Shown here piece after piece: positions 1 to 64,000 of a stretch of DNA of 64,000 nucleotides. Position numbers and translations under genes: made by a program. Origin of the DNA: Kiritimatiellia bacterium (GTDB taxonomy: Bacteria > Verrucomicrobiota > Kiritimatiellia > RFP12 > UBA1067). The stretch spans positions 23,569 through 87,568 of the forward strand of contig JAQIBS010000020.1 in assembly GCA_027858965.1 (NCBI GenBank). Direction: 5' to 3'. How positions within the stretch are numbered: position 1 is the first letter of the stretch; each line of letters opens with the position of its first letter. The notes under the pieces are model-generated. The model did no database searches, was not told where the DNA came from, and saw only the letters and a program-made list of their open reading frames with translations.

Positions 1-111
1 GCAAACTACAAGCTACTGGCTACAAGCTGGATTGCGGGCGAAGCTCGCATAAGTGCATTAGTTCATTAATGAAAAGAAGTCTATCAAGTCGGCAGGAATC
101 GATAGAGGTCG

Positions 112-645
112 ATGAAAAGAGATATCACATATAACCGCAGAGGCGTAACCCTGCTTGAGATTAGCTTTGTTACCGCAATCGCCGCCGTTTTAATGGCAAT
201 GATTCTCGGTCTGGCTCATCACATGACCGCTGTGTCCAATATTCGCCGAGCTCAGAGCGACTTGGGTGCATGGCACCTGGCCATGGACAACTGGTACGAA
301 ATCTTCGGTGCTTATCCTGGAGAGGTAACTGAGGAAGGAGTTATGACAGAGTTTCTGCTGAGTCATGACGATGAATACTTGGAACTATCGAAGGTTTACT
401 ACGAATGTCGCACAGAATTTTATATCAATGGATATAGAACAAATCAACTCTTTACCAGTTGTTGTACACTGCCCACAAGCATCTACGACCCATGGGGGGA
501 ACCCTATAGATACTTCAGAGATGATAACAAGCAAGCATACAAGTTATTCTCCTGTGGTCCAGACACTGAGAGCGGAAACGTAAATTTTAAGGGTCAAGAC
601 AACCCAGACAGCACAACGCTTGACGATATATTTTTTGAAAATTAA
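112..645 (+). CDS. GspG-like (major-type) pseudopilin, prepilin-type N-terminal cleavage/methylation domain
   Basis: N-terminus RRGVTLLEISFVTAIAAVLMAMILGL (prepilin signature with E at +5); C-terminal DPWGEPYRY...FSCGPD matches the GspG/PulG DPWGNPYVY...SxGxDG motif; GAGG RBS upstream. Confidence 0.7.
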   Translation: MKRDITYNRRGVTLLEISFVTAIAAVLMAMILGLAHHMTAVSNIRRAQSDLGAWHLAMDNWYEIFGAYPGEVTEEGVMTEFLLSHDDEYLELSKVYYECRTEFYINGYRTNQLFTSCCTLPTSIYDPWGEPYRYFRDDNKQAYKLFSCGPDTESGNVNFKGQDNPDSTTLDDIFFEN

Positions 646-670
646 CTCTGAGATTGGCACCGCATATATC

Positions 671-1327
671 ATGAGACAATCTAAAAAACAAAATCTAGAA
701 TCCAGAATCAAAAACGGCTTCACGTTGATGGAGATGCTGATTGTTATCTCTATCATCAGTGTTCTGCTGGGACTGCTCTACGGTGCGTTGGAAAGAGCTC
801 AAAAGTTCAGTCGCCGCGCAATTACCTACACCGAGCTTAAAAATATCGAAGCCGCATTTAAGCAATATGAAGCGCACTATCATCGCTGGCCAACCAACTC
901 GCTGGATACAATAGAAAGCGGTGAAGATAAAGGATTCATCATAAAAGTCGAGATGGCCGCAACTCTTCAAGGAGAGAGAGAGAAAGGCGGAGCCACTTTT
1001 GATCTAATTAATCCCGCAGGCATACCCTTTATGGAATTCAGCAGATATAACTCAGACATCCCCGTAAATCCATTTAAGTCGCTGAATCAAAATCAAGCGA
1101 ACACACCACGAGCATATAGAGTGCTATTCGACACCGATGGTGACAAACAAATTGAAATATCTCAAAACATCTTGCCCGTCGGTGTAATTGCACCAACGGA
1201 CCCGATAACCGCATCGATTGTTGTTTGGACATACATCCCAGCAACAAGGACAACCGATAACGCGGGTACTTATGATGCGGCAACAGATGTGATCCTGGGA
1301 AGCTGGGGATCCTTTGCGACAAGGTAG
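671..1327 (+). CDS. pseudopilin (prepilin-type N-terminal domain protein)
   Basis: KNGFTLMEMLIVISIISVLLGLL canonical G-F-T-L-x-E prepilin leader/helix; internal Met at 671 is preferred over the ORF-track start at 620. Confidence 0.65.
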   Translation: MRQSKKQNLESRIKNGFTLMEMLIVISIISVLLGLLYGALERAQKFSRRAITYTELKNIEAAFKQYEAHYHRWPTNSLDTIESGEDKGFIIKVEMAATLQGEREKGGATFDLINPAGIPFMEFSRYNSDIPVNPFKSLNQNQANTPRAYRVLFDTDGDKQIEISQNILPVGVIAPTDPITASIVVWTYIPATRTTDNAGTYDAATDVILGSWGSFATR

Positions 1328-1348
1328 CAGAGAGTAATTAAAAATAAA

Positions 1349-2131
1349 ATGAAACCACAGCCATACAATCGAAAAGCTATCTCGCCAGCGCAGAATGCGC
1401 TGTGTGTAAAGCCGTACAGCGGCTTTACTATTATTGAGCTTGTGATTGTAATTGGAATACTATCCATTCTGTTGGCGATATCGTTACCAACCGTAAAATC
1501 AGTCAGAAACGCAGCTGAACGTCGTAAAGCTGGCATACAGGCAACCCTGCTCACCCAGGCAGTAATCAAATATAAAACAGTCTATGGTTTTTGGCCAGGC
1601 CAGCTGACCGAAAGCAATAACTACACAACAAAAGACCCCCAACTGGAATTACGCAATGATTTCGAATTGAACAACAACGAGATGATCATACCAGAGATAA
1701 TCTCCCATTACGGCAATGACAGTTTCACAGTGACAACAACTTCCAATGGCGGAAATGTTAAAACTATATACATTAAAGATAACTATCTCTATCGCGCATT
1801 AAACACGATTGATCCAAATCCAAACACTAAGAATGGTTCTCTCTACCAAGCCAACCCTTTGAATCCAAAACAAATCGAATTCCTTGACCTGGATAATAAA
1901 ACCGTCTTAGAATCTACCGACTTCACAGACCCTTGGGATAATCAGTTTATCGTTTTCATGGGGCTTAACCCAAAAACCACATATACTCATGAAATGACAT
2001 TTGAGATCAACGGCCCCATCTCCTATATGAGTGTCAGCAACACAACTGCGTTCGCATTCTCAATAGGACCAGAAGCAAATGAGAGCAGAAAATACATCTA
2101 CTCGGCAGGGGTACAGTACCATGAAAGATAG
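1349..2131 (+). CDS. pseudopilin, GspG-like paralog (260 aa)
   Basis: YSGFTIIELVIVIGILSILLAISLP; DPWDNQFIVF variant of the GspG motif. Confidence 0.65.
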   Translation: MKPQPYNRKAISPAQNALCVKPYSGFTIIELVIVIGILSILLAISLPTVKSVRNAAERRKAGIQATLLTQAVIKYKTVYGFWPGQLTESNNYTTKDPQLELRNDFELNNNEMIIPEIISHYGNDSFTVTTTSNGGNVKTIYIKDNYLYRALNTIDPNPNTKNGSLYQANPLNPKQIEFLDLDNKTVLESTDFTDPWDNQFIVFMGLNPKTTYTHEMTFEINGPISYMSVSNTTAFAFSIGPEANESRKYIYSAGVQYHER

Positions 2132-2744
2132 ACGCTCTGCATTCACCCTCTTTGAACTGCTTGCCGTGTTGACGGTGACTGGTATCATACTCATGGTTGC
2201 CCTTGGTGGCTACAACTCATGGAGTACCATGCACGCCTGTACGGGAAGCGCCCGTATTATGAAAGCGGGATTAAACCAAGCTCGCACTTTGGCTCAGAGT
2301 AAAAATAAATATGTTTTATTCGATTATAATAATGAGCCCATCAATCAAGCGGACACACCTCAATTTCAAATATATATCTGCACTAATGTAACCAGTGCAA
2401 CCGAAATTTTAATTAGCGATCTAGATCCAAATGATCCAATCGATATAGAAGATCCAGACCTAATCACGCTTGGCACATTCCGGTCCGCCCCTCGCCAACA
2501 GCTCCCAAAACATGTCTCTATTGGAGCGTTAGACTCTCTTAAGGGCCCAAATACACGCCCGGATCATAACGCAGCACACCTTGCATTCCGGCCTGATGGG
2601 TCAATCATACAAGAAAGGGATATTACTCCCCATAGCCACTATATTGGAATATACACAAAGCGTAAATTTGACGAAAAACCGATAAAACGCTACTTGAGGA
2701 TAGATCTCACGACAGCGTCAATTGAAATTATCAACGACGAATAA
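2121..2744 (+). CDS. pseudopilin (minor)
   Basis: RRSAFTLFELLAVLTVTGIILMVALGG; start chosen at MKDRRSAF (ATG 2121), overlapping the previous gene's stop, which suggests translational coupling. Confidence 0.6.
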   Translation: MKDRRSAFTLFELLAVLTVTGIILMVALGGYNSWSTMHACTGSARIMKAGLNQARTLAQSKNKYVLFDYNNEPINQADTPQFQIYICTNVTSATEILISDLDPNDPIDIEDPDLITLGTFRSAPRQQLPKHVSIGALDSLKGPNTRPDHNAAHLAFRPDGSIIQERDITPHSHYIGIYTKRKFDEKPIKRYLRIDLTTASIEIINDE

Positions 2745-2766
2745 TAAGACAGGTTGAAGATTATAC

Positions 2767-3324
2767 ATGACAAGCAAATACCATAACTTAAACATAACAA
2801 ACAACGGGTTCACTTTAATTGAAATTGCGTTGGTACTATTGGTTATTGGTGTAGCCTTCCTAGGGATTATGGGGCTGGGACATGGCGGCCAGGAATCCGT
2901 CAAAGAAGCCGACAACAACGCCAGATGTGATGACCTAGCTTCAACCCTCTTTAAGACTTTAGAAGTATATAATCAACGCTTCAGCGAAATACAGGCCAAT
3001 ACCCCTGAAAAAAACTGGTCCAGTCAATGGTATGCAGCAATTGGAGAAAACAAACTTCAATTCCCTCCGGTAGCAGGTATGAGCAATCTTTACAACCTAA
3101 TGATCAACGAAGGCTACACCCGTGCAATAGACAACAAATCAATCTATTTGGACAACTGGCACCCATATTACGCACTCATTATGGCAACAAACAAGACATC
3201 TTCTGTTTTTAGTCAACCCAATATGTTTCACGTGAGGCTGCAAATTCTGCCTGATGGTGACACATACTCAAGCGACGAACGAATTTACACGACAACCCTG
3301 ATCAAAAATGGGGGGCTGCAATGA
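2767..3324 (+). CDS. pseudopilin (minor)
   Basis: NNGFTLIEIALVLLVIGVAFLGIMG prepilin N-terminus. Confidence 0.6.
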   Translation: MTSKYHNLNITNNGFTLIEIALVLLVIGVAFLGIMGLGHGGQESVKEADNNARCDDLASTLFKTLEVYNQRFSEIQANTPEKNWSSQWYAAIGENKLQFPPVAGMSNLYNLMINEGYTRAIDNKSIYLDNWHPYYALIMATNKTSSVFSQPNMFHVRLQILPDGDTYSSDERIYTTTLIKNGGLQ

Positions 3325-4166
3325 AAAGGTTATTTTCATCAAACTCCGGCCTAACGATGATTGAGCTAGTTAGCGCAGTATCATTATTCATAGTGATTCT
3401 GGGAGCGCTTACTATGGCACTCAACAAAACAATCGAAATATGGAGCCCTAAACACACAAACCAAGACGAAAAAATAGTCGCACAAAAAATTCTTAACCTT
3501 CTGGAGCAAGATCTTAGTTATGCTGTCGCCGATAATGGAGTGCCCTTTGACACAAGCATATCAACAAATGCACCAACATTTATTGCAAACCCCACTATAA
3601 ACGTCAAGAAGTTGAATATTCTTCTGGGATTTATCAAATACAGCTCATTGAATACGCCCTCCGATATAGCCCCTGCTCTCGACACTGTTTTCTACACCTA
3701 TTACGAAGGAGCTCTATTTCGACGTATAATACCTCTGGATTATGAGGATGTTGATGATCCCGAACATATTGGTGTTTTGTTAGAATTAGAGAGGGCAAAA
3801 GTTATAGGGGAGATAGGAATTCACAATAAGATGATAGAATTCATTAATAATCCCTTAAACAACCCTGAACCGACGATAGATATTGGCTTATTTTCATTGA
3901 TCGCAACTAAAGTCGAGATCAAAAATGTATCCATTGAAATCCCAGATGCTTCAACAGGTGAGAATAATGAGATTGAATCATCTGTACTGCCGGATCTGCT
4001 GTTCTTCTCTCTCAAGCTATACAATGACCGTGATTGGCCAAAATTTGTGAATGCAGAAAAAGCCACGAATGATGATGAGAAACTCACACAACTAACACGA
4101 CATCTAGGCTTTGAGAGCTCACGTATGATACAATTCAGGACGGTATCAGGAACAAGACTAAAGTAA
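3321..4166 (+). CDS. pseudopilin (minor, GspJ-position)
   Basis: NSGLTMIELVSAVSLFIVILGALTMAL; ATGA start/stop overlap with the upstream gene. Confidence 0.55.
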   Translation: MKRLFSSNSGLTMIELVSAVSLFIVILGALTMALNKTIEIWSPKHTNQDEKIVAQKILNLLEQDLSYAVADNGVPFDTSISTNAPTFIANPTINVKKLNILLGFIKYSSLNTPSDIAPALDTVFYTYYEGALFRRIIPLDYEDVDDPEHIGVLLELERAKVIGEIGIHNKMIEFINNPLNNPEPTIDIGLFSLIATKVEIKNVSIEIPDASTGENNEIESSVLPDLLFFSLKLYNDRDWPKFVNAEKATNDDEKLTQLTRHLGFESSRMIQFRTVSGTRLK

Positions 4167-4281
4167 AGAAGTGTATGCTGCTCTGATAGCCGCCACTGCA
4201 TATGTATTGAATGTAGCGGACTCTCTATGAGAGGCACAGAATTGGCCATAAACCAGTAACAGCTTAAACCATAAGAATATC

Positions 4282-8042
<3,761 letters not shown>

Positions 8043-8043
<1 letters not shown>

Positions 8044-8063
8044 AACGCAGCAAGCTGCGTTTT
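8043..8063 (+). terminator. rho-independent terminator after the pseudopilin operon
   Basis: aaacgcagc-aa-gctgcgtttt perfect 9-bp stem plus T-run immediately after the stop at 8041-8043. Confidence 0.6.
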
Positions 8064-8199
8064 AGGTTGAAGTGGTTGAAAGAATTGAAAAATTGGTTGC
8101 CTGCCTGTTGGCAGATAGGCGGTTGCGGAAGCTACGGTTAATTGATAAAATATTATCGTTTTCAACGGAGGTCTCTTATGAGTCATAAAATCAGACAAT

Positions 8200-8598
8200 T
8201 TGTTAGTAAAGGATTCTACAGGTAAGCGAATCATCATTGAGCTTCAATATAAAGATGAGGCAGATTATTTTCACAGGATGGCCTTTGGTGTCAGTAAATT
8301 GATTGCTGCATCTATCAATGAAATATTCCCCACTTTTTATATTCTGCGAATTAATGATTTTGATGATTTGCCCAAGGATGGATTGGATCAGTGGATATAT
8401 TTTCTGAAAAACGAAGCGTTGCCGGAAAACATTACTGCAAAAGGGCTGAAAGAGGCCCAGGACAAACTGGATATAATGAAGCTCAGTACGGCAGAGAGAT
8501 CGGCATACGATGAGTATCAGGAGCAGCTACGTATTGAAGCCAGCGAGATAGAGTTCAGAAAATGCTTAATGGATAAACTCAAGGAATCTCAGATTTAA
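8200..8598 (+). pseudogene. Rpn/YhgA-family (PD-(D/E)XK, transposase_31) nuclease fragment
   Basis: GKRIIIELQYKDEADYFHRMAFGVSKLIAAS resembles the '...IEMQ...' core of the TIGR01784 family; only about 130 aa where full-length members are about 290; upstream ATG (8178) is in another frame and stops after 15 codons; ORF begins at TTG. Confidence 0.35.
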
Positions 8599-8763
8599 AG
8601 TTGAAGTGGTTAGAACTGTAGGATTGCTTCTATGAAGCAAGATTGTCTATCCAATGTACCTGCCAAAGACTCGCCATGATAAGGAACACTCTTTATTTGG
8701 CTCATAGAGCCAACGCTACATCCCCAGGACGCGCCTTTTGAAAGTAACTGACATCCCAACTTT

Positions 8764-8856
8764 TCAAACACTCAAACCATCAAACCCTTAAACCCTCAAA
8801 CCTTCAAACCTTTTAACCCACTTTAACCTTCAACTTTTTTAACCCCTTCAACCTCT
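8764..8856. repeat. degenerate tandem 7/8-mer array (TCAAACC / TTAAACC units)
   Basis: caaacactcaaaccatcaaacccttaaaccctcaaaccttcaaacc... read directly. Confidence 0.8.
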
Positions 8857-8863
8857 TCTAACT

Positions 8864-9211
8864 ATGATCACATACAAACTGGTAATGCCCGAGCATCTGA
8901 ATAAATTTGGCGATCTCTTTGGAGGTAATATGCTCAAATGGGTCGATGAAGTCGCTGCAATGGCTGTATTCATCGACTTTCCCGGCTCACGATTCCTAAC
9001 TATTGGCATGGATCAGATCGAGTTCAAACGACCTGTAAAAAACGGTGCTGTTCTTAAATTCGTAATCACCCCTCTCAAAGAGGGACACACCTCTGTCACC
9101 TACAGCGTCAGCGTGGTTGAACCAAACCACTATGACAACCCCTACTTCACTACCAGCGTCACCTTCGTCCGTGTTAACAAAGAGATGAAAAAAATCCCGG
9201 TCAGGGATTAA
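8864..9211 (+). CDS. acyl-CoA thioesterase (hotdog fold, YciA-like)
   Basis: MPEHLNKFGDLFGGNMLKWVDEVAAMAV is a typical YciA/acyl-CoA hydrolase N-terminus; 115 aa. Confidence 0.6.
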   Translation: MITYKLVMPEHLNKFGDLFGGNMLKWVDEVAAMAVFIDFPGSRFLTIGMDQIEFKRPVKNGAVLKFVITPLKEGHTSVTYSVSVVEPNHYDNPYFTTSVTFVRVNKEMKKIPVRD

Positions 9212-9348
9212 TAGTGCGAAAGTTCTTATTATTGTCCACAAAGAACACAAGGAGCGCAAAGAAAAAGTCATATTCAAATTAACATATATAAATCTTTGTG
9301 TTCTATGTACTACAATCATTCAAATCCTTGTTTTCTGTGCGCGTTTTT

Positions 9349-9425
9349 TATCTCTCACAGAGTCACAGAGTGCACAGAGTAATATCTTTAGTGGTTTTCT
9401 CTCTGTGTTCTCTGTGACTCTGTGA
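9349..9425. repeat. long near-perfect inverted repeat (about 29-bp arms, about 18-nt loop)
   Basis: tctctcacagagtcacagagtgcacagag ... ctctgtgttctctgtgactctgtgagaaa. Confidence 0.8.
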
Positions 9426-9581
9426 GAAATAATTCTTGGAGCAGTAATATCTTGTAATCCTGTCAAAAATAATGGTTGCGGCTATGCTGCGCTATGTTCT
9501 TTCGCATGCCACGTCGTCATGTCACGCCGGACAAAAGAAGGCGGAAGACGCGAAGCGCGTAGACGGGTGGATAAAACAAAA

Positions 9582-9618
9582 GGCCGTTCAGCAATACTGA
9601 ACAGCCTTCTTTTCGTGT
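9582..9618. terminator. bidirectional rho-independent terminator
   Basis: ggccgttcag-caata-ctgaacagcc stem flanked by an A-run upstream and ttcttttcg downstream; lies between convergent genes 8864-9211(+) and 9831-11402(-). Confidence 0.5.
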
Positions 9619-9830
9619 CGGCTCTATGCTGTGGATGATTTAGCAGCAACCCTAAAGCCTCAAAAAAGTTTTGACCGACAATTTCCCGAAAAGAACAATT
9701 GATTGTTCTTTCAGTCGCTTAAGCGACTATACTCCACTGCAATCAGCCCTGCGTGCAGGGCTGCTCATAAAACGGCCCTCCACACAGCTATTCCGCACAG
9801 CGGAATTGAGTCATCCGGCGCGCCGGATGA

Positions 9831-11402
9831 CTACTGCATCGGCGCCCAGTCATCGGTACGGAAAGGTGATGCAGGGAATCCCTCTTTGTTATAGAGGTTA
9901 CATCCAACCGGATTGTTAGCCCATGCATAACGTACAGCAACCGGTTCCTTTACCTCAGGAGAGCTGACAACCACTGTCTTGCCGACAACTTTAGCCTCTG
10001 CCACAACAAACTTCTTGTCAGCTCCGGCAATCGCAAAGGTCTTCAGCGCCCCGCCCTTTGCTTCCAGTCCACTGCCGGCATCATCAAAGCTAAGCACAAT
10101 CTTGCTGCCATCTTTTTTCATCCCCGTATACAGAGGACTGCCGGCAACAATTTTTTTACCATAGGTTCTTGCCAACGCCTGCTGAGCCAGACGATATCCA
10201 ATGGCCTGTTTATTTTTCGGATGAATATCTGTGGCATTACCAACATCAATACCAACAGCAATTCCAAAACCTTTCATCTCTTGATGACATTTGAGAAAAC
10301 TCTCACGAATAAAGGCCCATGGACTATCTTCCACCGGATTAACCTGAGCTTTTCTGAAATCAACCAGCTGAACGGCATAAAAAGGAAACTCCGATTTCCA
10401 GACCCGACGCCACTCAGAAACCATGGTTTCCATCATTTCGCGATAGAGAATTGCCTTTTCATATGATCCGGCATTACTCTCGCCTTGATACCAGATTGCC
10501 CCGCGAATGCCATACGGCACAAAAGGATTGATCATTGCATTATAGAGGTTAGCGGGATAGTGCTGTGATTTATGAGGATGAATAGACTTACGTGGAGCAC
10601 GCGGTGCTTTCTTACCAGCAGCCTTTGCCGCTTTCACCTTCATCTGCCAAGCCTTTTTCTGCATCTGATATTTTTTCTCAGCAACTGCCGGATCAAAGGT
10701 CTTTGCACTCTTATCAGCAGTGATCTTATAATCCATAACAAATTTATAGGGTTTCAGTGCAGCCATGGGAGTCCATGCCTCAATACGTGTTCCACCCCAG
10801 GAGGTACGAATCAATCCCACAGGAACATCCAATTCCTTGTGCAGCCTGCGGCCAAAGAAATATGCAGCCGCGGAAAAAGAACCCACATTCTCCGGGGTAC
10901 AGACCTTCCACATGCCGGGACATGTATTTTCAGGTTTGAGTGATGTCACACTACTTGTTAAGAACATACGGATCAGAGGATAATTTGCAGCAGCCTTCTC
11001 CTTATCAAAATCATTAGAGCGGCTGACCGACATCGACATATTCGACTGTCCAGAGCAAAGCCATACTTCACCAACCAGAACTCCCTGAATCTCCTTCTTT
11101 TCGCCAGCATCATTAACGACACTCAATATACGCGGCTCTTTGGATGCTTTCAGATCTTTCAGCATAACAGTAAATTTGCCATCTTCCCCGGCTTTCACTG
11201 TCTGCTTCTGATCCGCAAACGAAACCGTTACGCTCTTACCCGGATCATCCCAGCCCCAGACGGCCACAGCCTGATCACGCTGCAACACCATTCCATTAGA
11301 AAATACAGAAGGCAGCTTTAATTCAGCAAAGCCTGTTCCACCCAATGCCACCACCAGTAGCATAACCGCAATCTTCTTCAACCGACAATTCATAATATAC
11401 AT
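9831..11402 (-). CDS. sialate O-acetylesterase (SASA/DUF303 family) with signal peptide
   Basis: GEVWLCSGQSNMSMSV (GQSNM motif of sialic-acid-specific 9-O-acetylesterases); N-terminal signal peptide MNCRLKKIAVMLLVVALGG. Confidence 0.65.
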   Translation of the reverse strand: MYIMNCRLKKIAVMLLVVALGGTGFAELKLPSVFSNGMVLQRDQAVAVWGWDDPGKSVTVSFADQKQTVKAGEDGKFTVMLKDLKASKEPRILSVVNDAGEKKEIQGVLVGEVWLCSGQSNMSMSVSRSNDFDKEKAAANYPLIRMFLTSSVTSLKPENTCPGMWKVCTPENVGSFSAAAYFFGRRLHKELDVPVGLIRTSWGGTRIEAWTPMAALKPYKFVMDYKITADKSAKTFDPAVAEKKYQMQKKAWQMKVKAAKAAGKKAPRAPRKSIHPHKSQHYPANLYNAMINPFVPYGIRGAIWYQGESNAGSYEKAILYREMMETMVSEWRRVWKSEFPFYAVQLVDFRKAQVNPVEDSPWAFIRESFLKCHQEMKGFGIAVGIDVGNATDIHPKNKQAIGYRLAQQALARTYGKKIVAGSPLYTGMKKDGSKIVLSFDDAGSGLEAKGGALKTFAIAGADKKFVVAEAKVVGKTVVVSSPEVKEPVAVRYAWANNPVGCNLYNKEGFPASPFRTDDWAPMQ

Positions 11403-11547
11403 CCTCTTAGAATTAATAATGGATAAATGATAACATGAAACAGCCTGATTGCAAAATAATGATTTTGATTACAGCACAAATTAATGAGATGACACATATG
11501 AAAATATCAAGGTTCGTCCAACTTTTTCATGGGTAAATCATCGCTAC

Positions 11548-11626
11548 TCGGTATCGGGACCGCTATCGCTATCGGACAAAGCAAGCATCAGTTTAAATTC
11601 GATACCGATACCGATTGCGATACCAA
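11548..11626. promoter_or_regulatory. imperfect long palindrome built from GGTATCG/CGATACC heptamers in a divergent promoter region
   Basis: ctcggtatcgggaccgctatcgctatcgga ...22-nt spacer... tcgataccgataccgattgcgataccaat between the SASA gene start (11402, -) and tRNA-Val (11823, +). Confidence 0.35.
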
Positions 11627-11822
11627 TAACCAAGATCAACATTCACGTGTACACTACAGATTTTGGAGCTATCAATACCATTTCAGCAATCAATAACCTC
11701 CAACTGAAAAAAAGTTGCCCCACACAAAAGCAATAGCACATAAGCATATTAAAACATGTTTTATAAAAAACAGACTTTCGTAAAACGTCCGATTAATGTA
11801 TATTACTATCACTTGGTCACAT

Positions 11823-11899
11823 GGGGGATTAGCTCAGTTGGTTAGAGCGCCTGCTTCACACGCAGGAAGTCAGCAGTTCGAGTCTGCTATTCCCCACCA
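11823..11899 (+). tRNA. tRNA-Val (anticodon CAC)
   Basis: GGGGGATTAGCTCAGTTGGTTAGAGCGCCTGCTTCACACGCAGGAAGTCAGCAGTTCGAGTCTGCTATTCCCCACCA folds as a cloverleaf; anticodon loop TTCACAC; encoded CCA. Confidence 0.9.
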
Positions 11900-12142
11900 T
11901 TTCTTTTCAGTCGACAGTTTCCAGTCGCCAGTTTTCAATCAACGGCTCATTAGAGTGCTTTAACAGAGTTCGTATCTGAAGTCTTATCTTCAAATTCTTT
12001 CACATCCTCCTCCGACCATACGCCCATTTTACCTTAAAAATGATTCTGTCAATAATCTAATCGCTTAAGCGGGCCAAACAAGAACATGAGAATTATCACA
12101 ATAATCCAGACAATGAGAGAAATCTGAGAAATTTTAAACAGT

Positions 12143-12520
12143 TTATACCAGATGGTTGTTGGAGACTTTATGTCGGTTTAATTGGCGAAAGATTTCCTGA
12201 TCTTTTGACTGCCAGAACAGGCGGACCCCACTTGAATAGAATTTTATTTTCCGGTAGATTTCTGGATTCAGGTTTTCGCCCCATATAAGACCCACGTCCA
12301 TGATATTAAGTTTATCCTTATAATAATCGGATAACTCTTTACTATGCCTGCAGGACACAACCATTCCTGCAATTTTATATTTGTAAAGAGGGGTAACTGT
12401 GTGTTCCCGACCATCTTCGGCTGTTATGAGAAAAGACGGCCTGGTCGTCTCAGTTTGAACCGGAGATAAACGGGTGGCTTCAGGAAATGATACGTAACGG
12501 GGCAACTCACGTTTTTTCAT
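12143..12520 (-). CDS. hypothetical protein (125 aa)
   Basis: ORF only; no recognisable motif. Confidence 0.3.
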   Translation of the reverse strand: MKKRELPRYVSFPEATRLSPVQTETTRPSFLITAEDGREHTVTPLYKYKIAGMVVSCRHSKELSDYYKDKLNIMDVGLIWGENLNPEIYRKIKFYSSGVRLFWQSKDQEIFRQLNRHKVSNNHLV

Positions 12521-12869
12521 AAAAAAAACAGCGTCAATCCGATAAGAGTCAGTGATATAAAATGCTTAACTTTCCGCATATTTCTTATAATATTTTTGAG
12601 GCAGAATGATTTTGAGGCAGACCCGTAAAGACGAGAAAAGCTGGCACTTTGCGACAGCAATGACCGAAAAGAGCTAAGCCTAAAAACAGTAATGGACTAA
12701 CCAGTAGAACACTAAAAACACTAAAGCATGCTGTGCTACGCTCTTCGTGGTTCATTTCCGTTTCCAGGCTAAATAAAAACTTAGCACATAACCAAAATAA
12801 AAACACGCGCGGCTTTTCTTGCCGCGCGCAGGTCGTTCTTAATACATCACAGAAAATCGCTTCATCAAT

Positions 12870-12980
12870 CTATGCTTTATTCTTCTTCTCTATCTTCAAT
12901 TGTTTTTTTTCCTTAGGTGACAATTTGGCTTTTTTCTGTTGTTCCCTTTTGCCTTTATCTTTTTTTCCAGTATCGCCCAT
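12870..12980 (-). CDS. small lysine-rich peptide (36 aa) MGDTGKKDKGKREQQKKAKLSPKEKKQLKIEKKNKA
   Basis: ATG preceded by AAGAAAGAGGA (strong SD) at correct spacing; below the ORF-track length cut-off; lies in a 700-bp otherwise gene-free interval. Confidence 0.3.
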   Translation of the reverse strand: MGDTGKKDKGKREQQKKAKLSPKEKKQLKIEKKNKA

Positions 12981-13204
12981 GGTAGTCCTCTTTCTTTATC
13001 ATGTATAAATGTTCAGATGTGAAATAAGCAGAATTGCTTTTTCCCCATATTCAATACGATTATGATAATAAGAATTAAGATTTAATACAAGAGCAGAATT
13101 CGCGCATTTCAGTTCCGTTGAATTTCCTGGTAAGTTGAATTAATGCAAAGGAAAGTAGTGCAAGCATCCTGCTTGCCTCAATAATTAGCCAAGGCCATCA
13201 GCCA

Positions 13205-13264
13205 ACCTAAAGCCTAACAGCCTAAAGCCTAACAGCCTAACAGCCTAACAGCCTAACAGCCTCA
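13205..13264. repeat. tandem octamer array (CCTAACAG/CCTAAAG)x8
   Basis: cctaaagcctaacagcctaaagcctaacagcctaacagcctaacagcctaacagcctcagc overlapping the purL stop codon. Confidence 0.9.
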
Positions 13265-16200
13265 GCAACTACTAACGAAGCTATGTGCATTATTAAACAT
13301 ACGCATCCAGGGACCTGCTTCATCCGTAAACATATCAGCCGGTTTGTAGGAGAGCTGTGCAGACCTGAATCCACGCTCAGGATGTGGCATCATGATTGTG
13401 ACACGTCCATCGGTGGTGGTGAAACCGGTCAACCCGTCCTTGGAACCATTAGGATTCCAGGGATAGCGCTCTGTGGCAGCACCATTGCCATCCACAAAAC
13501 GCAGAGAGGCCAAAGCATCTGCCTCATTTGCAGCACTGCAGAATTCAGCACGTCCCTCACCATGCGCTACGGCAATCGGTATCCGGGAACCCTGCATCCC
13601 TTTAAGAAGAACAGATGGTGAATCCAACACCTCAACGGTGGCATAACGCCCCTCAAACTGCTCTGAGATATTACGTTTGAACTGCGGCCAGTGTTCAGCA
13701 CCGGGAACAATGTCCTTTAGCTGAGATACCATCTGACATCCATTACAGACACCCAATGTAAATGTATTGGGACGCTGGAAGAAATTCTTAAATATATCCG
13801 CAAGTCTGGCATTATAGAGAATGCTGCGAGCCCAACCAGAGCCAGCCCCGAGAACATCACCATAGGAGAATCCGCCACAGGCAACCAGTCCGCTGAATTT
13901 ATCCAAATCAAGGCACCCACTCAAAAGGTCGGTCATGTGAACATCAACCGCATCAAATCCCGCCAGGGAGAATGCAGCCGCCATCTCAACATGTCCATTG
14001 ATCCCCTGCTCACGCAGGATAGCCATCTTAGGTTTCTCACATACCATTTCAACTGAACCAGCTGCTTCATTTTCATCGGGGCTGTACGTTAAATTGAATT
14101 GCATTCCGGGATCGCTCTCATCCAGGCCGTTGTCAAACTCCTGCCAGGCGCAGTCAGGATTATCGCGCAACGCCTGCATGCGACAGGTCAAAGACGACCA
14201 TTTGCGACGCAGCCAGGTGATATTTGTATCAATCACAATCTCGTCCTGCACTGAGATCTTGAAATCCCTGTTTTCCGAAACAGACCCAATAGTTGAAACA
14301 ACTCCATCCGCAAGACCATACTTGGCTAGAATTGCAAGCACCTGATCAACCTTATCGGCCGCAACCTGCACCACCGCACCCAGTTCCTCGCTGAAGAGAG
14401 CGGCCAGTGAATCCTCACCCGGCAGGGATGCACTAACTCCACGACCACCAGTGAATGCCATCTCAGCCAAAGTTACCACCAAGCCGCCATCGGAGCGGTC
14501 ATGATAGGCCAGAATAAGTTCATTCAGCACCAGTTCCTGCATGGCCTCAAAGAAAGATTTGAGCAATTTCGGATCATTAATATCCGCTGTCTGATTACCC
14601 ACCTGATTATAAACCTGCGCCAGAGCACTTGCCCCAAGGCGGTTAGCCCCTTTGCCCAGATCAATCATAAGCAACCGGGAGTCGCCCTGTTTTAAATTGG
14701 GTGTAACACTCTTACGCACATCCTCGACTGTGGCAAAGGCAGTAACAATCAAACTGAGAGGCGCCATCTGCTTGTGACTAACACCGGCTTTATCCTCCCA
14801 CACGGTACGCATTGAAAGCGAATCTTTACCAACCGGGATAGAAACACCCAGCGGAGGACAGAACTCCATTCCAACGGCCTGAACAGTATCAAAGAGACGG
14901 GCATCTTCACCATCCTCACCGCAGGCACACATCCAGTTAGCAGAGAGCTTAATATTGCCAATAGGGCCGATACGACTGCAGGCAATATTGGTTATGGCTT
15001 CTCCAACGGCCATACGAGAGGAGGCAGGACCGTCAACCAGCGCCACGGGTGTGCGTTCGCCGGTGGCCATTGTTTCACCGGTATAGGCTTTGTACCCGGT
15101 GATGGTGACAGCAGAGTCGGCAACCGGCAGCTGATATGGACCAACCATCTGATCGCGACAGACCATACCGGTAACAGTTCTATCGGTAATTGTAATTAAA
15201 AATGTCTTATCGGCAACAGCGGGAAGTAACAGAACCCGTTCCAGAGCATCCATCGGCGTAATACCATCCAGAGCCAGATCAGGCGGAGTGTTATCCACAC
15301 GCACCACATCACGCAGCATCTTAGGCGGTTTGCTCAGAAGCACGTTGATATCCATATCAATCGGTGTATCATTAAAGTGAGTATCTTTCAGAACCAGTCG
15401 CTGATCATCACCTGCCACACCAATAAAGGCAGCCAGGCAGCGTTCACGTTTACAGAGGTTCTCAAACATCTCGCGATTCTCCGGGGCAATGGCCAGAACA
15501 TAGCGCTCCTGAGCTTCGCAACACCAGATCTCCATTGGATTCATCGACATTTCTTCGTTGTTGACCGCACGCAGATCAAAGGTCGCTCCGGTCTCTTCAA
15601 CCAGCTCTGGGCATCCATTCGACAAACCACCGGCACCGATATCGTGAATGCTTACAATCGGATTATTAGAGCCCATGGCCACACAGGCATCAATGACTTC
15701 CTGACACCTGCGTTCAACCTCGGCATTGCCACGCTGTACAGAGTCGAAGTCCAGAGATTCATCATTACTGCCGGTATCCATAGAAGAGGCCGCGCCTCCA
15801 CCCAATCCAATACGCATGGCAGGACCGCCCAGCTGAACAATCAAATTGCCGGGCTGCAGCTCCTTTTTATAAACATGTTCACGCAAGATATTACCCATAC
15901 CGCCAGCCAGCATAATGGGCTTGTGATAACCGATAAAACGATTGGCAACCATCTCCTCAAAGGTACGGAAGAAACCACAGAGCTGCGGACGTCCAAACTC
16001 ATTACCAAAAGAAGCCCCGCCGATGGGACCCTCCATCATAATCGAAAGCGGAGATGCCAGGCGTCCGGGAAACTCAGCGTAATCTTTCTCCCAGGGCATT
16101 GCAAATCCAGGCACATGTAGGTCGGAGACCATAAATCCGGAGAGCCCCGCCTTTGTTTTGGAGCCGGTACCAGTAGCAGCTTCATCACGGATTTCGCCGC

Positions 16201-17140
16201 CCACACCTGTGGCAGCTCCGGGGAATGGTGATATCGCTGTGGGATGGTTATGCGTCTCCACCTTCATCAGCATATCAATCTGATCCTCTTCAAAATGATA
16301 CTGCTTACTAGCACCATCAATAGCAAAGGCTAACCCCTTATAACCTTCCATGACGCCAGAGTTATCGGAGTAAGCCACCAGAGTGCCATCAGGGTTGCAC
16401 TTATGCGTATTCTTAATCATGTTGAAAAGGGTCATATCCTTTTCATCACCATCCACAATCCAGGAGGCATTAAAGATCTTGTGTCGACAGTGTTCAGAGT
16501 TTACCTGGCCAAACATCACCAGCTCGGTATCGGTCGGATTACGGCCCGCTCCTGTATAGCTATCAGAGAGATATTCAATCTCATCCTCGCTCAGAGCAAG
16601 GCCCATATCCTGATTGGCCTTTTTCAAAGCGTCAACACCCTCAGCCAGAACATCAAAGACCTTGCCTTCAGCAGGAGGACGATGAACAAAAATATCATCC
16701 AAATTCAGATAAACACCCTCGGTCATCTTATCATGCAGAACATCAAATGCCTTTTCCAGATCGGCCAGAGCGATCTCGGTGCCATCCAGGGTTATGACCA
16801 GATGCATACCGCGTTCAACACGCTTGATCCCATTGATAGCGCAATTCCTGAAAATATCGGTGGCCTTAGATGACCATGGAGAGATAGTGCCCTTACGCGG
16901 TGTAATATAAAGTCCCCTTTTAAAACCGTCAAAGCTCTCCGCCCCCAACAAGGCGCAGGAGCGTTCCATGGTCAGCTCATCCAGCTCCCCCTCTTTCTCC
17001 AGAAGATATACATAATTTGAAACAACATTCAGCTCTCCGGAACAACCGAGAGCCTCCTGCATTGTTTTAATCAATGCGTCCAGTCGAAACTGAGAAAATA
17101 CGGGAATTCCCTTTAACATTAGCGGTGTCATATATATCAA
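13262..17140 (-). CDS. purL: phosphoribosylformylglycinamidine synthase, single-chain large form
   Basis: 1292 aa, the length of E. coli-type PurL; AIR-synthase-like repeats and a C-terminal glutamine amidotransferase (GVCNGCQ) recognisable. Confidence 0.9.
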
Positions 17141-17459
17141 TCCTCAATAAGGGCTTAACACCCATTAACTCACTGTGAAATCAGGAGAAACAAACACAGG
17201 TAATTTATCATTTTTTAAACTTCCAACACAAGCAAACGAAGAGTATATTTGTATTATTACTGATTCAAGCTTTGCCCACAAGCCAAAAGCCTACACCACG
17301 AAGAACACAAAGAGCACGAAGTTGGACGGATAAATTAATAATTCCTTCGTGGCCTTAGTGAACTTCATGGTTAAAAATGTAGCATTGGTCAACCTTTTCA
17401 ACCATTTTAACAGTCGTAAAAGCCGCTTAGGATATTACGTCAGAAAGATGTAAATAAAC

Positions 17460-18089
17460 ATGAATAAAACTCAATTCAAGGTGATTGTCAGCGCATTGCT
17501 GATAACAACAGCCACTGCCATTGCAGAGACAAAAGCCGACTTTGTTGATATGTTCAACGGCAAAGACCTGACTGGCTGGCAGACAACCGGCAACTGGGTT
17601 ATGGAGAAAGATAATGTCGTCACCCTCAAGCCCAGAGCCGGTGAGGAGGGCTGGAAACGCTACGATGCCTACATCCGAACTGAACGCAAATATAAAGATT
17701 TCATTCTCGATCTTGAATTCAAATTCAACAAACAGGGAAACTCCGGTGTATTTCTACGAATTGGCGATATTAAAGACCACGTTACCAGCGGCATGGAGGT
17801 CCAGATTCTCGATACGTACGGCAAGAAAAACCCGGGTCCGCACGACTGCGGAGGTCTGATCAAAACCATAGGCCCCTCCAAAAACATGGTCAAGCCGGCA
17901 GGTGAGTGGAACCGCTATACAATAACGATGAAAGGCAACTCTCTTAAGGTGGTCCAGAACGGCGAACAGATCATTGATATTGATCTCAGCAAAAGTGCAA
18001 TGAAAGACCGGCCTCTCGAGGGCTACATCAGCTTTCAGGATGAAGCCAAACGCATCTGGTACCGCAACGTACAAATCAAAGAGCTTTAA
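17460..18089 (+). CDS. DUF1080 (3-keto-disaccharide hydrolase-like, LamG fold) secreted protein
   Basis: signal peptide; GWQTTGNWVMEKDNVVTLKP ... YISFQDEAKRIWYRNVQIKEL typical DUF1080 termini. Confidence 0.7.
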   Translation: MNKTQFKVIVSALLITTATAIAETKADFVDMFNGKDLTGWQTTGNWVMEKDNVVTLKPRAGEEGWKRYDAYIRTERKYKDFILDLEFKFNKQGNSGVFLRIGDIKDHVTSGMEVQILDTYGKKNPGPHDCGGLIKTIGPSKNMVKPAGEWNRYTITMKGNSLKVVQNGEQIIDIDLSKSAMKDRPLEGYISFQDEAKRIWYRNVQIKEL

Positions 18090-18271
18090 CAATATCCAAT
18101 ATTCAATATCCAACCGAACAAGTAAAAAGGCGGCAGAGCGGCAACAAAATTCATGATCTAAATACGGAATCACTCTTCTGAACAATTTCAGGCGCAGCCT
18201 GCTAATAAATCGGCCCTCCATAATGCTATTCCGCGCAGCGGAATCGTATAATTCGGTGCGCCGAATTATTT

Positions 18272-19744
18272 TTAGTATTTCTGCAAAATATCCAGCATTT
18301 CACGATCAAGTTTGCAGCCTTTAAAATCCTCGTACTCCACATCCTCACGTCCGCTATCGATAATCCCGTAAGGACCTCGAAAATCCCGTAGAGCCCAGCC
18401 GATATCGGCCATCTTCCAGATCTTGAGATAATCCTCCATCCATTTCAACGTCACCTTGTGAGGAGTGCGGTTATAGGCACCGAATTCACCTACAAAAACA
18501 AAGTGCCCGGCTTTGCGCTCCTTCTCCCAAGGGGATGTCAGGATATCCCTCAAATAGGCCACTCCTCCATGCACCCGGTCCGACTTAAAAGTCTGATAGG
18601 CATCAAAACCGTTGAATGTAATCACGGAGTTGGTTTTACCCCAGGCATTTTCAAATGAAAGCACCGCCTGCTTAAAATCTGGACTCTGCAGATAGATCTG
18701 ATCTATCTCTGCCCAGTCACCCGCACTTACAGAGAGCGTCACAGTGCTCTTATCATGCTTGATATCCAACTCCAGCGTCCGGTTATATTTACCCTGCACC
18801 AACCCCCAGTCAGGAATGTCCTTAACATCACTCCACCCTGAGCCCTTGCCAGCATGCAGAGGATACATCTTCAGATAATCATCATTAACAGCAACCTGCA
18901 GGTCAACATCACCAGAAACCATCCCCGGTTTAATGATAAAACGACAGGCAGGAATATTCTTTAATATAAGAGGAACATTCAAGGGTGCCTTTTGCGGAGC
19001 CAGCAACGGACTGACCGCACCAGAGGGAGGCCATGAAGGCAAACGAGTAGGATTACCGGCCCACTCCGCGCGATAATGCGAAAGGCCATGAGGTTCATAC
19101 CCTCTGGTGCCAAGCCCAATACCATACTCTAACAGCTCCGGCGCAACCTTGCGTCCCCACTCTAATCCATCTGTAATAATTAAACGCTGCGGATTTTGCA
19201 CCTGAACCGATTTAACCAACGCACTGACCACTCTTGTATAATTTGTATCCGCAACTTTATCGGATGGTTCATTGATAAGATTAAAACTGAGATACTCAAC
19301 GGCTTTATGCTTATAGCGTGCTGCCAGATAACTCCAGTGCTGCGTACAGACCTTCAATGCCTCATCATCAGTAAAGAGATCCTTCTCTTCAGGCGGATCA
19401 ATTGAGACATATCCCGGAGCCCGGTGCATGCAGAGCATAACATGCAACTCATGCCGGTTAGCCCATACAATGGCCTGATCCAGAGGTTTAAAGGCATCCC
19501 CGTCAATCTTCTGCCAATCATCATCCTTAACCCAGAAACGATAATCCAGAGGAATACGGACAAAGTTAAAACCCAGTTCATGGATCAACTCAAAATCCTG
19601 CTCTACAAAATATCCGGGAGAGGCACCCAGAACCATCATCCCGGTAAGATTAAAACCACGCCAACGCTCTTTCGGTCGCCATGGGTCAGCGTGAAGAGAT
19701 GCAGTAACAAACACTGCAAAAAGCAGAATAACAATACGCTTCAT
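18272..19744 (-). CDS. glycoside hydrolase family 5
   Basis: GFNFVRIPLDYRFW and FNLINEPS (GH5 NEP catalytic acid/base motif); signal peptide. Confidence 0.65.
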   Translation of the reverse strand: MKRIVILLFAVFVTASLHADPWRPKERWRGFNLTGMMVLGASPGYFVEQDFELIHELGFNFVRIPLDYRFWVKDDDWQKIDGDAFKPLDQAIVWANRHELHVMLCMHRAPGYVSIDPPEEKDLFTDDEALKVCTQHWSYLAARYKHKAVEYLSFNLINEPSDKVADTNYTRVVSALVKSVQVQNPQRLIITDGLEWGRKVAPELLEYGIGLGTRGYEPHGLSHYRAEWAGNPTRLPSWPPSGAVSPLLAPQKAPLNVPLILKNIPACRFIIKPGMVSGDVDLQVAVNDDYLKMYPLHAGKGSGWSDVKDIPDWGLVQGKYNRTLELDIKHDKSTVTLSVSAGDWAEIDQIYLQSPDFKQAVLSFENAWGKTNSVITFNGFDAYQTFKSDRVHGGVAYLRDILTSPWEKERKAGHFVFVGEFGAYNRTPHKVTLKWMEDYLKIWKMADIGWALRDFRGPYGIIDSGREDVEYEDFKGCKLDREMLDILQKY

Positions 19745-19890
19745 AGATATCCCCCATTTCAGGTGTCAGGCGTCCCGCCTTCGCCCGCAAGCGGGGCTAC
19801 GGCGAGGCAAGCAGTCGTCAGGTGTTAGTGAAAATTGAAATGCAGCATCAGTTCACTGTCAACTGCAATCTGCACACAGCAAACTGCTCA

Positions 19891-19985
19891 CTGTAAACTG
19901 TAAACTGTAGACTGTAGACTGTAGACTGTAAACTGTAGACTGTAGACTGTAGACTGTAGACTGTAAACTGTAAACTGTACACTGT
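19891..19985. repeat. tandem octamer array (ACTGTAGA/ACTGTAAA)x~12
   Basis: ctgtaaactgtaaactgtagactgtagactgtagactgtaaactgtagactg... immediately 3' of the 19985-20950 gene. Confidence 0.9.
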
Positions 19986-20950
19986 CATCTGATTTCAAGC
20001 TCATCCCCTTTATCAACCAACTCATGCAGATGCAGACGTTCATCCGGCGAATTATTCGGCTGGTGCAGCGCCACCATGAGCTTTCCATCAAATGTTTTAA
20101 AGATCATACCATGCCCCCCGTTCTTGCGGTAGATCACCCGTTGCTCGTTCCAGGGACCACAGACCTTACCCGACTCAGAATGCGTCAGCACAATGCAGTA
20201 TCCTTTGCCGGGAATATGAGTAGACCAGATCATAAACAGCCGGTCGCTTTTCGGACTGCGATAGAGAAAACAGCCATCGGTCACCTTACCCCGCTTCGGG
20301 TCCTTAATACTTCCAGGGGCATCGCTCGCCTTAAAAAGCAGTTTAGGTTTTCCTACCGGAGCGGCAAGATCATCCTGTAGTTCCACAACATCCATAGTGC
20401 CGTCAATGGTCTGCACCCACTCATGACAGAAGATCATATAGGGCGTACCATCCTCAATATGCAGCGTGCCATCCAGTGCCATCCACCCTGCAGGTGTATG
20501 CGGACCTTTCTTAACCGGTTTGAAAGAGCCCTCAAGAGATTCACTAACATAGATGTGAGTTCCCCGTCGATTCATCGGCGGCCAACTCTTCTCATCAATT
20601 GGCTTCTTTTCTAACAATTTCTTATGATAGGTCAGTGTAACAAACAAGTAGTACTTGCCATTATACGCATGCACCTCCGGAGCCCAGACAAATCTGATCT
20701 TTTCAGGATTCCTAAGTTTCAGCACCGGTTTCGGCGGATTCCAGTTCTGCAGGTCCTTGCTGGTATAAACCTCAACTCCTTTAAAATCGCTGCCGGCACG
20801 GTTAGCCGCCTGCGCATACATGTAATAACTCTGCGTTGATTGATCCGCAACGATAAAGGGATCGCGAATGCGAATATCGGCAGTTTTAATCAGCTCTGCT
20901 GAAGCCGCAAATACGCAAAATAAAACGAGATAGGGAAATATAATTTTCAT
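19985..20950 (-). CDS. glycoside hydrolase, five-bladed beta-propeller (GH43-like)
   Basis: signal peptide; IRDPFIVAD...YYMY N-terminal blade motif typical of GH43 (GH32 and GH130 not excluded). Confidence 0.5.
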   Translation of the reverse strand: MKIIFPYLVLFCVFAASAELIKTADIRIRDPFIVADQSTQSYYMYAQAANRAGSDFKGVEVYTSKDLQNWNPPKPVLKLRNPEKIRFVWAPEVHAYNGKYYLFVTLTYHKKLLEKKPIDEKSWPPMNRRGTHIYVSESLEGSFKPVKKGPHTPAGWMALDGTLHIEDGTPYMIFCHEWVQTIDGTMDVVELQDDLAAPVGKPKLLFKASDAPGSIKDPKRGKVTDGCFLYRSPKSDRLFMIWSTHIPGKGYCIVLTHSESGKVCGPWNEQRVIYRKNGGHGMIFKTFDGKLMVALHQPNNSPDERLHLHELVDKGDELEIR

Positions 20951-21113
20951 ATTATAAAATGTAGTCCAAGAATCCTGCTTGGCATATTATTGAGGCAAGC
21001 AGGATGCTTGCACTACTTTCCTTTGCCGTAATTCATTTTCAGGGATGTTCAACGAAATTGACTTGCTCCTGTTTCTGATCAGGATAATGACTATGATTTA
21101 AGAACAAACCTGC

Positions 21114-21548
21114 TTACCCAACCGGGGTAACACCTTTTTTCAAGATAATGTTGCCGTATTTAGCCAGCTCACCGGTCATAACAACGGCGAAGGCATCCTC
21201 CATCACGCGATCATAAAAGCGGAAACGGTCAATACGTTCAACAGCGGGAACTACATCCAGATTCTTTGCCATTGCAGCAACATAGCGCGTTTCAACTGAG
21301 GGATCAAGCGCATCACCTTCAACCGCAGCCATCATAATCAGCGGAGGCGAGTAGCTATCCAGTTCAAAGAGCGGAATAATTCCTTCGAGCAGTTCAGGGA
21401 TACGCAATCCATCGGCACGTAAAACGTTAGCACACATGGTGTATCCAGGAAAGTGGGCATCAGCCAGAACCAATTCATCGCCATGGCCCATTTCAGCCAT
21501 GATTTTCAGAAGATCAGGAGAGATTAGAGGGGAAATTCCTTTGAGCAT
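21114..21548 (-). CDS. fucU: RbsD/FucU family L-fucose mutarotase / D-ribose pyranase
   Basis: [34 protein letters not shown] is a near-canonical FucU/RbsD N-terminus; the internal Met is used because the ORF-track start adds 47 non-conserved residues. Confidence 0.65.
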
Positions 21549-21717
21549 AATTAAATTCCAATTCTTTAGTATTAATAATATTAATATTATACACTTGCGA
21601 GAGTTACGTCGCAATGAAATATCGTCAGGAAATATGTGAAAGAAGTTAGGACATAGATACAATAGATACAGCGCGCGTGTTGGGGTCAAACCTAAAAATA
21701 AAAAATAACGAAAAAAT

Positions 21718-22560
21718 TCATTGGTTACATTGTTCTTCCAAACAAGTTTCGATTTTTTTGACCTTACTCTTCAAAGCATCATCATCTTTCTGAACCTTCA
21801 TCAATTTCCTGATCTGGCTTCCCACCGCCGCACCACTTGATAAATTCAACACCTCAGCTACAGCCCGCTTAGTCATACCAGAGAACCTGCAAAGCATTTG
21901 AGCCGTAACCGGCCGGATCATACACCCCCGCTGACGCGTACAGATATACTCTTTATCAACTCCAAAAACATTACAGACAGCATCAACAACAACATCTGGA
22001 GGAATCGCTTCCACCTGATCTCTGAATGCGGCATCCTTCGGCACTCCGCTCTCTTCAACCAGCGCCTTATACAATCTTCTCACGCGACAATCAAACTCCA
22101 GAGATCCAATCGAATGAGGTGAAGCATCCTTCACCTGCATAAACTCATCATCGCTCTGAGCGATCCCATCCTCAACAAAACTTCTGTATTTCTTACGTGC
22201 AACAGAATCTCCTCTCGCATCAACCATAGCTAGCACCGGTTCATACTCGACAAAATCCAACGCCTTGGACTTATCAACATATCCACCATAGCTACTCCAG
22301 CCATAAGAGTTCAATTTAGCCAGGCGTTTTTCCAAAGATTGCATTTTAACGGTGGCAATACATACCGGGTTCAAATGAACATAGCGTGTGAGAGAAAGCA
22401 GATAAGAGTCACCATCTACAAGTTTCGCCCCGAAACGACCTTGAAACAAATGCCCGGAGTAATTGTTCTTCAGATTGTAATAGACGGTGTAGCCAGTTGT
22501 CAGACTCTGCATAAAACGGCTGATATTACCCAACGGAGTTTCACATACCAGATGAATATG
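21718..22560 (-). pseudogene. Y1 (HUH) IS200-like transposase fused to DnaA-C-like HTH, N-terminally truncated exactly at the HUH motif
   Basis: In-frame read-through upstream of the TTG 'start' gives TAA-HIHLVCETPLGNISRFMQSL...GHLFQGRF...YVHLNPV (HUH, then Y motif); about 55 N-terminal residues expected for the family are absent; the stop lies inside the RIT inverted repeat. Confidence 0.55.
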
Positions 22561-22634
22561 TTATGTAAAGTAACTGATTATGTGAAGTTCATCAACTCTT
22601 TCTCTTTCTAGCCCTTTTATTATACATTTCCCCA

Positions 22635-23663
22635 TTAATTTACTGCACATAATTCTGGTTGTTGAGTGAGCTTTTCAAGCCACCTCAGCATAGATGGTTT
22701 TTTCCAAGGAGGCTTGCTTTTGTCCTTGGGTGCATCGACTGTTTCAAGCATTTTACGCTTCATTTCCATATCTATTTCAACGTACATATGTGTTGTATTC
22801 AAAACCGCATGTCCAAGCCAGTAACTTATCATTGTGATTTCATTATTGGCATGCAGCAGGTGCATGGCGGTGGTGTGCCTGATGCGGTGCGGATTAAGAG
22901 GTTTAGCCTTCAGCGCGGGCTGTTTAACCTGGGCAAGAAAACCATACTTTCGAGTTACATGGCGTATGCCAAAGCGGGTAATGGGGCCTCTATTGGCGTT
23001 GAGAAAGATCTGTTTCGTTTCCGGGTCTTTAGGTGTGCGCTGCCTGATATATGCGTTCAATGCGGTTACTGTTTCCGACCACAGCGGGCAGGACCGATCT
23101 TTATTTCCTTTCCCATGTAATTTAACCTGGGGTGCCTTATTCAGTTGTAAATCAGTAAGTTCGATGCCGATTATTTCGCTGACGCGTGCGCCGGTGTTGT
23201 AAAGAAGCATGAGCAGAGCTTTATCTCGTATGCCTGTGCGGGAGTTTATGTCAACTGCATCTAGAACTGCCTGCATTTCCTCCTCCTTTAGATAATCGAT
23301 GCTTTTATGTCTGGTGCGCTTCAGTGGAATACTTCGAACTTGCTGGCATTGCTCAACAAGGACGGGTTCTTCACGGGCAATGAACGCGAATAAGCTGCGG
23401 ATAGCCGCTAAACGGGCATTACGGGTGTTTGCAGTGCAACCTCTCTCCTGCTCAATGCTATCAAGAAAGCCGAGAACTGTCTTTTCGGTAATATCTTCAA
23501 CATCCAGTTTGTCAACAGAGTGTTTAAGCGTCTCAGCCGCGTAACAGAGTAACAGCTTAGTTGCGTCCCGGTAGGCAAGGATGGTATTGATTGAGAGCTT
23601 TCTTTGTATGGGCAGATAATGGCTGAAAAAACGCTTCAGCAACGGCGCGATGGAATGTGTCAT
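22635..23663 (-). CDS. tyrosine recombinase (RIT third gene, RitC-position)
   Basis: phage-integrase-family catalytic region HRIRHTTAMHLL...GH...T..Y; start overlaps the upstream gene's stop. Confidence 0.75.
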   Translation of the reverse strand: MTHSIAPLLKRFFSHYLPIQRKLSINTILAYRDATKLLLCYAAETLKHSVDKLDVEDITEKTVLGFLDSIEQERGCTANTRNARLAAIRSLFAFIAREEPVLVEQCQQVRSIPLKRTRHKSIDYLKEEEMQAVLDAVDINSRTGIRDKALLMLLYNTGARVSEIIGIELTDLQLNKAPQVKLHGKGNKDRSCPLWSETVTALNAYIRQRTPKDPETKQIFLNANRGPITRFGIRHVTRKYGFLAQVKQPALKAKPLNPHRIRHTTAMHLLHANNEITMISYWLGHAVLNTTHMYVEIDMEMKRKMLETVDAPKDKSKPPWKKPSMLRWLEKLTQQPELCAVN

Positions 23664-24655
23664 GATTGTTCTCCTTCTGATGCGATATGATTGAGGTAAT
23701 GATTATGGAACCGGCGGCTGACTTCACCTTGAAGTTCGGCCGTCGGCTGCAGGTATATCAGTGTCGAGCTGATATCCACATGGCCCATATATGTGGCCAG
23801 CGCAGGCAGCCGGGCATTAATATCTTCGCCGTCCTGATACCAGGCCAGCAGGCGATGAACTGCGAACGTGTGCCTCAAGTCGTGGATGCGCGGCCCGGTA
23901 TCCTTGTGGTAAGCTATATCGCAGGTTTTAAGCACTGTCCTGTACGTGGCGTAGACCGTCGGATGACTCAGCTGCCGGCAACACTCGTTTAGCAGCAGAG
24001 GTGATTCCGGTATATTCGGTTTCTTTTTGCCGCGTTGCTCCAGATACTGCTGCAATGCGTCGCGGGTTGATTCACTTAAAACTATCCAGCGGGCTTTACG
24101 GAACTTTCCCTTGGCAACATAGAGCCGCATCTCTGCCGGAAAGAAGTCCTCGATGTTCAAAGCCATGGCCTCTCCAATCCGGAGTCCAGTACTGTACAAC
24201 AGGCCGAACAGCGTCCAATAGGTTTGCGGGCGTAATGATCCTGTCGGAGTCAGCTGTAAAGAGGCCCGCAATAATGCGGCGACCTCCTCTTTTGTGAAGA
24301 TGTAGGCTCTGTGTGTCTGATGTGACGAGGGAGTACGTAACGCTTCGGGGATATAACTGAGCGGATCACTCAGTGCCAGATATCTGCATAATTGTCGGAC
24401 AACACAGAACCGGTTGCCCTGAGAGCGCGGGGCAAGACCGACGAGTTCTTTCTGATACGAATCGCAGGTCTCACGTGTTATGCGCCTCTGCCATATGTTC
24501 TGTCCGACCAGAAAGTGGTCGAAGTATCCAAGAAGACGGGCCTGGCTGGCATAGTCTGTGCCTGAAAGACATCGGAGTTTGATAAACTTCCCGATCTCTT
24601 CCGCTAAACAACTGCAAAGGGTCCATGCTCTCATGAGAGCACCTCCTTTGGCCAT
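23660..24655 (-). CDS. tyrosine recombinase (RIT second gene, RitB-position)
   Basis: RIHDLRHTFAVHRLL...LATYMGHVDISSTLIYL integrase R-H-R-Y motifs. Confidence 0.75.
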   Translation of the reverse strand: MAKGGALMRAWTLCSCLAEEIGKFIKLRCLSGTDYASQARLLGYFDHFLVGQNIWQRRITRETCDSYQKELVGLAPRSQGNRFCVVRQLCRYLALSDPLSYIPEALRTPSSHQTHRAYIFTKEEVAALLRASLQLTPTGSLRPQTYWTLFGLLYSTGLRIGEAMALNIEDFFPAEMRLYVAKGKFRKARWIVLSESTRDALQQYLEQRGKKKPNIPESPLLLNECCRQLSHPTVYATYRTVLKTCDIAYHKDTGPRIHDLRHTFAVHRLLAWYQDGEDINARLPALATYMGHVDISSTLIYLQPTAELQGEVSRRFHNHYLNHIASEGEQS

Positions 24656-25893
24656 TCCAGAGCAACCTGACTCAATGCGTTGAAGTCAACCTTGGTATAT
24701 ATGAAGGTTGTGGATAAATGTCGATGTCCAAGTACGTCAGCGACCGCTTTGAAAGAATACCCTTCGGCAACTTTCCGTGTCGCGAAAGCGTGACGGAAGG
24801 CGTGTGAGCCCTTGCAGGACACATTTATATCTGCTTCAATATGCCGACTGACGATAGCGGATAACGTACTGCTACGCGGCAGGCTCCGGTAAGGTGCGCG
24901 GCCTGTTATAAACACTTCCGGACAGGCGCATGCCGGTCGCCCTTCACGTAGATAATTCAGGATGCTTTTGCCGACCTCCCGTGTAATAGGCAGCAGGCTG
25001 TCCTTGCCGTTTTTAGTGGCTCTGAATAAGATCTGTTCGTTTTTCCAGTCAATATCACTGAGTTTCAGAGCTCGGACTTGGCCGCCTCTGACTCCGTAGG
25101 CGTGCAGTATGGATATGATCGCATAATCCCTAATGCCAACCGGAGTGCCGCAGTCAACAGAGTGAAGGATTGTCTGCGCCTGGGTTTCGTTTATACCACG
25201 CGGCACCCGCGCCAGCTTGTATGTGCGCAGTGTCGGCACCGCTTGATCAAGATGCAGATGGATGAAACCCTGATAGAAACAAAAGCGCAGAAATGTGCGC
25301 AGTGCAGCCTGCATTGAGCGGCGGGCCGCGTTTCCCATTTTATCTGCAATATCAAGAAAGAATGACTCAACGTCATCCGGCATCAGCTCACCCACGCCAT
25401 CGGATGTGGCTTTCGCCCCCAGCGCATTCAGAAATTTCACCAGACTGCTACGCCGAACTTTCAGGGTTCCCTCAGCAGCATGCTGATGATCTTTCATCCA
25501 CCACAGATAGCCGGAAAGCAACGATTCATAACAGGGCGTGTCTTTCCACACCTTAAATAAACCATTGTCATCAAGGTGTTTACAGAATCGATTGATCGAT
25601 AACCGATTCCGCCGGAGGTGTAATTCCAGTGGTCCCCTGTGCCTGCACAGCAACCTGTAGTCGGCATAAAAGGCATCAATATCGCTTTGAGTCAGATGCT
25701 CTTCCCATTTCCACTTTTCATCCGCAAGCCATGTGTTCAGATGTGATACATGGCTGAGATGCAAACGAATTGTACCTCTCGAAAACCCTTGATCCAGCAA
25801 TTCGTCACAAAAGTTATCCAGTAAGTGCCCCAAGGGCTCACTCCGCAATTTTGCCAGAGTGCATGAATAGGTAAAAACTTGTTCCAGTGCCAT
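24631..25893 (-). CDS. tyrosine recombinase (RIT first gene, RitA-position, 420 aa)
   Basis: HAFRHAFATRKVAEG...LGHRHLSTTFIYTKV integrase C-terminal motifs; longer N-terminal SAM-like region. Confidence 0.75.
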   Translation of the reverse strand: MALEQVFTYSCTLAKLRSEPLGHLLDNFCDELLDQGFSRGTIRLHLSHVSHLNTWLADEKWKWEEHLTQSDIDAFYADYRLLCRHRGPLELHLRRNRLSINRFCKHLDDNGLFKVWKDTPCYESLLSGYLWWMKDHQHAAEGTLKVRRSSLVKFLNALGAKATSDGVGELMPDDVESFFLDIADKMGNAARRSMQAALRTFLRFCFYQGFIHLHLDQAVPTLRTYKLARVPRGINETQAQTILHSVDCGTPVGIRDYAIISILHAYGVRGGQVRALKLSDIDWKNEQILFRATKNGKDSLLPITREVGKSILNYLREGRPACACPEVFITGRAPYRSLPRSSTLSAIVSRHIEADINVSCKGSHAFRHAFATRKVAEGYSFKAVADVLGHRHLSTTFIYTKVDFNALSQVALEWPKEVLS

Positions 25894-26044
25894 GACAGCC
25901 TCCTTTTCAACCTCAATAATTGAGGTCTCTAAGAAGATTCATAGCATATAATTATGTTGAGTAAAAGTTTTGTAGAGAGAGTAAAAGGCCTGTTAATAAA
26001 GAGAAAGAGTTGATGAACTTCACATAATCAGTTACTTTACATAA

Positions 26045-26920
26045 CATACACATCTTCTGATCGAGTCTCCTGAAGGTAATGTCAGTCGTGCAATGCAGTG
26101 GCTGAATACCAGTTACAGTGTCTGGTACAACATTAAACATGAGTGTGCCGGAGCGCTTTTCCAGCCTCGGTTTAAGAGTATTCCCGTTGACAGTGAGGGC
26201 GCGTGGGCATTTTATTGCGCCATGTACATTCACTTGAATCCTGTGCGGATAAAGGCTTTGGGGCTTGGCAAGGAAGACCGGCAGCGGGATAGAGCGGGAA
26301 TGCTTCCTGAAGAGCCGAAACCGGAACTGGTGTTGAAGCGGCTTGAAACACTTCGTAATCACCGATGGAGTTCATATCCCGCTTATGCCGGATATGCAGA
26401 AAGGCCGAAGTGGCTGTATTGTGAAGAACTGTGGCTGCACGGAAATGAAAAATCGGCTGATCCTCAAAAAGATTATCGGGAGTGGATTGAGAATTACATC
26501 AAACAGGGTGTCGAGGAGAAAACATTCGCAAAGATAGCCGGCGCACTCATTATCGGCAGTGCGCAATTCATGGCCAGGCTGCGCAAGAATGTACTGAAAG
26601 ACAGAGGTGTGAATTCAAACGAGAGAAAGTGGCGCAGGCTGCTTCCTTTTGATGATGTTGTGAATGCGGTCGAGCAGGTCAAGGGTGTGCCTTGGAATGA
26701 TTTTGAAAACCTGTATGGGGACTGGGGCAGAGATCTGGCTTTATATATTGGCCGGGTGCGTTGCGGATTGACGCTTCGGGAGCTGGGGGAGCAGGTCGGG
26801 TTGAAAATGCAGACAGTTTCAAAGGCCGTTTCACGTATCGGGAAAAGGTTGCGCCATGATAAGGAGTTGCAAATCGCATACGGACATGTGCTTAAATTGC
26901 TGAATAAAAAAGAAGGTTAG
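26045..26920 (+). pseudogene. second, diverged Y1 (HUH) transposase / DnaA-C-like HTH paralog, N-terminally truncated at the HUH motif
   Basis: Upstream in-frame read gives TAA-HTHLLIESPEGNVSRAMQWLNTSYSVWYN...ALFQPRF...YIHLNPV; mirror arrangement to 21718-22560, roughly 40-50% identical by eye. Confidence 0.55.
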
Positions 26921-27062
26921 CCTCAAAATGTCGCTTTTCCATCTACGACCCCTATGCTTCACCTATGCTTTCAATTTTCATTTTGATATCCAGAATCGGC
27001 AAAGCAACATTTTCCATAGTTTAGCATTGACCTACCGTATCCAAGAGGCTACACTATCTGAC

Positions 27063-27353
27063 ATGGTTGAAATTCGTAAAACTGACACATTTTCCAAATG
27101 GATCGATGGATTGCGTGATATACGCGCTCGTGCACGTGTCCAAGTAAGGATTGAGCGTCTTGCGCAAAGAAACGCTGGAGATGTAGCACCGATTGGAGAA
27201 GGGGTTTCGGAGTTGCGAATTGATTATGGGCCAGGATACAGAGTATATTTTAAGAAAATCGGAAAAATCGTGATAATTTTACTGGCTGGCGGAAACAAGA
27301 AAACGCAGTCCAGAGATATTAAAACAGCATTGCGGCTAGCAAAAAATCTTTAG
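27063..27353 (+). CDS. addiction-module killer protein (RelE/ParE superfamily, TIGR02683-like)
   Basis: MVEIRKTDTFSKWIDGLRD...IDYGPGYRVYFKKIG is a typical 'putative addiction module killer protein'; start at internal Met. Confidence 0.6.
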   Translation: MVEIRKTDTFSKWIDGLRDIRARARVQVRIERLAQRNAGDVAPIGEGVSELRIDYGPGYRVYFKKIGKIVIILLAGGNKKTQSRDIKTALRLAKNL

Positions 27354-27361
27354 GAGTTCTT

Positions 27362-27661
27362 ATGAGTAAGACTAAAACAACAAAATATGATATCGCTGAA
27401 CATTTACGGACACCGGAAGAGATGGCAGCATACCTTGAGGCTTGCCTGGAAGAATCGCAAGGAGATGGCGCTTTTGTTGCCAAGGCTCTCGGTGATATAG
27501 CCCGAGCAAAAGGGATGACGCAAATAGCCCGTGATACCGGATTGTCAAGAGAGAGCTTATACAAAGCCTTATCAGGAGACCGCATGCCCAGTTTTGACAC
27601 AATACTCAAAGTTGTCCAAGCCCTTGGATTAGAGTTGCGTGCCGCTCCAATTCAAACCTGA
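27362..27661 (+). CDS. addiction-module antidote protein (HTH antitoxin, TIGR02684-like)
   Basis: YDIAEHLRTPEEMAAYLEACLEE...GMTQIARDTGLSRESLYKALS; 8 bp downstream of the toxin. Confidence 0.6.
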   Translation: MSKTKTTKYDIAEHLRTPEEMAAYLEACLEESQGDGAFVAKALGDIARAKGMTQIARDTGLSRESLYKALSGDRMPSFDTILKVVQALGLELRAAPIQT

Positions 27662-27704
27662 TTCATTATGTTGCAAATTATGGGAGCTAGAGAGACGCGC
27701 ACAG

Positions 27705-27950
27705 CTAAGCTAATGCACCAGCCTGCTTGTAAGGCTTAATTTCTGACAATTCGCTCTGCTCCTTAACACCGACAGCGTAAAGATCCCAGCGTAACTGAAG
27801 GTTCATCCCGAAATCCTCAGTGACACTAAAGTAGCGAGCCAAACGCAGAGCAGTGCTAGGTGTTATACCCCGACGCTGATTAACAATCTCATTAACCCTT
27901 TGATAAGGAACCTTTATAGCATCCGCAAGCTCTTTTTGCGTCATGCCCAT
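27705..27950 (-). CDS. higA: HigA-family XRE-HTH antitoxin
   Basis: MGMTQKELADAIKVPYQRVNEIVNQRRGITPSTALRLARYF is a canonical HigA HTH. Confidence 0.6.
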   Translation of the reverse strand: MGMTQKELADAIKVPYQRVNEIVNQRRGITPSTALRLARYFSVTEDFGMNLQLRWDLYAVGVKEQSELSEIKPYKQAGALA

Positions 27951-28026
27951 CGGAATAAGAAACTATTGCAGCAACATCTCTCCCGGATGGGTTGGTTTTC
28001 TATTTGTAGGAACTCTGATCATTATC

Positions 28027-28257
28027 TTAAAAATTTTCAACTAATTGAGATAGGGATTCAAAATAACGTCTATGGGTTTTCCTCAAGGCATTTTCATCAG
28101 AAGCGTTAAGTATCACAACTTCCCTATCAATTCCCTGCTTAAGATTCTTTAACTCAAGCTCTAAACGCTGATTTTCTGCATCAACTCTCTCTTCGTCTGA
28201 AAAAGATTTAACTTCCTCAAGTTTGCTTTTGCTACGATCATATGTAAGTAAAAAAAA
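28027..28257 (-). other. 77-codon start-less open frame, in frame with and directly after the TGA of the upstream RelA/SpoT-like ORF; coiled-coil-like
   Basis: Translating codon-by-codon from TGA (28260-28258) gives FFLLTYDRSKSKLEEVKSFSDEERVDAENQRLELELKNLKQGIDREVVILNASDENALRKTHRRYFESLSQLVENF* with no ATG or GTG. Confidence 0.4.
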
Positions 28258-28749
28258 TCATAATATCTCCTTTATGTCATCAATAGTTGACATCATACTG
28301 CGGATCTCATTTTTAAGATTTTCTTTCATCTCAAAGACAAACTCTTTATCCAGTAACTCAATCAATTTCTCATCTTCTAATGACGCACCCTCAAATCTTG
28401 CTAATATTAATTTATCATGCTCAATTTCATCAACAACTTGTATCTGAGCCGCCATATCAGGAACAACTATCCTGCATCCAGAGATATCAGCCATTTGCGA
28501 TAAACGCATCGGACTTCTAAACAGCTTTTCACATATTGAGATAGTTGTCTTAGCTGGCCTACCAGAAACAGCAACTCCCAAAATCGTTCGAAGCTTGTCG
28601 ACCACTTCTAAATAAAATGGGGAAAAACTTCTCCTGTAATGATCAAGTTTTTCAAGATTTTCATCTGTAAGGCTCAACCGTAAAGAATCACCCAGTTTAT
28701 CTATACTTGATTTTGTCATGTTATTTCCATCAGAATTAATAAATATCAT
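28258..28749 (-). CDS. RelA/SpoT-domain (small alarmone synthetase-like) protein, divergent, possibly decayed toxSAS-type toxin
   Basis: HYRRSFSPFYLEVVDKLRTILGVAVSGRPAKTTISICEKLFRS...MADISGCRIVVPDM aligns with the RelQ/RelA G-loop region (..GRVKPVASILEKARRK...DIAGLRIM..), but the GYxSxH and EIQIRT motifs are not found. Confidence 0.4.
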   Translation of the reverse strand: MIFINSDGNNMTKSSIDKLGDSLRLSLTDENLEKLDHYRRSFSPFYLEVVDKLRTILGVAVSGRPAKTTISICEKLFRSPMRLSQMADISGCRIVVPDMAAQIQVVDEIEHDKLILARFEGASLEDEKLIELLDKEFVFEMKENLKNEIRSMMSTIDDIKEIL

Positions 28750-29061
28750 GTCATGATTGTTGTATCATCACAACCAGAAAGCAAAATGAGTTTATTGCAA
28801 TCGAGGTAATCGACTAAACACATTCTATTTTCTATATACTACGGAGCATAGCGACTCATTTTCCCTCTTCACCCTTCAATCTTCAATCTGTCCCCTCTAA
28901 CTTCATAATCCACAAGACGAGGTACGTGGGGCAGTGCGGATTTTGATTTTTGAGGCGAAGCCGTGCCCGCGAAGCGGGACAAAAAGCTCTTCCGCGTCGT
29001 CCCTCGCACCTCTTCAACTTTAGCACTTTAGAACTCTCGCACTTTAGAACTTCTTACCCCT

Positions 29062-30759
29062 TCACTCACCTATCCACCCAAGATCATCCTTCTTTCGGTC
29101 AATGATGCGACGCAGCATCCAGGCCAGCATCAGCAGAGCGGCAAACCAGAGCCACACAGCCCAGAGCGGCCAGTTATGGACTTCAAAATGCGTAAACCGG
29201 CAACCTGATATAAGAGAAGCTGTTTTAATCATGATCGTGGTAAATACAGCTGCCGCATTATTAAAACAGGCGGCCAGCCATACAGAGAAAAAACTGGCAA
29301 CAAAACCCAGAACGCCAGCGGTGACCAGCATCAGGGCACATGGGGTGATAATCATATTTGCAAGCAGTCCCCCGGGCGTGATCCGCTCAAAAAAATAGGC
29401 ACTCAAAGGCATTGAAGCCAACCAGGCCGATGTCGTTACCGCCATTAACTCCGCAATAAAGGTCAATACAGCAGCACAGCGACTGAGATATGCCGCTTTT
29501 TTATAATCCTCTGAAACAGAGTAAAGACGGGACTGAAGTTCGAGATCTTCAACCTTGAATGCCTTTTTAAATATTTCACAAACCGGCTTGAATAAAACAA
29601 TCAGCCCCAGCATAACACTGAAAGAGAGGATGCACCCAAGGTTAAAAATATATGACGGAGCAAAGAGGTGAACCACAAGCGCAGTGGCAGCCAGAGCCGA
29701 CAATGCGTTGAACCTACGGCCAATAACGGGAGCGGAAAAGTAGAACAGGGCCATTATACAGGCGCGAACAGCGCTGGGACGCAAACCAGTTGCAAAGGTA
29801 TATATAAAAAGCAGCGGTGCCAGGATGTATACCCAATAATAACGAGGAACACCGCACGAGGAAATAAAGAGAACCAGGACCGATGCGATCAAGGCAATAT
29901 GAAGGCCGGATATAGCAAAGACATGAATCGTACCCGACCAGGCAAATTTCTGTCGCAGCGCCCAGGGTATTTTACTTTTAAAACCCAGTAATACCGCCTG
30001 ATGAATAGCAACAACATCATGCCAGTCCTCAATGCCGATAGCGATACGACTGGATGCCCCTTTACTAAATTCGGCAACTCTGACAGCCAGAGCTCCTGAT
30101 TCACCGGAACTCAAGCATTTTGAATGGCTCTCACCGCTGTTTAGAATCAGCCGGGGGTCTCCACTACGATCCTCTCCCACATACATTCTCCCGGCAAAAC
30201 TCCACTTGTTCCCACGTTCAGGGACCTTGGTAACCAGCCCTTCTTTATCACCATACCAGTTAACAATCAAAGGAGCGGTGATATGTCGCCCCCCTTCAAT
30301 CAAGTGAACATCAGAAACTTTAAAACGATATCTGGCTGCGCGCCCCTTGAGTGGACGAACCGATGGATTATAAGCTACCGTACATTCAACAGATATAGCA
30401 CTTGATGATGATTCTACAAAAGAGATATCAGATCTGATTCTATAAATGTCATACGATGAACGCGCAAAACCGGCCACAAAAAAAATCAGAACTAAAAATA
30501 TTTTTCTGACAAATGGCTTGCAAAGCCAGAGAGAGAGAATGGAGAGTGCCACAAATATCAGGAAGAGGGAGAGATAAACAGCTGGAGTAAAACCGAAAAA
30601 TTTATAACCACCCCAAACACCGGCAAGAGAGGCCGCTGTTACTGTAACGATCAGTGGAATTTTTGCACAATCACGCAAAAAGATGACAAGATTTAAGAAA
30701 AGAGGTCCTAAACTCCTGCAATTTATTTTGCTCTCGCTATTACTATCATTCTTTTTCAT
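29062..30759 (-). CDS. comEC: ComEC/Rec2-family DNA-uptake channel protein (no beta-lactamase domain)
   Basis: DUF4131-like N-terminal TM region plus competence domain with AISGLHIALIASVLVLF; 565 aa polytopic. Confidence 0.7.
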   Translation of the reverse strand: MKKNDSNSESKINCRSLGPLFLNLVIFLRDCAKIPLIVTVTAASLAGVWGGYKFFGFTPAVYLSLFLIFVALSILSLWLCKPFVRKIFLVLIFFVAGFARSSYDIYRIRSDISFVESSSSAISVECTVAYNPSVRPLKGRAARYRFKVSDVHLIEGGRHITAPLIVNWYGDKEGLVTKVPERGNKWSFAGRMYVGEDRSGDPRLILNSGESHSKCLSSGESGALAVRVAEFSKGASSRIAIGIEDWHDVVAIHQAVLLGFKSKIPWALRQKFAWSGTIHVFAISGLHIALIASVLVLFISSCGVPRYYWVYILAPLLFIYTFATGLRPSAVRACIMALFYFSAPVIGRRFNALSALAATALVVHLFAPSYIFNLGCILSFSVMLGLIVLFKPVCEIFKKAFKVEDLELQSRLYSVSEDYKKAAYLSRCAAVLTFIAELMAVTTSAWLASMPLSAYFFERITPGGLLANMIITPCALMLVTAGVLGFVASFFSVWLAACFNNAAAVFTTIMIKTASLISGCRFTHFEVHNWPLWAVWLWFAALLMLAWMLRRIIDRKKDDLGWIGE

Positions 30760-30952
30760 GTTTTTTTTGCATGTTTATTTATCGCTAATATTATAACCTA
30801 TTAATAGTACATGAATTAAAAGACTGTACAAATGACAATACACTTTTAACACAAAGGCACAGTGACACTGAGTTATTAACCGAAAACACCAAACTCTAAA
30901 AAATGCTTGGCATCCGTCTTCTTTGCGTCTTTGCGCCTTTGCGGGAGAATAG

Positions 30953-31942
30953 TCAAATAACCGGAGCAAGCACTTCCACATCGGCACGCATCCGGGCAAT
31001 ATCCTCCGGCTGTATTTCAACATCACCGGCACCGGCATTCTCAATGATATTGCTCTCTTTACGGGCACCACAGAGTGCGCAGGTCAGACCGGGCTGTGCA
31101 ATAGTCCAGGCAATAACCAACTGAGCAACGGTACAGTTGTATTTGGTTGCAAGGCTCTCCCAGCCCTTGACCATTGTAATCACCTTGATACGGTTCTCGG
31201 GGTTGAACCAGGAAATACGATTACGCACTGCGGAATCGGTCAGCTTATAATCCATGCCGATCTTACCGGTCAGCAACCCCTGTTCTAAAGGAGAGTAGGC
31301 CAGAACAGCCACATTATTTTTAATACAATAGGGCAACACTTCGCTCTCAATCCCTCGATCCAACATACTGTAACGTGGTTGGTTAGAGACTATTACACCG
31401 GCGGCACGATACTCATCCATTTCGGCACAACTCACATTGGAGGCACCAATTGCTCGTATCTTGCCGTCATCACGCATCTTCATGAGGTAGGCCATGGTAT
31501 CTTCAATGGGTGTTTTATCTGGTTCTACCGATTGCCAATGCGTTTGCAACAGGTCAATACACTCGGTCTGCAATCGCGTCAAACTACGCTCGATTTCAAT
31601 CGTAAGTGTTTCAGCTGAGAGCGACCGATTAACTGTATGTCCATCATAGTCAAAGTGATAGGAGCCACGCTGATCATCCCACCAGAGGCCGCACTTGGTT
31701 GCCAGCACCGCTTTATCGCGTCGGTCACGCAACGCCTCGCCAACAACCTTTTCGCTATGTCCAAAACCATAAACCGGGGCTGTATCAATCAGATTGATAC
31801 CATGATCCAATGCAGCATGAATAGTTTTGATAGATTGCTGATCATCGTTATCACCCCACCATGGACCGCCACCGATCGCCCAGGTCCCCATGGCCACTGC
31901 TGAGACTTTAATTCCACTGTTGCCCAACTCTCTATATTGCAT
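30953..31942 (-). CDS. aldo/keto reductase
   Basis: MQYRELGNSGIKVSAVAMGTWAIGG...DTAPVYGFGHSEKVVGEAL canonical AKR N-terminus. Confidence 0.75.
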   Translation of the reverse strand: MQYRELGNSGIKVSAVAMGTWAIGGGPWWGDNDDQQSIKTIHAALDHGINLIDTAPVYGFGHSEKVVGEALRDRRDKAVLATKCGLWWDDQRGSYHFDYDGHTVNRSLSAETLTIEIERSLTRLQTECIDLLQTHWQSVEPDKTPIEDTMAYLMKMRDDGKIRAIGASNVSCAEMDEYRAAGVIVSNQPRYSMLDRGIESEVLPYCIKNNVAVLAYSPLEQGLLTGKIGMDYKLTDSAVRNRISWFNPENRIKVITMVKGWESLATKYNCTVAQLVIAWTIAQPGLTCALCGARKESNIIENAGAGDVEIQPEDIARMRADVEVLAPVI

Positions 31943-32201
31943 ATGTACTCTCCTGTTTTTTGCATTTAAAACTCTTTAAATAATAGCATATTTTGCATTA
32001 GTAGCTATAACATCAAATTCTTATTGTTTTTGGTTAAAATATTGTGTGCGGCTTTGCTACTCTACGTTCTTAGTGATGAGGATATTGAGTTGGGACAGAG
32101 CATTTGTAAAATTTCACGCATGAGTCCTAAATCTTAAGTGATAGAATATATCAGCATTTAAAAAAAATACCTCCTTGATTATCAACGACTTACAAAAAAA
32201 T

Positions 32202-32248
32202 ACAAAATATAGTGGACAATCATCACAACAACCACTATATATAGTTAC
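32202..32248 (+). promoter_or_regulatory. two candidate NrdR boxes upstream of the class II RNR gene
   Basis: acaaaatatagtggac and accactatatatagttac, about 31 bp apart, resemble the acaCwAtATaTwGtgt NrdR operator; 60-100 bp upstream of the 32308 start. Confidence 0.35.
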
Positions 32249-32307
32249 ATTACGCAAAGCATTAAAACTTTACTATTTTCTGAAAAATTTACCTGGACCT
32301 GTTACTA

Positions 32308-34542
32308 ATGAGCATTGAATCACTGAAGAATTATGTATTTACATCAAAATACAGCCGATATATCCCCGAAAAAATGCGCCGCGAGACCTTTGAAGAGGCT
32401 GTCGAGCGTGTTATTGAGATGCACCGTACCCACTTTAACGCCAAGAACATCAATGTTGATGATTTGCTTGACCGCTGCGAAAAAGCCATCAAGAAACGTA
32501 TGGTACTGGGTAGCCAACGAGCCATGCAGTTTGGTGGCGAACCCATTCTGAAGAAGAATGCACGTATTTACAACTGCACGACATCATATTGTGACAGAGC
32601 TCGTTTCTTTCAGGAAGCACTCTGGTTACTACTCTGCGGTTGCGGCGTAGGTTTCTCTGTCCAGAAACATCATATTGCCAAGCTGCCGAAAATAGCCCCC
32701 CCCACTGGTGCGACAGATACATTTGTGATTCCTGACACGATTGAAGGATGGGCCGATTCTCTGGGAGTACTGCTCTCATGTTACTTTACATCTCATCATC
32801 CATTTCCTGAATTTGCAGGCAAAAAAGTTGTTTTTGATTACTCTCTGATACGCCCCAAGGGACGTCCGATCTCATCGGGCATGGGACGGGCCCCCGGCCC
32901 GGAGCCGCTAAAACGCAGCATGGAGCTAATCTCAGAGCTTCTGGAACGTTGTCTGGAAAAAGGATTGACCGAGCTGCGTTCACTTGATGCCTATGATATT
33001 CTGATGCATGCATCCGATGCCGTGCTCTCAGGGGGCGTACGCCGTAGTGCGACAATCTGCCTGTTTTCACCGGATGATGAACTTATGGCCAAAGCCAAAA
33101 CAGGCAACTGGTTCAACGAAAATCCACAACGTGCACGGTCAAACAACTCCGCCATTCTATTACGCAACGAGACAAGCCGCGAGCAGTTCTCATCGCTGAT
33201 GCAATCAGTTAAGGAGTTTGGCGAACCCGGTTTTGTCTGGACCGACAACCTGGAGATGACCTTCAATCCCTGCGTGGAAATTGGTCTCTACCCGCAATTT
33301 GAAGGTAAATCAGGATTTGCATTCTGTAACCTCTGCGAAATTAACATGGGTATTGTTGACACTGCCGAGAAGTTTAAGGAGTCATGCGAAGTGGCCGCCA
33401 TTCTGGGAACACTGCAAGCGGACTACACAGAGTTCACCTATCTTGGTGATGTCAGCACACAGATTGCCAAGAGTGAAGCACTGCTGGGAATTTCAATGAC
33501 CGGCATGATGGAGCATCCGAAAATAGCTTTTGACCCTGAGCTGCAGCGTAAAATGGCTAAACACATCATTAAAATCAATGCCAAAGTAGCAAAACTTATT
33601 GGGATCAACCCTGCAGCCAGAGCAACTTGTGTCAAACCAGCAGGATCAACCAGTTCCCTTCTAGGAACATCATCAGGAATTCATCCACACCATGCCAAGC
33701 GCTATCTACGCAGGGCACAGGCCAACGAAGATGAACTGCTGGTTGACTTTTTTAAGGGACAAAACCCCAAGGCTGTTGAGAAATCGGTCTGGAATCCCAA
33801 TGGCACCGATGTCGTACTGACATTCTGTATTGAGGCAAACCCAGATGCCATGACAAAAAGAGACCTCTGCGCCACAGACCTTCTTGAGAAGGTGAAATTA
33901 ACTAAAGAGAACTGGATTGATACAGGCAAGCAGGAAGAACTTTGTGCTAAACCATGGCTCAGCCACAATGTATCCAATACCATTTCCGTTAAAGATGGTG
34001 AATGGGATGCAGTTGAAGAATATATATATAAGCATCGCCGCGCCTTTGCTGGAATTTCACTGCTACCGGACGGTGGAGACCTTGACTATCCACAGGCCCC
34101 CTTCTGCGAAGTATTGTCTGCCGAAGACATTGTTGCAACCTATGGAGTCGGTGCCGTTCTGGCCTCCGGTCTGATTGTTGATGGACAGCACGCCTTTGAT
34201 GATAATCTCTGGGCAGCCTGCGACTGTGTTCTGGGACGCGGAGAAAATCTTAGTGAAGAGACTCCCAAGATTTATCCAATGCGTGTACTTGAAGCTATTG
34301 AAGAGGTCCGCAAACAGAAAAACGACTGGGTACGCCGGGCGCATAAATTTGCTGACAACTACTTTAACCGTGATTCCCTTAAGATGACACGTTGCCTCAA
34401 ACGCGTCAGCACCTGCAAGATGTGGGAAGATCTGACCCGGACATATGCACCGGTTGACTACACCCAGCTTATCGAGAAGCAGGACAACACAACCGTTACT
34501 CAGACTATTGCCTGTGCCGGTGGAAAGTGCGATATTCTGTAA
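32308..34542 (+). CDS. nrdJ: adenosylcobalamin-dependent (class II) ribonucleotide reductase, monomeric RTPR-like
   Basis: 744 aa, the length of L. leichmannii-type RTPR; active-site-like TFNPCVEIGL; C-terminal CxxC pair (IACAGGKCDIL). Confidence 0.65.
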   Translation: MSIESLKNYVFTSKYSRYIPEKMRRETFEEAVERVIEMHRTHFNAKNINVDDLLDRCEKAIKKRMVLGSQRAMQFGGEPILKKNARIYNCTTSYCDRARFFQEALWLLLCGCGVGFSVQKHHIAKLPKIAPPTGATDTFVIPDTIEGWADSLGVLLSCYFTSHHPFPEFAGKKVVFDYSLIRPKGRPISSGMGRAPGPEPLKRSMELISELLERCLEKGLTELRSLDAYDILMHASDAVLSGGVRRSATICLFSPDDELMAKAKTGNWFNENPQRARSNNSAILLRNETSREQFSSLMQSVKEFGEPGFVWTDNLEMTFNPCVEIGLYPQFEGKSGFAFCNLCEINMGIVDTAEKFKESCEVAAILGTLQADYTEFTYLGDVSTQIAKSEALLGISMTGMMEHPKIAFDPELQRKMAKHIIKINAKVAKLIGINPAARATCVKPAGSTSSLLGTSSGIHPHHAKRYLRRAQANEDELLVDFFKGQNPKAVEKSVWNPNGTDVVLTFCIEANPDAMTKRDLCATDLLEKVKLTKENWIDTGKQEELCAKPWLSHNVSNTISVKDGEWDAVEEYIYKHRRAFAGISLLPDGGDLDYPQAPFCEVLSAEDIVATYGVGAVLASGLIVDGQHAFDDNLWAACDCVLGRGENLSEETPKIYPMRVLEAIEEVRKQKNDWVRRAHKFADNYFNRDSLKMTRCLKRVSTCKMWEDLTRTYAPVDYTQLIEKQDNTTVTQTIACAGGKCDIL

Positions 34543-34590
34543 CAGTCTACAGTTCACAGTCTACAGTTCACAGTCTACAGTCTACAGTTT
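34543..34590. repeat. tandem array of CAGTCTACAG / TTCACAGTCTACAG units (reverse complement of the 19891 array family)
   Basis: cagtctacagttcacagtctacagttcacagtctacagtctacag immediately after the RNR stop. Confidence 0.9.
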
Positions 34591-34832
34591 GTGGTAAGTT
34601 CAGATTGAATCAATGATTCCGAATTGCAGATAACTGTGAGAAAAATAATAGTTTATTGAAAACGGAAAAAACCATTTATACTCAGTGCTTAACACAGTAC
34701 AGCCCCGCATTAGCGGGGTTTTTTCACATACAATGTTTTCACAAAACTGCATTCATTATTCGGGAAGGGCATGCTATAATGAACCTTCAGCTATAACAGA
34801 ACATAGGAACAAAAGAACAAAAATCCCCGCCA

Positions 34833-36197
34833 ATGCATAAATTCATTTTCACATTCTTAATTATTCTCACTCTGCTCCCATTTCCAGGTGCAGCAACTCC
34901 TGCACCTGCAAACCCCTATTTTTCCTGGAAAACCCAGAATCAGGCACAAAAGGCATTTGCAGCCAGCAACACTGTTATCACAACAGAAAACTGCGTTTTT
35001 TCGAACAACAACAGCACCCTGCGTTTTTACAACGGCAGACGTAAAGCAGAGATTGATGATGTAACAGTCTGGCTGAATGTGGCACCGGAACTAAACAAGT
35101 CGAATCATCAATGGCATATAGCAACCATAGATATGGATCTGCTCTCGCTCTCTCTACAGTCACAAGCAGAAAAGGAACCGGCTCCATTGAAAATCGTAAT
35201 TGATCCCGGTCATGGAGGAAGTGACTCAGGAGCCATTACAGCCTTTAAAGATTTTTATGAAAAAGAGATCAATCTAATACTGGCAAAACAGGTTGGAAAA
35301 ATCCTTAAACGCTGCGGCTTAACAGTAATCTATACCAGAAAAAAAGATACCACACTATCTTTAGCAGAACGCTCCGCCATAGCTCGCCGGAAAAAGGCCG
35401 ATCTTTTTGTTAGCATTCATGCCAACAAAGCCGCCAACACAAATGCCTGCGGCATGGAAACATTCGTCTTAACCCCCAGCGGCTATCATGGAACATCCAG
35501 TGGCAGTCCTCCACGTGGCTGGCAGATTGGAAACAAAAATGATTACAACAACAACCTGCTTGGCTACTCCATTCACAAAGAGCTTATAAAGCTGGAAAAC
35601 ACGATGGACAGAGGACTTAAACGCCAATCTTTTTTTGTGCTGAGGGAGACTCATTGTCCGGCAGTTCTAATAGAAGCAGGTTTTCTTTCGAACAAAGAAG
35701 AGGTAGCGCGCATGAAAACCAGTAAATGGCAAGCTGAGTGCTCGCATAAGATTGCTGATGGAATCATTGAATACTGTCGTAAGGTCAACTCATTGAATAA
35801 AGCCGTTGCCGCTAAACGTAAAAGCGATACCGAGGCCAATGAGCAATGGCAGAATTATCTCGCACAGAAAAGAGACAAACGGATAAAAACGGCAAAAGTG
35901 AAACAGGTTGACAAAGAAGAAATACCCCAATTGGCAGCCGTTTCTGAAAAAGCCATACAACCCGAGATGGCAACAGCACAAACGCAAAAAACTAAGTATG
36001 CTAAGGTTAATATTACTGACAGCAAACAACTTAAAGAAGCAGCCTCCCCTGACCTTCAATACATCTCCAGTAGCTCAATCCAATCGGTTGCCACCAACAT
36101 CTATCTAAAAAATGCAGAGAGCGCCACCGAGAAGAAAACTGACAATGCGGGGTTACAAACACTGGCCGATTTTTATGAGACAGGCAAGGTTAAATAG
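34833..36197 (+). CDS. N-acetylmuramoyl-L-alanine amidase (Amidase_3, AmiC-like) with long C-terminal extension
   Basis: IVIDPGHGGSDSGAI...FVSIHAN...ETHCPAVLIEAGFLSN amidase_3 motifs; signal peptide. Confidence 0.7.
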   Translation: MHKFIFTFLIILTLLPFPGAATPAPANPYFSWKTQNQAQKAFAASNTVITTENCVFSNNNSTLRFYNGRRKAEIDDVTVWLNVAPELNKSNHQWHIATIDMDLLSLSLQSQAEKEPAPLKIVIDPGHGGSDSGAITAFKDFYEKEINLILAKQVGKILKRCGLTVIYTRKKDTTLSLAERSAIARRKKADLFVSIHANKAANTNACGMETFVLTPSGYHGTSSGSPPRGWQIGNKNDYNNNLLGYSIHKELIKLENTMDRGLKRQSFFVLRETHCPAVLIEAGFLSNKEEVARMKTSKWQAECSHKIADGIIEYCRKVNSLNKAVAAKRKSDTEANEQWQNYLAQKRDKRIKTAKVKQVDKEEIPQLAAVSEKAIQPEMATAQTQKTKYAKVNITDSKQLKEAASPDLQYISSSSIQSVATNIYLKNAESATEKKTDNAGLQTLADFYETGKVK

Positions 36198-36305
36198 CAG
36201 AGAACCATTTGATAAGCAGGCCTATACATCAAAAGAATAATTAATGGCGCATAGGATTCGGGGGAATCCACCATCAAATTAAACCGGGGTTAAGAAATAC
36301 CCACA

Positions 36306-38147
36306 TTGAGAATAGATATGCAAGACGAATCTACAACAGAGAACGACCAAGAGAGTAAGAGCAGTGAGCAACGCAATTTTAAAAAAACATTAATTTTTGC
36401 AGCCGCCCTTTTTCTGATTCCCTTTATAATAGCAACCCTTATGGGTGTCATTGCCAATCAGCTTTCGCCAGTCAAACAAAAAACGAAGGCTGCGCTTGCG
36501 GCTGAAAACAGCGGTAATACAAACCTGCCGGTTTGCAGTGCGACAGCAGACATATCGGAACTGCTGCAATACCGCAATGCCATGAAAGAGAGCGGTCAGG
36601 CGGTTGACCTCACAAACATTCGCATCTGGGCGGCAGCAGCCAAGCAGCCAGCACTGCTGATTTCAGTCAAACCACCAGCCCCCGGCAAGGAGTGGAGCTG
36701 GAGACTTTCGAAAGATGGCATGCATGCATTGGCCATAGAAATAGATCCAGAAAACTCCTTGTTAAAACAAGTTGCCCTCTACAGTTTTGAAAAAGAACAA
36801 TGGGTATGGCAGAACAGGCTTCCCTGGCCCGAGAGTCATGAATCGCCCTGGGTCTTTAATAACACCACCATCATCAGAAGTTCAAAAAACAATCGTCGGT
36901 TTGCTATGGAAATCAATCCAGAGGGTAATATTGTATCCATTGACTCACTTGCTGGGGACGGTCCTTTCCCGGAAACAGAGATCCAGCCGGACAATAGTAT
37001 CCCCGGCACAGCGATTGCGGTCAGATCAAATGTATATTTCATCAAAGACTCTCAGGATTGCTCACTGCAGGGATACGCACTCAGCACAGTACCTGGTTTA
37101 TATCCTGCTGGCGAGATTGGCGAGACCACCTGTTTCTCGGGAACAGGCCTGTTAAAATTCACAGCCAAAGCAGGCATAATCAAAGTCATTGATGCATTTA
37201 CCGGAATTACATTAAGCGAGAAAGCGGGGTGGATAGCTTCATCCAACACAGTCGTTTCTGCATTGGCATCAAACCGTGACGGCTCAGAGCTCAATCTGCT
37301 TATGAGTTCAACCTTTGAAGCACCTCAAGCGGTTACGCGAAAATGGCGCATTCTTTATACCCCGGAGGATAACAATCTAAACATAAGCATGACCAACGCT
37401 ACATCCATTGTTAAAACGCCCCCGTCATCGACCATTCTGACTCCCTTAAAAAAATGGATCATCAATCTGCGATCTGAAAGCATTCTGGCGGTTTTTGATC
37501 ATGCAACCGGAAAAGAGGTCACAAAGGTTGATCTCAAAAAACATATCAACTGCAACGGCAATCCGATTTTAGAGGCATCCCTACTGGAGGGAGAGAGTTA
37601 CATATTGCTGAAGCAGAGAAACCGGGCGTTCCTACTCTCTCTAAATTCTATCGTGCATTACGGTGATCTTCTGGCACGACTGAAACTCTGCAAAAAGAAT
37701 CTCTCTGAATATACCGAAGATGAACTTCTTCAAACCAACCTGGTTGACAACTCCATGCGGGAGATTGAGTCCGCCAATAGCGATAAAGCTGCAGACACAT
37801 TCAATTACGCTATGGACATTGATCAGAACCAGATGGACCCTCGTCTGCTTGAGCCACCGGCTCTACCATCCATTCTGAGTTTACAGGCGGAATTCCTTGC
37901 AACTCACCATGCCTGGCTTTACGCTACCGGCAAACTGAAACAACTCACAAAAATGCAAGAGAATGATAACCGTGCTCCACGAGCAAATCCACTTCTTTGT
38001 TCCCGGTATCTACAGCTTTCCGGCAAAAATGAGGAAGCAAAAAAAGTATGCCGCAAAGCGCTCAACTCTCTTTTTTATGATTTTACTCCTTACAATCGGA
38101 TGATCCGCTATCAGATGTTGAAAACATTCTTCCTTAAGGGTGATTGA
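36306..38147 (+). CDS. hypothetical membrane-anchored protein (613 aa)
   Basis: single N-terminal TM helix; no recognisable catalytic motif. Confidence 0.35.
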   Translation: MRIDMQDESTTENDQESKSSEQRNFKKTLIFAAALFLIPFIIATLMGVIANQLSPVKQKTKAALAAENSGNTNLPVCSATADISELLQYRNAMKESGQAVDLTNIRIWAAAAKQPALLISVKPPAPGKEWSWRLSKDGMHALAIEIDPENSLLKQVALYSFEKEQWVWQNRLPWPESHESPWVFNNTTIIRSSKNNRRFAMEINPEGNIVSIDSLAGDGPFPETEIQPDNSIPGTAIAVRSNVYFIKDSQDCSLQGYALSTVPGLYPAGEIGETTCFSGTGLLKFTAKAGIIKVIDAFTGITLSEKAGWIASSNTVVSALASNRDGSELNLLMSSTFEAPQAVTRKWRILYTPEDNNLNISMTNATSIVKTPPSSTILTPLKKWIINLRSESILAVFDHATGKEVTKVDLKKHINCNGNPILEASLLEGESYILLKQRNRAFLLSLNSIVHYGDLLARLKLCKKNLSEYTEDELLQTNLVDNSMREIESANSDKAADTFNYAMDIDQNQMDPRLLEPPALPSILSLQAEFLATHHAWLYATGKLKQLTKMQENDNRAPRANPLLCSRYLQLSGKNEEAKKVCRKALNSLFYDFTPYNRMIRYQMLKTFFLKGD

Positions 38148-38494
38148 CACAGTTCTTCCTCTTGGAGACGCTGCGCTCTGTAAATTGTGAATTGAGGTGC
38201 TCGATGCTGATAGCGTTATGGGCCAGATGGGCCTAATGTGAGTCGCCTTTGGCGATGGGGTGCGAGGCCGCTTACTCGAACACTTAAACGAACAACTTAC
38301 ACGATCGCCATCGCCCATAGATTCCAATGCGGGAGGGCGCGTAAAGGCGGAATAGCGGAAGACGGAACCTTTTTAACATTTTAACCACTTGAACTGTCGC
38401 GAATTTCTTGTTTTTTATGACAGGAGTTGATTTTATAGCTACTAAAGCAAAAAATCCAGCACCCTGTGGGATGCTGGACTATAAATCACGCAGC

Positions 38495-39679
38495 TTACTG
38501 CTCTGAATCGCGTAGTTTACTCAACCAGTACTCCATTTGCTTACCGGCTGCCTCACGTCCACCCAGACCAAACGCCAATGCAATAGTAACAGCCAAAGCC
38601 CCCAGAGTCAGCATAAAGGCCAGATTGACAATTTCGTTGGCAACTCCGAGAGCACGCAGCCCCATGGCAAGAACAAGACCGAGAATAGCAAAACGCACAA
38701 TCGATGCAACAATGCTCTTCTCATTATCCCGCTTCAGCGCACGAAATGCAACATTGGCAATCATGTTACCAGCCGCAATTATGACAAGGCTTAATGCCAC
38801 ATTACCGGCAAAGCCCAATAGATCACCGAGAAGTTCAGCCACCTGACCGAACCCCAGTTTCTCCGCCGCTGTAACACCTGCGCCAAGCATAATGAAGAAA
38901 AAGAGGACGCCTCCACAAACCTTGGAAAGTTTAGTCCGGCTGAAAAGTCCTCCGATGCCAATCTTTTCAGGAAATTCATCCGCGCCCAGATTTTCCAACA
39001 GAGATGCAACAAACCCAGTTACAAAGAGTCCTACAATGTAAGCGACACCCATAACCAGCGCAGCTGCCAGAATCTGAGGCACAGCACTCATTAAGCTTTC
39101 GACCATGCGCGTTGCAGGCACGGATATGGCATCAATCTTCAATGCATCCAATGCTGAGATCAGTACAGGAATAAACACAAATATAAAGACCAGCTGCTTG
39201 AGAAGGTTGGAAGGACTGAATTTTTCCGGCAAGCCCACTTTAGTAACGGCATCATCGAGTCCTTTAGTCACGACAGCAACAATACCAGAGAGCATCTTGG
39301 CCAGAATAAACCCAAGAAAACCGATAAGGCCAGCTGCCACAACATTTGGAAGCATGCCCATAACTACACCAAACATATCTTTGAGCGGATCCAGAACGCC
39401 CTCAATGCCAAGAATATCCAAAGTTAAAAGTAATACATATACTACAATAATAGCGTACACAAGACCACTGGCAAGGGCTTCAACCCTAAGCTTCTGCCCC
39501 GTTGTTTTTTCAAAACGTTGATCAATGCCCAGCTTACTCAGCACCGCTTTCAGCGCAGTTCGCACCAAACGTGCAACAAATATACCAACAACAAGGACAA
39601 TGACTGCCCCTACAAATGAGGGAATGTATTTTCCCATAACTTCCAGTAACGGATTTATGAACTGTCTTACTGCTTCCAT
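38495..39679 (-). CDS. polytopic membrane protein with conserved TM-helix repeats (MscS-associated type)
   Basis: repeated GxxVxxLLxxLGI-type hydrophobic repeats reminiscent of the PF05552 TM_helix repeat. Confidence 0.4.
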   Translation of the reverse strand: MEAVRQFINPLLEVMGKYIPSFVGAVIVLVVGIFVARLVRTALKAVLSKLGIDQRFEKTTGQKLRVEALASGLVYAIIVVYVLLLTLDILGIEGVLDPLKDMFGVVMGMLPNVVAAGLIGFLGFILAKMLSGIVAVVTKGLDDAVTKVGLPEKFSPSNLLKQLVFIFVFIPVLISALDALKIDAISVPATRMVESLMSAVPQILAAALVMGVAYIVGLFVTGFVASLLENLGADEFPEKIGIGGLFSRTKLSKVCGGVLFFFIMLGAGVTAAEKLGFGQVAELLGDLLGFAGNVALSLVIIAAGNMIANVAFRALKRDNEKSIVASIVRFAILGLVLAMGLRALGVANEIVNLAFMLTLGALAVTIALAFGLGGREAAGKQMEYWLSKLRDSEQ

Positions 39680-39821
39680 TTTTCATCTCCTTTTTTGTCA
39701 TTACTACCACTATTATACCCAGTGCCAAAACAGCGATACATTATTACAAAAACCTATTTGCTATTATACAGGTTAAACAAGACGATGCAAATATATATTT
39801 ACAATTTTCTTAAATAGCCAA

Positions 39822-41031
39822 ATTGTAATATTAAATGCGACAAACATATGGACAAAAAAAATGTTCCATGTGACGATAAACCCTCAACAAAAATCGTTCA
39901 AAAAATTGCAGAAAGGAAAAAGTAACATGGAACAGAAGAATAGTATCAGGAAAGACGGGAAAGGGAAACACCTGACTTTAGATGACAGGTTAATCATGGA
40001 GGGCAGCTTAAAGGCAGGCCAGAAGCCGAGTTGGATCGCTTTAATATTGAACTGTGATCGGAGCACTGTCTACAGGGAGAAAAAGCGTGGGACCTTCCCG
40101 CACACCAACTCGGATCTGACAACATCGATGGTGTACAACGGACGGAGGGCACAGGAGCTTTACGAAAGCAAAATGGAAACCAAAGGTCCGGGGCTTAAAA
40201 TAGGATGTGACATGAAATTGCATGATTTTATTCGGAACAAGATTCTAGGCGAGCATTATGCTCCTGATGTGATCGCAGGAGTCCTTAAAAAAAACAATGC
40301 GTACAGCGTTACACTATCCACTAAGACCATTTATAATTATATTGAAAGTGGTTATATCAGGGGTGTTAACAATTACACTTTGAAAGAGAAGACTAAGCGT
40401 AAAAAGAGAGGTAAAGGCAAAAAAAGAGCGAAAAAAGTAGCGTTTAAGTCAAAAAAGAGTATCCGAAAACGCCCTTCCGAGGCGGATGACAGGAAGGAGG
40501 TCGGGCATCTTGAGGGCGATCTGATAGTCAGCGGAACAGGTATGTCAGCCGCAGCGCTGCTGACTATCGTCGATCGGAAAAGCAGATACGCATTTATATT
40601 AAAGATCCCGGATAAAACACAGAAATCTGTCATAGACGGGTTAAGCAAAATGGAACGTCGAATAGGAGCGAGGCGGTTCAGGGAAATATTCAAAACTTTG
40701 ACGCTGGATAACGGAAGCGAGTTTCTCGACTGGGAATCACTTGAACGTTCATCCGTAACCAAAACCATTAAAAGAATCGCGGTGTATTTCGCTGATCCGT
40801 TCTCCTCCTGGCAAAGAGGAACTAACGAGAACTTCAACGGAATGGTTAGAAAGTTCATTCCAAAAGGAGCGGATATCGGCAAGTATACGAACAAGGAGAT
40901 AAGGCAAATTGAAGAGTGGATAAATAATTATCCGCGCCGGATATTGGACTACACATCCGCGAAGGATGTATTCGAGGGAGAGTTGAGCGGCTGTCAAGCA
41001 TAATGAATTTTGTCGCATTTAGAGTTGCAAT
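39822..41031 (+). mobile_element. IS30-family insertion sequence (about 1.21 kb) with imperfect terminal inverted repeats
   Basis: IRL attgtaatattaaatgcgacaaacata vs IRR (rc) attgcaactctaaatgcgacaaaattca; single transposase ORF inside. Confidence 0.75.
39924..41003 (+). CDS. IS30-family DDE transposase
   Basis: N-terminal HTH (LTLDDRLIMEGSLKAG), KTIYNYIESGYI, integrase-core with HLEGDLIV...D...E spacing typical of IS30. Confidence 0.8.
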   Translation, partial: NMEQKNSIRKDGKGKHLTLDDRLIMEGSLKAGQKPSWIALILNCDRSTVYREKKRGTFPHTNSDLTTSMVYNGRRAQELYESKMETKGPGLKIGCDMKLHDFIRNKILGEHYAPDVIAGVLKKNNAYSVTLSTKTIYNYIESGYIRGVNNYTLKEKTKRKKRGKGKKRAKKVAFKSKKSIRKRPSEADDRKEVGHLEGDLIVSGTGMSAAALLTIVDRKSRYAFILKIPDKTQKSVIDGLSKMERRIGARRFREIFKTLTLDNGSEFLDWESLERSSVTKTIKRIAVYFADPFSSWQRGTNENFNGMVRKFIPKGADIGKYTNKEIRQIEEWINNYPRRILDYTSAKDVFEGELSGCQA

Positions 41032-41161
41032 CCGGCTAAGGAAAACTCTTCCTGTGTTTTCCAAGAAAATGCATACTTGCCTTTTGCTGTGTTTAATCTA
41101 TAATAAAGGCATTAATAGTTTATCTTTATATTAACATCACTTATAATCAAGCGGAGACAAT

Positions 41162-42526
41162 ATGAAAAGACGACTTGTATTCGGCGTATTAATTGTATGC
41201 ACCACCATGGCATTTTCCTATGAAGCAAATTGGGAATCTCTGGACAAACGGCCTATCCCCGAGTGGTGGCAAAAAGCCAAATTCGGAATATTTATCCACT
41301 GGGGAGTTTATGCTGTTCCCGCTTATGCACCAACCGAAGGCAAACATGTGTATGCCAAATATGCTGAGCACTATGATAACAGGCTGCGTACAAAAAATGA
41401 GGCTTTTGTTGAATTTCACAACCGCGTTTATGGCGACAAGAAAACGTATAGCGATTTTGCCAACGATTTTAAGGCGGAACATTTTGATCCGGCTAAGTGG
41501 GCCGAGCTCTTTAAAAAAGCTGGGGCAAAATATGTGGTTCTGACCTCCAAGCACCATGACGGGTTTGCGCTCTTCCCCAGTAAGTACAGCCCACGCTGGA
41601 ATAGCTCAATTCTAGGTCCCCACCGCGATTTAGCTGGCGACCTATCCAAAGCCGTTAAAGATGCAGGACTACACATGGGCTTCTACTACTCCCTGTTGGA
41701 ATGGGGCAATCCACTCTACTCTAAAGAGACAATTGACCGATGGGTAAACGAAGTTAATATGCCCCAGATGAAAGAGCTGGTTACACGCTATAAACCGGAG
41801 ATCATCTGGACTGATGGCGAATGGGATTACTCAGACGACAAACTTCGCAGTGTTGATTTTCTGCAATGGCTCTATAACGAATCACCGGTTAAAGATACGG
41901 TTGTAGTGAACGATCGCTGGGGTAAAAAAACACGAGGTAAACATGGTGGCCATCATACAACCGAGTATGATCTGATTCACAGCACCAACTCATCCGATAT
42001 GAAATTTGCTCATCCATGGGAGGAGTGCCGCGGCATTGGATCATCATTCGGCTATAACCGCTTTGAAACAACAAAGAACTACATGAGTTCAGCCCAATGC
42101 ATAGAGTCGCTGATTGAGAAGGTCAGCCGGGGAGGCAATCTGTTACTCAACATCGGTCCTCAGGCCAATGGACTCATTCCCGTCATTATGCAGGAACGCC
42201 TGTTGGATATGGGCAAATGGCTGGATGTCAATGGAGAGGCCATTTACGGAACTACCGCTTGGGAGCACAGACCGGCCACGATGCGTAAAGATAAAATCTA
42301 TTATACAAAAAAACCGGATGCTCTCTACGTCATCTGCACAACATGGCCACAGACACCTGTGATTGTTGAGAATCTTAAAAATGCTCAGAGCGTCACCCTT
42401 CTAGGAAGTGACCTTAAGATTGATTTCAAAGCTGAAGGCAACAAACTTACAATTACGCCGCCACCAATCAACCCCGGCAACATGCCATGTAAACACGCGT
42501 GGACATTTAAGATCATCTCGAAGTAA
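41162..42526 (+). CDS. alpha-L-fucosidase, glycoside hydrolase family 29
   Basis: FGIFIHWGVYAVPAY ... HHDGFALFPS canonical GH29 motifs; signal peptide. Confidence 0.85.
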   Translation: MKRRLVFGVLIVCTTMAFSYEANWESLDKRPIPEWWQKAKFGIFIHWGVYAVPAYAPTEGKHVYAKYAEHYDNRLRTKNEAFVEFHNRVYGDKKTYSDFANDFKAEHFDPAKWAELFKKAGAKYVVLTSKHHDGFALFPSKYSPRWNSSILGPHRDLAGDLSKAVKDAGLHMGFYYSLLEWGNPLYSKETIDRWVNEVNMPQMKELVTRYKPEIIWTDGEWDYSDDKLRSVDFLQWLYNESPVKDTVVVNDRWGKKTRGKHGGHHTTEYDLIHSTNSSDMKFAHPWEECRGIGSSFGYNRFETTKNYMSSAQCIESLIEKVSRGGNLLLNIGPQANGLIPVIMQERLLDMGKWLDVNGEAIYGTTAWEHRPATMRKDKIYYTKKPDALYVICTTWPQTPVIVENLKNAQSVTLLGSDLKIDFKAEGNKLTITPPPINPGNMPCKHAWTFKIISK

Positions 42527-42779
42527 ACAGGGTGAAATCAAATTATTGGACTAATTTTACTAGCGTCCCTTTGGGACGTAGAGGCTTTAGGCTCTAGACT
42601 ATAGGCTATTGGGTGAAAAGCGCCTGGCAATTGTTTGAAATTATCAAACAAGCTTTAAAAAGGAAGTGTATAAAATTGTGATTTTCTAAAGTCTAACCAC
42701 CTAAAACCTAACGGACTGCATCCTTCTTGTCTGGGTGTAGTTCCGCTTGCGGGACGGAGACTGATGGGATGCCTGTGAT

Positions 42780-43877
42780 TTATTTTTTATGTTCTTCAAG
42801 CCACTTCTTTGCTTTAAGATTGCCCTGTTCAGCGGACTTCATTATCCATACTTCAGCGGTTTTCATATCCACAGACGTACCTTGACCGAGAAAAAACATA
42901 TAGCCCAATCTGAACTGCGCCACAGCATGTCCCTGTTCAGCTGCTTTCTGCATCCATTTCAAGGCCTCCTGGTAATCCTGATCCACACCAGCACCGCGAT
43001 AGTAGGCAACGCCCAAATTGCTCTGAGCATCGGCATATCCCAGTTCTGCCGACTTTCTAAACCACGTCAAGGCCTTTTCCTGACTTTTTTCCACAAATTG
43101 TCCGACACCATACATAACTCCGATGTTGGACATAGCTGCGGCCTCATCCTTTGCAGAGGCTTTTATAAACAAATCGTATGCCTGCTCATACGACTTTGCT
43201 GTACCTAGCCCCCGATAGCAGGCAATACCGAGCTCTAGCTGAGCTCCACTGTCGCCCTTTAAGGCAGCCGATCTAAACCAGCGAACGCTCTCCTTGCTGT
43301 TCTGAGCAACCACAATACCACTCTTATACATCTGAGCTAAAGCGACCTGAGAATCTACATCCCCCTGCTTAGCAGCTGCTTTAAGCCATACAACCCCCAA
43401 CTCAGGGTCACGGGTGGGATTATTTTTTGAAAGCAGAAAGATAGAGAGGCTCTTTTGAGAGGAGATATGACCACCCATAGCCGCCATTTTCAACAAAACA
43501 ACCGCCTTATCCGTATTGCGAGGGACTCCGCTCTTTCCCTTTAGATACAGCTCTCCGAGATTAGCCTGCGCCTGCAGGTAACCGGCATTCGCCGCTCGCT
43601 CAACCCAGACAACTCCTTCCTCAACATCCTGAGGTACGCCTTCGCCATAAATCAAAGAAAACCCATAAGAGTACTGACTTGCCGGATCGCCGGCCTCCGC
43701 CTTTTTCATCAAATCCGTAGATGGCCCTCTTTCCCCGGATATCGAAATATAGGGAAACTTCCTTGAGAGGGAGGGGCTGTGAAACGAAAAACAACCGCTA
43801 AAAAAAAGAATTAAAAAAGAACAGCAGGCGATATTTGTAAAAAATTTTAAGGACATAGTTTCTCCACTTATTTCCAC
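42780..43877 (-). CDS. Sel1-like repeat (TPR-like) secreted protein
   Basis: multiple about 36-aa repeats with A.GY..AQ..LG..Y..G.GV..D signature; signal peptide. Confidence 0.65.
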   Translation of the reverse strand: MEISGETMSLKFFTNIACCSFLILFFSGCFSFHSPSLSRKFPYISISGERGPSTDLMKKAEAGDPASQYSYGFSLIYGEGVPQDVEEGVVWVERAANAGYLQAQANLGELYLKGKSGVPRNTDKAVVLLKMAAMGGHISSQKSLSIFLLSKNNPTRDPELGVVWLKAAAKQGDVDSQVALAQMYKSGIVVAQNSKESVRWFRSAALKGDSGAQLELGIACYRGLGTAKSYEQAYDLFIKASAKDEAAAMSNIGVMYGVGQFVEKSQEKALTWFRKSAELGYADAQSNLGVAYYRGAGVDQDYQEALKWMQKAAEQGHAVAQFRLGYMFFLGQGTSVDMKTAEVWIMKSAEQGNLKAKKWLEEHKK

Positions 43878-44164
43878 ATATTAAAGAGGATTTCTGCAGG
43901 ATGGTCAACAACCTAAATAAATTAGGTTCTTCATCGAATTTTATGGAACACGTCTAAGTTCAGAGATGTTTCGCAGAATCTGTGGGTTTTCATAAAAATT
44001 AACGAAGAGCCGTAAATTATAAGACAAAGTATTTATAACTAACGCGGGCTCCATCCGCAACCCAATAAAATATTTTTCATCCGAGAAAATAGCAATTAAA
44101 GTTTTTTACCAAAAAACCTCTTCCTACTTGATTAAAATATGTGAAGAGCTTAATATGCATCTCT

Positions 44165-44647
44165 ATGTCAAACTGGAAAGTACTTCATTTAAAGCCAAAC
44201 ACAGAGAAAAAGTTTACGCAATACTGTAGACTTTATGAGATCCAGTGTTATGTGCCCATGAGAAAAACAACTCGAACCTACCAAAGAAGAAAATATGAGG
44301 TGGAGCTTCCCGTTTTCACAGGCTATGCCTTTGCACGCTACTCCGAGAACCAGCGAATGGAGATCCTTCAATCCAATTTTATTGTTAAGGTAATTGAACC
44401 ATTCCACCCTCGTCAGTTTCTACGTGAACTGGTTATGGTACGTAGAGCATTGCGAGTAGATCCAACCCTGAAACCGATAGATTGTCTGAAAGAGGGCCAG
44501 CTGGTTCGTATTACAAGCGGACCATTCATGGGAACAGAGGGAATTGTCAAACGATTAGGTCAAAACACGCGGGTTGTACTTAATATCTCAATTATAGGCC
44601 AGGCTCTTAATATAGAGACGGACAGGGACGATATCGAAAAACTGTAA
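44165..44647 (+). CDS. NusG-family paralog (NGN + KOW), specialised antiterminator type (UpxY/LoaP-like)
   Basis: NWKVLHLKPNTEKKF...PVFTGYAFARY (NGN) and GQLVRITSGPFMGTEGIVKRL (KOW). Confidence 0.55.
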   Translation: MSNWKVLHLKPNTEKKFTQYCRLYEIQCYVPMRKTTRTYQRRKYEVELPVFTGYAFARYSENQRMEILQSNFIVKVIEPFHPRQFLRELVMVRRALRVDPTLKPIDCLKEGQLVRITSGPFMGTEGIVKRLGQNTRVVLNISIIGQALNIETDRDDIEKL

Positions 44648-44786
44648 GCTTTCATTCTTTCGTGCTTTTAGTGTTTTTCGTGGTTAATATATCCGGTTAC
44701 AGGAAGAATTTATACTTTAAAGGAAACTTGCTTTCTTAAACAGTTTAGATGCGAAACCATCACCTTTTATTGTCCACTTGTGCCTT

Positions 44787-47700
44787 TTAAAGTTCCGCCA
44801 TAAAGGTCAGAGTTGAACCCTCTCCGGCATTGCTCTTAATTTCAAATGATCCATTAATCTCATTCATCCTTCTCTGCATATTCTTCAAGCCGTTATGTCC
44901 AATCCCGGCATCAACTTCAGGATCAAATCCAACACCGTCATCTTTAACAATAATTTTCAACGTATTATTCTTGATAGACATCACAATGCTCACCTGAGTA
45001 GCAGAAGCATGCTTCAGAATATTACCGATAGCCTCCCGGACAGCAAGCAGCAGATGATGGCGGGTCTTTGAGGCAACCTTCATATCAAGCAGATCTGCAG
45101 GCCGAACAAAATGAAAGCGCAGGGATGAATTTCCCAGAAAATACTCTGTGTACTGCTCAAAATAGCTTATAAATGGTTCCCATCCATCATTAACAGGATT
45201 CACTGCCCAGACAATTTCATCCACATTGCGGGCCAGCTCATTGGCAACATCGTATATTTGATCAAGCCGTTTGTGCGCACTATCCTTCTCCACATCTCCA
45301 TGAGCCAGCTCACTCAGCGTGGCAACAACCGAGAGTCCATTACCAAGGTCATCATGAATATCTCTGGATATACGCGCTCTCTCATGGTGCAAGGCCTCCT
45401 CTCGTTTCAAAATAGCCATCTGCAGTTTATAGCGGTGATTCATCAACCAGCGAGCAAAAAGAAAAACAACAGCAGCAAGCACAAATGCAATCGCCAGGTA
45501 AAACCAGGGTCTCTGCCAGAACCAGGCCTCAACCTCAAAGGCAAATTTCACGCTTTCGTCACTCCAGACCCCGCGGGAACCGACAACAACCTCCATGAGA
45601 TATTGTCCAGGTGGCAAAAATTCAAAGGAAGCCGAACGCTCCCTCTGAACAGGCGACCATCCCTCCTTTCGCAATCCTGAAACACGGTAGCGAAAGAACG
45701 CAGAGCTTTGCTCTCCAGGCGAGAGCGATGAAAACTGAATAACAATATTACGTACACCGGGAGAAAAGACCGTCTTACTACAAACCCCATTAATATTATC
45801 AAGTAACTTCTTACCATTGGCATAAACTCGTTCAATAACAACCATGGGGGCTTTTTTAGAAAACTTAAAATCATCAGGATTAAAAACCGCAATTCCCTCA
45901 TCAAAAGGGAAAAACATTTTTCCGGTACTGGCAGAGAATCCAGGCAAGCTACCCCCTCCCAAAGCCCGTTCCCCCGGAAGTCCATCAGCTGCACCCAAAC
46001 GCAGAACGCATACACCTTTGGTATGATCAGAGAGTTCACTATTGGTTAATGATTCAATAGAGCTGTATGAAAGAGAGAGCAGACCGTTTTTTGTACCAAG
46101 CCAGATTCTTTTATGTCTATCCTCTGCAATCTGTAAAACCGAATGATTAAAACCGCCAATTTTATCCTCCATGGAATAGACACACTTATTGATAACCACA
46201 AACAGCCCAGTGGTGGTCCCAATCCATAAACTGCCAACTGAATCACTGAACACAACCCGGACATACCCCTTTAAACCGTCCTTCTCACCTATCAGCTGTT
46301 TTGATCCATCCTTATGCAAGCCAATCACACCAACATTATCACAACTTATCCAAAGAGTTCCGGATGCATCACGGTAAAGATGCCTGACTGTTTCATCAAT
46401 GGTAATATCAGGCAACTCAAAAGTTTCAAGTTCCCCCCTAGAAGAAATACGCATCAAGCCCTGAGGTGTTCCGGCGAGTATACCCAAATCAGGATCTTCC
46501 AGCAGAGCATAAACGGTATGCACAACAGGAATGCTGTAATCTCTCTGAGAGATAATACTAAGACGGTCTCCCGAAGATTTTAAGAGTCCGCCCCCCAAAG
46601 TTCCAATCCAAACCTGACCGCTTTTATCCTGCAAAATAGAGCTGACAGGTAGGTCTGCATCTAAATAGATTGTCTGCAGAATCCGGGCTGTATCCGCTGT
46701 CAAACGGGCGGCATGTCCTTTAAATCCGATCCAGATACTCCCGTCAGAGAGTCGATTAAAAGAGTAGGCGGTGCCATCAGTCACGACTCCATCAGAATGT
46801 ACGCGTCCGACGGAGCGCTTTCTGATTCTCAGCAGACCGCCATCACAAGCCGCCCAGATAGTACCCTCTGTATCTTCAATAATGGTATTAACAGCCATGC
46901 CACCGGGTATATCCTGTTCACCGATATGTGACCATTTTCCATTTTCCCAACGATAGATACCTGTTGGATTACCAATCCAGAGCGCTCCATCAGAGACCTC
47001 AAACATCTCAGTAACGTGACCTGCATTCTCAGGAAAACCAATCGGAGTCCAGATATTCTTCTCCAGATAGGCGATGCCATTTGGGCCGTTAATCCATAAC
47101 CGCCCCGACCTACCAGCATGCACACCGGAAACAGCCTCCACCAGGAAGTCAGGCAGCCGCATACTCTTGTCATCATACTTCCCATCAGAGTATTCAACCA
47201 ATCCATTCCAGGCAGTCATCCATAAGCGGCCATGGTTGTCAAAATCAGCCGCAGTCACAGCTCCCAGGGTGGCACGGTCATCATAAGGAACTGGACATGC
47301 CCTCGCAACAAAGCGCGTTGTCTGGTCATCCTCAGCCGTCACAGCTTCAAGCAGGCCACGCTCCGCATATGCCCTGACAACTCCATCTCCTGATATAAGA
47401 ATCCCAAGCAACTTACCGATAACGGTGGAGGAATCCCCCACTGGCCAACTCTGCCACAGCCCCTCTGTAAAGCAGCCAATTCCCTTATACCCGAAAAACC
47501 AGACACCCCGAGGAACACCGCAAACAACCCCACGAAGAGAGCCAGTCACCTCCAGCACCTCATCCGGTACCGCGAGAGCAACAAAATCAACACCGTTAAA
47601 ACGAATTAACTTTGTCTCGGTGCTAAGCCAGATATACCCGCGCTGCGACTGCGTGAGCCCTGTCAAGGGAGTACCGGGCAAACGATCCTCAACCGTCCAG

Positions 47701-47801
47701 AGCTTCATTGTATAGCTATCGTCAATGATCTCAGCGGCAAAGCCATGGGCAGTGCAAAACAGAAGAATGACAGACAAGATTATTATTTTGCGAAATTTCA
47801 T
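44787..47801 (-). CDS. hybrid-type sensor histidine kinase with two-component-regulator propeller/Y_Y_Y periplasmic domain
   Basis: about 700-aa beta-propeller-like region, a TM helix, then HisKA_3 (HDDLGNGLS) and HATPase_c (GHNGLKNMQRRMNEINGSFEIKS). Confidence 0.7.
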   Translation of the reverse strand: MKFRKIIILSVILLFCTAHGFAAEIIDDSYTMKLWTVEDRLPGTPLTGLTQSQRGYIWLSTETKLIRFNGVDFVALAVPDEVLEVTGSLRGVVCGVPRGVWFFGYKGIGCFTEGLWQSWPVGDSSTVIGKLLGILISGDGVVRAYAERGLLEAVTAEDDQTTRFVARACPVPYDDRATLGAVTAADFDNHGRLWMTAWNGLVEYSDGKYDDKSMRLPDFLVEAVSGVHAGRSGRLWINGPNGIAYLEKNIWTPIGFPENAGHVTEMFEVSDGALWIGNPTGIYRWENGKWSHIGEQDIPGGMAVNTIIEDTEGTIWAACDGGLLRIRKRSVGRVHSDGVVTDGTAYSFNRLSDGSIWIGFKGHAARLTADTARILQTIYLDADLPVSSILQDKSGQVWIGTLGGGLLKSSGDRLSIISQRDYSIPVVHTVYALLEDPDLGILAGTPQGLMRISSRGELETFELPDITIDETVRHLYRDASGTLWISCDNVGVIGLHKDGSKQLIGEKDGLKGYVRVVFSDSVGSLWIGTTTGLFVVINKCVYSMEDKIGGFNHSVLQIAEDRHKRIWLGTKNGLLSLSYSSIESLTNSELSDHTKGVCVLRLGAADGLPGERALGGGSLPGFSASTGKMFFPFDEGIAVFNPDDFKFSKKAPMVVIERVYANGKKLLDNINGVCSKTVFSPGVRNIVIQFSSLSPGEQSSAFFRYRVSGLRKEGWSPVQRERSASFEFLPPGQYLMEVVVGSRGVWSDESVKFAFEVEAWFWQRPWFYLAIAFVLAAVVFLFARWLMNHRYKLQMAILKREEALHHERARISRDIHDDLGNGLSVVATLSELAHGDVEKDSAHKRLDQIYDVANELARNVDEIVWAVNPVNDGWEPFISYFEQYTEYFLGNSSLRFHFVRPADLLDMKVASKTRHHLLLAVREAIGNILKHASATQVSIVMSIKNNTLKIIVKDDGVGFDPEVDAGIGHNGLKNMQRRMNEINGSFEIKSNAGEGSTLTFMAEL

Positions 47802-47899
47802 AAATATAGAAAAAGTTTAAATGTTTCTGCTGACAAACAAATCTCTTCTCCCCCCTTAGATGCTGACTTCTGAAACTTGCGGAGCTGAGTACTGCTCAG

Positions 47900-48181
47900 T
47901 CACGGACGCTTTCGAGGGTCTTGCCTGTTATCAAAGATTGAGTGTATTATTATCAGTTCATTCTCTATTGTGTAAAAAACCGAAAACGGAAATTTTCTAA
48001 GAAGACATCTTCTAAATTTCTTATAGATGACCATGTACAGAAGAGGATGATTTGATATTTGATCGATTGTATTTTCAACCGCATCAAGAAACCTCAGACC
48101 TAAACCTCGTTGCTGTTGTTCATACCAGCTCACCGTCAATTCTATTTCAAACCGAGCACGCTGAGTATAATACGGTTTCAT
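47900..48181 (-). CDS. RelE/ParE-family toxin
   Basis: 93 aa; ...YKKFRRCLLRKFPFSVFYTIENELIIIHSIFDNRQD ParE-like. Confidence 0.6.
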   Translation of the reverse strand: MKPYYTQRARFEIELTVSWYEQQQRGLGLRFLDAVENTIDQISNHPLLYMVIYKKFRRCLLRKFPFSVFYTIENELIIIHSIFDNRQDPRKRP

Positions 48182-48408
48182 TTATACAAATCCCGCAACT
48201 GATCATGCACAGCCTGAACCTCATGAAGCTCTACCTTCTCCGACTCATATTCTTCATAACGACGATCAAGTTCTTTTTTCTGCCACTCGGGCAACGGGAT
48301 GGAATTATTCTTCTCGGAAACCTGATCCCATATTTCCTCAATCAAGCGTAGTTTATCATTTACGCTCAACAAACTGATATCACGTTTTATCTTCTCAGCG
48401 ACAATCAT
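48178..48408 (-). CDS. putative addiction-module component (antitoxin, TIGR02574-like)
   Basis: 76 aa; LSVNDKLRLIEEIWDQV..; 4-bp overlap with the toxin. Confidence 0.55.
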   Translation of the reverse strand: MIVAEKIKRDISLLSVNDKLRLIEEIWDQVSEKNNSIPLPEWQKKELDRRYEEYESEKVELHEVQAVHDQLRDLYK

Positions 48409-48843
48409 TTAACCCCTTACTAAAGCTTTTTCATTAACTTTCTAATTTCATCCGGCATATTCAAGTTGCTTAATATATTTAGTATATATTTTTAATGGAT
48501 AGATAACAACGCCAAAAACATCCCCACCCCCAACTCGCCAAATTCAGTTGAGCACTGTTACTTCAATCAACCCCAAAGGGGTGCTATTATTGTAGTTGAG
48601 TAAAAAAATGCAAACCTGAAGTGGTGACGTTATTCAAACACCTCTGCTATAATGTCACCACCTTCGGGGTCATTCATCGTCATCGATTTATTCTACAATA
48701 ATATCAGCCCTTCGGGCTTAAATACAGAATCTTGCTCATTAGAGACCTCCACTGAACTGACATGCGTCCCAACTCGTCTACCCTGACCTGTGCTGAGCTT
48801 GTCGAACGGACGAAGCGCAGCGGCTCCCCGCCTCAATCGCTTA

Positions 48844-49482
48844 TCAGCCGATCAACTCAAGCACTTCACTCAGCGAGTGCAAGACAGGCACACCGGCGCT
48901 GGCTAATCGCTCAAACGACTGATGGCCCTGTGCTATCAGAACACAGCCGATTTTTAGATCCCCGGCTACCTCAAAATCATGCAGCGAATCACCGATCATT
49001 AAAATTTCAGAGCGGCAGACATCCATCTTTTCAATCATAGCCCGACCCATGGAAATTTTAGAATCTCCATACATATTGTCAATACCCATAACCCGATGAA
49101 AATACGAATCCAGCTTATACTCACGCAACATAGAGTCAAGAATTGACTGCTCTGAGGCGGAGAGAATCGATTGAACCAGCCCTCTATCCTGCAGATTTTT
49201 CAAGACACTGCGGGCATTACTGTGTAAAGCAACCGAGCTGTCAGCCAGAAACATATCATGAAACTCTGTTGCCATGAGATCCCAGTCCTCATTCTCCAGA
49301 ATAAATCCGATCTCGTTATAAAAGTCTGCGACTGGAAAACCAAAAAGATCACGATACTGTACAATGGTCAGCTGAGGCAGTCCTCGATCAGAGAGCATCT
49401 TATTGACTGAATTAACACAGGCACGCGTGTCATCAAGCAGCGTTCCATTCCAGTCCCAGATTATATGAGATATATTTTGCAT
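48844..49482 (-). CDS. HAD-superfamily hydrolase (phosphoglycolate phosphatase-like)
   Basis: HIIWDWNGTLLDD (DxDGT motif I) ... GDSLHD motif IV. Confidence 0.6.
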   Translation of the reverse strand: MQNISHIIWDWNGTLLDDTRACVNSVNKMLSDRGLPQLTIVQYRDLFGFPVADFYNEIGFILENEDWDLMATEFHDMFLADSSVALHSNARSVLKNLQDRGLVQSILSASEQSILDSMLREYKLDSYFHRVMGIDNMYGDSKISMGRAMIEKMDVCRSEILMIGDSLHDFEVAGDLKIGCVLIAQGHQSFERLASAGVPVLHSLSEVLELIG

Positions 49483-49539
49483 TGGCGGAAATGATTGAGA
49501 ATTTTCAAAAAAATTAACTTTTATGATCGCGGCTCTTAC

Positions 49540-49803
49540 TTAACGTTCGCAATTCAGAGAGGTTTCCATCAATAAGCGCTTTTTTCTTAGCTCGACTCCA
49601 TTTTTTATCTGAAGTTCTCTTTGAATGGCATTCTCCTCAGACAAGAATTCTTCTTTATATTCTACTTGTTCTGGTGCATAAACTGCCGTGTGTTTTGCAC
49701 CACTCTTTGATACATGGCGTAAAAACCGTTTTTCAACACATCTTGTGTGGCCTACATAGTATGATCCATTTGAACACCGAAGAATATATGTATACCATTT
49801 CAT
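49540..49803 (-). CDS. GIY-YIG nuclease domain protein (87 aa)
   Basis: WYTYILRCSNGSYYVGHTRCVEKRFLRH GIY-YIG core. Confidence 0.6.
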   Translation of the reverse strand: MKWYTYILRCSNGSYYVGHTRCVEKRFLRHVSKSGAKHTAVYAPEQVEYKEEFLSEENAIQRELQIKNGVELRKKRLLMETSLNCER

Positions 49804-49915
49804 CTTTATAGCCCTTCGACAAGCTCAGGACATTCGACGCGTCTGGAAAGCCCACACATGAATCATTGTGGCCTGCCATGAGCAAGTGCAAACTTGATGA
49901 AATCAACGTTGCACG

Positions 49916-50014
<99 letters not shown>

Positions 50015-50070
50015 TGAAAAGTGCTTACAAGATACGCAAAAAATCGCCTGCGGTCAAGATTGAGTTTAAA

Positions 50071-50904
50071 TCATTTTGAAATTTCTGCCTTGGCTTTCAG
50101 ATCATCAAGCAATTCATTCAATGAATTTTCGGCAGCTTCATTAAACATTATCGTTGAAAGCTCCTCTGAAACATCCTCAAATGGAATCAGTTCAGGCTCA
50201 CGTTTTACCAGAATTTTAAAGAGATGCAGCGTGCCGGAGTCGAGCTCAATCACATCGCTAAGATCCCCGCGTTCCAATGAAAAAAGTTTTTCTTCGATAT
50301 CACCGGGAAACATTCCGCGCATAACCGTCTCAAACATGCCGAAGTCTTCACGGTAGGTATCCGAACTCTGACATGCCTCAACCCAGTGAAGCTCAAAGTT
50401 TTCAACCCTCTTTTTAAGATCAAGCAGATCAATATAAACCTGCGATTTTTCAACACCGGGATTCAATACACGACAGATGTGAGATACCTTAAGAGTTTCC
50501 GGCACCGTAAAACGTTCCATATTTCCATCATACTCAGCCTGCATCTCCTCAACCGAGGGACGCTTAACCGACTTGCGAACAGATTTTACCAGCGCACGAA
50601 TCTTAATATCTTCAATACAACGCAGCCGTTTCTTTTCATCAGAAATCTCCTCACCAAAGGCAGCGCTGTTTTCCTCGAGCCAGCCATTGACCTTCTTGTC
50701 ATCAGGTTCGGCCTGAGAACGCTGGGCCTCCTGCTTCAGAAGCTCTTTCTCCACAAGATTCTCGGCCGCCCACTCCTTGAGTTGTTCCTCCTCCGGTTCT
50801 CCGCCATTCTCCGATACATAGCGGTCATAATCCGGTTTCAAACGTGCAATCTCCTGCTCAACTTCCTCTGCAGAGATCTCTGATCCATTCACTGTTAATG
50901 CCAT
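50071..50904 (-). CDS. parvulin-type peptidyl-prolyl cis-trans isomerase (PrsA/SurA-like)
   Basis: C-terminal PpiC-like region TLKVSHICRVL...GDLSDVIELDSGTLHLFKIL. Confidence 0.5.
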   Translation of the reverse strand: MALTVNGSEISAEEVEQEIARLKPDYDRYVSENGGEPEEEQLKEWAAENLVEKELLKQEAQRSQAEPDDKKVNGWLEENSAAFGEEISDEKKRLRCIEDIKIRALVKSVRKSVKRPSVEEMQAEYDGNMERFTVPETLKVSHICRVLNPGVEKSQVYIDLLDLKKRVENFELHWVEACQSSDTYREDFGMFETVMRGMFPGDIEEKLFSLERGDLSDVIELDSGTLHLFKILVKREPELIPFEDVSEELSTIMFNEAAENSLNELLDDLKAKAEISK

Positions 50905-51078
50905 TATATCCTCTTTGCTTTCTGAATTTATTTCTTAAATATTTGCATATTATACTAAAAATACTTTCAGCCGTAACCCAATATTCTCACAACGAAGAGC
51001 GTAGCGCAGCACAGCCGCAATCAAATTCTGCTTTCTCTGCGCCTCTGCGAGGGGTAAAACTCACATAAGCATTACTCA

Positions 51079-51330
51079 TCATGCATCCGATTCACTCTCA
51101 AAGGGCTCCGTTGCTATCTGTCCATCAGCACCTTTGACGACCTTTTCAATTTTCTTTTCAACCTCATTAAGCTTCTCTGAGCAGGATTTGACCAGACGTT
51201 GCCCCTCCTCAAACGCGCTAATCATCGCATCCAGCTCCATCTCGCCGGACTCCATATCCTGTACAATCTTATCCAGGCGTTTCAAAGAGTCTTCAAAACT
51301 TTTCTTTTCTTCACTCATTTTTCTCTCCAC
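51079..51330 (-). CDS. xseB: exodeoxyribonuclease VII small subunit
   Basis: SFEDSLKRLDKIVQDMESGEMELDAMISAFEEGQRLVKSC is canonical XseB. Confidence 0.8.
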   Translation of the reverse strand: MERKMSEEKKSFEDSLKRLDKIVQDMESGEMELDAMISAFEEGQRLVKSCSEKLNEVEKKIEKVVKGADGQIATEPFESESDA

Positions 51331-51360
51331 CTATCAGTGGCATCCAATAGGACGCCAGTC

Positions 51361-51445
51361 TGTTAGCATTTTTTAGCCTGTAGCTGGTAGCTCGTAGGGA
51401 GCTCTGTATTTTTTACTGCCAGCTACAGACTACTAGCTACAAGCT
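51361..51445. repeat. GTAGCT-rich quasi-palindromic repeat between xseB and xseA
   Basis: agcctgtagctggtagctcgtaggg...ccagctacagactactagctacaagct; shares the CTACAAGCT word with the partial array at window positions 1-30. Confidence 0.7.
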
Positions 51446-52801
51446 TCCGACGATTTCCTCAACCTTTGACTTGATAAATCCATCTGCAAACTGCGTCATC
51501 AGGTCAACACCCGGAGCCACATCTGCTGCAGAGCGCACCAGTGCACCATCAGCATTACGCGTCAGTGAATAGCCTCGCTCAAGCACTTTGAGCGGACTCA
51601 GAAGCACCAGCTGTCGCTCCAAAGCGGATACCTGACTCCTGTTTTGCTCCAGCAATACCATGACCGCGCTATTCATACTCTGACGACTACCTGACAAACG
51701 CACCTTAAGTTCAGTGAGTCTGCGTTCACGTACCAGGCCCATCCTGCTAAAAATCTGATCAGCCTGTTGTCGCGCTGCAGTGACTCTCTGATGCGCAGCA
51801 TGCTGCAAGCGCATATCAAGATAGTCGACCTTCTGGGAGAAACGCTCAATAAGCTGTCCGGGACGTTTCAAGACCGAAGAGCCCGAGAGCTGTTCCAGAC
51901 GTTGTGCCAGCAATTTATGATGCTGCACTAGCAGACGACGCAACTCAGCGCTTCTCTGCTGGATACGCTTCTCAAATTCAACCTTCGGTTGTACCACAAG
52001 CTCAGCTGCTGCGGAGGGGGTAGGAGCTCTCAAATCAGCGACAAAATCACTTAAGGCATAATCGACTTCATGGCCCACAGCAGATATCACAGGAATATGC
52101 GAGGCAAAGATGGCACGTGCCACCACCTCCTCATTAAAGGCCCACAAATCCTCAAGACTTCCTCCGCCCCGGCCCACTATAATAACATCCACCGGACGTT
52201 CGCTACCCTCACCGCAATTTTCATTAATCCAGCCAATAGCTCTGGCGATTGAGGGTGCGGAACCAGCCCCCTGCACCTTGACAGGAGTCAGGAGAACCTG
52301 CATATTCGAAAAACGTCGGTTTAAGATATTCAGCATATCATGGATAACAGCGCCAGTCGGAGATGTCACCACCCCTATGCGTTGTGGCAGCAGAGGCAGC
52401 GGCTTTTTATGAGATTCATCAAACAATCCCTCGGCATTGAGTTTTTTCTTGAGCTCTTCATAACGCTCCATCAACGCACCGACTCCAGCGGATTCCATCT
52501 TGTGAACCACCAGCTGATACTGTCCGCGCCCTTCAAAAACCGAGATGGCACCACCCGCTCTCACTCGCTGTCCATCCTTTAAGAAGGCGGTATTAGAGAG
52601 AACCGCACGAGCATTGGCAAAAAGAACGGCACTCAGCTGGGCGGATTGATCTTTCAGAACAAAGTAGGTATGACCAGAGGAGTACTGTTTAATATTGGAT
52701 ATTTCACCCTCCACCCATACCTGCCCGACCTCCTTGGTCAGGACTCCCTTAATTTTTCGAGTCAGCTCTGTGATTGAAAGTATATGAGGTGTTTCGGCCA
52801 T
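51437..52801 (-). CDS. xseA: exodeoxyribonuclease VII large subunit
   Basis: N-terminal OB fold LSITELTRKIKGVLTKEVGQVWVEGEISN; 454 aa. Confidence 0.85.
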   Translation of the reverse strand: MAETPHILSITELTRKIKGVLTKEVGQVWVEGEISNIKQYSSGHTYFVLKDQSAQLSAVLFANARAVLSNTAFLKDGQRVRAGGAISVFEGRGQYQLVVHKMESAGVGALMERYEELKKKLNAEGLFDESHKKPLPLLPQRIGVVTSPTGAVIHDMLNILNRRFSNMQVLLTPVKVQGAGSAPSIARAIGWINENCGEGSERPVDVIIVGRGGGSLEDLWAFNEEVVARAIFASHIPVISAVGHEVDYALSDFVADLRAPTPSAAAELVVQPKVEFEKRIQQRSAELRRLLVQHHKLLAQRLEQLSGSSVLKRPGQLIERFSQKVDYLDMRLQHAAHQRVTAARQQADQIFSRMGLVRERRLTELKVRLSGSRQSMNSAVMVLLEQNRSQVSALERQLVLLSPLKVLERGYSLTRNADGALVRSAADVAPGVDLMTQFADGFIKSKVEEIVGSL

Positions 52802-52860
52802 TTTTTTTACAGGATTATAATGGTTGTTGCTGCATCAATAGTTTTCTTACAGTGGCGCAG

Positions 52861-52935
52861 AGTTCCTAGCGCGACAAAGCCGCAAACAACTCGAACTTCC
52901 AACATTGAACATCGAACTTCCAACGTCGAAGGGGA
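52861..52935. repeat. short tandem repeat (TCGAACTTCCAAC x2 plus variants)
   Basis: aactcgaacttccaacattgaacatcgaacttccaacgtcgaagg. Confidence 0.7.
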
Positions 52936-53002
52936 GGTAGCGCTCCGCGCGGTCAGTTCTATAAGTAATAATAAACATGCAAAAAAGTTGAACTATTAAT
53001 CA

Positions 53003-53797
53003 CTAATCCGCTGCGATCAGATCGTCCTCATGGAAGCGACAGGCTTTAATCGAAACAACCTTTGAGCTTTCGCGGTCTATATCGATAATAGCCCCTTCAA
53101 GCAGGGCAGGGCCCTTGGCAATGTCAAATCGGGCCGGCATCCCTGTTGTAAACTTTTTCAGTACAGGTGTCACATTCCTTCCCAGCACAGAGTGCGCCGG
53201 ACCGGTCATTCCCAAATCTGTCATATAGGCGGTACCCTCAGGAAGAATTTTCGCATCACTGGTCTGCACATGGGTATGTGTACCCACAACCGCTGCCACA
53301 CGTCCTTCCAGAAAATAGCCCATTGCAATTTTCTCAGAGGTGGCCTCGGCATGGAAATCCACGATGATAGGGACATTTTTCGGAAGTGATTTTAAAAGAT
53401 TATCCATTGCTTTAAAAGGGCAGTCAATGGGATTCATAAAAACACGTCCCTGCAAATTGACCACCACTAAAGGACCAAATGAACTCTGAAAAGTAAGAGA
53501 GCCCACCCCAGGGGTGCCGGCAGGAAAGTTCAAGGGTCTAACCAGATTATCAATCAGGTGGATGCTTGTCTCCAGCTCACGCTGACCCCAAACATGGTCA
53601 CCCATAGTCAGAACATCGGCTCCGCTACTTAAAAGTTCATTGGCCAATGACTGCGTAATTCCATTGCCAGCGGCTGCATTCTCAGCATTGGCCACAACCA
53701 CATTGATTTCACCATCACGCTTCAGCCGTTTCACAACGCTCTTAAAAACACGCCGTCCTGGACTGCCAACAATATCTCCAACCAGTAATATCTTCAT
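53003..53797 (-). CDS. ymdB: YmdB-like metallophosphoesterase (TIGR00282)
   Basis: MKILLVGDIVGSPGRR...NAENAAAGNGIT canonical. Confidence 0.8.
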   Translation of the reverse strand: MKILLVGDIVGSPGRRVFKSVVKRLKRDGEINVVVANAENAAAGNGITQSLANELLSSGADVLTMGDHVWGQRELETSIHLIDNLVRPLNFPAGTPGVGSLTFQSSFGPLVVVNLQGRVFMNPIDCPFKAMDNLLKSLPKNVPIIVDFHAEATSEKIAMGYFLEGRVAAVVGTHTHVQTSDAKILPEGTAYMTDLGMTGPAHSVLGRNVTPVLKKFTTGMPARFDIAKGPALLEGAIIDIDRESSKVVSIKACRFHEDDLIAAD

Positions 53798-53932
53798 AAA
53801 TTCCTTAAATTATTTCATCCCACATCGTGTAGGGCGAGGCTCTTTCGCGAAGAGAAAGGGCACGCATTTCGGTTAACCGATACGCGCTATTCGCATATCA
53901 CAAGAGTTCAGTTTGGTTCTGGTTATGCTGCA

Positions 53933-55510
53933 TTAGCGAGCGTAGTCAACACAACGAGTTTCACGCACAACAACTACGCGAATCTGCCCTGGAAACTTCA
54001 TCACTGAAGATATTTGCGAGCTAATTTCACGAGCCATCATAACAGACTCATTGTCTGAAATTTCCGCAGGGTCAACGATCACCCGTATCTCTCTGCCAGC
54101 CTGAACCGCAAAACAGTTCTTCACGCCGTCAAAGGCATTGGCAATCGACTCAAGATCCTCCAGACGCTTAACATAATTACCAAGGTTTTCGGCACGGGCT
54201 CCAGGCCGGGAACTGGAAATAGCATCTGCGGCAGAGCAGAGCACAGCCAGCATACCATTAGCAGGAACTTCATTATGATGAGAGGCAACTCCATTAACAA
54301 CCTCTTCAATCTCGCCACTCTTCTTCAGGAACTCAGCACCGATAATCGCATGCGGTCCCTCAACTGTATGATCCATGGCTTTACCGATATCATGAAAGAA
54401 GCCAATTCGGCGTGCTACCAACGGATCACACCCCAGTTCAGCGGCCATCAGCCCCATCAAATGCGCAACTTCAATACAGTGCTGCAGCACATTCTGTGTG
54501 TAGCTGGTTCTAAACCGGAGACGTCCCATACAACGCAGCACCTCAACGGGAACCCCCTGCACACAGGCTTCAAAAGCGGCGGCCTCGCCTGCCTCATAAA
54601 TACGCTTGTCCATATCTTCGGTGACACTCTTGATAACATCTTCAATCCGCTGCGGATGAATACGGCCATCTGCCACAAGAAGCTCCAGTGACTGCCTGGC
54701 AATCTCCCGACGAACAGGATCAAATCCGGATATAACCACCATTTCAGGGGTGTCATCAACAAGAATTGAAACCCCGGTTAAAGATTCGAGAGCCCTGATG
54801 TTGCGTCCTTCACGTCCGATAATACGGCCTTTAATATCATCGCTTTCCAGAGCAACCGAGCTTGTCATTATCTCGCTAGCATGCGCGGTAGAATAGCGTT
54901 GTACAGCAAGAGCGACAATACGGGCGGCCTCACGGTCGGCGCTCTCTTTGGCCTCTTCCTGCACCCGACGCACCAGATTGCCTGACTCACCACGAACCTC
55001 ATTCTCCGCTTTTGAGTACAACTCTTTGCGAGCCTGTTCATGAGTCATGCCTGCCAGGTTCTGTAAATTATCATCTGCTTCCAGTTTTTTCTTTAAAACA
55101 CTTTTCTGGTCGTGATGTAATATTTCCGCATCATGACGATATTTTTCAGTATTGATGGCAAGACCCTGTTCTTTTTCATCCAGAGATACAGCCCGTGTAT
55201 CAAGCTTCTCTTCCCGCACAGTCAAACGATCTGCCACATCCTGAAGTTCACCACGTCGCACCTTTGTGCTTTTTTCAAACTCTTCACGGGCTTTAACAAC
55301 CTCAGCCCGGGCCATGATATCAGCCTCTTTCAGCTTATTTTTGACCTCAACATCCGCGTCCTCAAGAACCAGCTGCGCTTTCTTTTCGATAGCATCCGCC
55401 TGCCAACGCCCCACCAAGCCGCGCAGGGCATAACCGCCCAGCACCCCCGCCATGCCGAACAAAAGCCCAACCGTGGCATCACTAAAATCATACCAGTCTA
55501 AAGATGTCAT
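53933..55510 (-). CDS. rny: ribonuclease Y
   Basis: N-terminal TM, coiled coil, KH (GRIIGREGRNIRALESLTGV), HD domain (HDIGK). Confidence 0.85.
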   Translation of the reverse strand: MTSLDWYDFSDATVGLLFGMAGVLGGYALRGLVGRWQADAIEKKAQLVLEDADVEVKNKLKEADIMARAEVVKAREEFEKSTKVRRGELQDVADRLTVREEKLDTRAVSLDEKEQGLAINTEKYRHDAEILHHDQKSVLKKKLEADDNLQNLAGMTHEQARKELYSKAENEVRGESGNLVRRVQEEAKESADREAARIVALAVQRYSTAHASEIMTSSVALESDDIKGRIIGREGRNIRALESLTGVSILVDDTPEMVVISGFDPVRREIARQSLELLVADGRIHPQRIEDVIKSVTEDMDKRIYEAGEAAAFEACVQGVPVEVLRCMGRLRFRTSYTQNVLQHCIEVAHLMGLMAAELGCDPLVARRIGFFHDIGKAMDHTVEGPHAIIGAEFLKKSGEIEEVVNGVASHHNEVPANGMLAVLCSAADAISSSRPGARAENLGNYVKRLEDLESIANAFDGVKNCFAVQAGREIRVIVDPAEISDNESVMMAREISSQISSVMKFPGQIRVVVVRETRCVDYAR

Positions 55511-55874
55511 CGTAAAATCCTATAAATTGAATCAATTTATATAATATTACAATTTCGCTTAAAATGCTACAACTCGATCAATATGAGAGGTTTTTTCGCT
55601 TTGGATGAAAAATCCTCCATCAGCGAGTGCGAAATCATCAGATTTATGCGTATGGGCTTGCGCAGGAGCGATGTAATAACGTATTATCAAATAACAAACT
55701 TCTCTCTACCTTCAACTTTCGTGTGACCCTTCTAGGCCACCTCTTTAACATGGAATGCTTGTACAAATTATTCACCTGGTTTATTAAAAGAAAGGTTTAC
55801 AAACATAAACCTAAACAGTATTTAATTAATATAGTCAACCGGAGGGGAAATTGAAAGATTAAAAACCGAGAACT

Positions 55875-57170
55875 CTACTTCTCCAGATTAAAGGCATCGC
55901 AGATATCGTCAATCACCTTAGCATCCATTGGAACATGTCCACCGATCGGCAGTGAATCCAGAATAGCCTCAGCAGAGCATTCCAGCACCTCAAGTCTATC
56001 GAATGTTGCCAGCAAGTCTTCACCTACCACCATTACTCCGTTGTTAGCCAGTACGGTTGCCGGGTTACGAGGAGAAACATGCTTAGCCATCTCTGTATGG
56101 TTGTTAAAGGTGGTTTCAAAGGGAAGAAGCCCCACCTCACGCAAAAAGATGTAACACTCAGGAAGAGTACGTGTATCAATCTCCTGATGACAGACACTGA
56201 AAGCGAGAGCATTCACGGGAGAGGCGTTAATTATGCAGTTGATTGAAGGATGCGCATCGTAAATTGCTTTATGCGCCAAAACTCCATGACTGGGATTCTT
56301 TGACATCTCACGTTTGCCTTTGCGTACCATAACAACCTCCTCAGGCAGCATGGAGAAACGATCCAACGGACGCGGTGTAATCAAGAATGAATCAGCATCC
56401 AATCTTACAGAGAATGTACCGGTTGTTCCTGTTAAAAGACGCTGACGGTATCCCCGCTCCACAAAGTGGCAGAGCTGATTACGCAGATCCTTCTCTTTAA
56501 TGGACATCATATCCGGATCATACTCAAAGGACTTAAGTCCCGTTCCTGACTTACATTCAAGCTGCAGTTGCTGATCGGTCAAGCTCTGAGGTTCGCCCAG
56601 CATTGATGCTTTTATCTGCGTTTTACAACAGAGCTCAAGTGTTTCAAAACGGTGAAAAGCATCCTGCAGATTTGAGCCTCCGCAACAGACACCATGGCTC
56701 TCAAGAATCACACTATCAAACCCATCGGCAAATTTAGCCGCCACTTTATCGCCAAGGTCCTGGCTCCCGGGCACCCCGTATTCAGCAAAGCCTACATCTC
56801 CATTCCAACGAAATGCCTGTGGAATAATCTTGGTATCAGGCAACTTTTTGGAGATAGAAAATGCCACCAGCGCCATAGGATGGGCATGCACCACCGCCTT
56901 AATATCAGGACGCGCCGCATAGACTGATTTATGGAAAGGAAACTCAGAGGAGGGCACATGAGGGCCGATAACTGTGCCATCAGGTTTCACACAGACAATA
57001 TCTTCCGGTTTCAGAGTACCCTTATCAATCCGAGACGGGGTAATCCAGATATCTCCGTTCTCATCTATTATTGAGAGATTTCCTCCTGATGTAGTCGTCA
57101 TCTTATAACGATAAATTCTAGCAAGCGTCAGCGTAATTTCATCACGTGGATGGAGATATGTATAATTCAT
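55875..57170 (-). CDS. class II aldolase/adducin-family protein, tandem-domain (fuculose/rhamnulose-phosphate aldolase-like)
   Basis: two aldolase_II N-terminal domain-like halves (GNLSIIDENGDIWITPS...; ...TGTFSVRLDADSFLITP). Confidence 0.55.
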   Translation of the reverse strand: MNYTYLHPRDEITLTLARIYRYKMTTTSGGNLSIIDENGDIWITPSRIDKGTLKPEDIVCVKPDGTVIGPHVPSSEFPFHKSVYAARPDIKAVVHAHPMALVAFSISKKLPDTKIIPQAFRWNGDVGFAEYGVPGSQDLGDKVAAKFADGFDSVILESHGVCCGGSNLQDAFHRFETLELCCKTQIKASMLGEPQSLTDQQLQLECKSGTGLKSFEYDPDMMSIKEKDLRNQLCHFVERGYRQRLLTGTTGTFSVRLDADSFLITPRPLDRFSMLPEEVVMVRKGKREMSKNPSHGVLAHKAIYDAHPSINCIINASPVNALAFSVCHQEIDTRTLPECYIFLREVGLLPFETTFNNHTEMAKHVSPRNPATVLANNGVMVVGEDLLATFDRLEVLECSAEAILDSLPIGGHVPMDAKVIDDICDAFNLEK

Positions 57171-57295
57171 TTGGTATTTCCTAACCTTTAGTTTTTATTT
57201 CAGAACCTTATTATCTTTAAGATGGCGCAGATTATAGCGACCGTATTTGTCAAAGTCGAGCACAAATGATCATTTATGTACATACTTGAGCACTT

Positions 57296-58381
57296 ATGAT
57301 CACAACAGACATTAAAAACCGCCTTTGCAATCTTATTCTCTCCCTGTATAATAAAGACAAAATCATAAAAACCCTACTTACAAACATAATATGCGTCGCT
57401 GTTTTATCAGTTGCAATTCCTCTTTACTCCAACGCTATTGATATGTATGCCCTTGAGCAAAAGGTTACAGTAAAGACAGCCGAACTTACCCAGCTGATTG
57501 ATGAGGCAAAGCAGAGGGGGATCGACACCTCTTACGACGAGGTTACTCTCACAACAGCCGATATTTTCAAGCAGTGGGCGCTTTGGGATGCAAGCCATCA
57601 GGCTGAGTTAAAGAAGGCAGTTTCCGAAACATGGTTCTTAAGAAAGCAGTGTGATGTCTACTGCGCAAAGCTTCCGCAGAAAGAGCTCTCTGACACCATC
57701 GAGATTCTGGATAAGGCAATACTCGAACTGAACCGCGTGATTAACAACCCGCAAAGCCGCAGAGCCACCATCCCCTTTAACCACGCTAAAGTTGTATTAA
57801 AGGATGGCTGTTTATATATCGGCGACCAGCCAGTCTTTACCTCCGCCCTGACATGGGGTCCGGTGAGCGCGAGGTCATTGACTCCTGGTATGCTGAGGGA
57901 GGAACAGCTATCACAATAGGCAAAGGCAATCTGAAGCAAGACCCCTACCATCGCCCTCTTAAGGCGGGCAAAAAGATTACGAAGGGCACAGAGTTGCATC
58001 TTGAAAATTACGATGCAACAAAACTCAACACAGTGGTGAACCAACAGCTGGCTATCAAGGACCTTCACCCCCCCGGTCCTTTGCTCTGAAACAAACAGCG
58101 TTGGAGCTCCTGGATGTTTGTGGCGTGCGGCGCCTTATAAAGGAGAGCTTCTGTTCTTTGCCATTAACCTCGGTAAAAGTCCTGCAGCCCTGCAAGTCAG
58201 AACGCCTGACAACAAAAAGTTTACAGCACATGATCTGATTCAAAACCAGAGTTCCTGCACTGACTTCACTCTGGCCCCCTATGAAATCAAGTTGCTACGC
58301 CTGACGATGACAACGGGCGAGACAAAACCAAAAGAAAAATCTCCCTCAAGCTTTAAACGGTTTTTCCGATGGTTGTTCTGA
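57296..58381 (+). pseudogene. frameshifted remnant, probably of a glycoside hydrolase C-terminal region
   Basis: three consecutive same-strand ORFs in three different frames (57296-57919, 57853-58089, 58118-58381); the last ends ...FTLAPYEIKLLRL, typical of a glycosidase beta-sandwich C-terminus. Confidence 0.35.
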
Positions 58382-58477
58382 TAATCACAGGCCCTTATCA
58401 AGATGTTGTACCTTGATTTGATGCCGTGTTTAAAGTAACATATAATAACTTTTACACGCATCCCACAGGATGCAGAA

Positions 58478-58515
58478 GTTTAGGTGTTTAGAGTGTTAGG
58501 TGTTTAGGTTTGCAG
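58478..58515. repeat. tandem octamer array (GTGTTTAG)x4 preceded by a gcatcc-caca-ggatgc hairpin
   Basis: gtttaggtgtttagagtgttaggtgtttagg read directly. Confidence 0.85.
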
Positions 58516-58579
58516 ATAAGTTGAACCCTATTCTGGAAATATCATTTGATAACTCTTCAATTATCCTGTCTCACTCTTA

Positions 58580-58662
58580 CCTAACAGCCTAACAGCCTAA
58601 CAGCCTAACAGCCTAACAGCCTAACAGCCTAACAGCCTAACAGCCTAACAGCCTAACAGCCT
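58580..58662. repeat. tandem octamer array (CCTAACAG)x10, the same unit as at 13205
   Basis: cctaacagcctaacagcctaacag... ten perfect units. Confidence 0.95.
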
Positions 58663-58703
58663 GAAATACTAAAGTCCTTATTGACCATTAACGAAAACCA
58701 CAA

Positions 58704-59684
58704 ATGATACTCAACCTGCTTGTTTTATTTATAGGAATGGCCCTGTTACTAGGAGGTGGAGATCTCCTTGTCCGCGGAGCATCTGCTCTGGCAAAATGTC
58801 TGGGCGTACCCTCTTTGGTGATCGGACTGACTGTGGTTGCCTTTGGAACAAGCGCACCTGAGCTATCGATCAACCTTCTGGCGGTGGTTAAAGACAATAC
58901 AGATATATGCTTTGGCAATGTCATTGGATCAAGCATCGCCAATATAGGCCTGGTCATCGGTGTTTCCGCATTAATCAAGCCACTGGCGGTCAAAGGGGTT
59001 ATCATCAAACGGGAGATTCCCATGATGGTGCTGGCCTCCCTGCTGGCACTGACTGCTGGAAGCGATGCCCTGCTACGTAAATCACAAAATCTTTTTGACC
59101 GCACTGACGGAATTATTTTCCTGCTGATATTTGGAGTTTTTATCTATTATACAGTCAATGATGTTATCAACAAAAAAAATGCCGATTTTTTCATCAAGGA
59201 GGTTGAAGAGCAGCAGGAAAGAAAAAATTTCAAGCAAACACTTCTCAACCTGCTTATCTTGATTGTAGGACTGATCTTACTGGTCTTTGGCGGAAAACTG
59301 ACTGTTGACGGAGCGGTTGGAATCGCTGAAGCAATGAATATCCCAAAAGCCATTATAGGACTGACAGTAGTTGCCATTGGCACCAGCCTCCCGGAGCTGA
59401 TAACAGCGGGAATGGCCACATGGAAGGGACATACTGATATCGCCATTGGCAGTGTTGCAGGCTCAAATCTTTTCAACATTCTGCTGATCAATGGTGTTTG
59501 CTCAACGATACGTCCGATCCCTGTTCCAGTGGGCGGCATCTCCGATCTCTTGATGATGCTTTTTCTATCGCTATTTCTACTGCCGCTTTGCATAACAAAC
59601 AAATCCAGGATCGTACGCTGGGAAGGCGCATTGTTACTGTTACTATATGTGGGTTTCAGCGTATGGAGGGTAGCGACTGGATGA
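58704..59684 (+). CDS. Na+/Ca2+ antiporter, CaCA family (YrbG-like)
   Basis: two alpha-repeat regions GTSAPELSINL / GTSLPELITAG. Confidence 0.75.
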   Translation: MILNLLVLFIGMALLLGGGDLLVRGASALAKCLGVPSLVIGLTVVAFGTSAPELSINLLAVVKDNTDICFGNVIGSSIANIGLVIGVSALIKPLAVKGVIIKREIPMMVLASLLALTAGSDALLRKSQNLFDRTDGIIFLLIFGVFIYYTVNDVINKKNADFFIKEVEEQQERKNFKQTLLNLLILIVGLILLVFGGKLTVDGAVGIAEAMNIPKAIIGLTVVAIGTSLPELITAGMATWKGHTDIAIGSVAGSNLFNILLINGVCSTIRPIPVPVGGISDLLMMLFLSLFLLPLCITNKSRIVRWEGALLLLLYVGFSVWRVATG

Positions 59685-59706
59685 CAATAACGACAAAGGA
59701 ATTACT

Positions 59707-60651
59707 ATGAAGCAACGCATACTTGGAAAAACCGGGCTTTCAGTAACCCCCATTTGTGTTGGTGGATGGCAACTGGCGGGTCCACTCGCCTTTGACGGTC
59801 AGCCTGATGGACACCCCGACCCAGGAAAAGACAACGTATTGCGTCTGATACAAGAACTCGGAGAGCGAGGCATCAACTTTATTGACACAGCCGAGCAGTA
59901 TGGAGGGGGAGAATCAGAGCGACGAGTCGGTCAGGCTCTCCAGAGCCACCGTGATGACTGGATCATCTCAACCAAGTTCGGCTACCGGGTGGGTCCCGGA
60001 GGCGGACGTAATGACAGTTCCAGCCCGGAGACGATCATCCCCAGCATTGAGGGCTCGCTCAAGCGGCTGAACACCGACTATATTGACATCTATCTCTACC
60101 ACTGTGCCCCGGCAATCAGCGAACTCGAAAAGGGACGTGCGATACTGGAGAAACTTGTTGAACAGGGCAAATGCCGCTACTATGGAATTTCAACCGGAAA
60201 CGTTGAGTTGGTCAGAGCTATGATTCAGCTGGATATGATGGATGTCCTGCAATACCCATCCAACCTGCTGAACGATGCAGAAGAGATGCGGTCCGTTGCC
60301 CTTGCTCACAATATCGGCACACAAGTACGAGGCATCATGGCACAGGGAAAGTTGAGCGGCAGATACTTTAAAAATCAGCCGGAATGGAGCTCTGATGACA
60401 ACCGTTCGCGCCCTGATAATGCAGACAACTACAAGCGATACTCGGCCTTCAACGCGATACTCCCCGAGGGGTGCACAATGGCACAGGCAACCATACGATG
60501 GACACTGAATCAACCCGGCAACCACAGCATCTGCATGGGTGCTAAAAATCTGAATGATTATATTGCGGCAATTGAAGCAGCGAAGATGCCAGCACTGACT
60601 ACGGGAGAGCAAGCAACTATGGAAGAGTGCGCGGCGACTATCAAATCCTAA
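59707..60651 (+). CDS. aldo/keto reductase
   Basis: ILGKTGLSVTPICVGGWQL...DTAEQYGGGESERRVG. Confidence 0.75.
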   Translation: MKQRILGKTGLSVTPICVGGWQLAGPLAFDGQPDGHPDPGKDNVLRLIQELGERGINFIDTAEQYGGGESERRVGQALQSHRDDWIISTKFGYRVGPGGGRNDSSSPETIIPSIEGSLKRLNTDYIDIYLYHCAPAISELEKGRAILEKLVEQGKCRYYGISTGNVELVRAMIQLDMMDVLQYPSNLLNDAEEMRSVALAHNIGTQVRGIMAQGKLSGRYFKNQPEWSSDDNRSRPDNADNYKRYSAFNAILPEGCTMAQATIRWTLNQPGNHSICMGAKNLNDYIAAIEAAKMPALTTGEQATMEECAATIKS

Positions 60652-60692
60652 ACACCTAACAGTCTAAACACCTGCATCCTGCGGGATGCTTG
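60648..60692. repeat. inverted copy of the GTGTTTAG/CCTAACAG octamers plus gcatcc-tgcg-ggatgc hairpin
   Basis: ctaaacacctaacagtctaaacacctgcatcctgcgggatgc is the reverse complement, with few mismatches, of 58448-58500. Confidence 0.8.
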
Positions 60693-60751
60693 TGATAATT
60701 ATTTGATCACCTGATACACATAAAAACAATAATACAAAGCGGATACTGTTT

Positions 60752-63700
60752 ATGAAGATGATGTACTCTCTGTTAGCAACAACTCTTTTATCCTTAACTC
60801 TTTTTGCCGCACCTGCTCTTCCGACATTTGAAGGGGCCCAATGGATATGGGACAAGGAGGCCGAACAAAAGGCAGGCACATGGCACTTCCAAAAGGGATT
60901 TGATTTTCCTGCAGGGGAGAAACCGAAAACAGCCCAGATCATCGTTACCTGCGACAACCAGTGGGTACTCTATGTTAACGGGAAACGAGTCGGAGAAAAC
61001 AATCCCGGCCCTGATTCATGGCGCCATCCTAAAGTCATTGATCTCAGCAAACAGCTGATCATTGAACAGAATGCCATCGCCATTGAGGGCGTGAACACCA
61101 TCCCCGGCCCGGCAGGTCTGTTAGTCAAACTGGCTGTTACTTTTGAAAGTGGTAAAACTCATACCATAGTCAGCGACAATACATGGATCAGCACGGCAGA
61201 GGCGGAAAAGGGCTGGAATAACACGGGGTTCACGGCGGGAGAGAGATGGAAGCCCTGCGCGCTTATTGGAGCCTGGGGTGTTGGTCCCTGGGGAAAAGTT
61301 GCTCCAAAAAAAGGGGCAAAGGTTGCCAAACCTGCCAAAATTTATCCAAAAGAAACAGCATTCACCGATACAATATTTAAGGATGGCATCGTTTTTGTGG
61401 GTGAGGCCCTCGGATTTAATGTCAGCAAGCAGGAAACCTATGTCCAATTTATCAGGGGGACACGTGCATATTTCGAAATGGACCCCATGACACCGGCGGC
61501 GATTGGCAGGAAGCTCTACTCTCTGATCCCCCTCAAGCCTGATGGCAAACTGACTCTACTCTACGATGCGCAAGGCGGTAAAATAGGATCACCGGCAGTT
61601 TCCTACGATGGCAAAACCATCTACTTCAGCATGGCCAAAGAGGGCGAAGCCTGGTTCCATATCTATGCGATATCCCCCGATGGACAAAATATGCGTCAGG
61701 TTACGCAGGGTCCCTTTCATGACTATGACCCAGCCGAGCTACCGGATGGCCGTATTGTATTCAGTTCCACGCGGCTGGGAAACCGCGAAGAGTATCATGC
61801 AAAATATGCCTCATCTCTTTTCACCTGTAATGCAACCGGAGAAGAGATCACACCCCTGACCTATCATATTGCGGCGGACCGGGAGGCGAAGGTAACCGCG
61901 GAGGGCTCACTTGTATTCCTGCGCATGGACAATTTTATGGAGCGTGCCAAGGTTGAGGTGCATCTGCACCAGACTCGACTCGACGGTACTGCCGGGCAGG
62001 TCATCATTGGCCCCGGCCGCAAAGGGGTGCGGATTGATCGAGATGCCGCGGCAGAGCATGAGATGAAGTGGTTGCGACAGTTTGGAGCAGGGAGTCCCGC
62101 CCCCCTGCCGGATGGACTCGTTGCAGCGATCACACAAAAAGGTCTGGTGGTATCAAGCAACCCGACCGGTCAACCTGTGGGGGGCGATTTTCTGCCCTAC
62201 GACATATCTCCCCTGCCGGATGGTCGCTTGCTATGTACATCCATCAGTAAAAAATCTGTATTAATATTTAACATCAAAAACAAAGAAACCAAAGAGATTG
62301 TCACCGCGACAGAGCTTTCAGTACGCGATCTGCACTCGGTTGTGCATCTGGGCGTCCGCCCGAAACCGGGTATGATGCCCTCAATGGTAGAACCAGAGAT
62401 GGCCCGTCGAGTTGATAAGACTGGCTATCTCTACTGTCAGAATGTATTGAACACTCAGCATATAGCCGCCGATCTCAAACGCATTAAAGCCATTCGTGTT
62501 TATGAAGGAAAGCCATTCACACTGGAGCCCACCAAATCAATCTATGAACATATCGGCACCATGGGAGTTGAGCTGGGCACGGTCCCGCTTATGAAAGATG
62601 GCTCATTCTATATAGAGGTGCCGGCTGACCGTCCCCTGGCGCTACAGGCCATTGACGGGGAGGGACGTGCTGTCATCAACGAGCTATCCTGGATCTATAC
62701 CCGGCCGGGCGAACACCGCTCCTGCGTGGGATGCCACGCCAAGGCGGTGGCTACTCCGCAGATGAAAGTCTCGCAAGCGCTTAAGAGCAAACCGCTGCAG
62801 CTCACCGGACAAGGAATCCCCCACCGGTTCCGTGCCAACAATGGAGCTAATGGCGGAATCGTCAACCTGCAAATGGATCGCTTCAGGGAGGCGGCCGCGA
62901 TTAATCTGCCGGGCAGCTCTTCTGATCTGAATACACTGGCTCAAACAGGAAGCATAGCTGAAAGAATATCAGCGATAGAACGGCTGGGGATCATGCGCAA
63001 CCGCACAGCTATTCCTGTCCTGACGGAGGCACTCAAAGATAAAAACAATGAGATACGCTGCGCTGCAGCGCTGGCACTCTCAAGCTGTGGCAACCGAGAT
63101 GCCATCAAACCGCTAATGGCCTCGACCAACGATAAGCATCCCGTCATAAAGCAGGCTGTGCTCAATGCACTGGAACATCTTACAGGCACCCCCGGAGGAA
63201 GCACAGAGTGGGAGAGCATTGAGCAGCAGCTTATCCAAGCAATCAGTTCAATGGATCAACAGGAGGTTCACCTTGCCATTGAAGCTTTGGGACACATTGG
63301 CGGATCGTCAGGTAAAAAAGCGTTACGGGAGTATTTGCAGTCAAACCCCGAAGGAGAACTCAGAGTCTTAATGGCAGCCATACGCTCGCTCGGCTATCTG
63401 GCCGATAATGAATCGCTGCTCCTGCTGACAAAAATTATGAACGACAACCTGACAAAAAAAGGCAAAGGCGGTCATCACGAGTTTGGCTTTGGACAGAAAC
63501 CCATCTACCTCTCAGCCACAGCGGCAGAGGCTCTGGGACGCATAGGATCGACAGAGGCCGAAACTGCAATCCTCGCGGCATTCCCAAAGCTGAACAGCTT
63601 TGAAGACTATGTTTTCCGGGTTGCGGAACACAGCTGGCTCAAGGGCGTACATAGCTCTGTTCTTCATTTTCGCATGCTGGAAGCGCTAGATCGAATGAAG

Positions 63701-64000
63701 AGCACCAAGGCAGATCCGTTGATTGAAAAAATCATAGAGTCTATACCCGCAGACAAAGACCGTGGTCTGCTCTATGAGCTGGACAGTTATGAAAGGTTAA
63801 CCGCACGGGTGATAGAACGTAGCGGGCGTATAAATGATGTAATGGAGAGCTGTTTATCGGTACTTGGTGACAGCACCTCCAAAGGAGTTACATCGCTGAT
63901 TTCCGCGGTATCACATGCTCCTCATGCCGAGAAACACATCCGAAGCCACTCCGCACAGGCGCGCGCTGCACAGATGCTCTCAGTGCTATGCCCCAACAGC
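60752..64000 (+). CDS. partial (3'-truncated by window edge) giant secreted multi-domain protein: N-terminal jelly-roll, TolB/PD40-like propeller, CxxCH heme-binding motif, PBS-lyase HEAT repeats
   Basis: Manual translation from ATG 60752 shows no stop to position 64000; not in the ORF track, presumably because no stop lies within the window; signal peptide MKMMYSLLATTLLSLTLFAAPA; SCVGCHA (CxxCH) near 62720; HEAT-like AIERLGIMRNRTAIPVLTEALKDKNNEIRCAAALALS. Confidence 0.5.
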   Translation, partial: MKMMYSLLATTLLSLTLFAAPALPTFEGAQWIWDKEAEQKAGTWHFQKGFDFPAGEKPKTAQIIVTCDNQWVLYVNGKRVGENNPGPDSWRHPKVIDLSKQLIIEQNAIAIEGVNTIPGPAGLLVKLAVTFESGKTHTIVSDNTWISTAEAEKGWNNTGFTAGERWKPCALIGAWGVGPWGKVAPKKGAKVAKPAKIYPKETAFTDTIFKDGIVFVGEALGFNVSKQETYVQFIRGTRAYFEMDPMTPAAIGRKLYSLIPLKPDGKLTLLYDAQGGKIGSPAVSYDGKTIYFSMAKEGEAWFHIYAISPDGQNMRQVTQGPFHDYDPAELPDGRIVFSSTRLGNREEYHAKYASSLFTCNATGEEITPLTYHIAADREAKVTAEGSLVFLRMDNFMERAKVEVHLHQTRLDGTAGQVIIGPGRKGVRIDRDAAAEHEMKWLRQFGAGSPAPLPDGLVAAITQKGLVVSSNPTGQPVGGDFLPYDISPLPDGRLLCTSISKKSVLIFNIKNKETKEIVTATELSVRDLHSVVHLGVRPKPGMMPSMVEPEMARRVDKTGYLYCQNVLNTQHIAADLKRIKAIRVYEGKPFTLEPTKSIYEHIGTMGVELGTVPLMKDGSFYIEVPADRPLALQAIDGEGRAVINELSWIYTRPGEHRSCVGCHAKAVATPQMKVSQALKSKPLQLTGQGIPHRFRANNGANGGIVNLQMDRFREAAAINLPGSSSDLNTLAQTGSIAERISAIERLGIMRNRTAIPVLTEALKDKNNEIRCAAALALSSCGNRDAIKPLMASTNDKHPVIKQAVLNALEHLTGTPGGSTEWESIEQQLIQAISSMDQQEVHLAIEALGHIGGSSGKKALREYLQSNPEGELRVLMAAIRSLGYLADNESLLLLTKIMNDNLTKKGKGGHHEFGFGQKPIYLSATAAEALGRIGSTEAETAILAAFPKLNSFEDYVFRVAEHSWLKGVHSSVLHFRMLEALDRMKSTKADPLIEKIIESIPADKDRGLLYELDSYERLTARVIERSGRINDVMESCLSVLGDSTSKGVTSLISAVSHAPHAEKHIRSHSAQARAAQMLSVLCPNS

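Follow-up and report, generated by a model that had tools for sequence, protein, structure and literature searches.

The 64-kb stretch of Kiritimatiellia DNA analyzed here (hereafter the window, meaning the whole stretch) carries real tandem arrays of short units at its gene boundaries, and these are STRR-type repeats which, on balance, probably belong to or derive from cassettes resembling the intervening sequences (IVSs) of rRNA, as stem arms, as pairs devoid of an ORF or as solo remnants. Intergenic arrays of short units, among them STRRs and heptameric SSRs, have been on record since 1990 and serve in strain typing. With the array class already known, our results suggest that the lead of interest is its link to a gene for an S23p-type four-helix-bundle (FHB) protein.

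Tandem arrays in the window

Seventeen non-redundant tandem arrays (period 6–9, at least 2.8 copies) were located in the window, against a mean of 0.83 (maximum 4) in 30 dinucleotide shuffles, and (CCTAACAG)2 with at most two mismatches was matched 12 times where 0.03 matches were expected. All 17 arrays fall outside ORFs of at least 100 aa, i.e. within the non-coding 18% of the window; they are found between genes only, mostly no more than ~50 nt away from a start or stop (Table 1). An initial annotation of this DNA had described a dispersed array family at gene ends and junctions, and TRF indeed calls arrays there. Its count of at least eight loci was too low, further arrays and pairs being present at 9348–9432, 11540–11628 and 42579–42715 and at minor sites. 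The uniform 8-bp period that it proposed did not hold: heptamers make up the arrays at 19890, 34542 and 51.4 kb and hexamers those at 11.5 kb, the remaining ones having a period of 8, among them the focal array at 13205 and those at 58580, 58478, 9348 and 8764. Likewise, the common CTA..ACA core is present in CCTAACAG, CTAAACAC and CTACAGT but not in TCAAACC, TCACAGAG or ATCGCT.

Table 1. Arrays, array pairs and associated features of the window.
Feature	Position	Strand	Remarks
~3 heptamer units CTACAAG/CTACTGG, window edge	1–30	+	
G-type array (GGTTGAAG-like)	8064–8099	+	after stop of ORF 4282–8043
Second short G-type run	8599–8622		directly after ORF 8200–8598
C-type array (TCAAACC/CTTCAACC-like)	8764–8858	+	5 nt before ATG of 4HBT thioesterase gene
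ORF-less inverted pair (TCACAGAG)3, 21-nt loop, (CTCTGTGA)3	9348–9432	+	near-perfect 31-bp hairpin
Inverted hexamer pair (ATCGCT-like, then CGATAC-like)	11540–11628	+	z −3.83
58-nt module with hairpin GCAAGCA-GGA-TGCTTGC	13136–13193	−	downstream of purL array
Focal array, (CCTAACAG)x7.4	13206–13262	+	TRF; abuts purL stop
purL	13262–17140	−	NCBIfam E=0
Minor array	18090–18113		
(ACTGTAG/ACTGTAA)13.7, period 7, degenerate units at left	19850–19985	+	array proper 19890–19985
Minor array	28866–28889		
Minor array (CACTTTAG/AACTTTAG x4.6)	29016–29052	+	abuts stop of gene 29062–30759
Minor array	30920–30943		
(ACAGTCT ACAGTTC)n, period 7/14	34542–34590	+	TRF 34542–34588; z −0.65
Terminator-like hairpin GCCCCGC-AUUA-GCGGGGU, then U6	34701–34726	+	z −4.91
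Minor array	34798–34822		
Inverted pair between convergent genes	42579–42715	+	z −1.9
Inverted heptamer pair (GCCTGTAGCTGGTAGCTCGTAG ... CAGCTACAGACTACTAGCTACAAG)	51375–51445	+	z −4.28
Weak array (CGAACTTCCAACAT x2, TCGAACA-like)	52880–52930	+	between two minus-strand genes; TRF 52891–52930
5' terminal inverted repeat: hairpin and G-type array	58452–58515	+	
C-type array (CCTAACAG)10.4, 100% matches	58580–58662	+	TRF
3' terminal inverted repeat: C-type composite array and hairpin	60640–60695	+	

Two complementary types of array can be distinguished, G-type (units such as CTGTTAGG, GTGTTTAG and CTGTAGC) and C-type (CCTAACAG, CTAAACAC and CTACAGT), and at least five inverted pairs are present in the window. 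What the initial annotation missed is that these two types pair as stem arms and that, elsewhere, such arms bracket a small gene. The C-type strand directly follows a stop codon at three or four window arrays (34542, 19890, 18090 and 60644), the opposite orientation being the commonest, and about 8 of 12 window arrays follow the positional rule of the Xanthomonas and Nostoc heptamers. A scan of the window with Rfam returned two tRNAs and no rRNA, with no known RNA family over the arrays.

The octamer CCTAACAG is, as first annotated, the unit of both the array at 13205 and that at 58580. The former, our focal array, is a solo G-type arm in the purL 3' UTR: read in the purL sense, it is (CTGTTAGG)n, starting right at the stop codon TGA (13262–13264), and as RNA it displays no structure (z −0.41). 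The closest named PurL relatives are those of Kiritimatiellia MAGs (69–77% identity); no array was found after purL in relatives whose PurL is 87% and 81% identical. The 34542 array starts at the final base of the stop codon of the ribonucleotide reductase (RNR) gene and lies inside the RNR 3' UTR, because a terminator-like hairpin is present downstream (34701–34726). It was correctly described as the complement of the 19890 array (up to 94%), which is itself unstructured (z +1.0). On the minus strand, the 19850–19985 region reads (CTACAGT)n straight after the stop of a GH43 gene (19985–20950).

Array pairs and their folding

The arms at 8064–8099 and 8764–8858 bracket a PDDEXK_2 transposase-like fragment (8200–8598), and the syntenic junction in a relative (locus L108) contains arrays with units related to those of 8764–8858. 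In the pair lying between convergent genes, the G-type arm (42579–42612) reads GGCTTTAG GCTCTAGA CTATAGG CTATTGG and the C-type arm (42686–42715) CTAAAGT CTAACCAC CTAAAAC CTAACGG. The 3' arm of the 51375–51445 pair overlaps the stop of the minus-strand gene 51437–52801 and consists of ~3 CTACAAG/CTACTGG units (51419–51445), the unit type found at 1–30, while the hexamer unit type of 11540–11628 recurs in a Kiritimatiellia MAG (locus L059).

A 58-nt long-range pair (58452–58515/60640–60695) brackets a 2.1-kb two-gene unit encoding an antiporter and a reductase. More specifically, its 5' part comprises (i) the hairpin GCATCC-CACA-GGATGC (58458–58473) and (ii) the G-type array (GTGTTTAG/GTGTTAGG)x4 (58478–58511; called by TRF as GTTTAGGT x4 at 58478–58509), and its 3' part (i) the three-unit composite arm CTAAACAC-CTAACAGT-CTAAACAC (60644–60673), which begins inside the stop codon of the aldo-keto reductase gene, and (ii) the hairpin GCATCC-TGCG-GGATGC (60674–60689). 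The initial annotation had taken the repeat at 60655 for an inverted CCTAACAG array; it is actually this composite arm, in direct orientation, and the inverted partner of the array at 58478 (93% complementarity with 58482–58511). The duplex formed by the two terminal repeats reaches −78 kcal/mol, compared to −22.6 ± 4.2 for shuffles (z −13). The Na+/Ca2+ antiporter gene (58704–59684) has its ATG 41 nt beyond the end of the 58580–58662 array. Note that composite arms resembling 60644–60673 adjoin FHB genes in two Bacteroidales loci (L020 and L062). A search for relatives of the 207-aa gene upstream of the 58.4–60.7-kb unit returned only the self-match (orphan), and provided no empty site for comparison.

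Paired arms fold strongly at 9345–9435 (z −11.6; MFE −51.1 and z −11.57 for the 9348–9432 hairpin), 51365–51440 (z −4.3) and 11530–11635 (z −3.8), and only modestly in the two larger pairs (z −1.8 and −1.9); for solo arrays, folding was not stronger than in shuffles (z −0.4 to +1.0). The arrays are thus not hairpin-plus-T-run terminators, in line with the initial description: solo arrays behave as shuffles and a consensus scan found no intrinsic terminator inside the arrays, real terminator-like hairpins being located further downstream, as at 34701–34726 (z −4.9). A Rho-utilization site or a PUF-, CsrA- or Hfq-type motif of a single orientation was ruled out, both strands occurring as sense after stops, and so was a replication-linked orientation, both orientations being present within a region of uniform GC skew.

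These features bear on the idea that the arrays are regulatory modules selected by the host (mRNA 3'-end stabilizers or processing stems, operon insulators, unstructured C/A-rich leaders favoring translation, multivalent sites bound by a host protein) and exploited by FHB genes. Such roles would fit the tight placement in UTRs by start and stop codons, the strong intergenic hairpins, the arrays that a relative has kept at the syntenic 4HBT junction, the transcript stability or translation coupling proposed for cyanobacterial STRR hairpins (PMC2670836) and the finding that in Xanthomonas the starts and stops of transcripts fall at such repeats above expectation. We nevertheless consider them quite unlikely, given that the purL array is missing at 81–87% PurL identity, that both orientations are found after stop codons, that solo arrays are devoid of structure, that the adjoining genes are functionally unrelated and that the presence of one identical octamer in different phyla is left unexplained by convergent selection.

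The octamer in other genomes

The arrays are not confined to the window, a possibility raised at the outset: runs of at least three CCTAACAG units were located at more than 100 loci in MAGs from more than 10 phyla, the hosts including Bacteroidota, Desulfobacterota, Victivallales, Planctomycetota, Verrucomicrobiota, Kiritimatiellia, Ignavibacteria and Spirochaetales. A permuted control octamer gave 0 matches in viral contigs. When 103 array loci were searched by blastn against the window for shared mobile-element flanks, the arrays alone matched, and the octamer dimer was in no paper found by literature search.

None of 109 CCTAACAG arrays lies within an ORF of at least 150 aa; their outer edges are near stop or start codons, the genes are not split, and the flanking gene pairs are convergent in 25 cases versus divergent in 8. 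Paired arrays display a marked polarity, 5'-(CTGTTAGG)n...(CCTAACAG)n-3', the G-type partner being upstream 31 times and downstream once. Ten of the 31 polar pairs enclose an FHB gene, and the other 21 are ORF-less, with spacers of 14–235 nt. By a strict criterion, 73 of the 109 arrays are solo.

Copy number and assembly

The comparison of array lengths with a close relative, which the initial annotation had proposed, revealed 8 units in the 58580 array of a 99.9%-identical JGI contig versus 10 in the window, the sole true indel over 14 kb and the only case of variation among the ~17 window arrays across the contigs compared. This difference could be a short-read assembly effect. Judging from the sequences compared, arrays are gained or lost between related species, and copy number apparently shifts by whole units.

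If the arrays were contingency loci, repeat number would switch the expression of the adjacent gene (phase variation). The two-unit difference between near-identical contigs at an array 41 nt upstream of the antiporter start speaks for this scheme, which is otherwise very unlikely: most arrays lie at 3' ends or between convergent genes, the neighbors are housekeeping genes (purL, RNR), no array is in a reading frame and a single array varied.

The presence of the same window arrays in independent JGI metagenome assemblies of three samples, of CCTAACAG within long-read MAG contigs of several megabases and within a 5.47-Mb chromosome, and of arrays in finished plasmids of cultured cyanobacteria, together with array edges that match gene boundaries precisely, makes an assembly or sequencing artefact scarcely credible, although at least 12 of the 109 CCTAACAG arrays are within ~100 nt of a contig end and contig L002 begins within the 58580 array.

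Association of the arrays with S23p genes

The FHB gene encodes a protein of ~117 aa that matches Pfam PF05635 (23S_rRNA_IVP/S23p, Avd-like; E 3e-33) and the Xanthomonas protein XCC0516 (PDB 2GSC; E 1e-31). A PF05635 gene is present in 12 of 103 CCTAACAG array loci. The S23p protein, a four-helix-bundle pentamer, is non-catalytic and has a relative in the DGR accessory protein Avd (PMC10053308). Many S23p genes are on contigs shorter than 1 kb.

Eighty metagenome FHB genes were then sampled by protein similarity alone, regardless of repeats. Array coverage was 17.1% within 150 nt of the FHB gene versus 1.5% elsewhere in the same loci (n=80), i.e. arrays are 11-fold concentrated beside FHB genes. 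The upstream flank shared a median of 5 8-mers with the reverse complement of the downstream flank, compared to 0 in direct orientation; note that this direct-versus-inverted 8-mer test and the near/far array coverage replaced 7-mers shared at random sites, too permissive a control. RNAduplex applied to the 130-nt FHB flanks gave −72 kcal/mol versus −57 for shuffles, the latter being large themselves. Inverted heptamer arms also surround four FHB genes of cultured Nostoc, Calothrix, Trichormus and Anabaena. Finally, the distance between units drops with rising FHB protein identity (Spearman −0.38; Mantel 0/2000 permutations), and the same unit accompanies 64–72%-identical FHB proteins across different phyla. 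These comparisons suggest that the repeat unit is co-inherited with the FHB gene, the covariation being confounded with host phylogeny. Beside the FHB cassettes, neither a transposase nor an integrase or reverse transcriptase was observed.

The polarity of 31 to 1, the concentration of arrays by FHB genes, the unit–protein covariation, the array edges at intact gene boundaries without split genes and the identical octamer in more than 10 phyla, versus 0 matches in viral contigs for the permuted control, all argue against long-unit microsatellites expanded in place by slippage in tolerant non-coding DNA, with neither element identity nor an FHB link. We regard this explanation as unlikely, even though it would account for copy number changing by whole units, the decay of units at array edges (e.g. 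19850–19890), the many different units held by one window and array positions that are not conserved in relatives, and polymerase slippage has been invoked for heptamer over-representation (PMC4692102). Moreover, each of the six reading frames of the repeat unit contains a stop, which makes the absence of arrays from ORFs partly automatic.

Searches for an FHB gene or remnant in the six-frame ORFs of the window were negative (E ≤ 1e-3; noise only at E ≤ 10), as were those for a remnant between the window arms, even at E ≤ 10, and for an FHB gene or remnant in ~75 kb from relatives, permissive search included. The window-to-cassette link is drawn by analogy, from the unit, the polarity and the position. 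Arrays are also far more numerous than FHB genes, which speaks against the cassette reading; alternatively, FHB genes could insert preferentially into host arrays already there.

Proposed origin of the arrays

A long stem is formed by a G-type array together with a C-type array located 3' of it. We propose that the arrays act in cis as the arms of IVS-like passenger cassettes, which would be small and spread horizontally. The window has only solo arrays and pairs devoid of an ORF, and these would then be non-autonomous derivatives and remnants, as REPINs and single REPs are relative to RAYT. The arrays are putatively transcribed in UTRs and intercistronic regions, where paired arms would yield double-stranded RNA and, by analogy with rRNA IVSs, lead to RNase III processing and/or mRNA-end protection. 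Solo arms would be near-neutral and would drift via slipped-strand mispairing. The repeats may, in addition, be bound by the S23p protein.

A tentative and broader possibility is that the STRR-type arrays of all phyla, cyanobacterial STRRs and Xanthomonas heptamers included, are the cis-acting arms of one very large selfish cassette class that spreads horizontally and whose sole gene encodes an Avd-like S23p pentamer, the protein recognizing its own unit and promoting the spread or maintenance of the arm pair. Unit recognition would be suggested by the unit–protein covariation, spread might use an RNA/reverse-transcription route like that of the DGR relative, and RNase III would cut enclosed cargo (the antiporter–reductase pair, the nuclease fragment) from host transcripts. 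If true, this would account for repeats that have been orphans for 35 years, and the cassettes would represent a new type of mobile element, one without its own recombinase.

As regards the IVS-like cassettes, the same architecture, with a G-type and a C-type arm that often have S23p between them, is shared by Kiritimatiellia, Bacteroidota, Desulfobacterota, cyanobacteria and phages, and the S23p link provides a concrete, testable hypothesis for the origin of long-known orphan repeats such as those of Nostoc and Xanthomonas. The arrays also break metagenome assemblies and are a practical cause of contig ends; they constitute variable-number strain markers and possible tracers of cross-phylum gene flow.

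Relationship to known repeats

The initial annotation could place the arrays in no named class, but STRRs and heptameric SSRs share their positional rules and inverted pairs (PMC4692102, PMC2670836). Rehm et al. (2015) described intergenic heptameric SSRs from Xanthomonas (unit GGGAATC) and Nostoc (unit GGGGA(C/T)T), which are ~90% intergenic, depleted between divergent gene pairs and mostly transcribed, and which include 70–75 inverted pairs; their length differs between close relatives, and 90% of the Xanthomonas arrays hold their position between two species (PMC4692102). The arrays studied here follow the same positional rules and form convergent inverted pairs (31 of 109 elsewhere, at least 5 pairs in the window). 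However, the Xanthomonas and Nostoc units contain G-tracts, from which G-quadruplexes are formed in vitro, whereas those studied here are without G3 tracts (CTGTTAGG, GTGTTTAG and ACTGTAG contain at most GG), and, contrary to the Xanthomonas situation, the purL array is lost at 81–87% PurL identity.

The STRRs of heterocystous cyanobacteria were reportedly described by Mazel et al. in 1990 and Vioque in 1997. They resemble our arrays in their tandem units of ~7 nt, many dispersed intergenic copies, several unit families per genome and frequent intergenic hairpins. The STRR3 unit is CAACAGT, and an ACAGT-like core is likewise found in CTACAGT and ACAGTTC here. The differences are the host, a member of the Kiritimatiellia (PVC group) and not a heterocyst-forming cyanobacterium, and the dominant unit, an octamer common to more than 10 phyla. 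No link between STRRs and an S23p gene was found in the literature searched.

IVSs with an S23p ORF occur in the 23S rRNA of Leptospira, Coxiella and Brucella, and in Coxiella the IVS combines the S23p ORF with a terminal stem of 28 bp, which RNase III cuts, and with GACAGAT heptamers that vary between strains (PMC4990558). The cassettes are similar in their complementary termini, their long stem around a PF05635 gene and their sporadic, horizontally acquired character, and stem pairs of this kind are present in the window at 9348–9432, 51375–51445, 11540–11628 and 58452–58515/60640–60695. In contrast, IVSs lie in helices 9, 25 or 45 of 23S rRNA, with RNase III cleavage demonstrated, while the cassettes have protein-coding genes on either side and stems made of tandem units, and the window holds ORF-less forms only.

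REP/REPIN–RAYT systems, said to have been described by Nunvar in 2010 and by Bertels and Rainey in 2011, also consist of a small gene with inverted short-repeat flanks and of far commoner gene-less doublets and singlets, which are intergenic and often at 3' ends. REP copies at 3' ends can stabilize mRNA. Compared to our arrays, REPs are single imperfect palindromes of 20–40 nt, and RAYT is a Y1 transposase with known chemistry; REP/BIME was ruled out, the window units being of 6–8 nt, non-palindromic and in tandem, and the gene between arms being PF05635 and not a transposase. MITEs are likewise short, non-autonomous and intergenic, with terminal inverted repeats, but the arms here are tandem arrays of variable length, and neither a target-site duplication nor a parental transposase was identified. 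CRISPR was excluded on anatomical grounds (units of 6–8 nt, head to tail, without spacers), as was integron attC.

Besides the arrays, the module located downstream of the purL array (13136–13193) has an inverted copy at 20978–21035, with 93% complementarity.

Tandem arrays at the gene junctions of the window

The window holds 17 non-redundant arrays (period 6–9, at least 2.8 copies), whereas 30 dinucleotide shuffles average 0.83 and never exceed 4, and the octamer dimer occurs 12 times where 0.03 are expected. All 17 arrays fall in DNA not covered by long ORFs, which makes up 18% of the window. Tandem Repeats Finder (TRF) finds arrays where the initial annotation had placed them, and its dispersed family at gene ends and junctions holds, the arrays adjoining stop or start codons. 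The observation is thus confirmed and even understated: its "at least eight loci" are real, but intergenic reading showed additional arrays. Its interpretation was partly right. A uniform period of 8 fits the arrays at 13206 and 58580 but not those at 19890, 34542 and 51.4 kb (period 7) or at 11.5 kb (period 6), and the core said to be common to all units is present in some and missing from others.

Arrays, paired structures and other repeats of the window (TRF also confirms weaker arrays)
Position	Feature	Setting or property
6818-6858	(ATG)13.7	inside 1253-aa ORF 4282-8043
8200-8598	132-aa ORF	transposase-like fragment
8764-8858	array (TRF)	
9237-9261; 17297-17321; 9474-9499	CACAAAGAACACAAGGAGCGCAAAG-like and GGTTGCGGCTATGCTGCGCTATGTTC-like motifs	intergenic, dispersed
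9348-9432	ORF-less pair, three octamers per arm	MFE -51.1 kcal/mol, z -11.6
11540-11628	ORF-less pair	z -3.8
11904-11934	CAGTCGA/CAGTTTC heptamer units (TRF period 14)	after tRNA gene 11823-11896
13136-13193 / 20978-21035	58-nt module, two inverted copies, 93%	downstream of purL / between two minus-strand genes
13206-13262	CCTAACAG x7.4 (TRF)	abuts stop of single-chain PurL gene (13262-17140, minus strand)
19890-19985	ACTGTAG/ACTGTAA x13.7 (TRF)	directly 3' of GH43 gene stop, minus strand
22475-22607 / 25998-26130	133-nt inverted repeat, 77% complementary	around three minus-strand genes (22635-25893)
34542-34588	ACAGTCT/ACAGTTC (TRF)	begins within stop codon of class II ribonucleotide reductase
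42579-42715	ORF-less pair	z -1.9
51375-51445	ORF-less pair	z -4.3
58452-58515 / 60640-60695	long-range pair	hairpin + G-type array / C-type array + hairpin
58478-58509	array (TRF)	
58580-58662	CCTAACAG x10.4, perfect (TRF)	ends 41 nt 5' of Na+/Ca2+ antiporter gene
~47.9-48.4 kb	ParE-toxin / antitoxin gene pair	724-1232 in identical JGI contig (L199)

Note that heptamer units start 8 nt after a tRNA gene; arrays therefore follow RNA genes too.

The octamer in other genomes

The family is not confined to the window: searching one genome of each prokaryotic species for exact copies of (CCTAACAG)3 gave at least 103 loci in about 50 MAGs. The matches listed come from Bacteroidales, Lewinellaceae, Ignavibacteria, Desulfobulbaceae and other Desulfobacterota, Victivallales, Planctomycetota, Verrucomicrobiota, Kiritimatiellia, Spirochaetales, Elusimicrobia, Aminicenantes and others; among them, no flank similarity to the window was found. 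An artefact of assembly is unlikely, the octamer being present inside multi-megabase long-read contigs among these matches and matching arrays in contigs of three JGI metagenomes.

None of the 109 octamer arrays among the matches listed (3–24 units) lies inside an ORF of at least 150 aa; since the unit contains a stop codon in each of the six frames, this is in part to be expected. In these matches genes are never split: between a few and a few tens of nucleotides separate the outer edge of the array from an intact stop or start codon, and the surrounding gene pairs are convergent in 25 cases versus divergent in 8. In many octamer loci, the complement (CTGTTAGG)n stands a short distance 5' of (CCTAACAG)n, the two forms (G-type and C-type) pairing as the arms of a stem. 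By a strict count of these 109 arrays (loci L005–L107, among the matches listed), the G-type partner is upstream of 31 arrays and downstream of 1. Because an inverted repeat reads identically on either strand, this polarity is intrinsic to the structure and not what arrays placed side by side at random would give. Purely local slippage as the source of the arrays fits poorly with this polarity, with the identity of the unit across phyla and with the gene association described below, and we consider it improbable.

In viral contigs, the real octamer gave 4 matches and a permuted octamer 0. The four IMG/VR contigs (L195–L198) carry (CCTAACAG)n between genes, and in phage contig L196 two genes are separated by a complete G-arm/loop/C-arm unit that reads stop-(GCTGTTGG)5-loop-(CCTAACAG)n-ATG; the S23p gene was not found in these four viral loci.

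For at least 12 of the 109 octamer arrays (loci L010, L035, L042, L052, L054, L061, L067, L074, L095, L100, L103 and L107), a contig end is no more than about 100 nt away; short-read metagenome assemblies seem to break systematically at these arrays.

Arm pairs that enclose an S23p gene

Among the matches listed, 10 of the 31 octamer arm pairs, with arms 164–653 nt apart, enclose a gene for a ~117-aa protein (MRDHNKLRAFELADE...), which adjoins arrays in four more octamer loci. Its match in Pfam is PF05635, the 23S rRNA-intervening-sequence protein (E 3e-33), and in the PDB 2GSC (E 1e-31), Xanthomonas XCC0516, a pentameric four-helix bundle (FHB); the family is related to the DGR accessory protein Avd (PMC10053308). 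Octamer-adjacent copies from Bacteroidales, Victivallales, Ignavibacteria and an unclassified bin are 64–66% mutually identical.

To remove repeat-selection bias, we picked 80 metagenome loci by FHB protein similarity alone. Nearly all have a G-type array upstream of the gene and its complement downstream. Arrays cover 17.1% of the sequence up to 150 nt from the gene versus 1.5% elsewhere in these loci, TRF arrays being found upstream in 46 and downstream in 48 of 77 loci, and the upstream flank shares a median of 5 8-mers with the reverse complement of the downstream flank versus 0 in direct orientation. Arrays and gene are co-inherited: the repeat unit tracks the FHB protein (Spearman -0.38; 0 of 2000 Mantel permutations as extreme), with CCTAACAG/CCTACAG beside the closest proteins, CCTTCAG/CCTCCAG/CCTCAAG at intermediate distance and diverse heptamers beside distant ones. 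That the arrays are host-selected regulatory modules merely exploited by the S23p gene seems to us quite improbable.

S23p proteins form a very large family, with at least 7,764 clusters at E<=1e-20 drawn from a saturated candidate list; many of the genes are found on very short contigs (<1 kb). The arm–gene pattern also occurs outside MAGs: plasmids of Nostoc punctiforme PCC 73102, Calothrix brevissima NIES-22, Trichormus variabilis ATCC 29413 and Anabaena sp. 90 carry genes annotated as 'four helix bundle' or 'S23 ribosomal protein' with inverted heptamer arms (GGGTGTA/CTACACC, GGTGACA/CTGTCAC). In Anabaena plasmid pANA02 (L194, 43871–45027), the GGTGACA/CTGTCAC-armed gene lies between CRISPR-Cas cas6 and cas4.

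Paired and solo arrays without the gene

A PF05635 gene, or a remnant of one, turned up neither in the window nor in about 75 kb of sequence from relatives. The window does contain ORF-less pairs and a longer unit (58452–60695), whose arms form a 57-bp duplex of -78 kcal/mol versus -22.6±4.2 for shuffles. These 58-nt terminal inverted repeats surround the (CCTAACAG)10 array, the antiporter gene and an aldo-keto reductase gene, so that array-based arms may bracket cargo other than the S23p gene. An array reported as inverted at 60655 is a three-unit composite (60644–60673) in direct orientation, the inverted partner of the 58478 array; composite arms resembling its stretch 60646–60672 recur beside the FHB gene in two Bacteroidales loci. 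An empty site for the unit was not found, because its upstream neighbour is an orphan gene. The transposase-like fragment, which matches only positions 60–98 of the PDDEXK_2 (PD-(D/E)XK nuclease family transposase) model (E 4.8e-8), is flanked by G-type (GGTTGAAG) and C-type (CTTCAACC) arrays.

Solo arrays (13205, 19890, 34542, 18090 and others) adjoin stop or start codons, and their RNA is no more structured than shuffles, in agreement with the earlier remark that most arrays lack a terminator hairpin. True terminator-like hairpins (e.g. 34701–34726) come further downstream; solo arrays are therefore probably inside UTRs.

Turnover between relatives

The contigs of three JGI metagenomes are 99.3–100% identical to the window, and one of them has exactly two CCTAACAG units fewer at 58580 (10 vs 8), the sole true indel over 14 kb; another starts within this array. 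Kiritimatiellia MAGs hold the best named relatives of the PurL protein, and NCBI assigns an orphan protein of the window to a Kiritimatiellae MAG. In species whose PurL is 87% and 81% identical, no array follows purL, but other 7–9-nt arrays exist, one of them at the syntenic 4HBT-gene junction. Since they recur in the JGI contigs, differ there by whole units and are absent behind purL in relatives, the arrays are real, length-variable and evolutionarily short-lived at any given site. As an explanation of such arrays, phase variation is unlikely.

Relation to known repeats and a model

Short tandemly repeated repetitive sequences (STRRs) of cyanobacteria were reportedly described by Mazel in 1990. 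Contrary to the view that the arrays fit no named class, they belong to the STRR-type or heptameric repeats. Cyanobacterial STRRs are dispersed, intergenic 7-nt tandem units, able to form inter-gene hairpins and without assigned function (PMC2670836); the title of Vioque 1997 places STRRs inside an RNase P RNA gene. Rehm et al. reported on arrays of GGGAATC in Xanthomonas and of GGGGA(C/T)T in Nostoc, which obey the same positional rule as the window-type arrays and comprise 70–75 convergent inverted pairs, with species-to-species length variation and most copies transcribed; they assigned no function and did not mention S23p (PMC4692102). In Coxiella, the 23S rRNA intervening sequence (IVS) holds an S23p ORF and GACAGAT heptamers that vary among strains, and its 28-bp terminal stem is cut by RNase III (PMC4990558). 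The mainly octameric Kiritimatiellia family of the window is new, whereas the kind of repeat was already known and unexplained. In REPIN-RAYT systems, inverted repeats flank a gene and many gene-less doublets and singlets exist; to our knowledge, this is the closest analogue in architecture. A limited literature search found no paper linking STRR-type arrays to S23p genes, which is absence of evidence only. The interest of the S23p link is that it makes the origin of such repeats testable.

We lean, modestly, towards a model taken as a whole in which (i) the arrays would be arms of IVS-like passenger cassettes spreading horizontally with the S23p gene; (ii) ORF-less pairs and solo arms would be non-autonomous derivatives and remnants; (iii) transcribed paired arms would form double-stranded RNA, leading to RNase III processing or protection of mRNA ends; and (iv) the tandem build would permit pairing in several registers and fast resizing via slippage.

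Other repeats of the window

The 133-nt inverted repeat, which is not made of short tandem units, could represent a duplication of regulatory regions, or mark the two ends of a segment that is mobile or invertible. The 58-nt module, with its hairpin GCAAGCA-GGA-TGCTTGC, resembles a terminator; it seems to be a dispersed element separate from the arrays. The CACAAAGAACACAAGGAGCGCAAAG-like and GGTTGCGGCTATGCTGCGCTATGTTC-like motifs are a second repeat family of the lineage; the GGTTGCGGCTATGCTGCGCTATGTTC-like motif is also present in L108 (~6100–6300), the locus of the relative with 87% identical PurL. The (ATG)13.7 repeat is read in frame as GAT, giving ~13 aspartates. Finally, the ParE-toxin/antitoxin pair is taken from the JGI annotation of the identical contig.

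Follow-up and report, generated by a model that had tools for sequence, protein, structure and literature searches.

RIT elements have been described as multicopy units of about 3.5 kb, in which ritA, ritB and ritC overlap and are enclosed by terminal inverted repeats (IRs) (Van Houdt et al. 2009, 2012; Ricker et al. 2013). The RitA subfamily is characterized by two consecutive core-binding domains (Smyshlyaev et al. 2021, PMC8138268). For these elements no convincing recombination sites were found (PMC3414803) and no circle junction was seen (PMC5737581), and their target specificity, empty site and mode of movement are given as 'not tested' (PMC10214605). A target preference for HUH-coding DNA is not mentioned in the RIT literature examined, and a prior mention in Ricker et al. 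2013 is possible.

The element and the flanking gene remnants

A complete ritA-ritB-ritC element with perfect 51-nt inverted repeats was confirmed at 22555-26050 of the window, the 64-kb stretch of DNA analysed here. It is like the described RITs in its overlapping genes, length, terminal repeats and multicopy occurrence. The features are as follows:

21718..22560, minus strand: 3' fragment of the left Y1(HUH)+HTH gene, opening with the first His of the HUH motif (H-I-H-L-V)
22555..22560, minus strand: left core o, 6 bp, CATATT (codons H-I), placed by comparison with 63 junctions
22561..22607, minus strand: terminal inverted repeat, ritC side, B1-N7-B2, the TAA of B2 being in frame with the flanking gene
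22561-22570, minus strand: half-site B2, ritC side, CTTTACATAA, carrying the in-frame TAA
22578-22587, minus strand: half-site B1, ritC side, CTTCACATAA, 7 nt away from B2
22635..23663, minus strand: ritC, 342 aa, PF00589 (1.8e-31) and a SAM-like domain
23660..24655, minus strand: ritB, 331 aa, tyrosine recombinase, PF00589 match
24631..25893, minus strand: ritA, 420 aa, tyrosine recombinase, PF00589 match at residues 234-404
25998..26044, plus strand: terminal inverted repeat, ritA side (B1 26018-26027, N7 26028-26034, B2 26035-26044, in-frame TAA 26042-26044)
26045..26050, plus strand: right core o, 6 bp, CATACA (codons H-T)
26045..26920, plus strand: 3' fragment of the right Y1(HUH)+HTH gene, a diverged paralog, beginning H-T-H-L-L-I-E-S-P-E-G

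The three rit ORFs (420, 331 and 342 aa) are adjacent on one strand, overlap by 25 and 4 nt and all match PF00589. RitC is the most XerC/XerD-like of the three (XerD 3e-51, XerC 1e-50, both below cutoff). The N-terminal SAM-like matches of RitA (residues 26-79 and 136-200) are both weak; neither stretch is significant alone, and the second lies below the Pfam cutoff. A tblastn search of plasmids aligned 99% of the window RitA with its C. necator pHG1 counterpart at 31.8% identity (E=2e-49), the match lying inside annotated trios. A fourth conserved gene was found neither between the window IRs, which enclose the three recombinase ORFs only, nor in the 3.5-kb units described below.

The arms 22475-22607 and 25998-26130 are 77% complementary, and their inner 51 nt (22557-22607 and 25998-26048) are, in direct reading, identical copies of the repeat. 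The 43-mer core of this repeat occurs exactly twice in the window, with 0 occurrences expected from 100 shuffles. Each RIT end carries two direct half-sites (B1 CTTCACATAA, 7 nt, B2 CTTCACATAA) followed by the 6-bp core o, which codes for His-U.

Read outward in frame with the genes, the left end (minus strand) translates as ...YFT*HIHLVCETPLGNISRFMQSL and the right end as ...YFT*HTHLLIESPEGNVSRAMQWL; therefore the TAA and CATA (the first four bases of the His and the next codon) lie inside the identical repeat. This bears out the first-pass annotation, in which both RIT ends were placed against the HUH codon of two outward-facing Y1-HTH paralogs, with the TAA and first His codon within the IR. 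The two genes point away from the element and are 31% identical to each other, that is, homologous but diverged, as had been stated. Both lack about 59 N-terminal residues, close to the earlier estimate of about 55. The full-length homologs of the right-hand gene (330-355 aa) carry 59 extra N-terminal residues, ending ...LHAYVLMGNH before YHLL. The truncation of both window genes is strongly supported. In alignments, the right gene was 62-69% identical to its nearest full-length homologs (342-351 aa).

Both window genes match the REP-associated tyrosine transposase model NF047646 only from position 58 of 146 (span 58-134). Against PF01797 the fragments cover model positions 52-108 of 121, with 18.8 bits at a cutoff of 23, and a complete Y1 catalytic domain (N-terminal strands, HUH and the catalytic Tyr helix) is not present in them. 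The full-length homologs P0003 and P0017 pass PF01797, and most of the listed homologs carry a precomputed PF01797 match. Judged by these alignments, the window genes are 5'-truncated remnants of PF01797/NF047646 family members. Both transposase genes flanking the window RIT are dead. The C-terminus of the left gene (residues 182-274), possibly an HTH related to DnaA domain IV, resembles DnaA positions 362-458 (E=8.6e-6, far below the model cutoff), and the right gene gave only weak Sigma70_r4 and HTH_3 hints. Within the 64-kb window, no further Y1 fragment was found, nor was the palindrome P (see below) outside the element region. The right core, CATACA (His-Thr), differs both from the His-Tyr expected from the orthologs and from the left core.

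Target sites and junctions of related elements

Using a RitA profile, 73 loci were retrieved from genome_contigs, and tblastn with full-length Y1-HTH proteins gave fragments broken at residue ~60 beside RITs in many phyla. Based on the junction tables, about 70 RIT ends from roughly ten phyla comprise 35 H-type ends, 28 P-type ends and about 7 genuine others. At the H-type ends, o and the flank translate as H-x-H followed by two mostly hydrophobic residues (H-U-H-U-U); C and A are invariant (35/35 each), and C and A are found again in 35/35 six bases on. At the P-type ends, the ...N-H-U of a 5' gene half is joined via a conserved 20-bp palindrome, P, and the 5' flanks translate as (L/V)(M/L)xNH(U). 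The target motifs are varied (HYHLLI, HFHLLL, HWHLVL, HVHLVM and others) and come from many unrelated Y1 subfamilies. The B1-N7-B2 architecture is kept in nearly all related loci.

Removal of the insert (3495-3571 bp) restores long ORFs of 361 codons in L127, 331 in L042, 332 in L007 and 343 in L017. In L127 the insertion is clean, and its target belongs to the Y1-HTH subfamily of the window's right gene. An uninterrupted homolog (L129, 83% nucleotide identity) supplies the intact pre-insertion target that the first-pass annotation had asked for: it has a single AAC-CATTAT-CATATT, with one o and no P, and both o copies of L127 map onto the same 6 nt of it. Since 63 of the ~70 ends, in independent loci, lie at HUH-coding DNA, and since ORFs are restored and an empty site exists, site-specific insertion of the RITs of this clade at HUH-coding DNA is strongly supported by sequence comparison. 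The proposed survey of other RITs for insertion in Y1 genes (35 H-type and 28 P-type ends) thus upholds the target choice put forward in the annotation's first explanation. We infer that the 6-bp core o is the crossover region common to element and target.

An ordinary insertion reads 5'half...AAY-o-P-o'(inverted)-B2'B1'...ritABC...B1 B2-o-CAY YTN...3'half, or, in terms of IRs, 5'half-AAY-o-P-o'-IR...RIT...IR-o-CAY-3'half, where o is 6 bp coding for H-U. P is a perfect 20-bp palindrome, TTATGTNNAG.CTNNACATAA, built from two B-like half-sites. Simple insertions of the form 5'half-P-RIT-3'half were found at about 15 loci. P is always located on the 5'-half side regardless of the direction of the rit genes, which face each way about equally often. 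In two comparisons within one genome (L023 with L024, and L034/L036 with L035), the flanks are near-identical and the RIT is flipped, and P stays with the 5' half. P covaries with the RIT lineage, with palindromy kept (TTATGTCAAGCTTGACATAA in L018, TTATGTGAAGCTTCACATAA in L042), and its half-sites are systematically different from B2, yet conserved across phyla. ACATAA-N6-TTATGT flanks P on both sides at every P-type junction and at 51 metagenome junctions. Inner and outer o are identical in only 12 of the 28 P-type junctions, and o differs between the 5' and 3' junctions of four apparently simple insertions (L007, L014, L017 and L052). Either frequent flank exchange between copies or a loose requirement for core identity may account for the differing o. 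Neither P nor the 6-bp common core featured in the first-pass annotation.

Three metagenome contigs, representing two elements, link the ritC end to the ritA end via IR-o-P-o'-IR, which implies a circular or tandem form. All three junctions have asymmetric spacers and non-identical arms. L110 has a unit of 3524 bp, and its Rit proteins are 56-67% identical to those of the window; its overlap is 639 bp with one mismatch, and tandem copies fit as well as a circle. L097 and L118, which come from two samples, represent one element (unit 3620 bp, with terminal overlaps of exactly matching 99 and 120 bp). Many of the 51 B-o-P-o'-B matches are perfectly symmetric and lie at contig ends, and these were excluded as evidence. 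Together with L119, a perfect 7.2-kb palindrome, they could be assembler fold-backs at the palindrome. The circular or tandem units of 3.5-3.6 kb contain ritABC only and no Y1 gene. Mobility of the RIT as a unit is indirectly suggested by these units, by the different flanks of copies within a genome and by restoration of the target ORF.

Integration and the origin of the window layout

Based on the above results, we consider it highly probable that RITs of this clade integrate conservatively and site-specifically into N-H-U-H-U-U-coding DNA of Y1 (IS200-like/REP-associated) genes, and that the window copy is a secondary product. In the free form, presumably a circle, B2-o-B* would be joined to B*-o'-B2' in a palindromic double core, each half of which would be a dif-like 10-6-10 site. 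The target b-o-b' may recombine with either core, the asymmetric 6-bp o acting as the guide, which would account for both rit orientations and for P keeping its place. Each kind of half-site (IR, P and target) probably falls to a different one of the three Xer-like recombinases.

Both ends of the window copy are attR-type junctions (IR-o-3'half), and P is absent; therefore, it is no primary insertion. A single insertion had already been judged unable to give this layout, and the ~15 simple loci, which read 5'half-P-RIT-3'half, agree. The layout with two 3' halves is also present in L026 and L041, and the reciprocal one, with two 5' halves and two P, in L033. Like L026 and L041, the window copy is, to judge from its junctions, a product of secondary rearrangement. 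It probably arose by a second recombination of one RIT end, or of the inner core, with a second HUH site in another paralog. If this second site was occupied by a RIT, an inversion or a deletion between direct copies would result; if it was empty, inversion or deletion would follow according to orientation. In its present state, the window RIT could probably only flip and not be excised.

The inversion suggested in the first-pass annotation is possible but less likely than not: two opposite RIT copies in two Y1-HTH paralogs would have recombined, homologously or via IR cores, and inverted the chromosome between them. The window copy would then be left with two 3' halves, and a sister copy would have received two 5' halves together with two P. 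This route requires genes lying either way round with respect to ritA, and the two orientations are about equally frequent; the predicted reciprocal type exists (L033), and flanks are shuffled within one genome, the 3'-junction core of L007 (CACATC) being identical to the 5'-junction core of L009. However, one search for the window's own reciprocal junction gave no match and another search retrieved only L001, a second copy of the same junction arrangement, and deletion routes yield an identical local structure. To the left and to the right of the element alike, the GC skew is negative, without a change of polarity there, so any inversion would have to be old or nearly symmetric around the origin or terminus, and this counts against it. 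The lack of a skew discontinuity suits a deletion, which is about as likely as the inversion. From divergent neighbouring paralogs, <-3'B <-5'B ... 5'A-> (P RIT) 3'A->, both 5' halves and P would be excised by recombination of the RIT inner core (B*-o'-B2') with B's HUH site, or of two RIT copies in direct orientation with each other. In such an arrangement, judging from the site architecture, the two cores would point the same way, and a tyrosine recombinase acting on them would cause a deletion; the related locus L126 shows a RIT-associated loss in which the element and 45 target codons are gone and 5'half-P-IR is left. Against this, the paralogs are former neighbours by assumption rather than by direct evidence, and L126, whose right side is syntenic (comEC), is not homologous to the left flank of the window. 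Recombination of one RIT with an unoccupied paralog, or deletion between divergent paralogs, fits equally as well as inversion.

It is improbable that the RIT is linear, with telomere-resolvase-like hairpin ends and the same target specificity, P being the replicated or resolved hairpin joint. P is indeed a perfect palindrome at one junction only, and there are many symmetric IR-o-P-o'-IR contig ends as well as one palindromic contig, L119. Moreover, Nielsen et al. 2017 (PMC5737581) saw exonuclease-protected RIT DNA and no circle-junction reads, and suggested hairpin intermediates. However, the ACATAA-6-TTATGT elements to either side of P are spaced exactly as in Xer-type cores, the P half-sites keep their difference from B2 across phyla, the asymmetric-spacer junctions of L110, L097 and L118 are not fold-backs, and the symmetric cases are explicable as assembly artefacts. 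The other explanation in the annotation, that the Y1-HTH genes are cargo or partners of RITs, was rejected as very improbable. Truncated genes do recur beside RITs, and 275-aa ORFs from the same internal Met are called elsewhere (P0048, P0049), but the flanks belong to many unrelated Y1 subfamilies and differ within a genome. In addition, the 5' halves match across the element and the ORF returns on removal of the insert, the circular or tandem units lack a Y1 gene, all 3' halves have an in-frame TAA ahead of them, and the HUH catalytic motif is divided.

Returning to site-specific integration, a wider reading, which is as likely as not, is that RITs would be circular integrative elements derived from Xer and complete in themselves, with two dif-like cores in mirror image as their attachment region. 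A single large clade (~ten phyla) would home to the HUH codons of Y1 genes, with the His-U pair as the 6-bp crossover and with recombinases specialised for IR, palindrome and target half-sites. If true, such a RIT would be a 'parasite of parasites', inactivating Y1 transposases and scattering portable recombination sites through which chromosomes are rearranged.

Comparison with known systems

The pHG1 RIT is similar in having a doubled TTATG half-site upstream of ritA. Unlike in classical proteobacterial RITs, RitA of the window clade is only ~31-33% identical to theirs, and the clade is distinguished by a defined target (HUH-coding DNA), a 6-bp core, P and head-to-tail junctions, all of which are new relative to known RITs in the literature examined.

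We take E. coli dif to be divided into two arms and a central region, GGTGCGCATAA-TGTATA-TTATGTTAAAT. The RIT core site has the Xer/dif form, with two inverted half-sites of ~10-11 bp around a 6-bp centre, and its ...CATAA-N6-TTATG... half-sites share the shape of dif (28-mer given in PMC3025954). As in XerCD/dif and IMEX (e.g., CTX phage), integration appears to be conservative, via a short central region, and the Rit proteins score best against the XerC/XerD models. Unlike these systems, the RIT encodes its own three recombinases, which are well below the XerC/XerD equivalog cutoffs. Its target is a coding motif of a transposase family and not chromosomal dif, its attachment region is double with a mirror-image core, and the target half-sites do not resemble dif arms.

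Tn554, the integrative elements that circularize with a strand bias (SE) and GInts also combine several tyrosine recombinases with site-specific targets, and have a 6-bp core or footprint (PMC10214605). Unlike them, the RIT has no TnpC/Srap/GinD-type or Tfp/GinC-type accessory protein; they, in turn, lack both long terminal inverted repeats and the palindrome P, and use other targets.

Homing to conserved or 'safe' sites is known for Tn7 at glmS and for integrative elements in tRNA genes. Further parallels are homing endonuclease genes at catalytic-motif codons and insertion sequences nested in other insertion sequences. The common feature is a highly conserved, widely available target whose disruption is costless to the host, here the transposase motif of another element. 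In contrast to homing elements, the RIT destroys its target rather than preserving it, and recognizes a motif of many diverged families, not one locus.

Recombinase trio and truncated Y1-HTH genes of the window

A complete recombinase-in-trio (RIT) element was found on the minus strand of the window at 22555-26050. Its three genes, with overlaps of 25 and 4 nt between their reading frames, are as follows:

24631-25893, minus strand, ritA (420 aa)
23660-24655, minus strand, ritB (331 aa)
22635-23663, minus strand, ritC (342 aa)

RitA, RitB and RitC all matched the phage-integrase catalytic domain, and their best-scoring models were XerC/XerD, with scores below the cutoff. There was also a weak indication that RitA has two core-binding domains, a character of the RitA subfamily. 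A repeat search placed the arms of the terminal inverted repeat (IR) at 22475-22607 and 25998-26130 with 77% complementarity; based on direct reading, the inner 51 nt of the arms (22557-22607 and 25998-26048) are identical. A 43-mer from the IR occurs exactly twice in the window, with no occurrence expected by chance.

Translated outward in frame, the left end reads ...YFT*HIHLVCETPLGNISRFMQSL and the right end ...YFT*HTHLLIESPEGNVSRAMQWL. The two flanking genes, encoding a Y1 transposase with a helix-turn-helix (Y1-HTH), are 31% identical to each other, face outward and both begin at the HUH motif (His-U-His, where U is hydrophobic), which is catalytic in Y1 transposases. The full-length relatives of the right-hand gene (330-355 aa) have 59 additional N-terminal residues ending in ...LHAYVLMGNH immediately before YHLL. 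A precomputed PF01797 match exists for most of the listed full-length relatives, and proteins P0003 and P0017 passed PF01797 when tested. In the REP-associated tyrosine transposase model (146 positions), the match to the window fragments starts only at position 58. Given the read-through across the IR and its TAA, the shared HUH start, the 59 missing residues and the model match beginning at position 58, the first-pass annotation was correct in every detail in describing RIT ends that abut the HUH codons of two truncated, diverged, outward-facing genes. The observation is real and non-random.

The six bases adjoining the IR, hereafter the core o (a His-U codon pair), are CATATT on the left and CATACA (His-Thr, 26045-26050) on the right. 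In orthologs and related insertions, the codon pair is His-Tyr (CATTAT, CACTAC) instead of this His-Thr. Thr at the U position of HUH is unexpected, and the right core is not simply derivable from either parent core.

To the right of the element, three small genes were noted:

26928-27353, small protein, RelE/HigB-like by eye, directly right of the truncated Y1-HTH gene
27362-27661, small ORF, taken as an HTH antitoxin by eye from sequence
27705-27950, HTH_3 gene

The stretch of a syntenic contig (L126, ENA ERZ21831104 ctg64482l) matching 26928-27353 holds a Gp49-family gene (PF05973). The HTH_3 gene has 86.6% DNA identity to one upstream of the Y1 ortholog in L126, against 66-73% in the surrounding synteny, and the small module therefore looks mobile. 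Elsewhere in the window (19888-20091), a minus-strand ORF translation contains the short tandem repeat FTVYSLQ/STVYSLQ four times, which corresponds to a 21-nt tandem DNA repeat lying between two glycoside-hydrolase-like genes.

RIT ends in other genomes and the attachment site

With a RitA profile, 73 loci were retrieved from one-genome-per-species contigs; the ends of each element were located and the flanks were read outward. In tblastn searches with full-length Y1-HTH queries, Y1 fragments broken at about residue 60 directly adjoined RITs. The survey of other RIT-bearing genomes for insertions inside Y1 genes, proposed in the first-pass annotation, thus found Y1 halves beside RITs across many phyla; the host MAGs were labelled Opitutia, Verrucomicrobiota, Planctomycetota, Desulfobacterota and other "delta" lineages, Binatia, Bacteroidales, Fermentibacteria, Lentisphaerales, Gammaproteobacteria and others.

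Every IR follows a common plan: half-site B1 (CTTCACATAA), 7 nt, half-site B2 (GCTTCACATAA) and then the 6-nt o. At H-type ends (n = 35), o and the next codons encode H-U-H-U-U (for example, HYHLLI, HFHLLL, HIHLLC, HVHLVM, HWHLVL and HTHIVL, from several Y1 subfamilies), and the CA opening o and the CA six bases on are invariant (35/35). At P-type ends (n = 28), a palindrome of 20 bp, P (TTATGTNNAG.CTNNACATAA), comes after o and is itself followed by the inverted 6-mer (o'), beyond which lies, in antisense, the ...AAY of a 5' gene half with the last residues (L/V)(M/L)xNH(U). Each class is about equally frequent at the ritA and ritC sides, and about seven genuine ends (L009, L022, L038, L046 and the distant L050) belong to neither. 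Taken together, the 35 H-type and 28 P-type ends strongly support the site-specific insertion of RITs at HUH-coding DNA.

The ends of L046 (at about 55 and 4373), L022 and L038 and the A-end of L009 have a normal B1-N7-B2 but non-HUH sequence alongside, with the cores TGCCCA/AGCCCA, CGGCTG and CAGATC; P is present in L046. Such ends represent other target specificities or else junctions that are off-target or rearranged. Two more distant RITs (RitA 38-47% identical), L049 (ritA 7001-8254) and L065 (about 2483), have the same motif with the junction 6 nt upstream, namely AACGTC/CAT TTT CAT (N-V/H-F-H) and GACCCG/CAT TTT CAT (D-P/H-F-H), respectively. This offset indicates clade-dependent registers of the core with respect to HUH.

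An ordinary insertion reads 5'half...AAY-[o]-P-[o']-B2'-N7-B1'...ritABC...B1-N7-B2-[o]-CAY-YTN...3'half, and one junction of each class was found in about 15 loci. In silico deletion of 3495-3571 bp, from the outer o to the end of the second o, gave long ORFs across the junction (361 codons in L127, 331 in L042, 332 in L007 and 343 in L017). L127 (GCA_018400935.1) is a clean insertion in the same Y1-HTH subfamily as the right-hand gene of the window, with the layout ...AFALLGNHY, P, GTAGTG, IR...RIT...IR, CACTAC, HILLESPEGNVSQAMQWL. The intact homolog sought for the pre-insertion target was found in L129 (83% nucleotide identity to L127), which reads AAC-CATTAT-CATATT at the insertion point; both o copies of L127 align to this single six-base stretch, and P is absent there. 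The target thus contains one o, and three are present after insertion (two direct and one inverted), while P is brought in by the element. P also varies in step with the RIT lineage yet remains palindromic (TTATGTCAAGCTTGACATAA in L018, TTATGTGAAGCTTCACATAA in L042), which identifies it as part of the element.

The assignment of P to the 5' gene half was rejected, as the L007 gene ends in ...MDNH, the next 26 nt are non-coding and uninterrupted homologs lack P; the misreading arose from a gap-free tblastn alignment that apparently extended to residue 60 and stopped 27 nt before the IR. A derivation of the outer IR from the target gene was dropped as well, the resemblance of ELHIISYFT*H to the family's LLHAYVLMGNH being weak and B having no real counterpart in the target half-sites.

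Head-to-tail junctions and the origin of the window layout

On both sides of P lies ACATAA-N6-TTATGT, a motif shaped like a Xer core site (for the E. coli dif 28-mer, see PMC3025954). A pattern search of metagenome contigs for the predicted end-to-end junction B-o-P-o'-B' gave 51 matches, many of them perfectly symmetric and located at contig ends; such matches could result from the assembler folding back at the palindrome and were not counted as evidence. L119 (1-7238) is a perfect 7.2-kb palindrome in which two RITs meet head-to-head at their ritA ends via IR-ATCAAT-P-ATTGAT-IR; it was likewise set aside as probably such a fold-back, although a real inverted dimer or a hairpin-derived form is possible. 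Further matches, in L076, L095 and L124, fell in tandemly arrayed TTATGTTAAACATAACATAA-ATATAC units that have no rit genes near them; this array is either an unrelated repeat or a satellite resembling dif.

L110, L097 and L118 cannot be fold-backs. L110 has the order ritB-ritC-IR-CATTGG-P-CACGTG-IR-ritA-ritB-ritC; its arms are not identical, its spacers differ and its ends overlap directly over 639 bp (1 mismatch). The unit of L110 is 3524 bp, and its Rit proteins are 56-67% identical to those of the window. L097 and L118, one element from two samples, have the same head-to-tail order, with exact terminal overlaps of 99 and 120 bp and a unit of 3620 bp. These three junctions indicate that a circular or tandem form exists, made of ritABC, IRs and o-P-o' only.

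The following scheme can be proposed. The end-to-end junction would be a mirror-image core pair, B2-o-B* and B*-o'-B2' (B* being a half-site of P), and a target b-o-b' could recombine with either core, the alignment presumably being set by the asymmetric 6-bp core. This would explain both the two rit orientations and the constant position of P beside the 5' half. Flipping after insertion, through recombination of the inner core with the far end, would have an equal effect on orientation; it may lie behind near-identical flanks within one genome that hold oppositely oriented RITs (L023 vs. L024; L034/L036 vs. L035). In the junction comparison, the target half-sites had no real similarity to B, which suggests, speculatively, that the target has a dedicated recombinase among the three.

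The window copy has IR-o-3' half at both ends and no P. Such a layout cannot be produced by one integration, as the first-pass annotation held, since an ordinary insertion has one P-type and one H-type junction. Two 3' halves also surround the RITs of L026 and L041, and L033 has the reciprocal arrangement, in which P accompanies each of two 5' halves. Several possibilities can be considered: an inversion by recombination of two RIT copies in opposite gene orientations, as originally proposed; recombination of the inner core of one RIT with the HUH site of an unoccupied paralog, leading to inversion or deletion depending on paralog orientation; or a deletion between two copies in direct orientation, located in neighbouring paralogs that are divergent. 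The GC skew has a negative sign to the left and right of the element, with no change in polarity, which speaks against a recent inversion confined to one replichore; this test is uninformative for an inversion symmetric about the origin or terminus and is also compatible with deletion. A RitA search of contigs for the reciprocal junction or a sister copy gave one 2.2-kb metagenome contig only, with the same right-hand junction as the window, and an exact IR 30-mer had 0 matches in metagenome contigs. Flank exchange between RIT copies clearly occurs in other loci, the 3'-junction core of L007 being identical to the 5'-junction core of L009 in one genome.

The alternative that Y1-HTH genes are functional cargo or partners of RITs is not supported, as the gene halves beside RITs represent many Y1 subfamilies and vary among the copies of a single genome. 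It is also contradicted by the complementarity of 5' and 3' halves across the element, by the in-frame TAA from B2 ahead of every 3' half and by the free or tandem RIT units without a Y1 gene.

L126 is syntenic with 26183-31957 of the window (Y1-HTH, then comEC). At 3075-3430 it has 5' half-CACTAT-P-GATATG-IR and about 110 bp of ritC-side sequence, fused to about residue 105 of Y1; the deletion reaches about residue 105 of the gene whose 5' half precedes P. This remnant indicates that RIT insertions at the Y1-HTH/comEC locus also decay by deletion. The fusion is annotated as a 295-aa chimeric ORF (P0065), the start of which is the ATG complementary to the His codon. As the window copy has neither P nor an attL-type junction, inversion in place is probably its sole remaining move.

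Significance and comparison with known systems

RIT elements are common in bacterial genomes, and their mode of movement has been an open question since 2009. The attachment-site architecture and the head-to-tail forms make this question directly testable. The statements open to test are a defined target (AAY-CAYNNN-CAY-YTN in genes for Y1 transposases), a core of 6 bp, element half-sites of two classes, the obligatory presence of a 20-bp palindrome and candidate circular forms. A mobile element specialised in the catalytic-motif DNA of another transposase superfamily is relevant to conflict between mobile elements and to the decay of IS200/RAYT-type genes, and it accounts for recurrent odd layouts in which two back halves (as in the window) or two front halves of different paralogs surround one RIT. 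Tool builders could also be interested in a compact, self-sufficient set of sequence-specific integrases whose sites are short and dif-like.

In the 2012 RIT survey, no convincing recombinase-binding repeats were reported; the sole features noted were an inverted repeat together with an "overlapping palindromic sequence", and one insertion each in radC and in the gene of a Tn6049-like transposase (PMC3414803). A mobilome study found protected RIT DNA and no circle junction (PMC5737581). Target specificity, empty site and movement of RITs were listed as untested in a 2023 comparison of tyrosine-recombinase transposons, and transposition is given there as not reproduced (PMC10214605). No mention of "recombinase in trio" together with IS200 was found in the literature searched, and the "RIT" matches in mSphere 2025 were Rho-independent terminators, irrelevant to the element. 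HUH-directed site-specific RIT insertion appears to be new relative to this literature, which did not cover Ricker et al. 2013.

The window element shares with known RITs the trio order, overlapping frames and inverted repeats; its RitA is 31.8% identical to RitA of the pHG1 trios, and its clade is distant from the classical proteobacterial RITs. Upstream of ritA in a canonical proteobacterial RIT of C. necator pHG1 (L128 292-318; NC_005241.1, about 128215-128241), there is a doubled half-site, TTATGCCGGC-N7-TTATGCCGCG, so the B1-N7-B2 plan seems general to RITs, with a differing half-site sequence. At least three trios are nested in the pHG1 region, which was used here solely to view this doubled TTATG half-site. 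Having no fourth accessory gene, the window RIT falls outside Tn554, SE and GInt. The E. coli dif site is split into arms as GGTGCGCATAA-TGTATA-TTATGTTAAAT. RITs are predicted to work similarly to Xer/dif integrative elements but differ from them in having their own recombinases and a coding-motif target.
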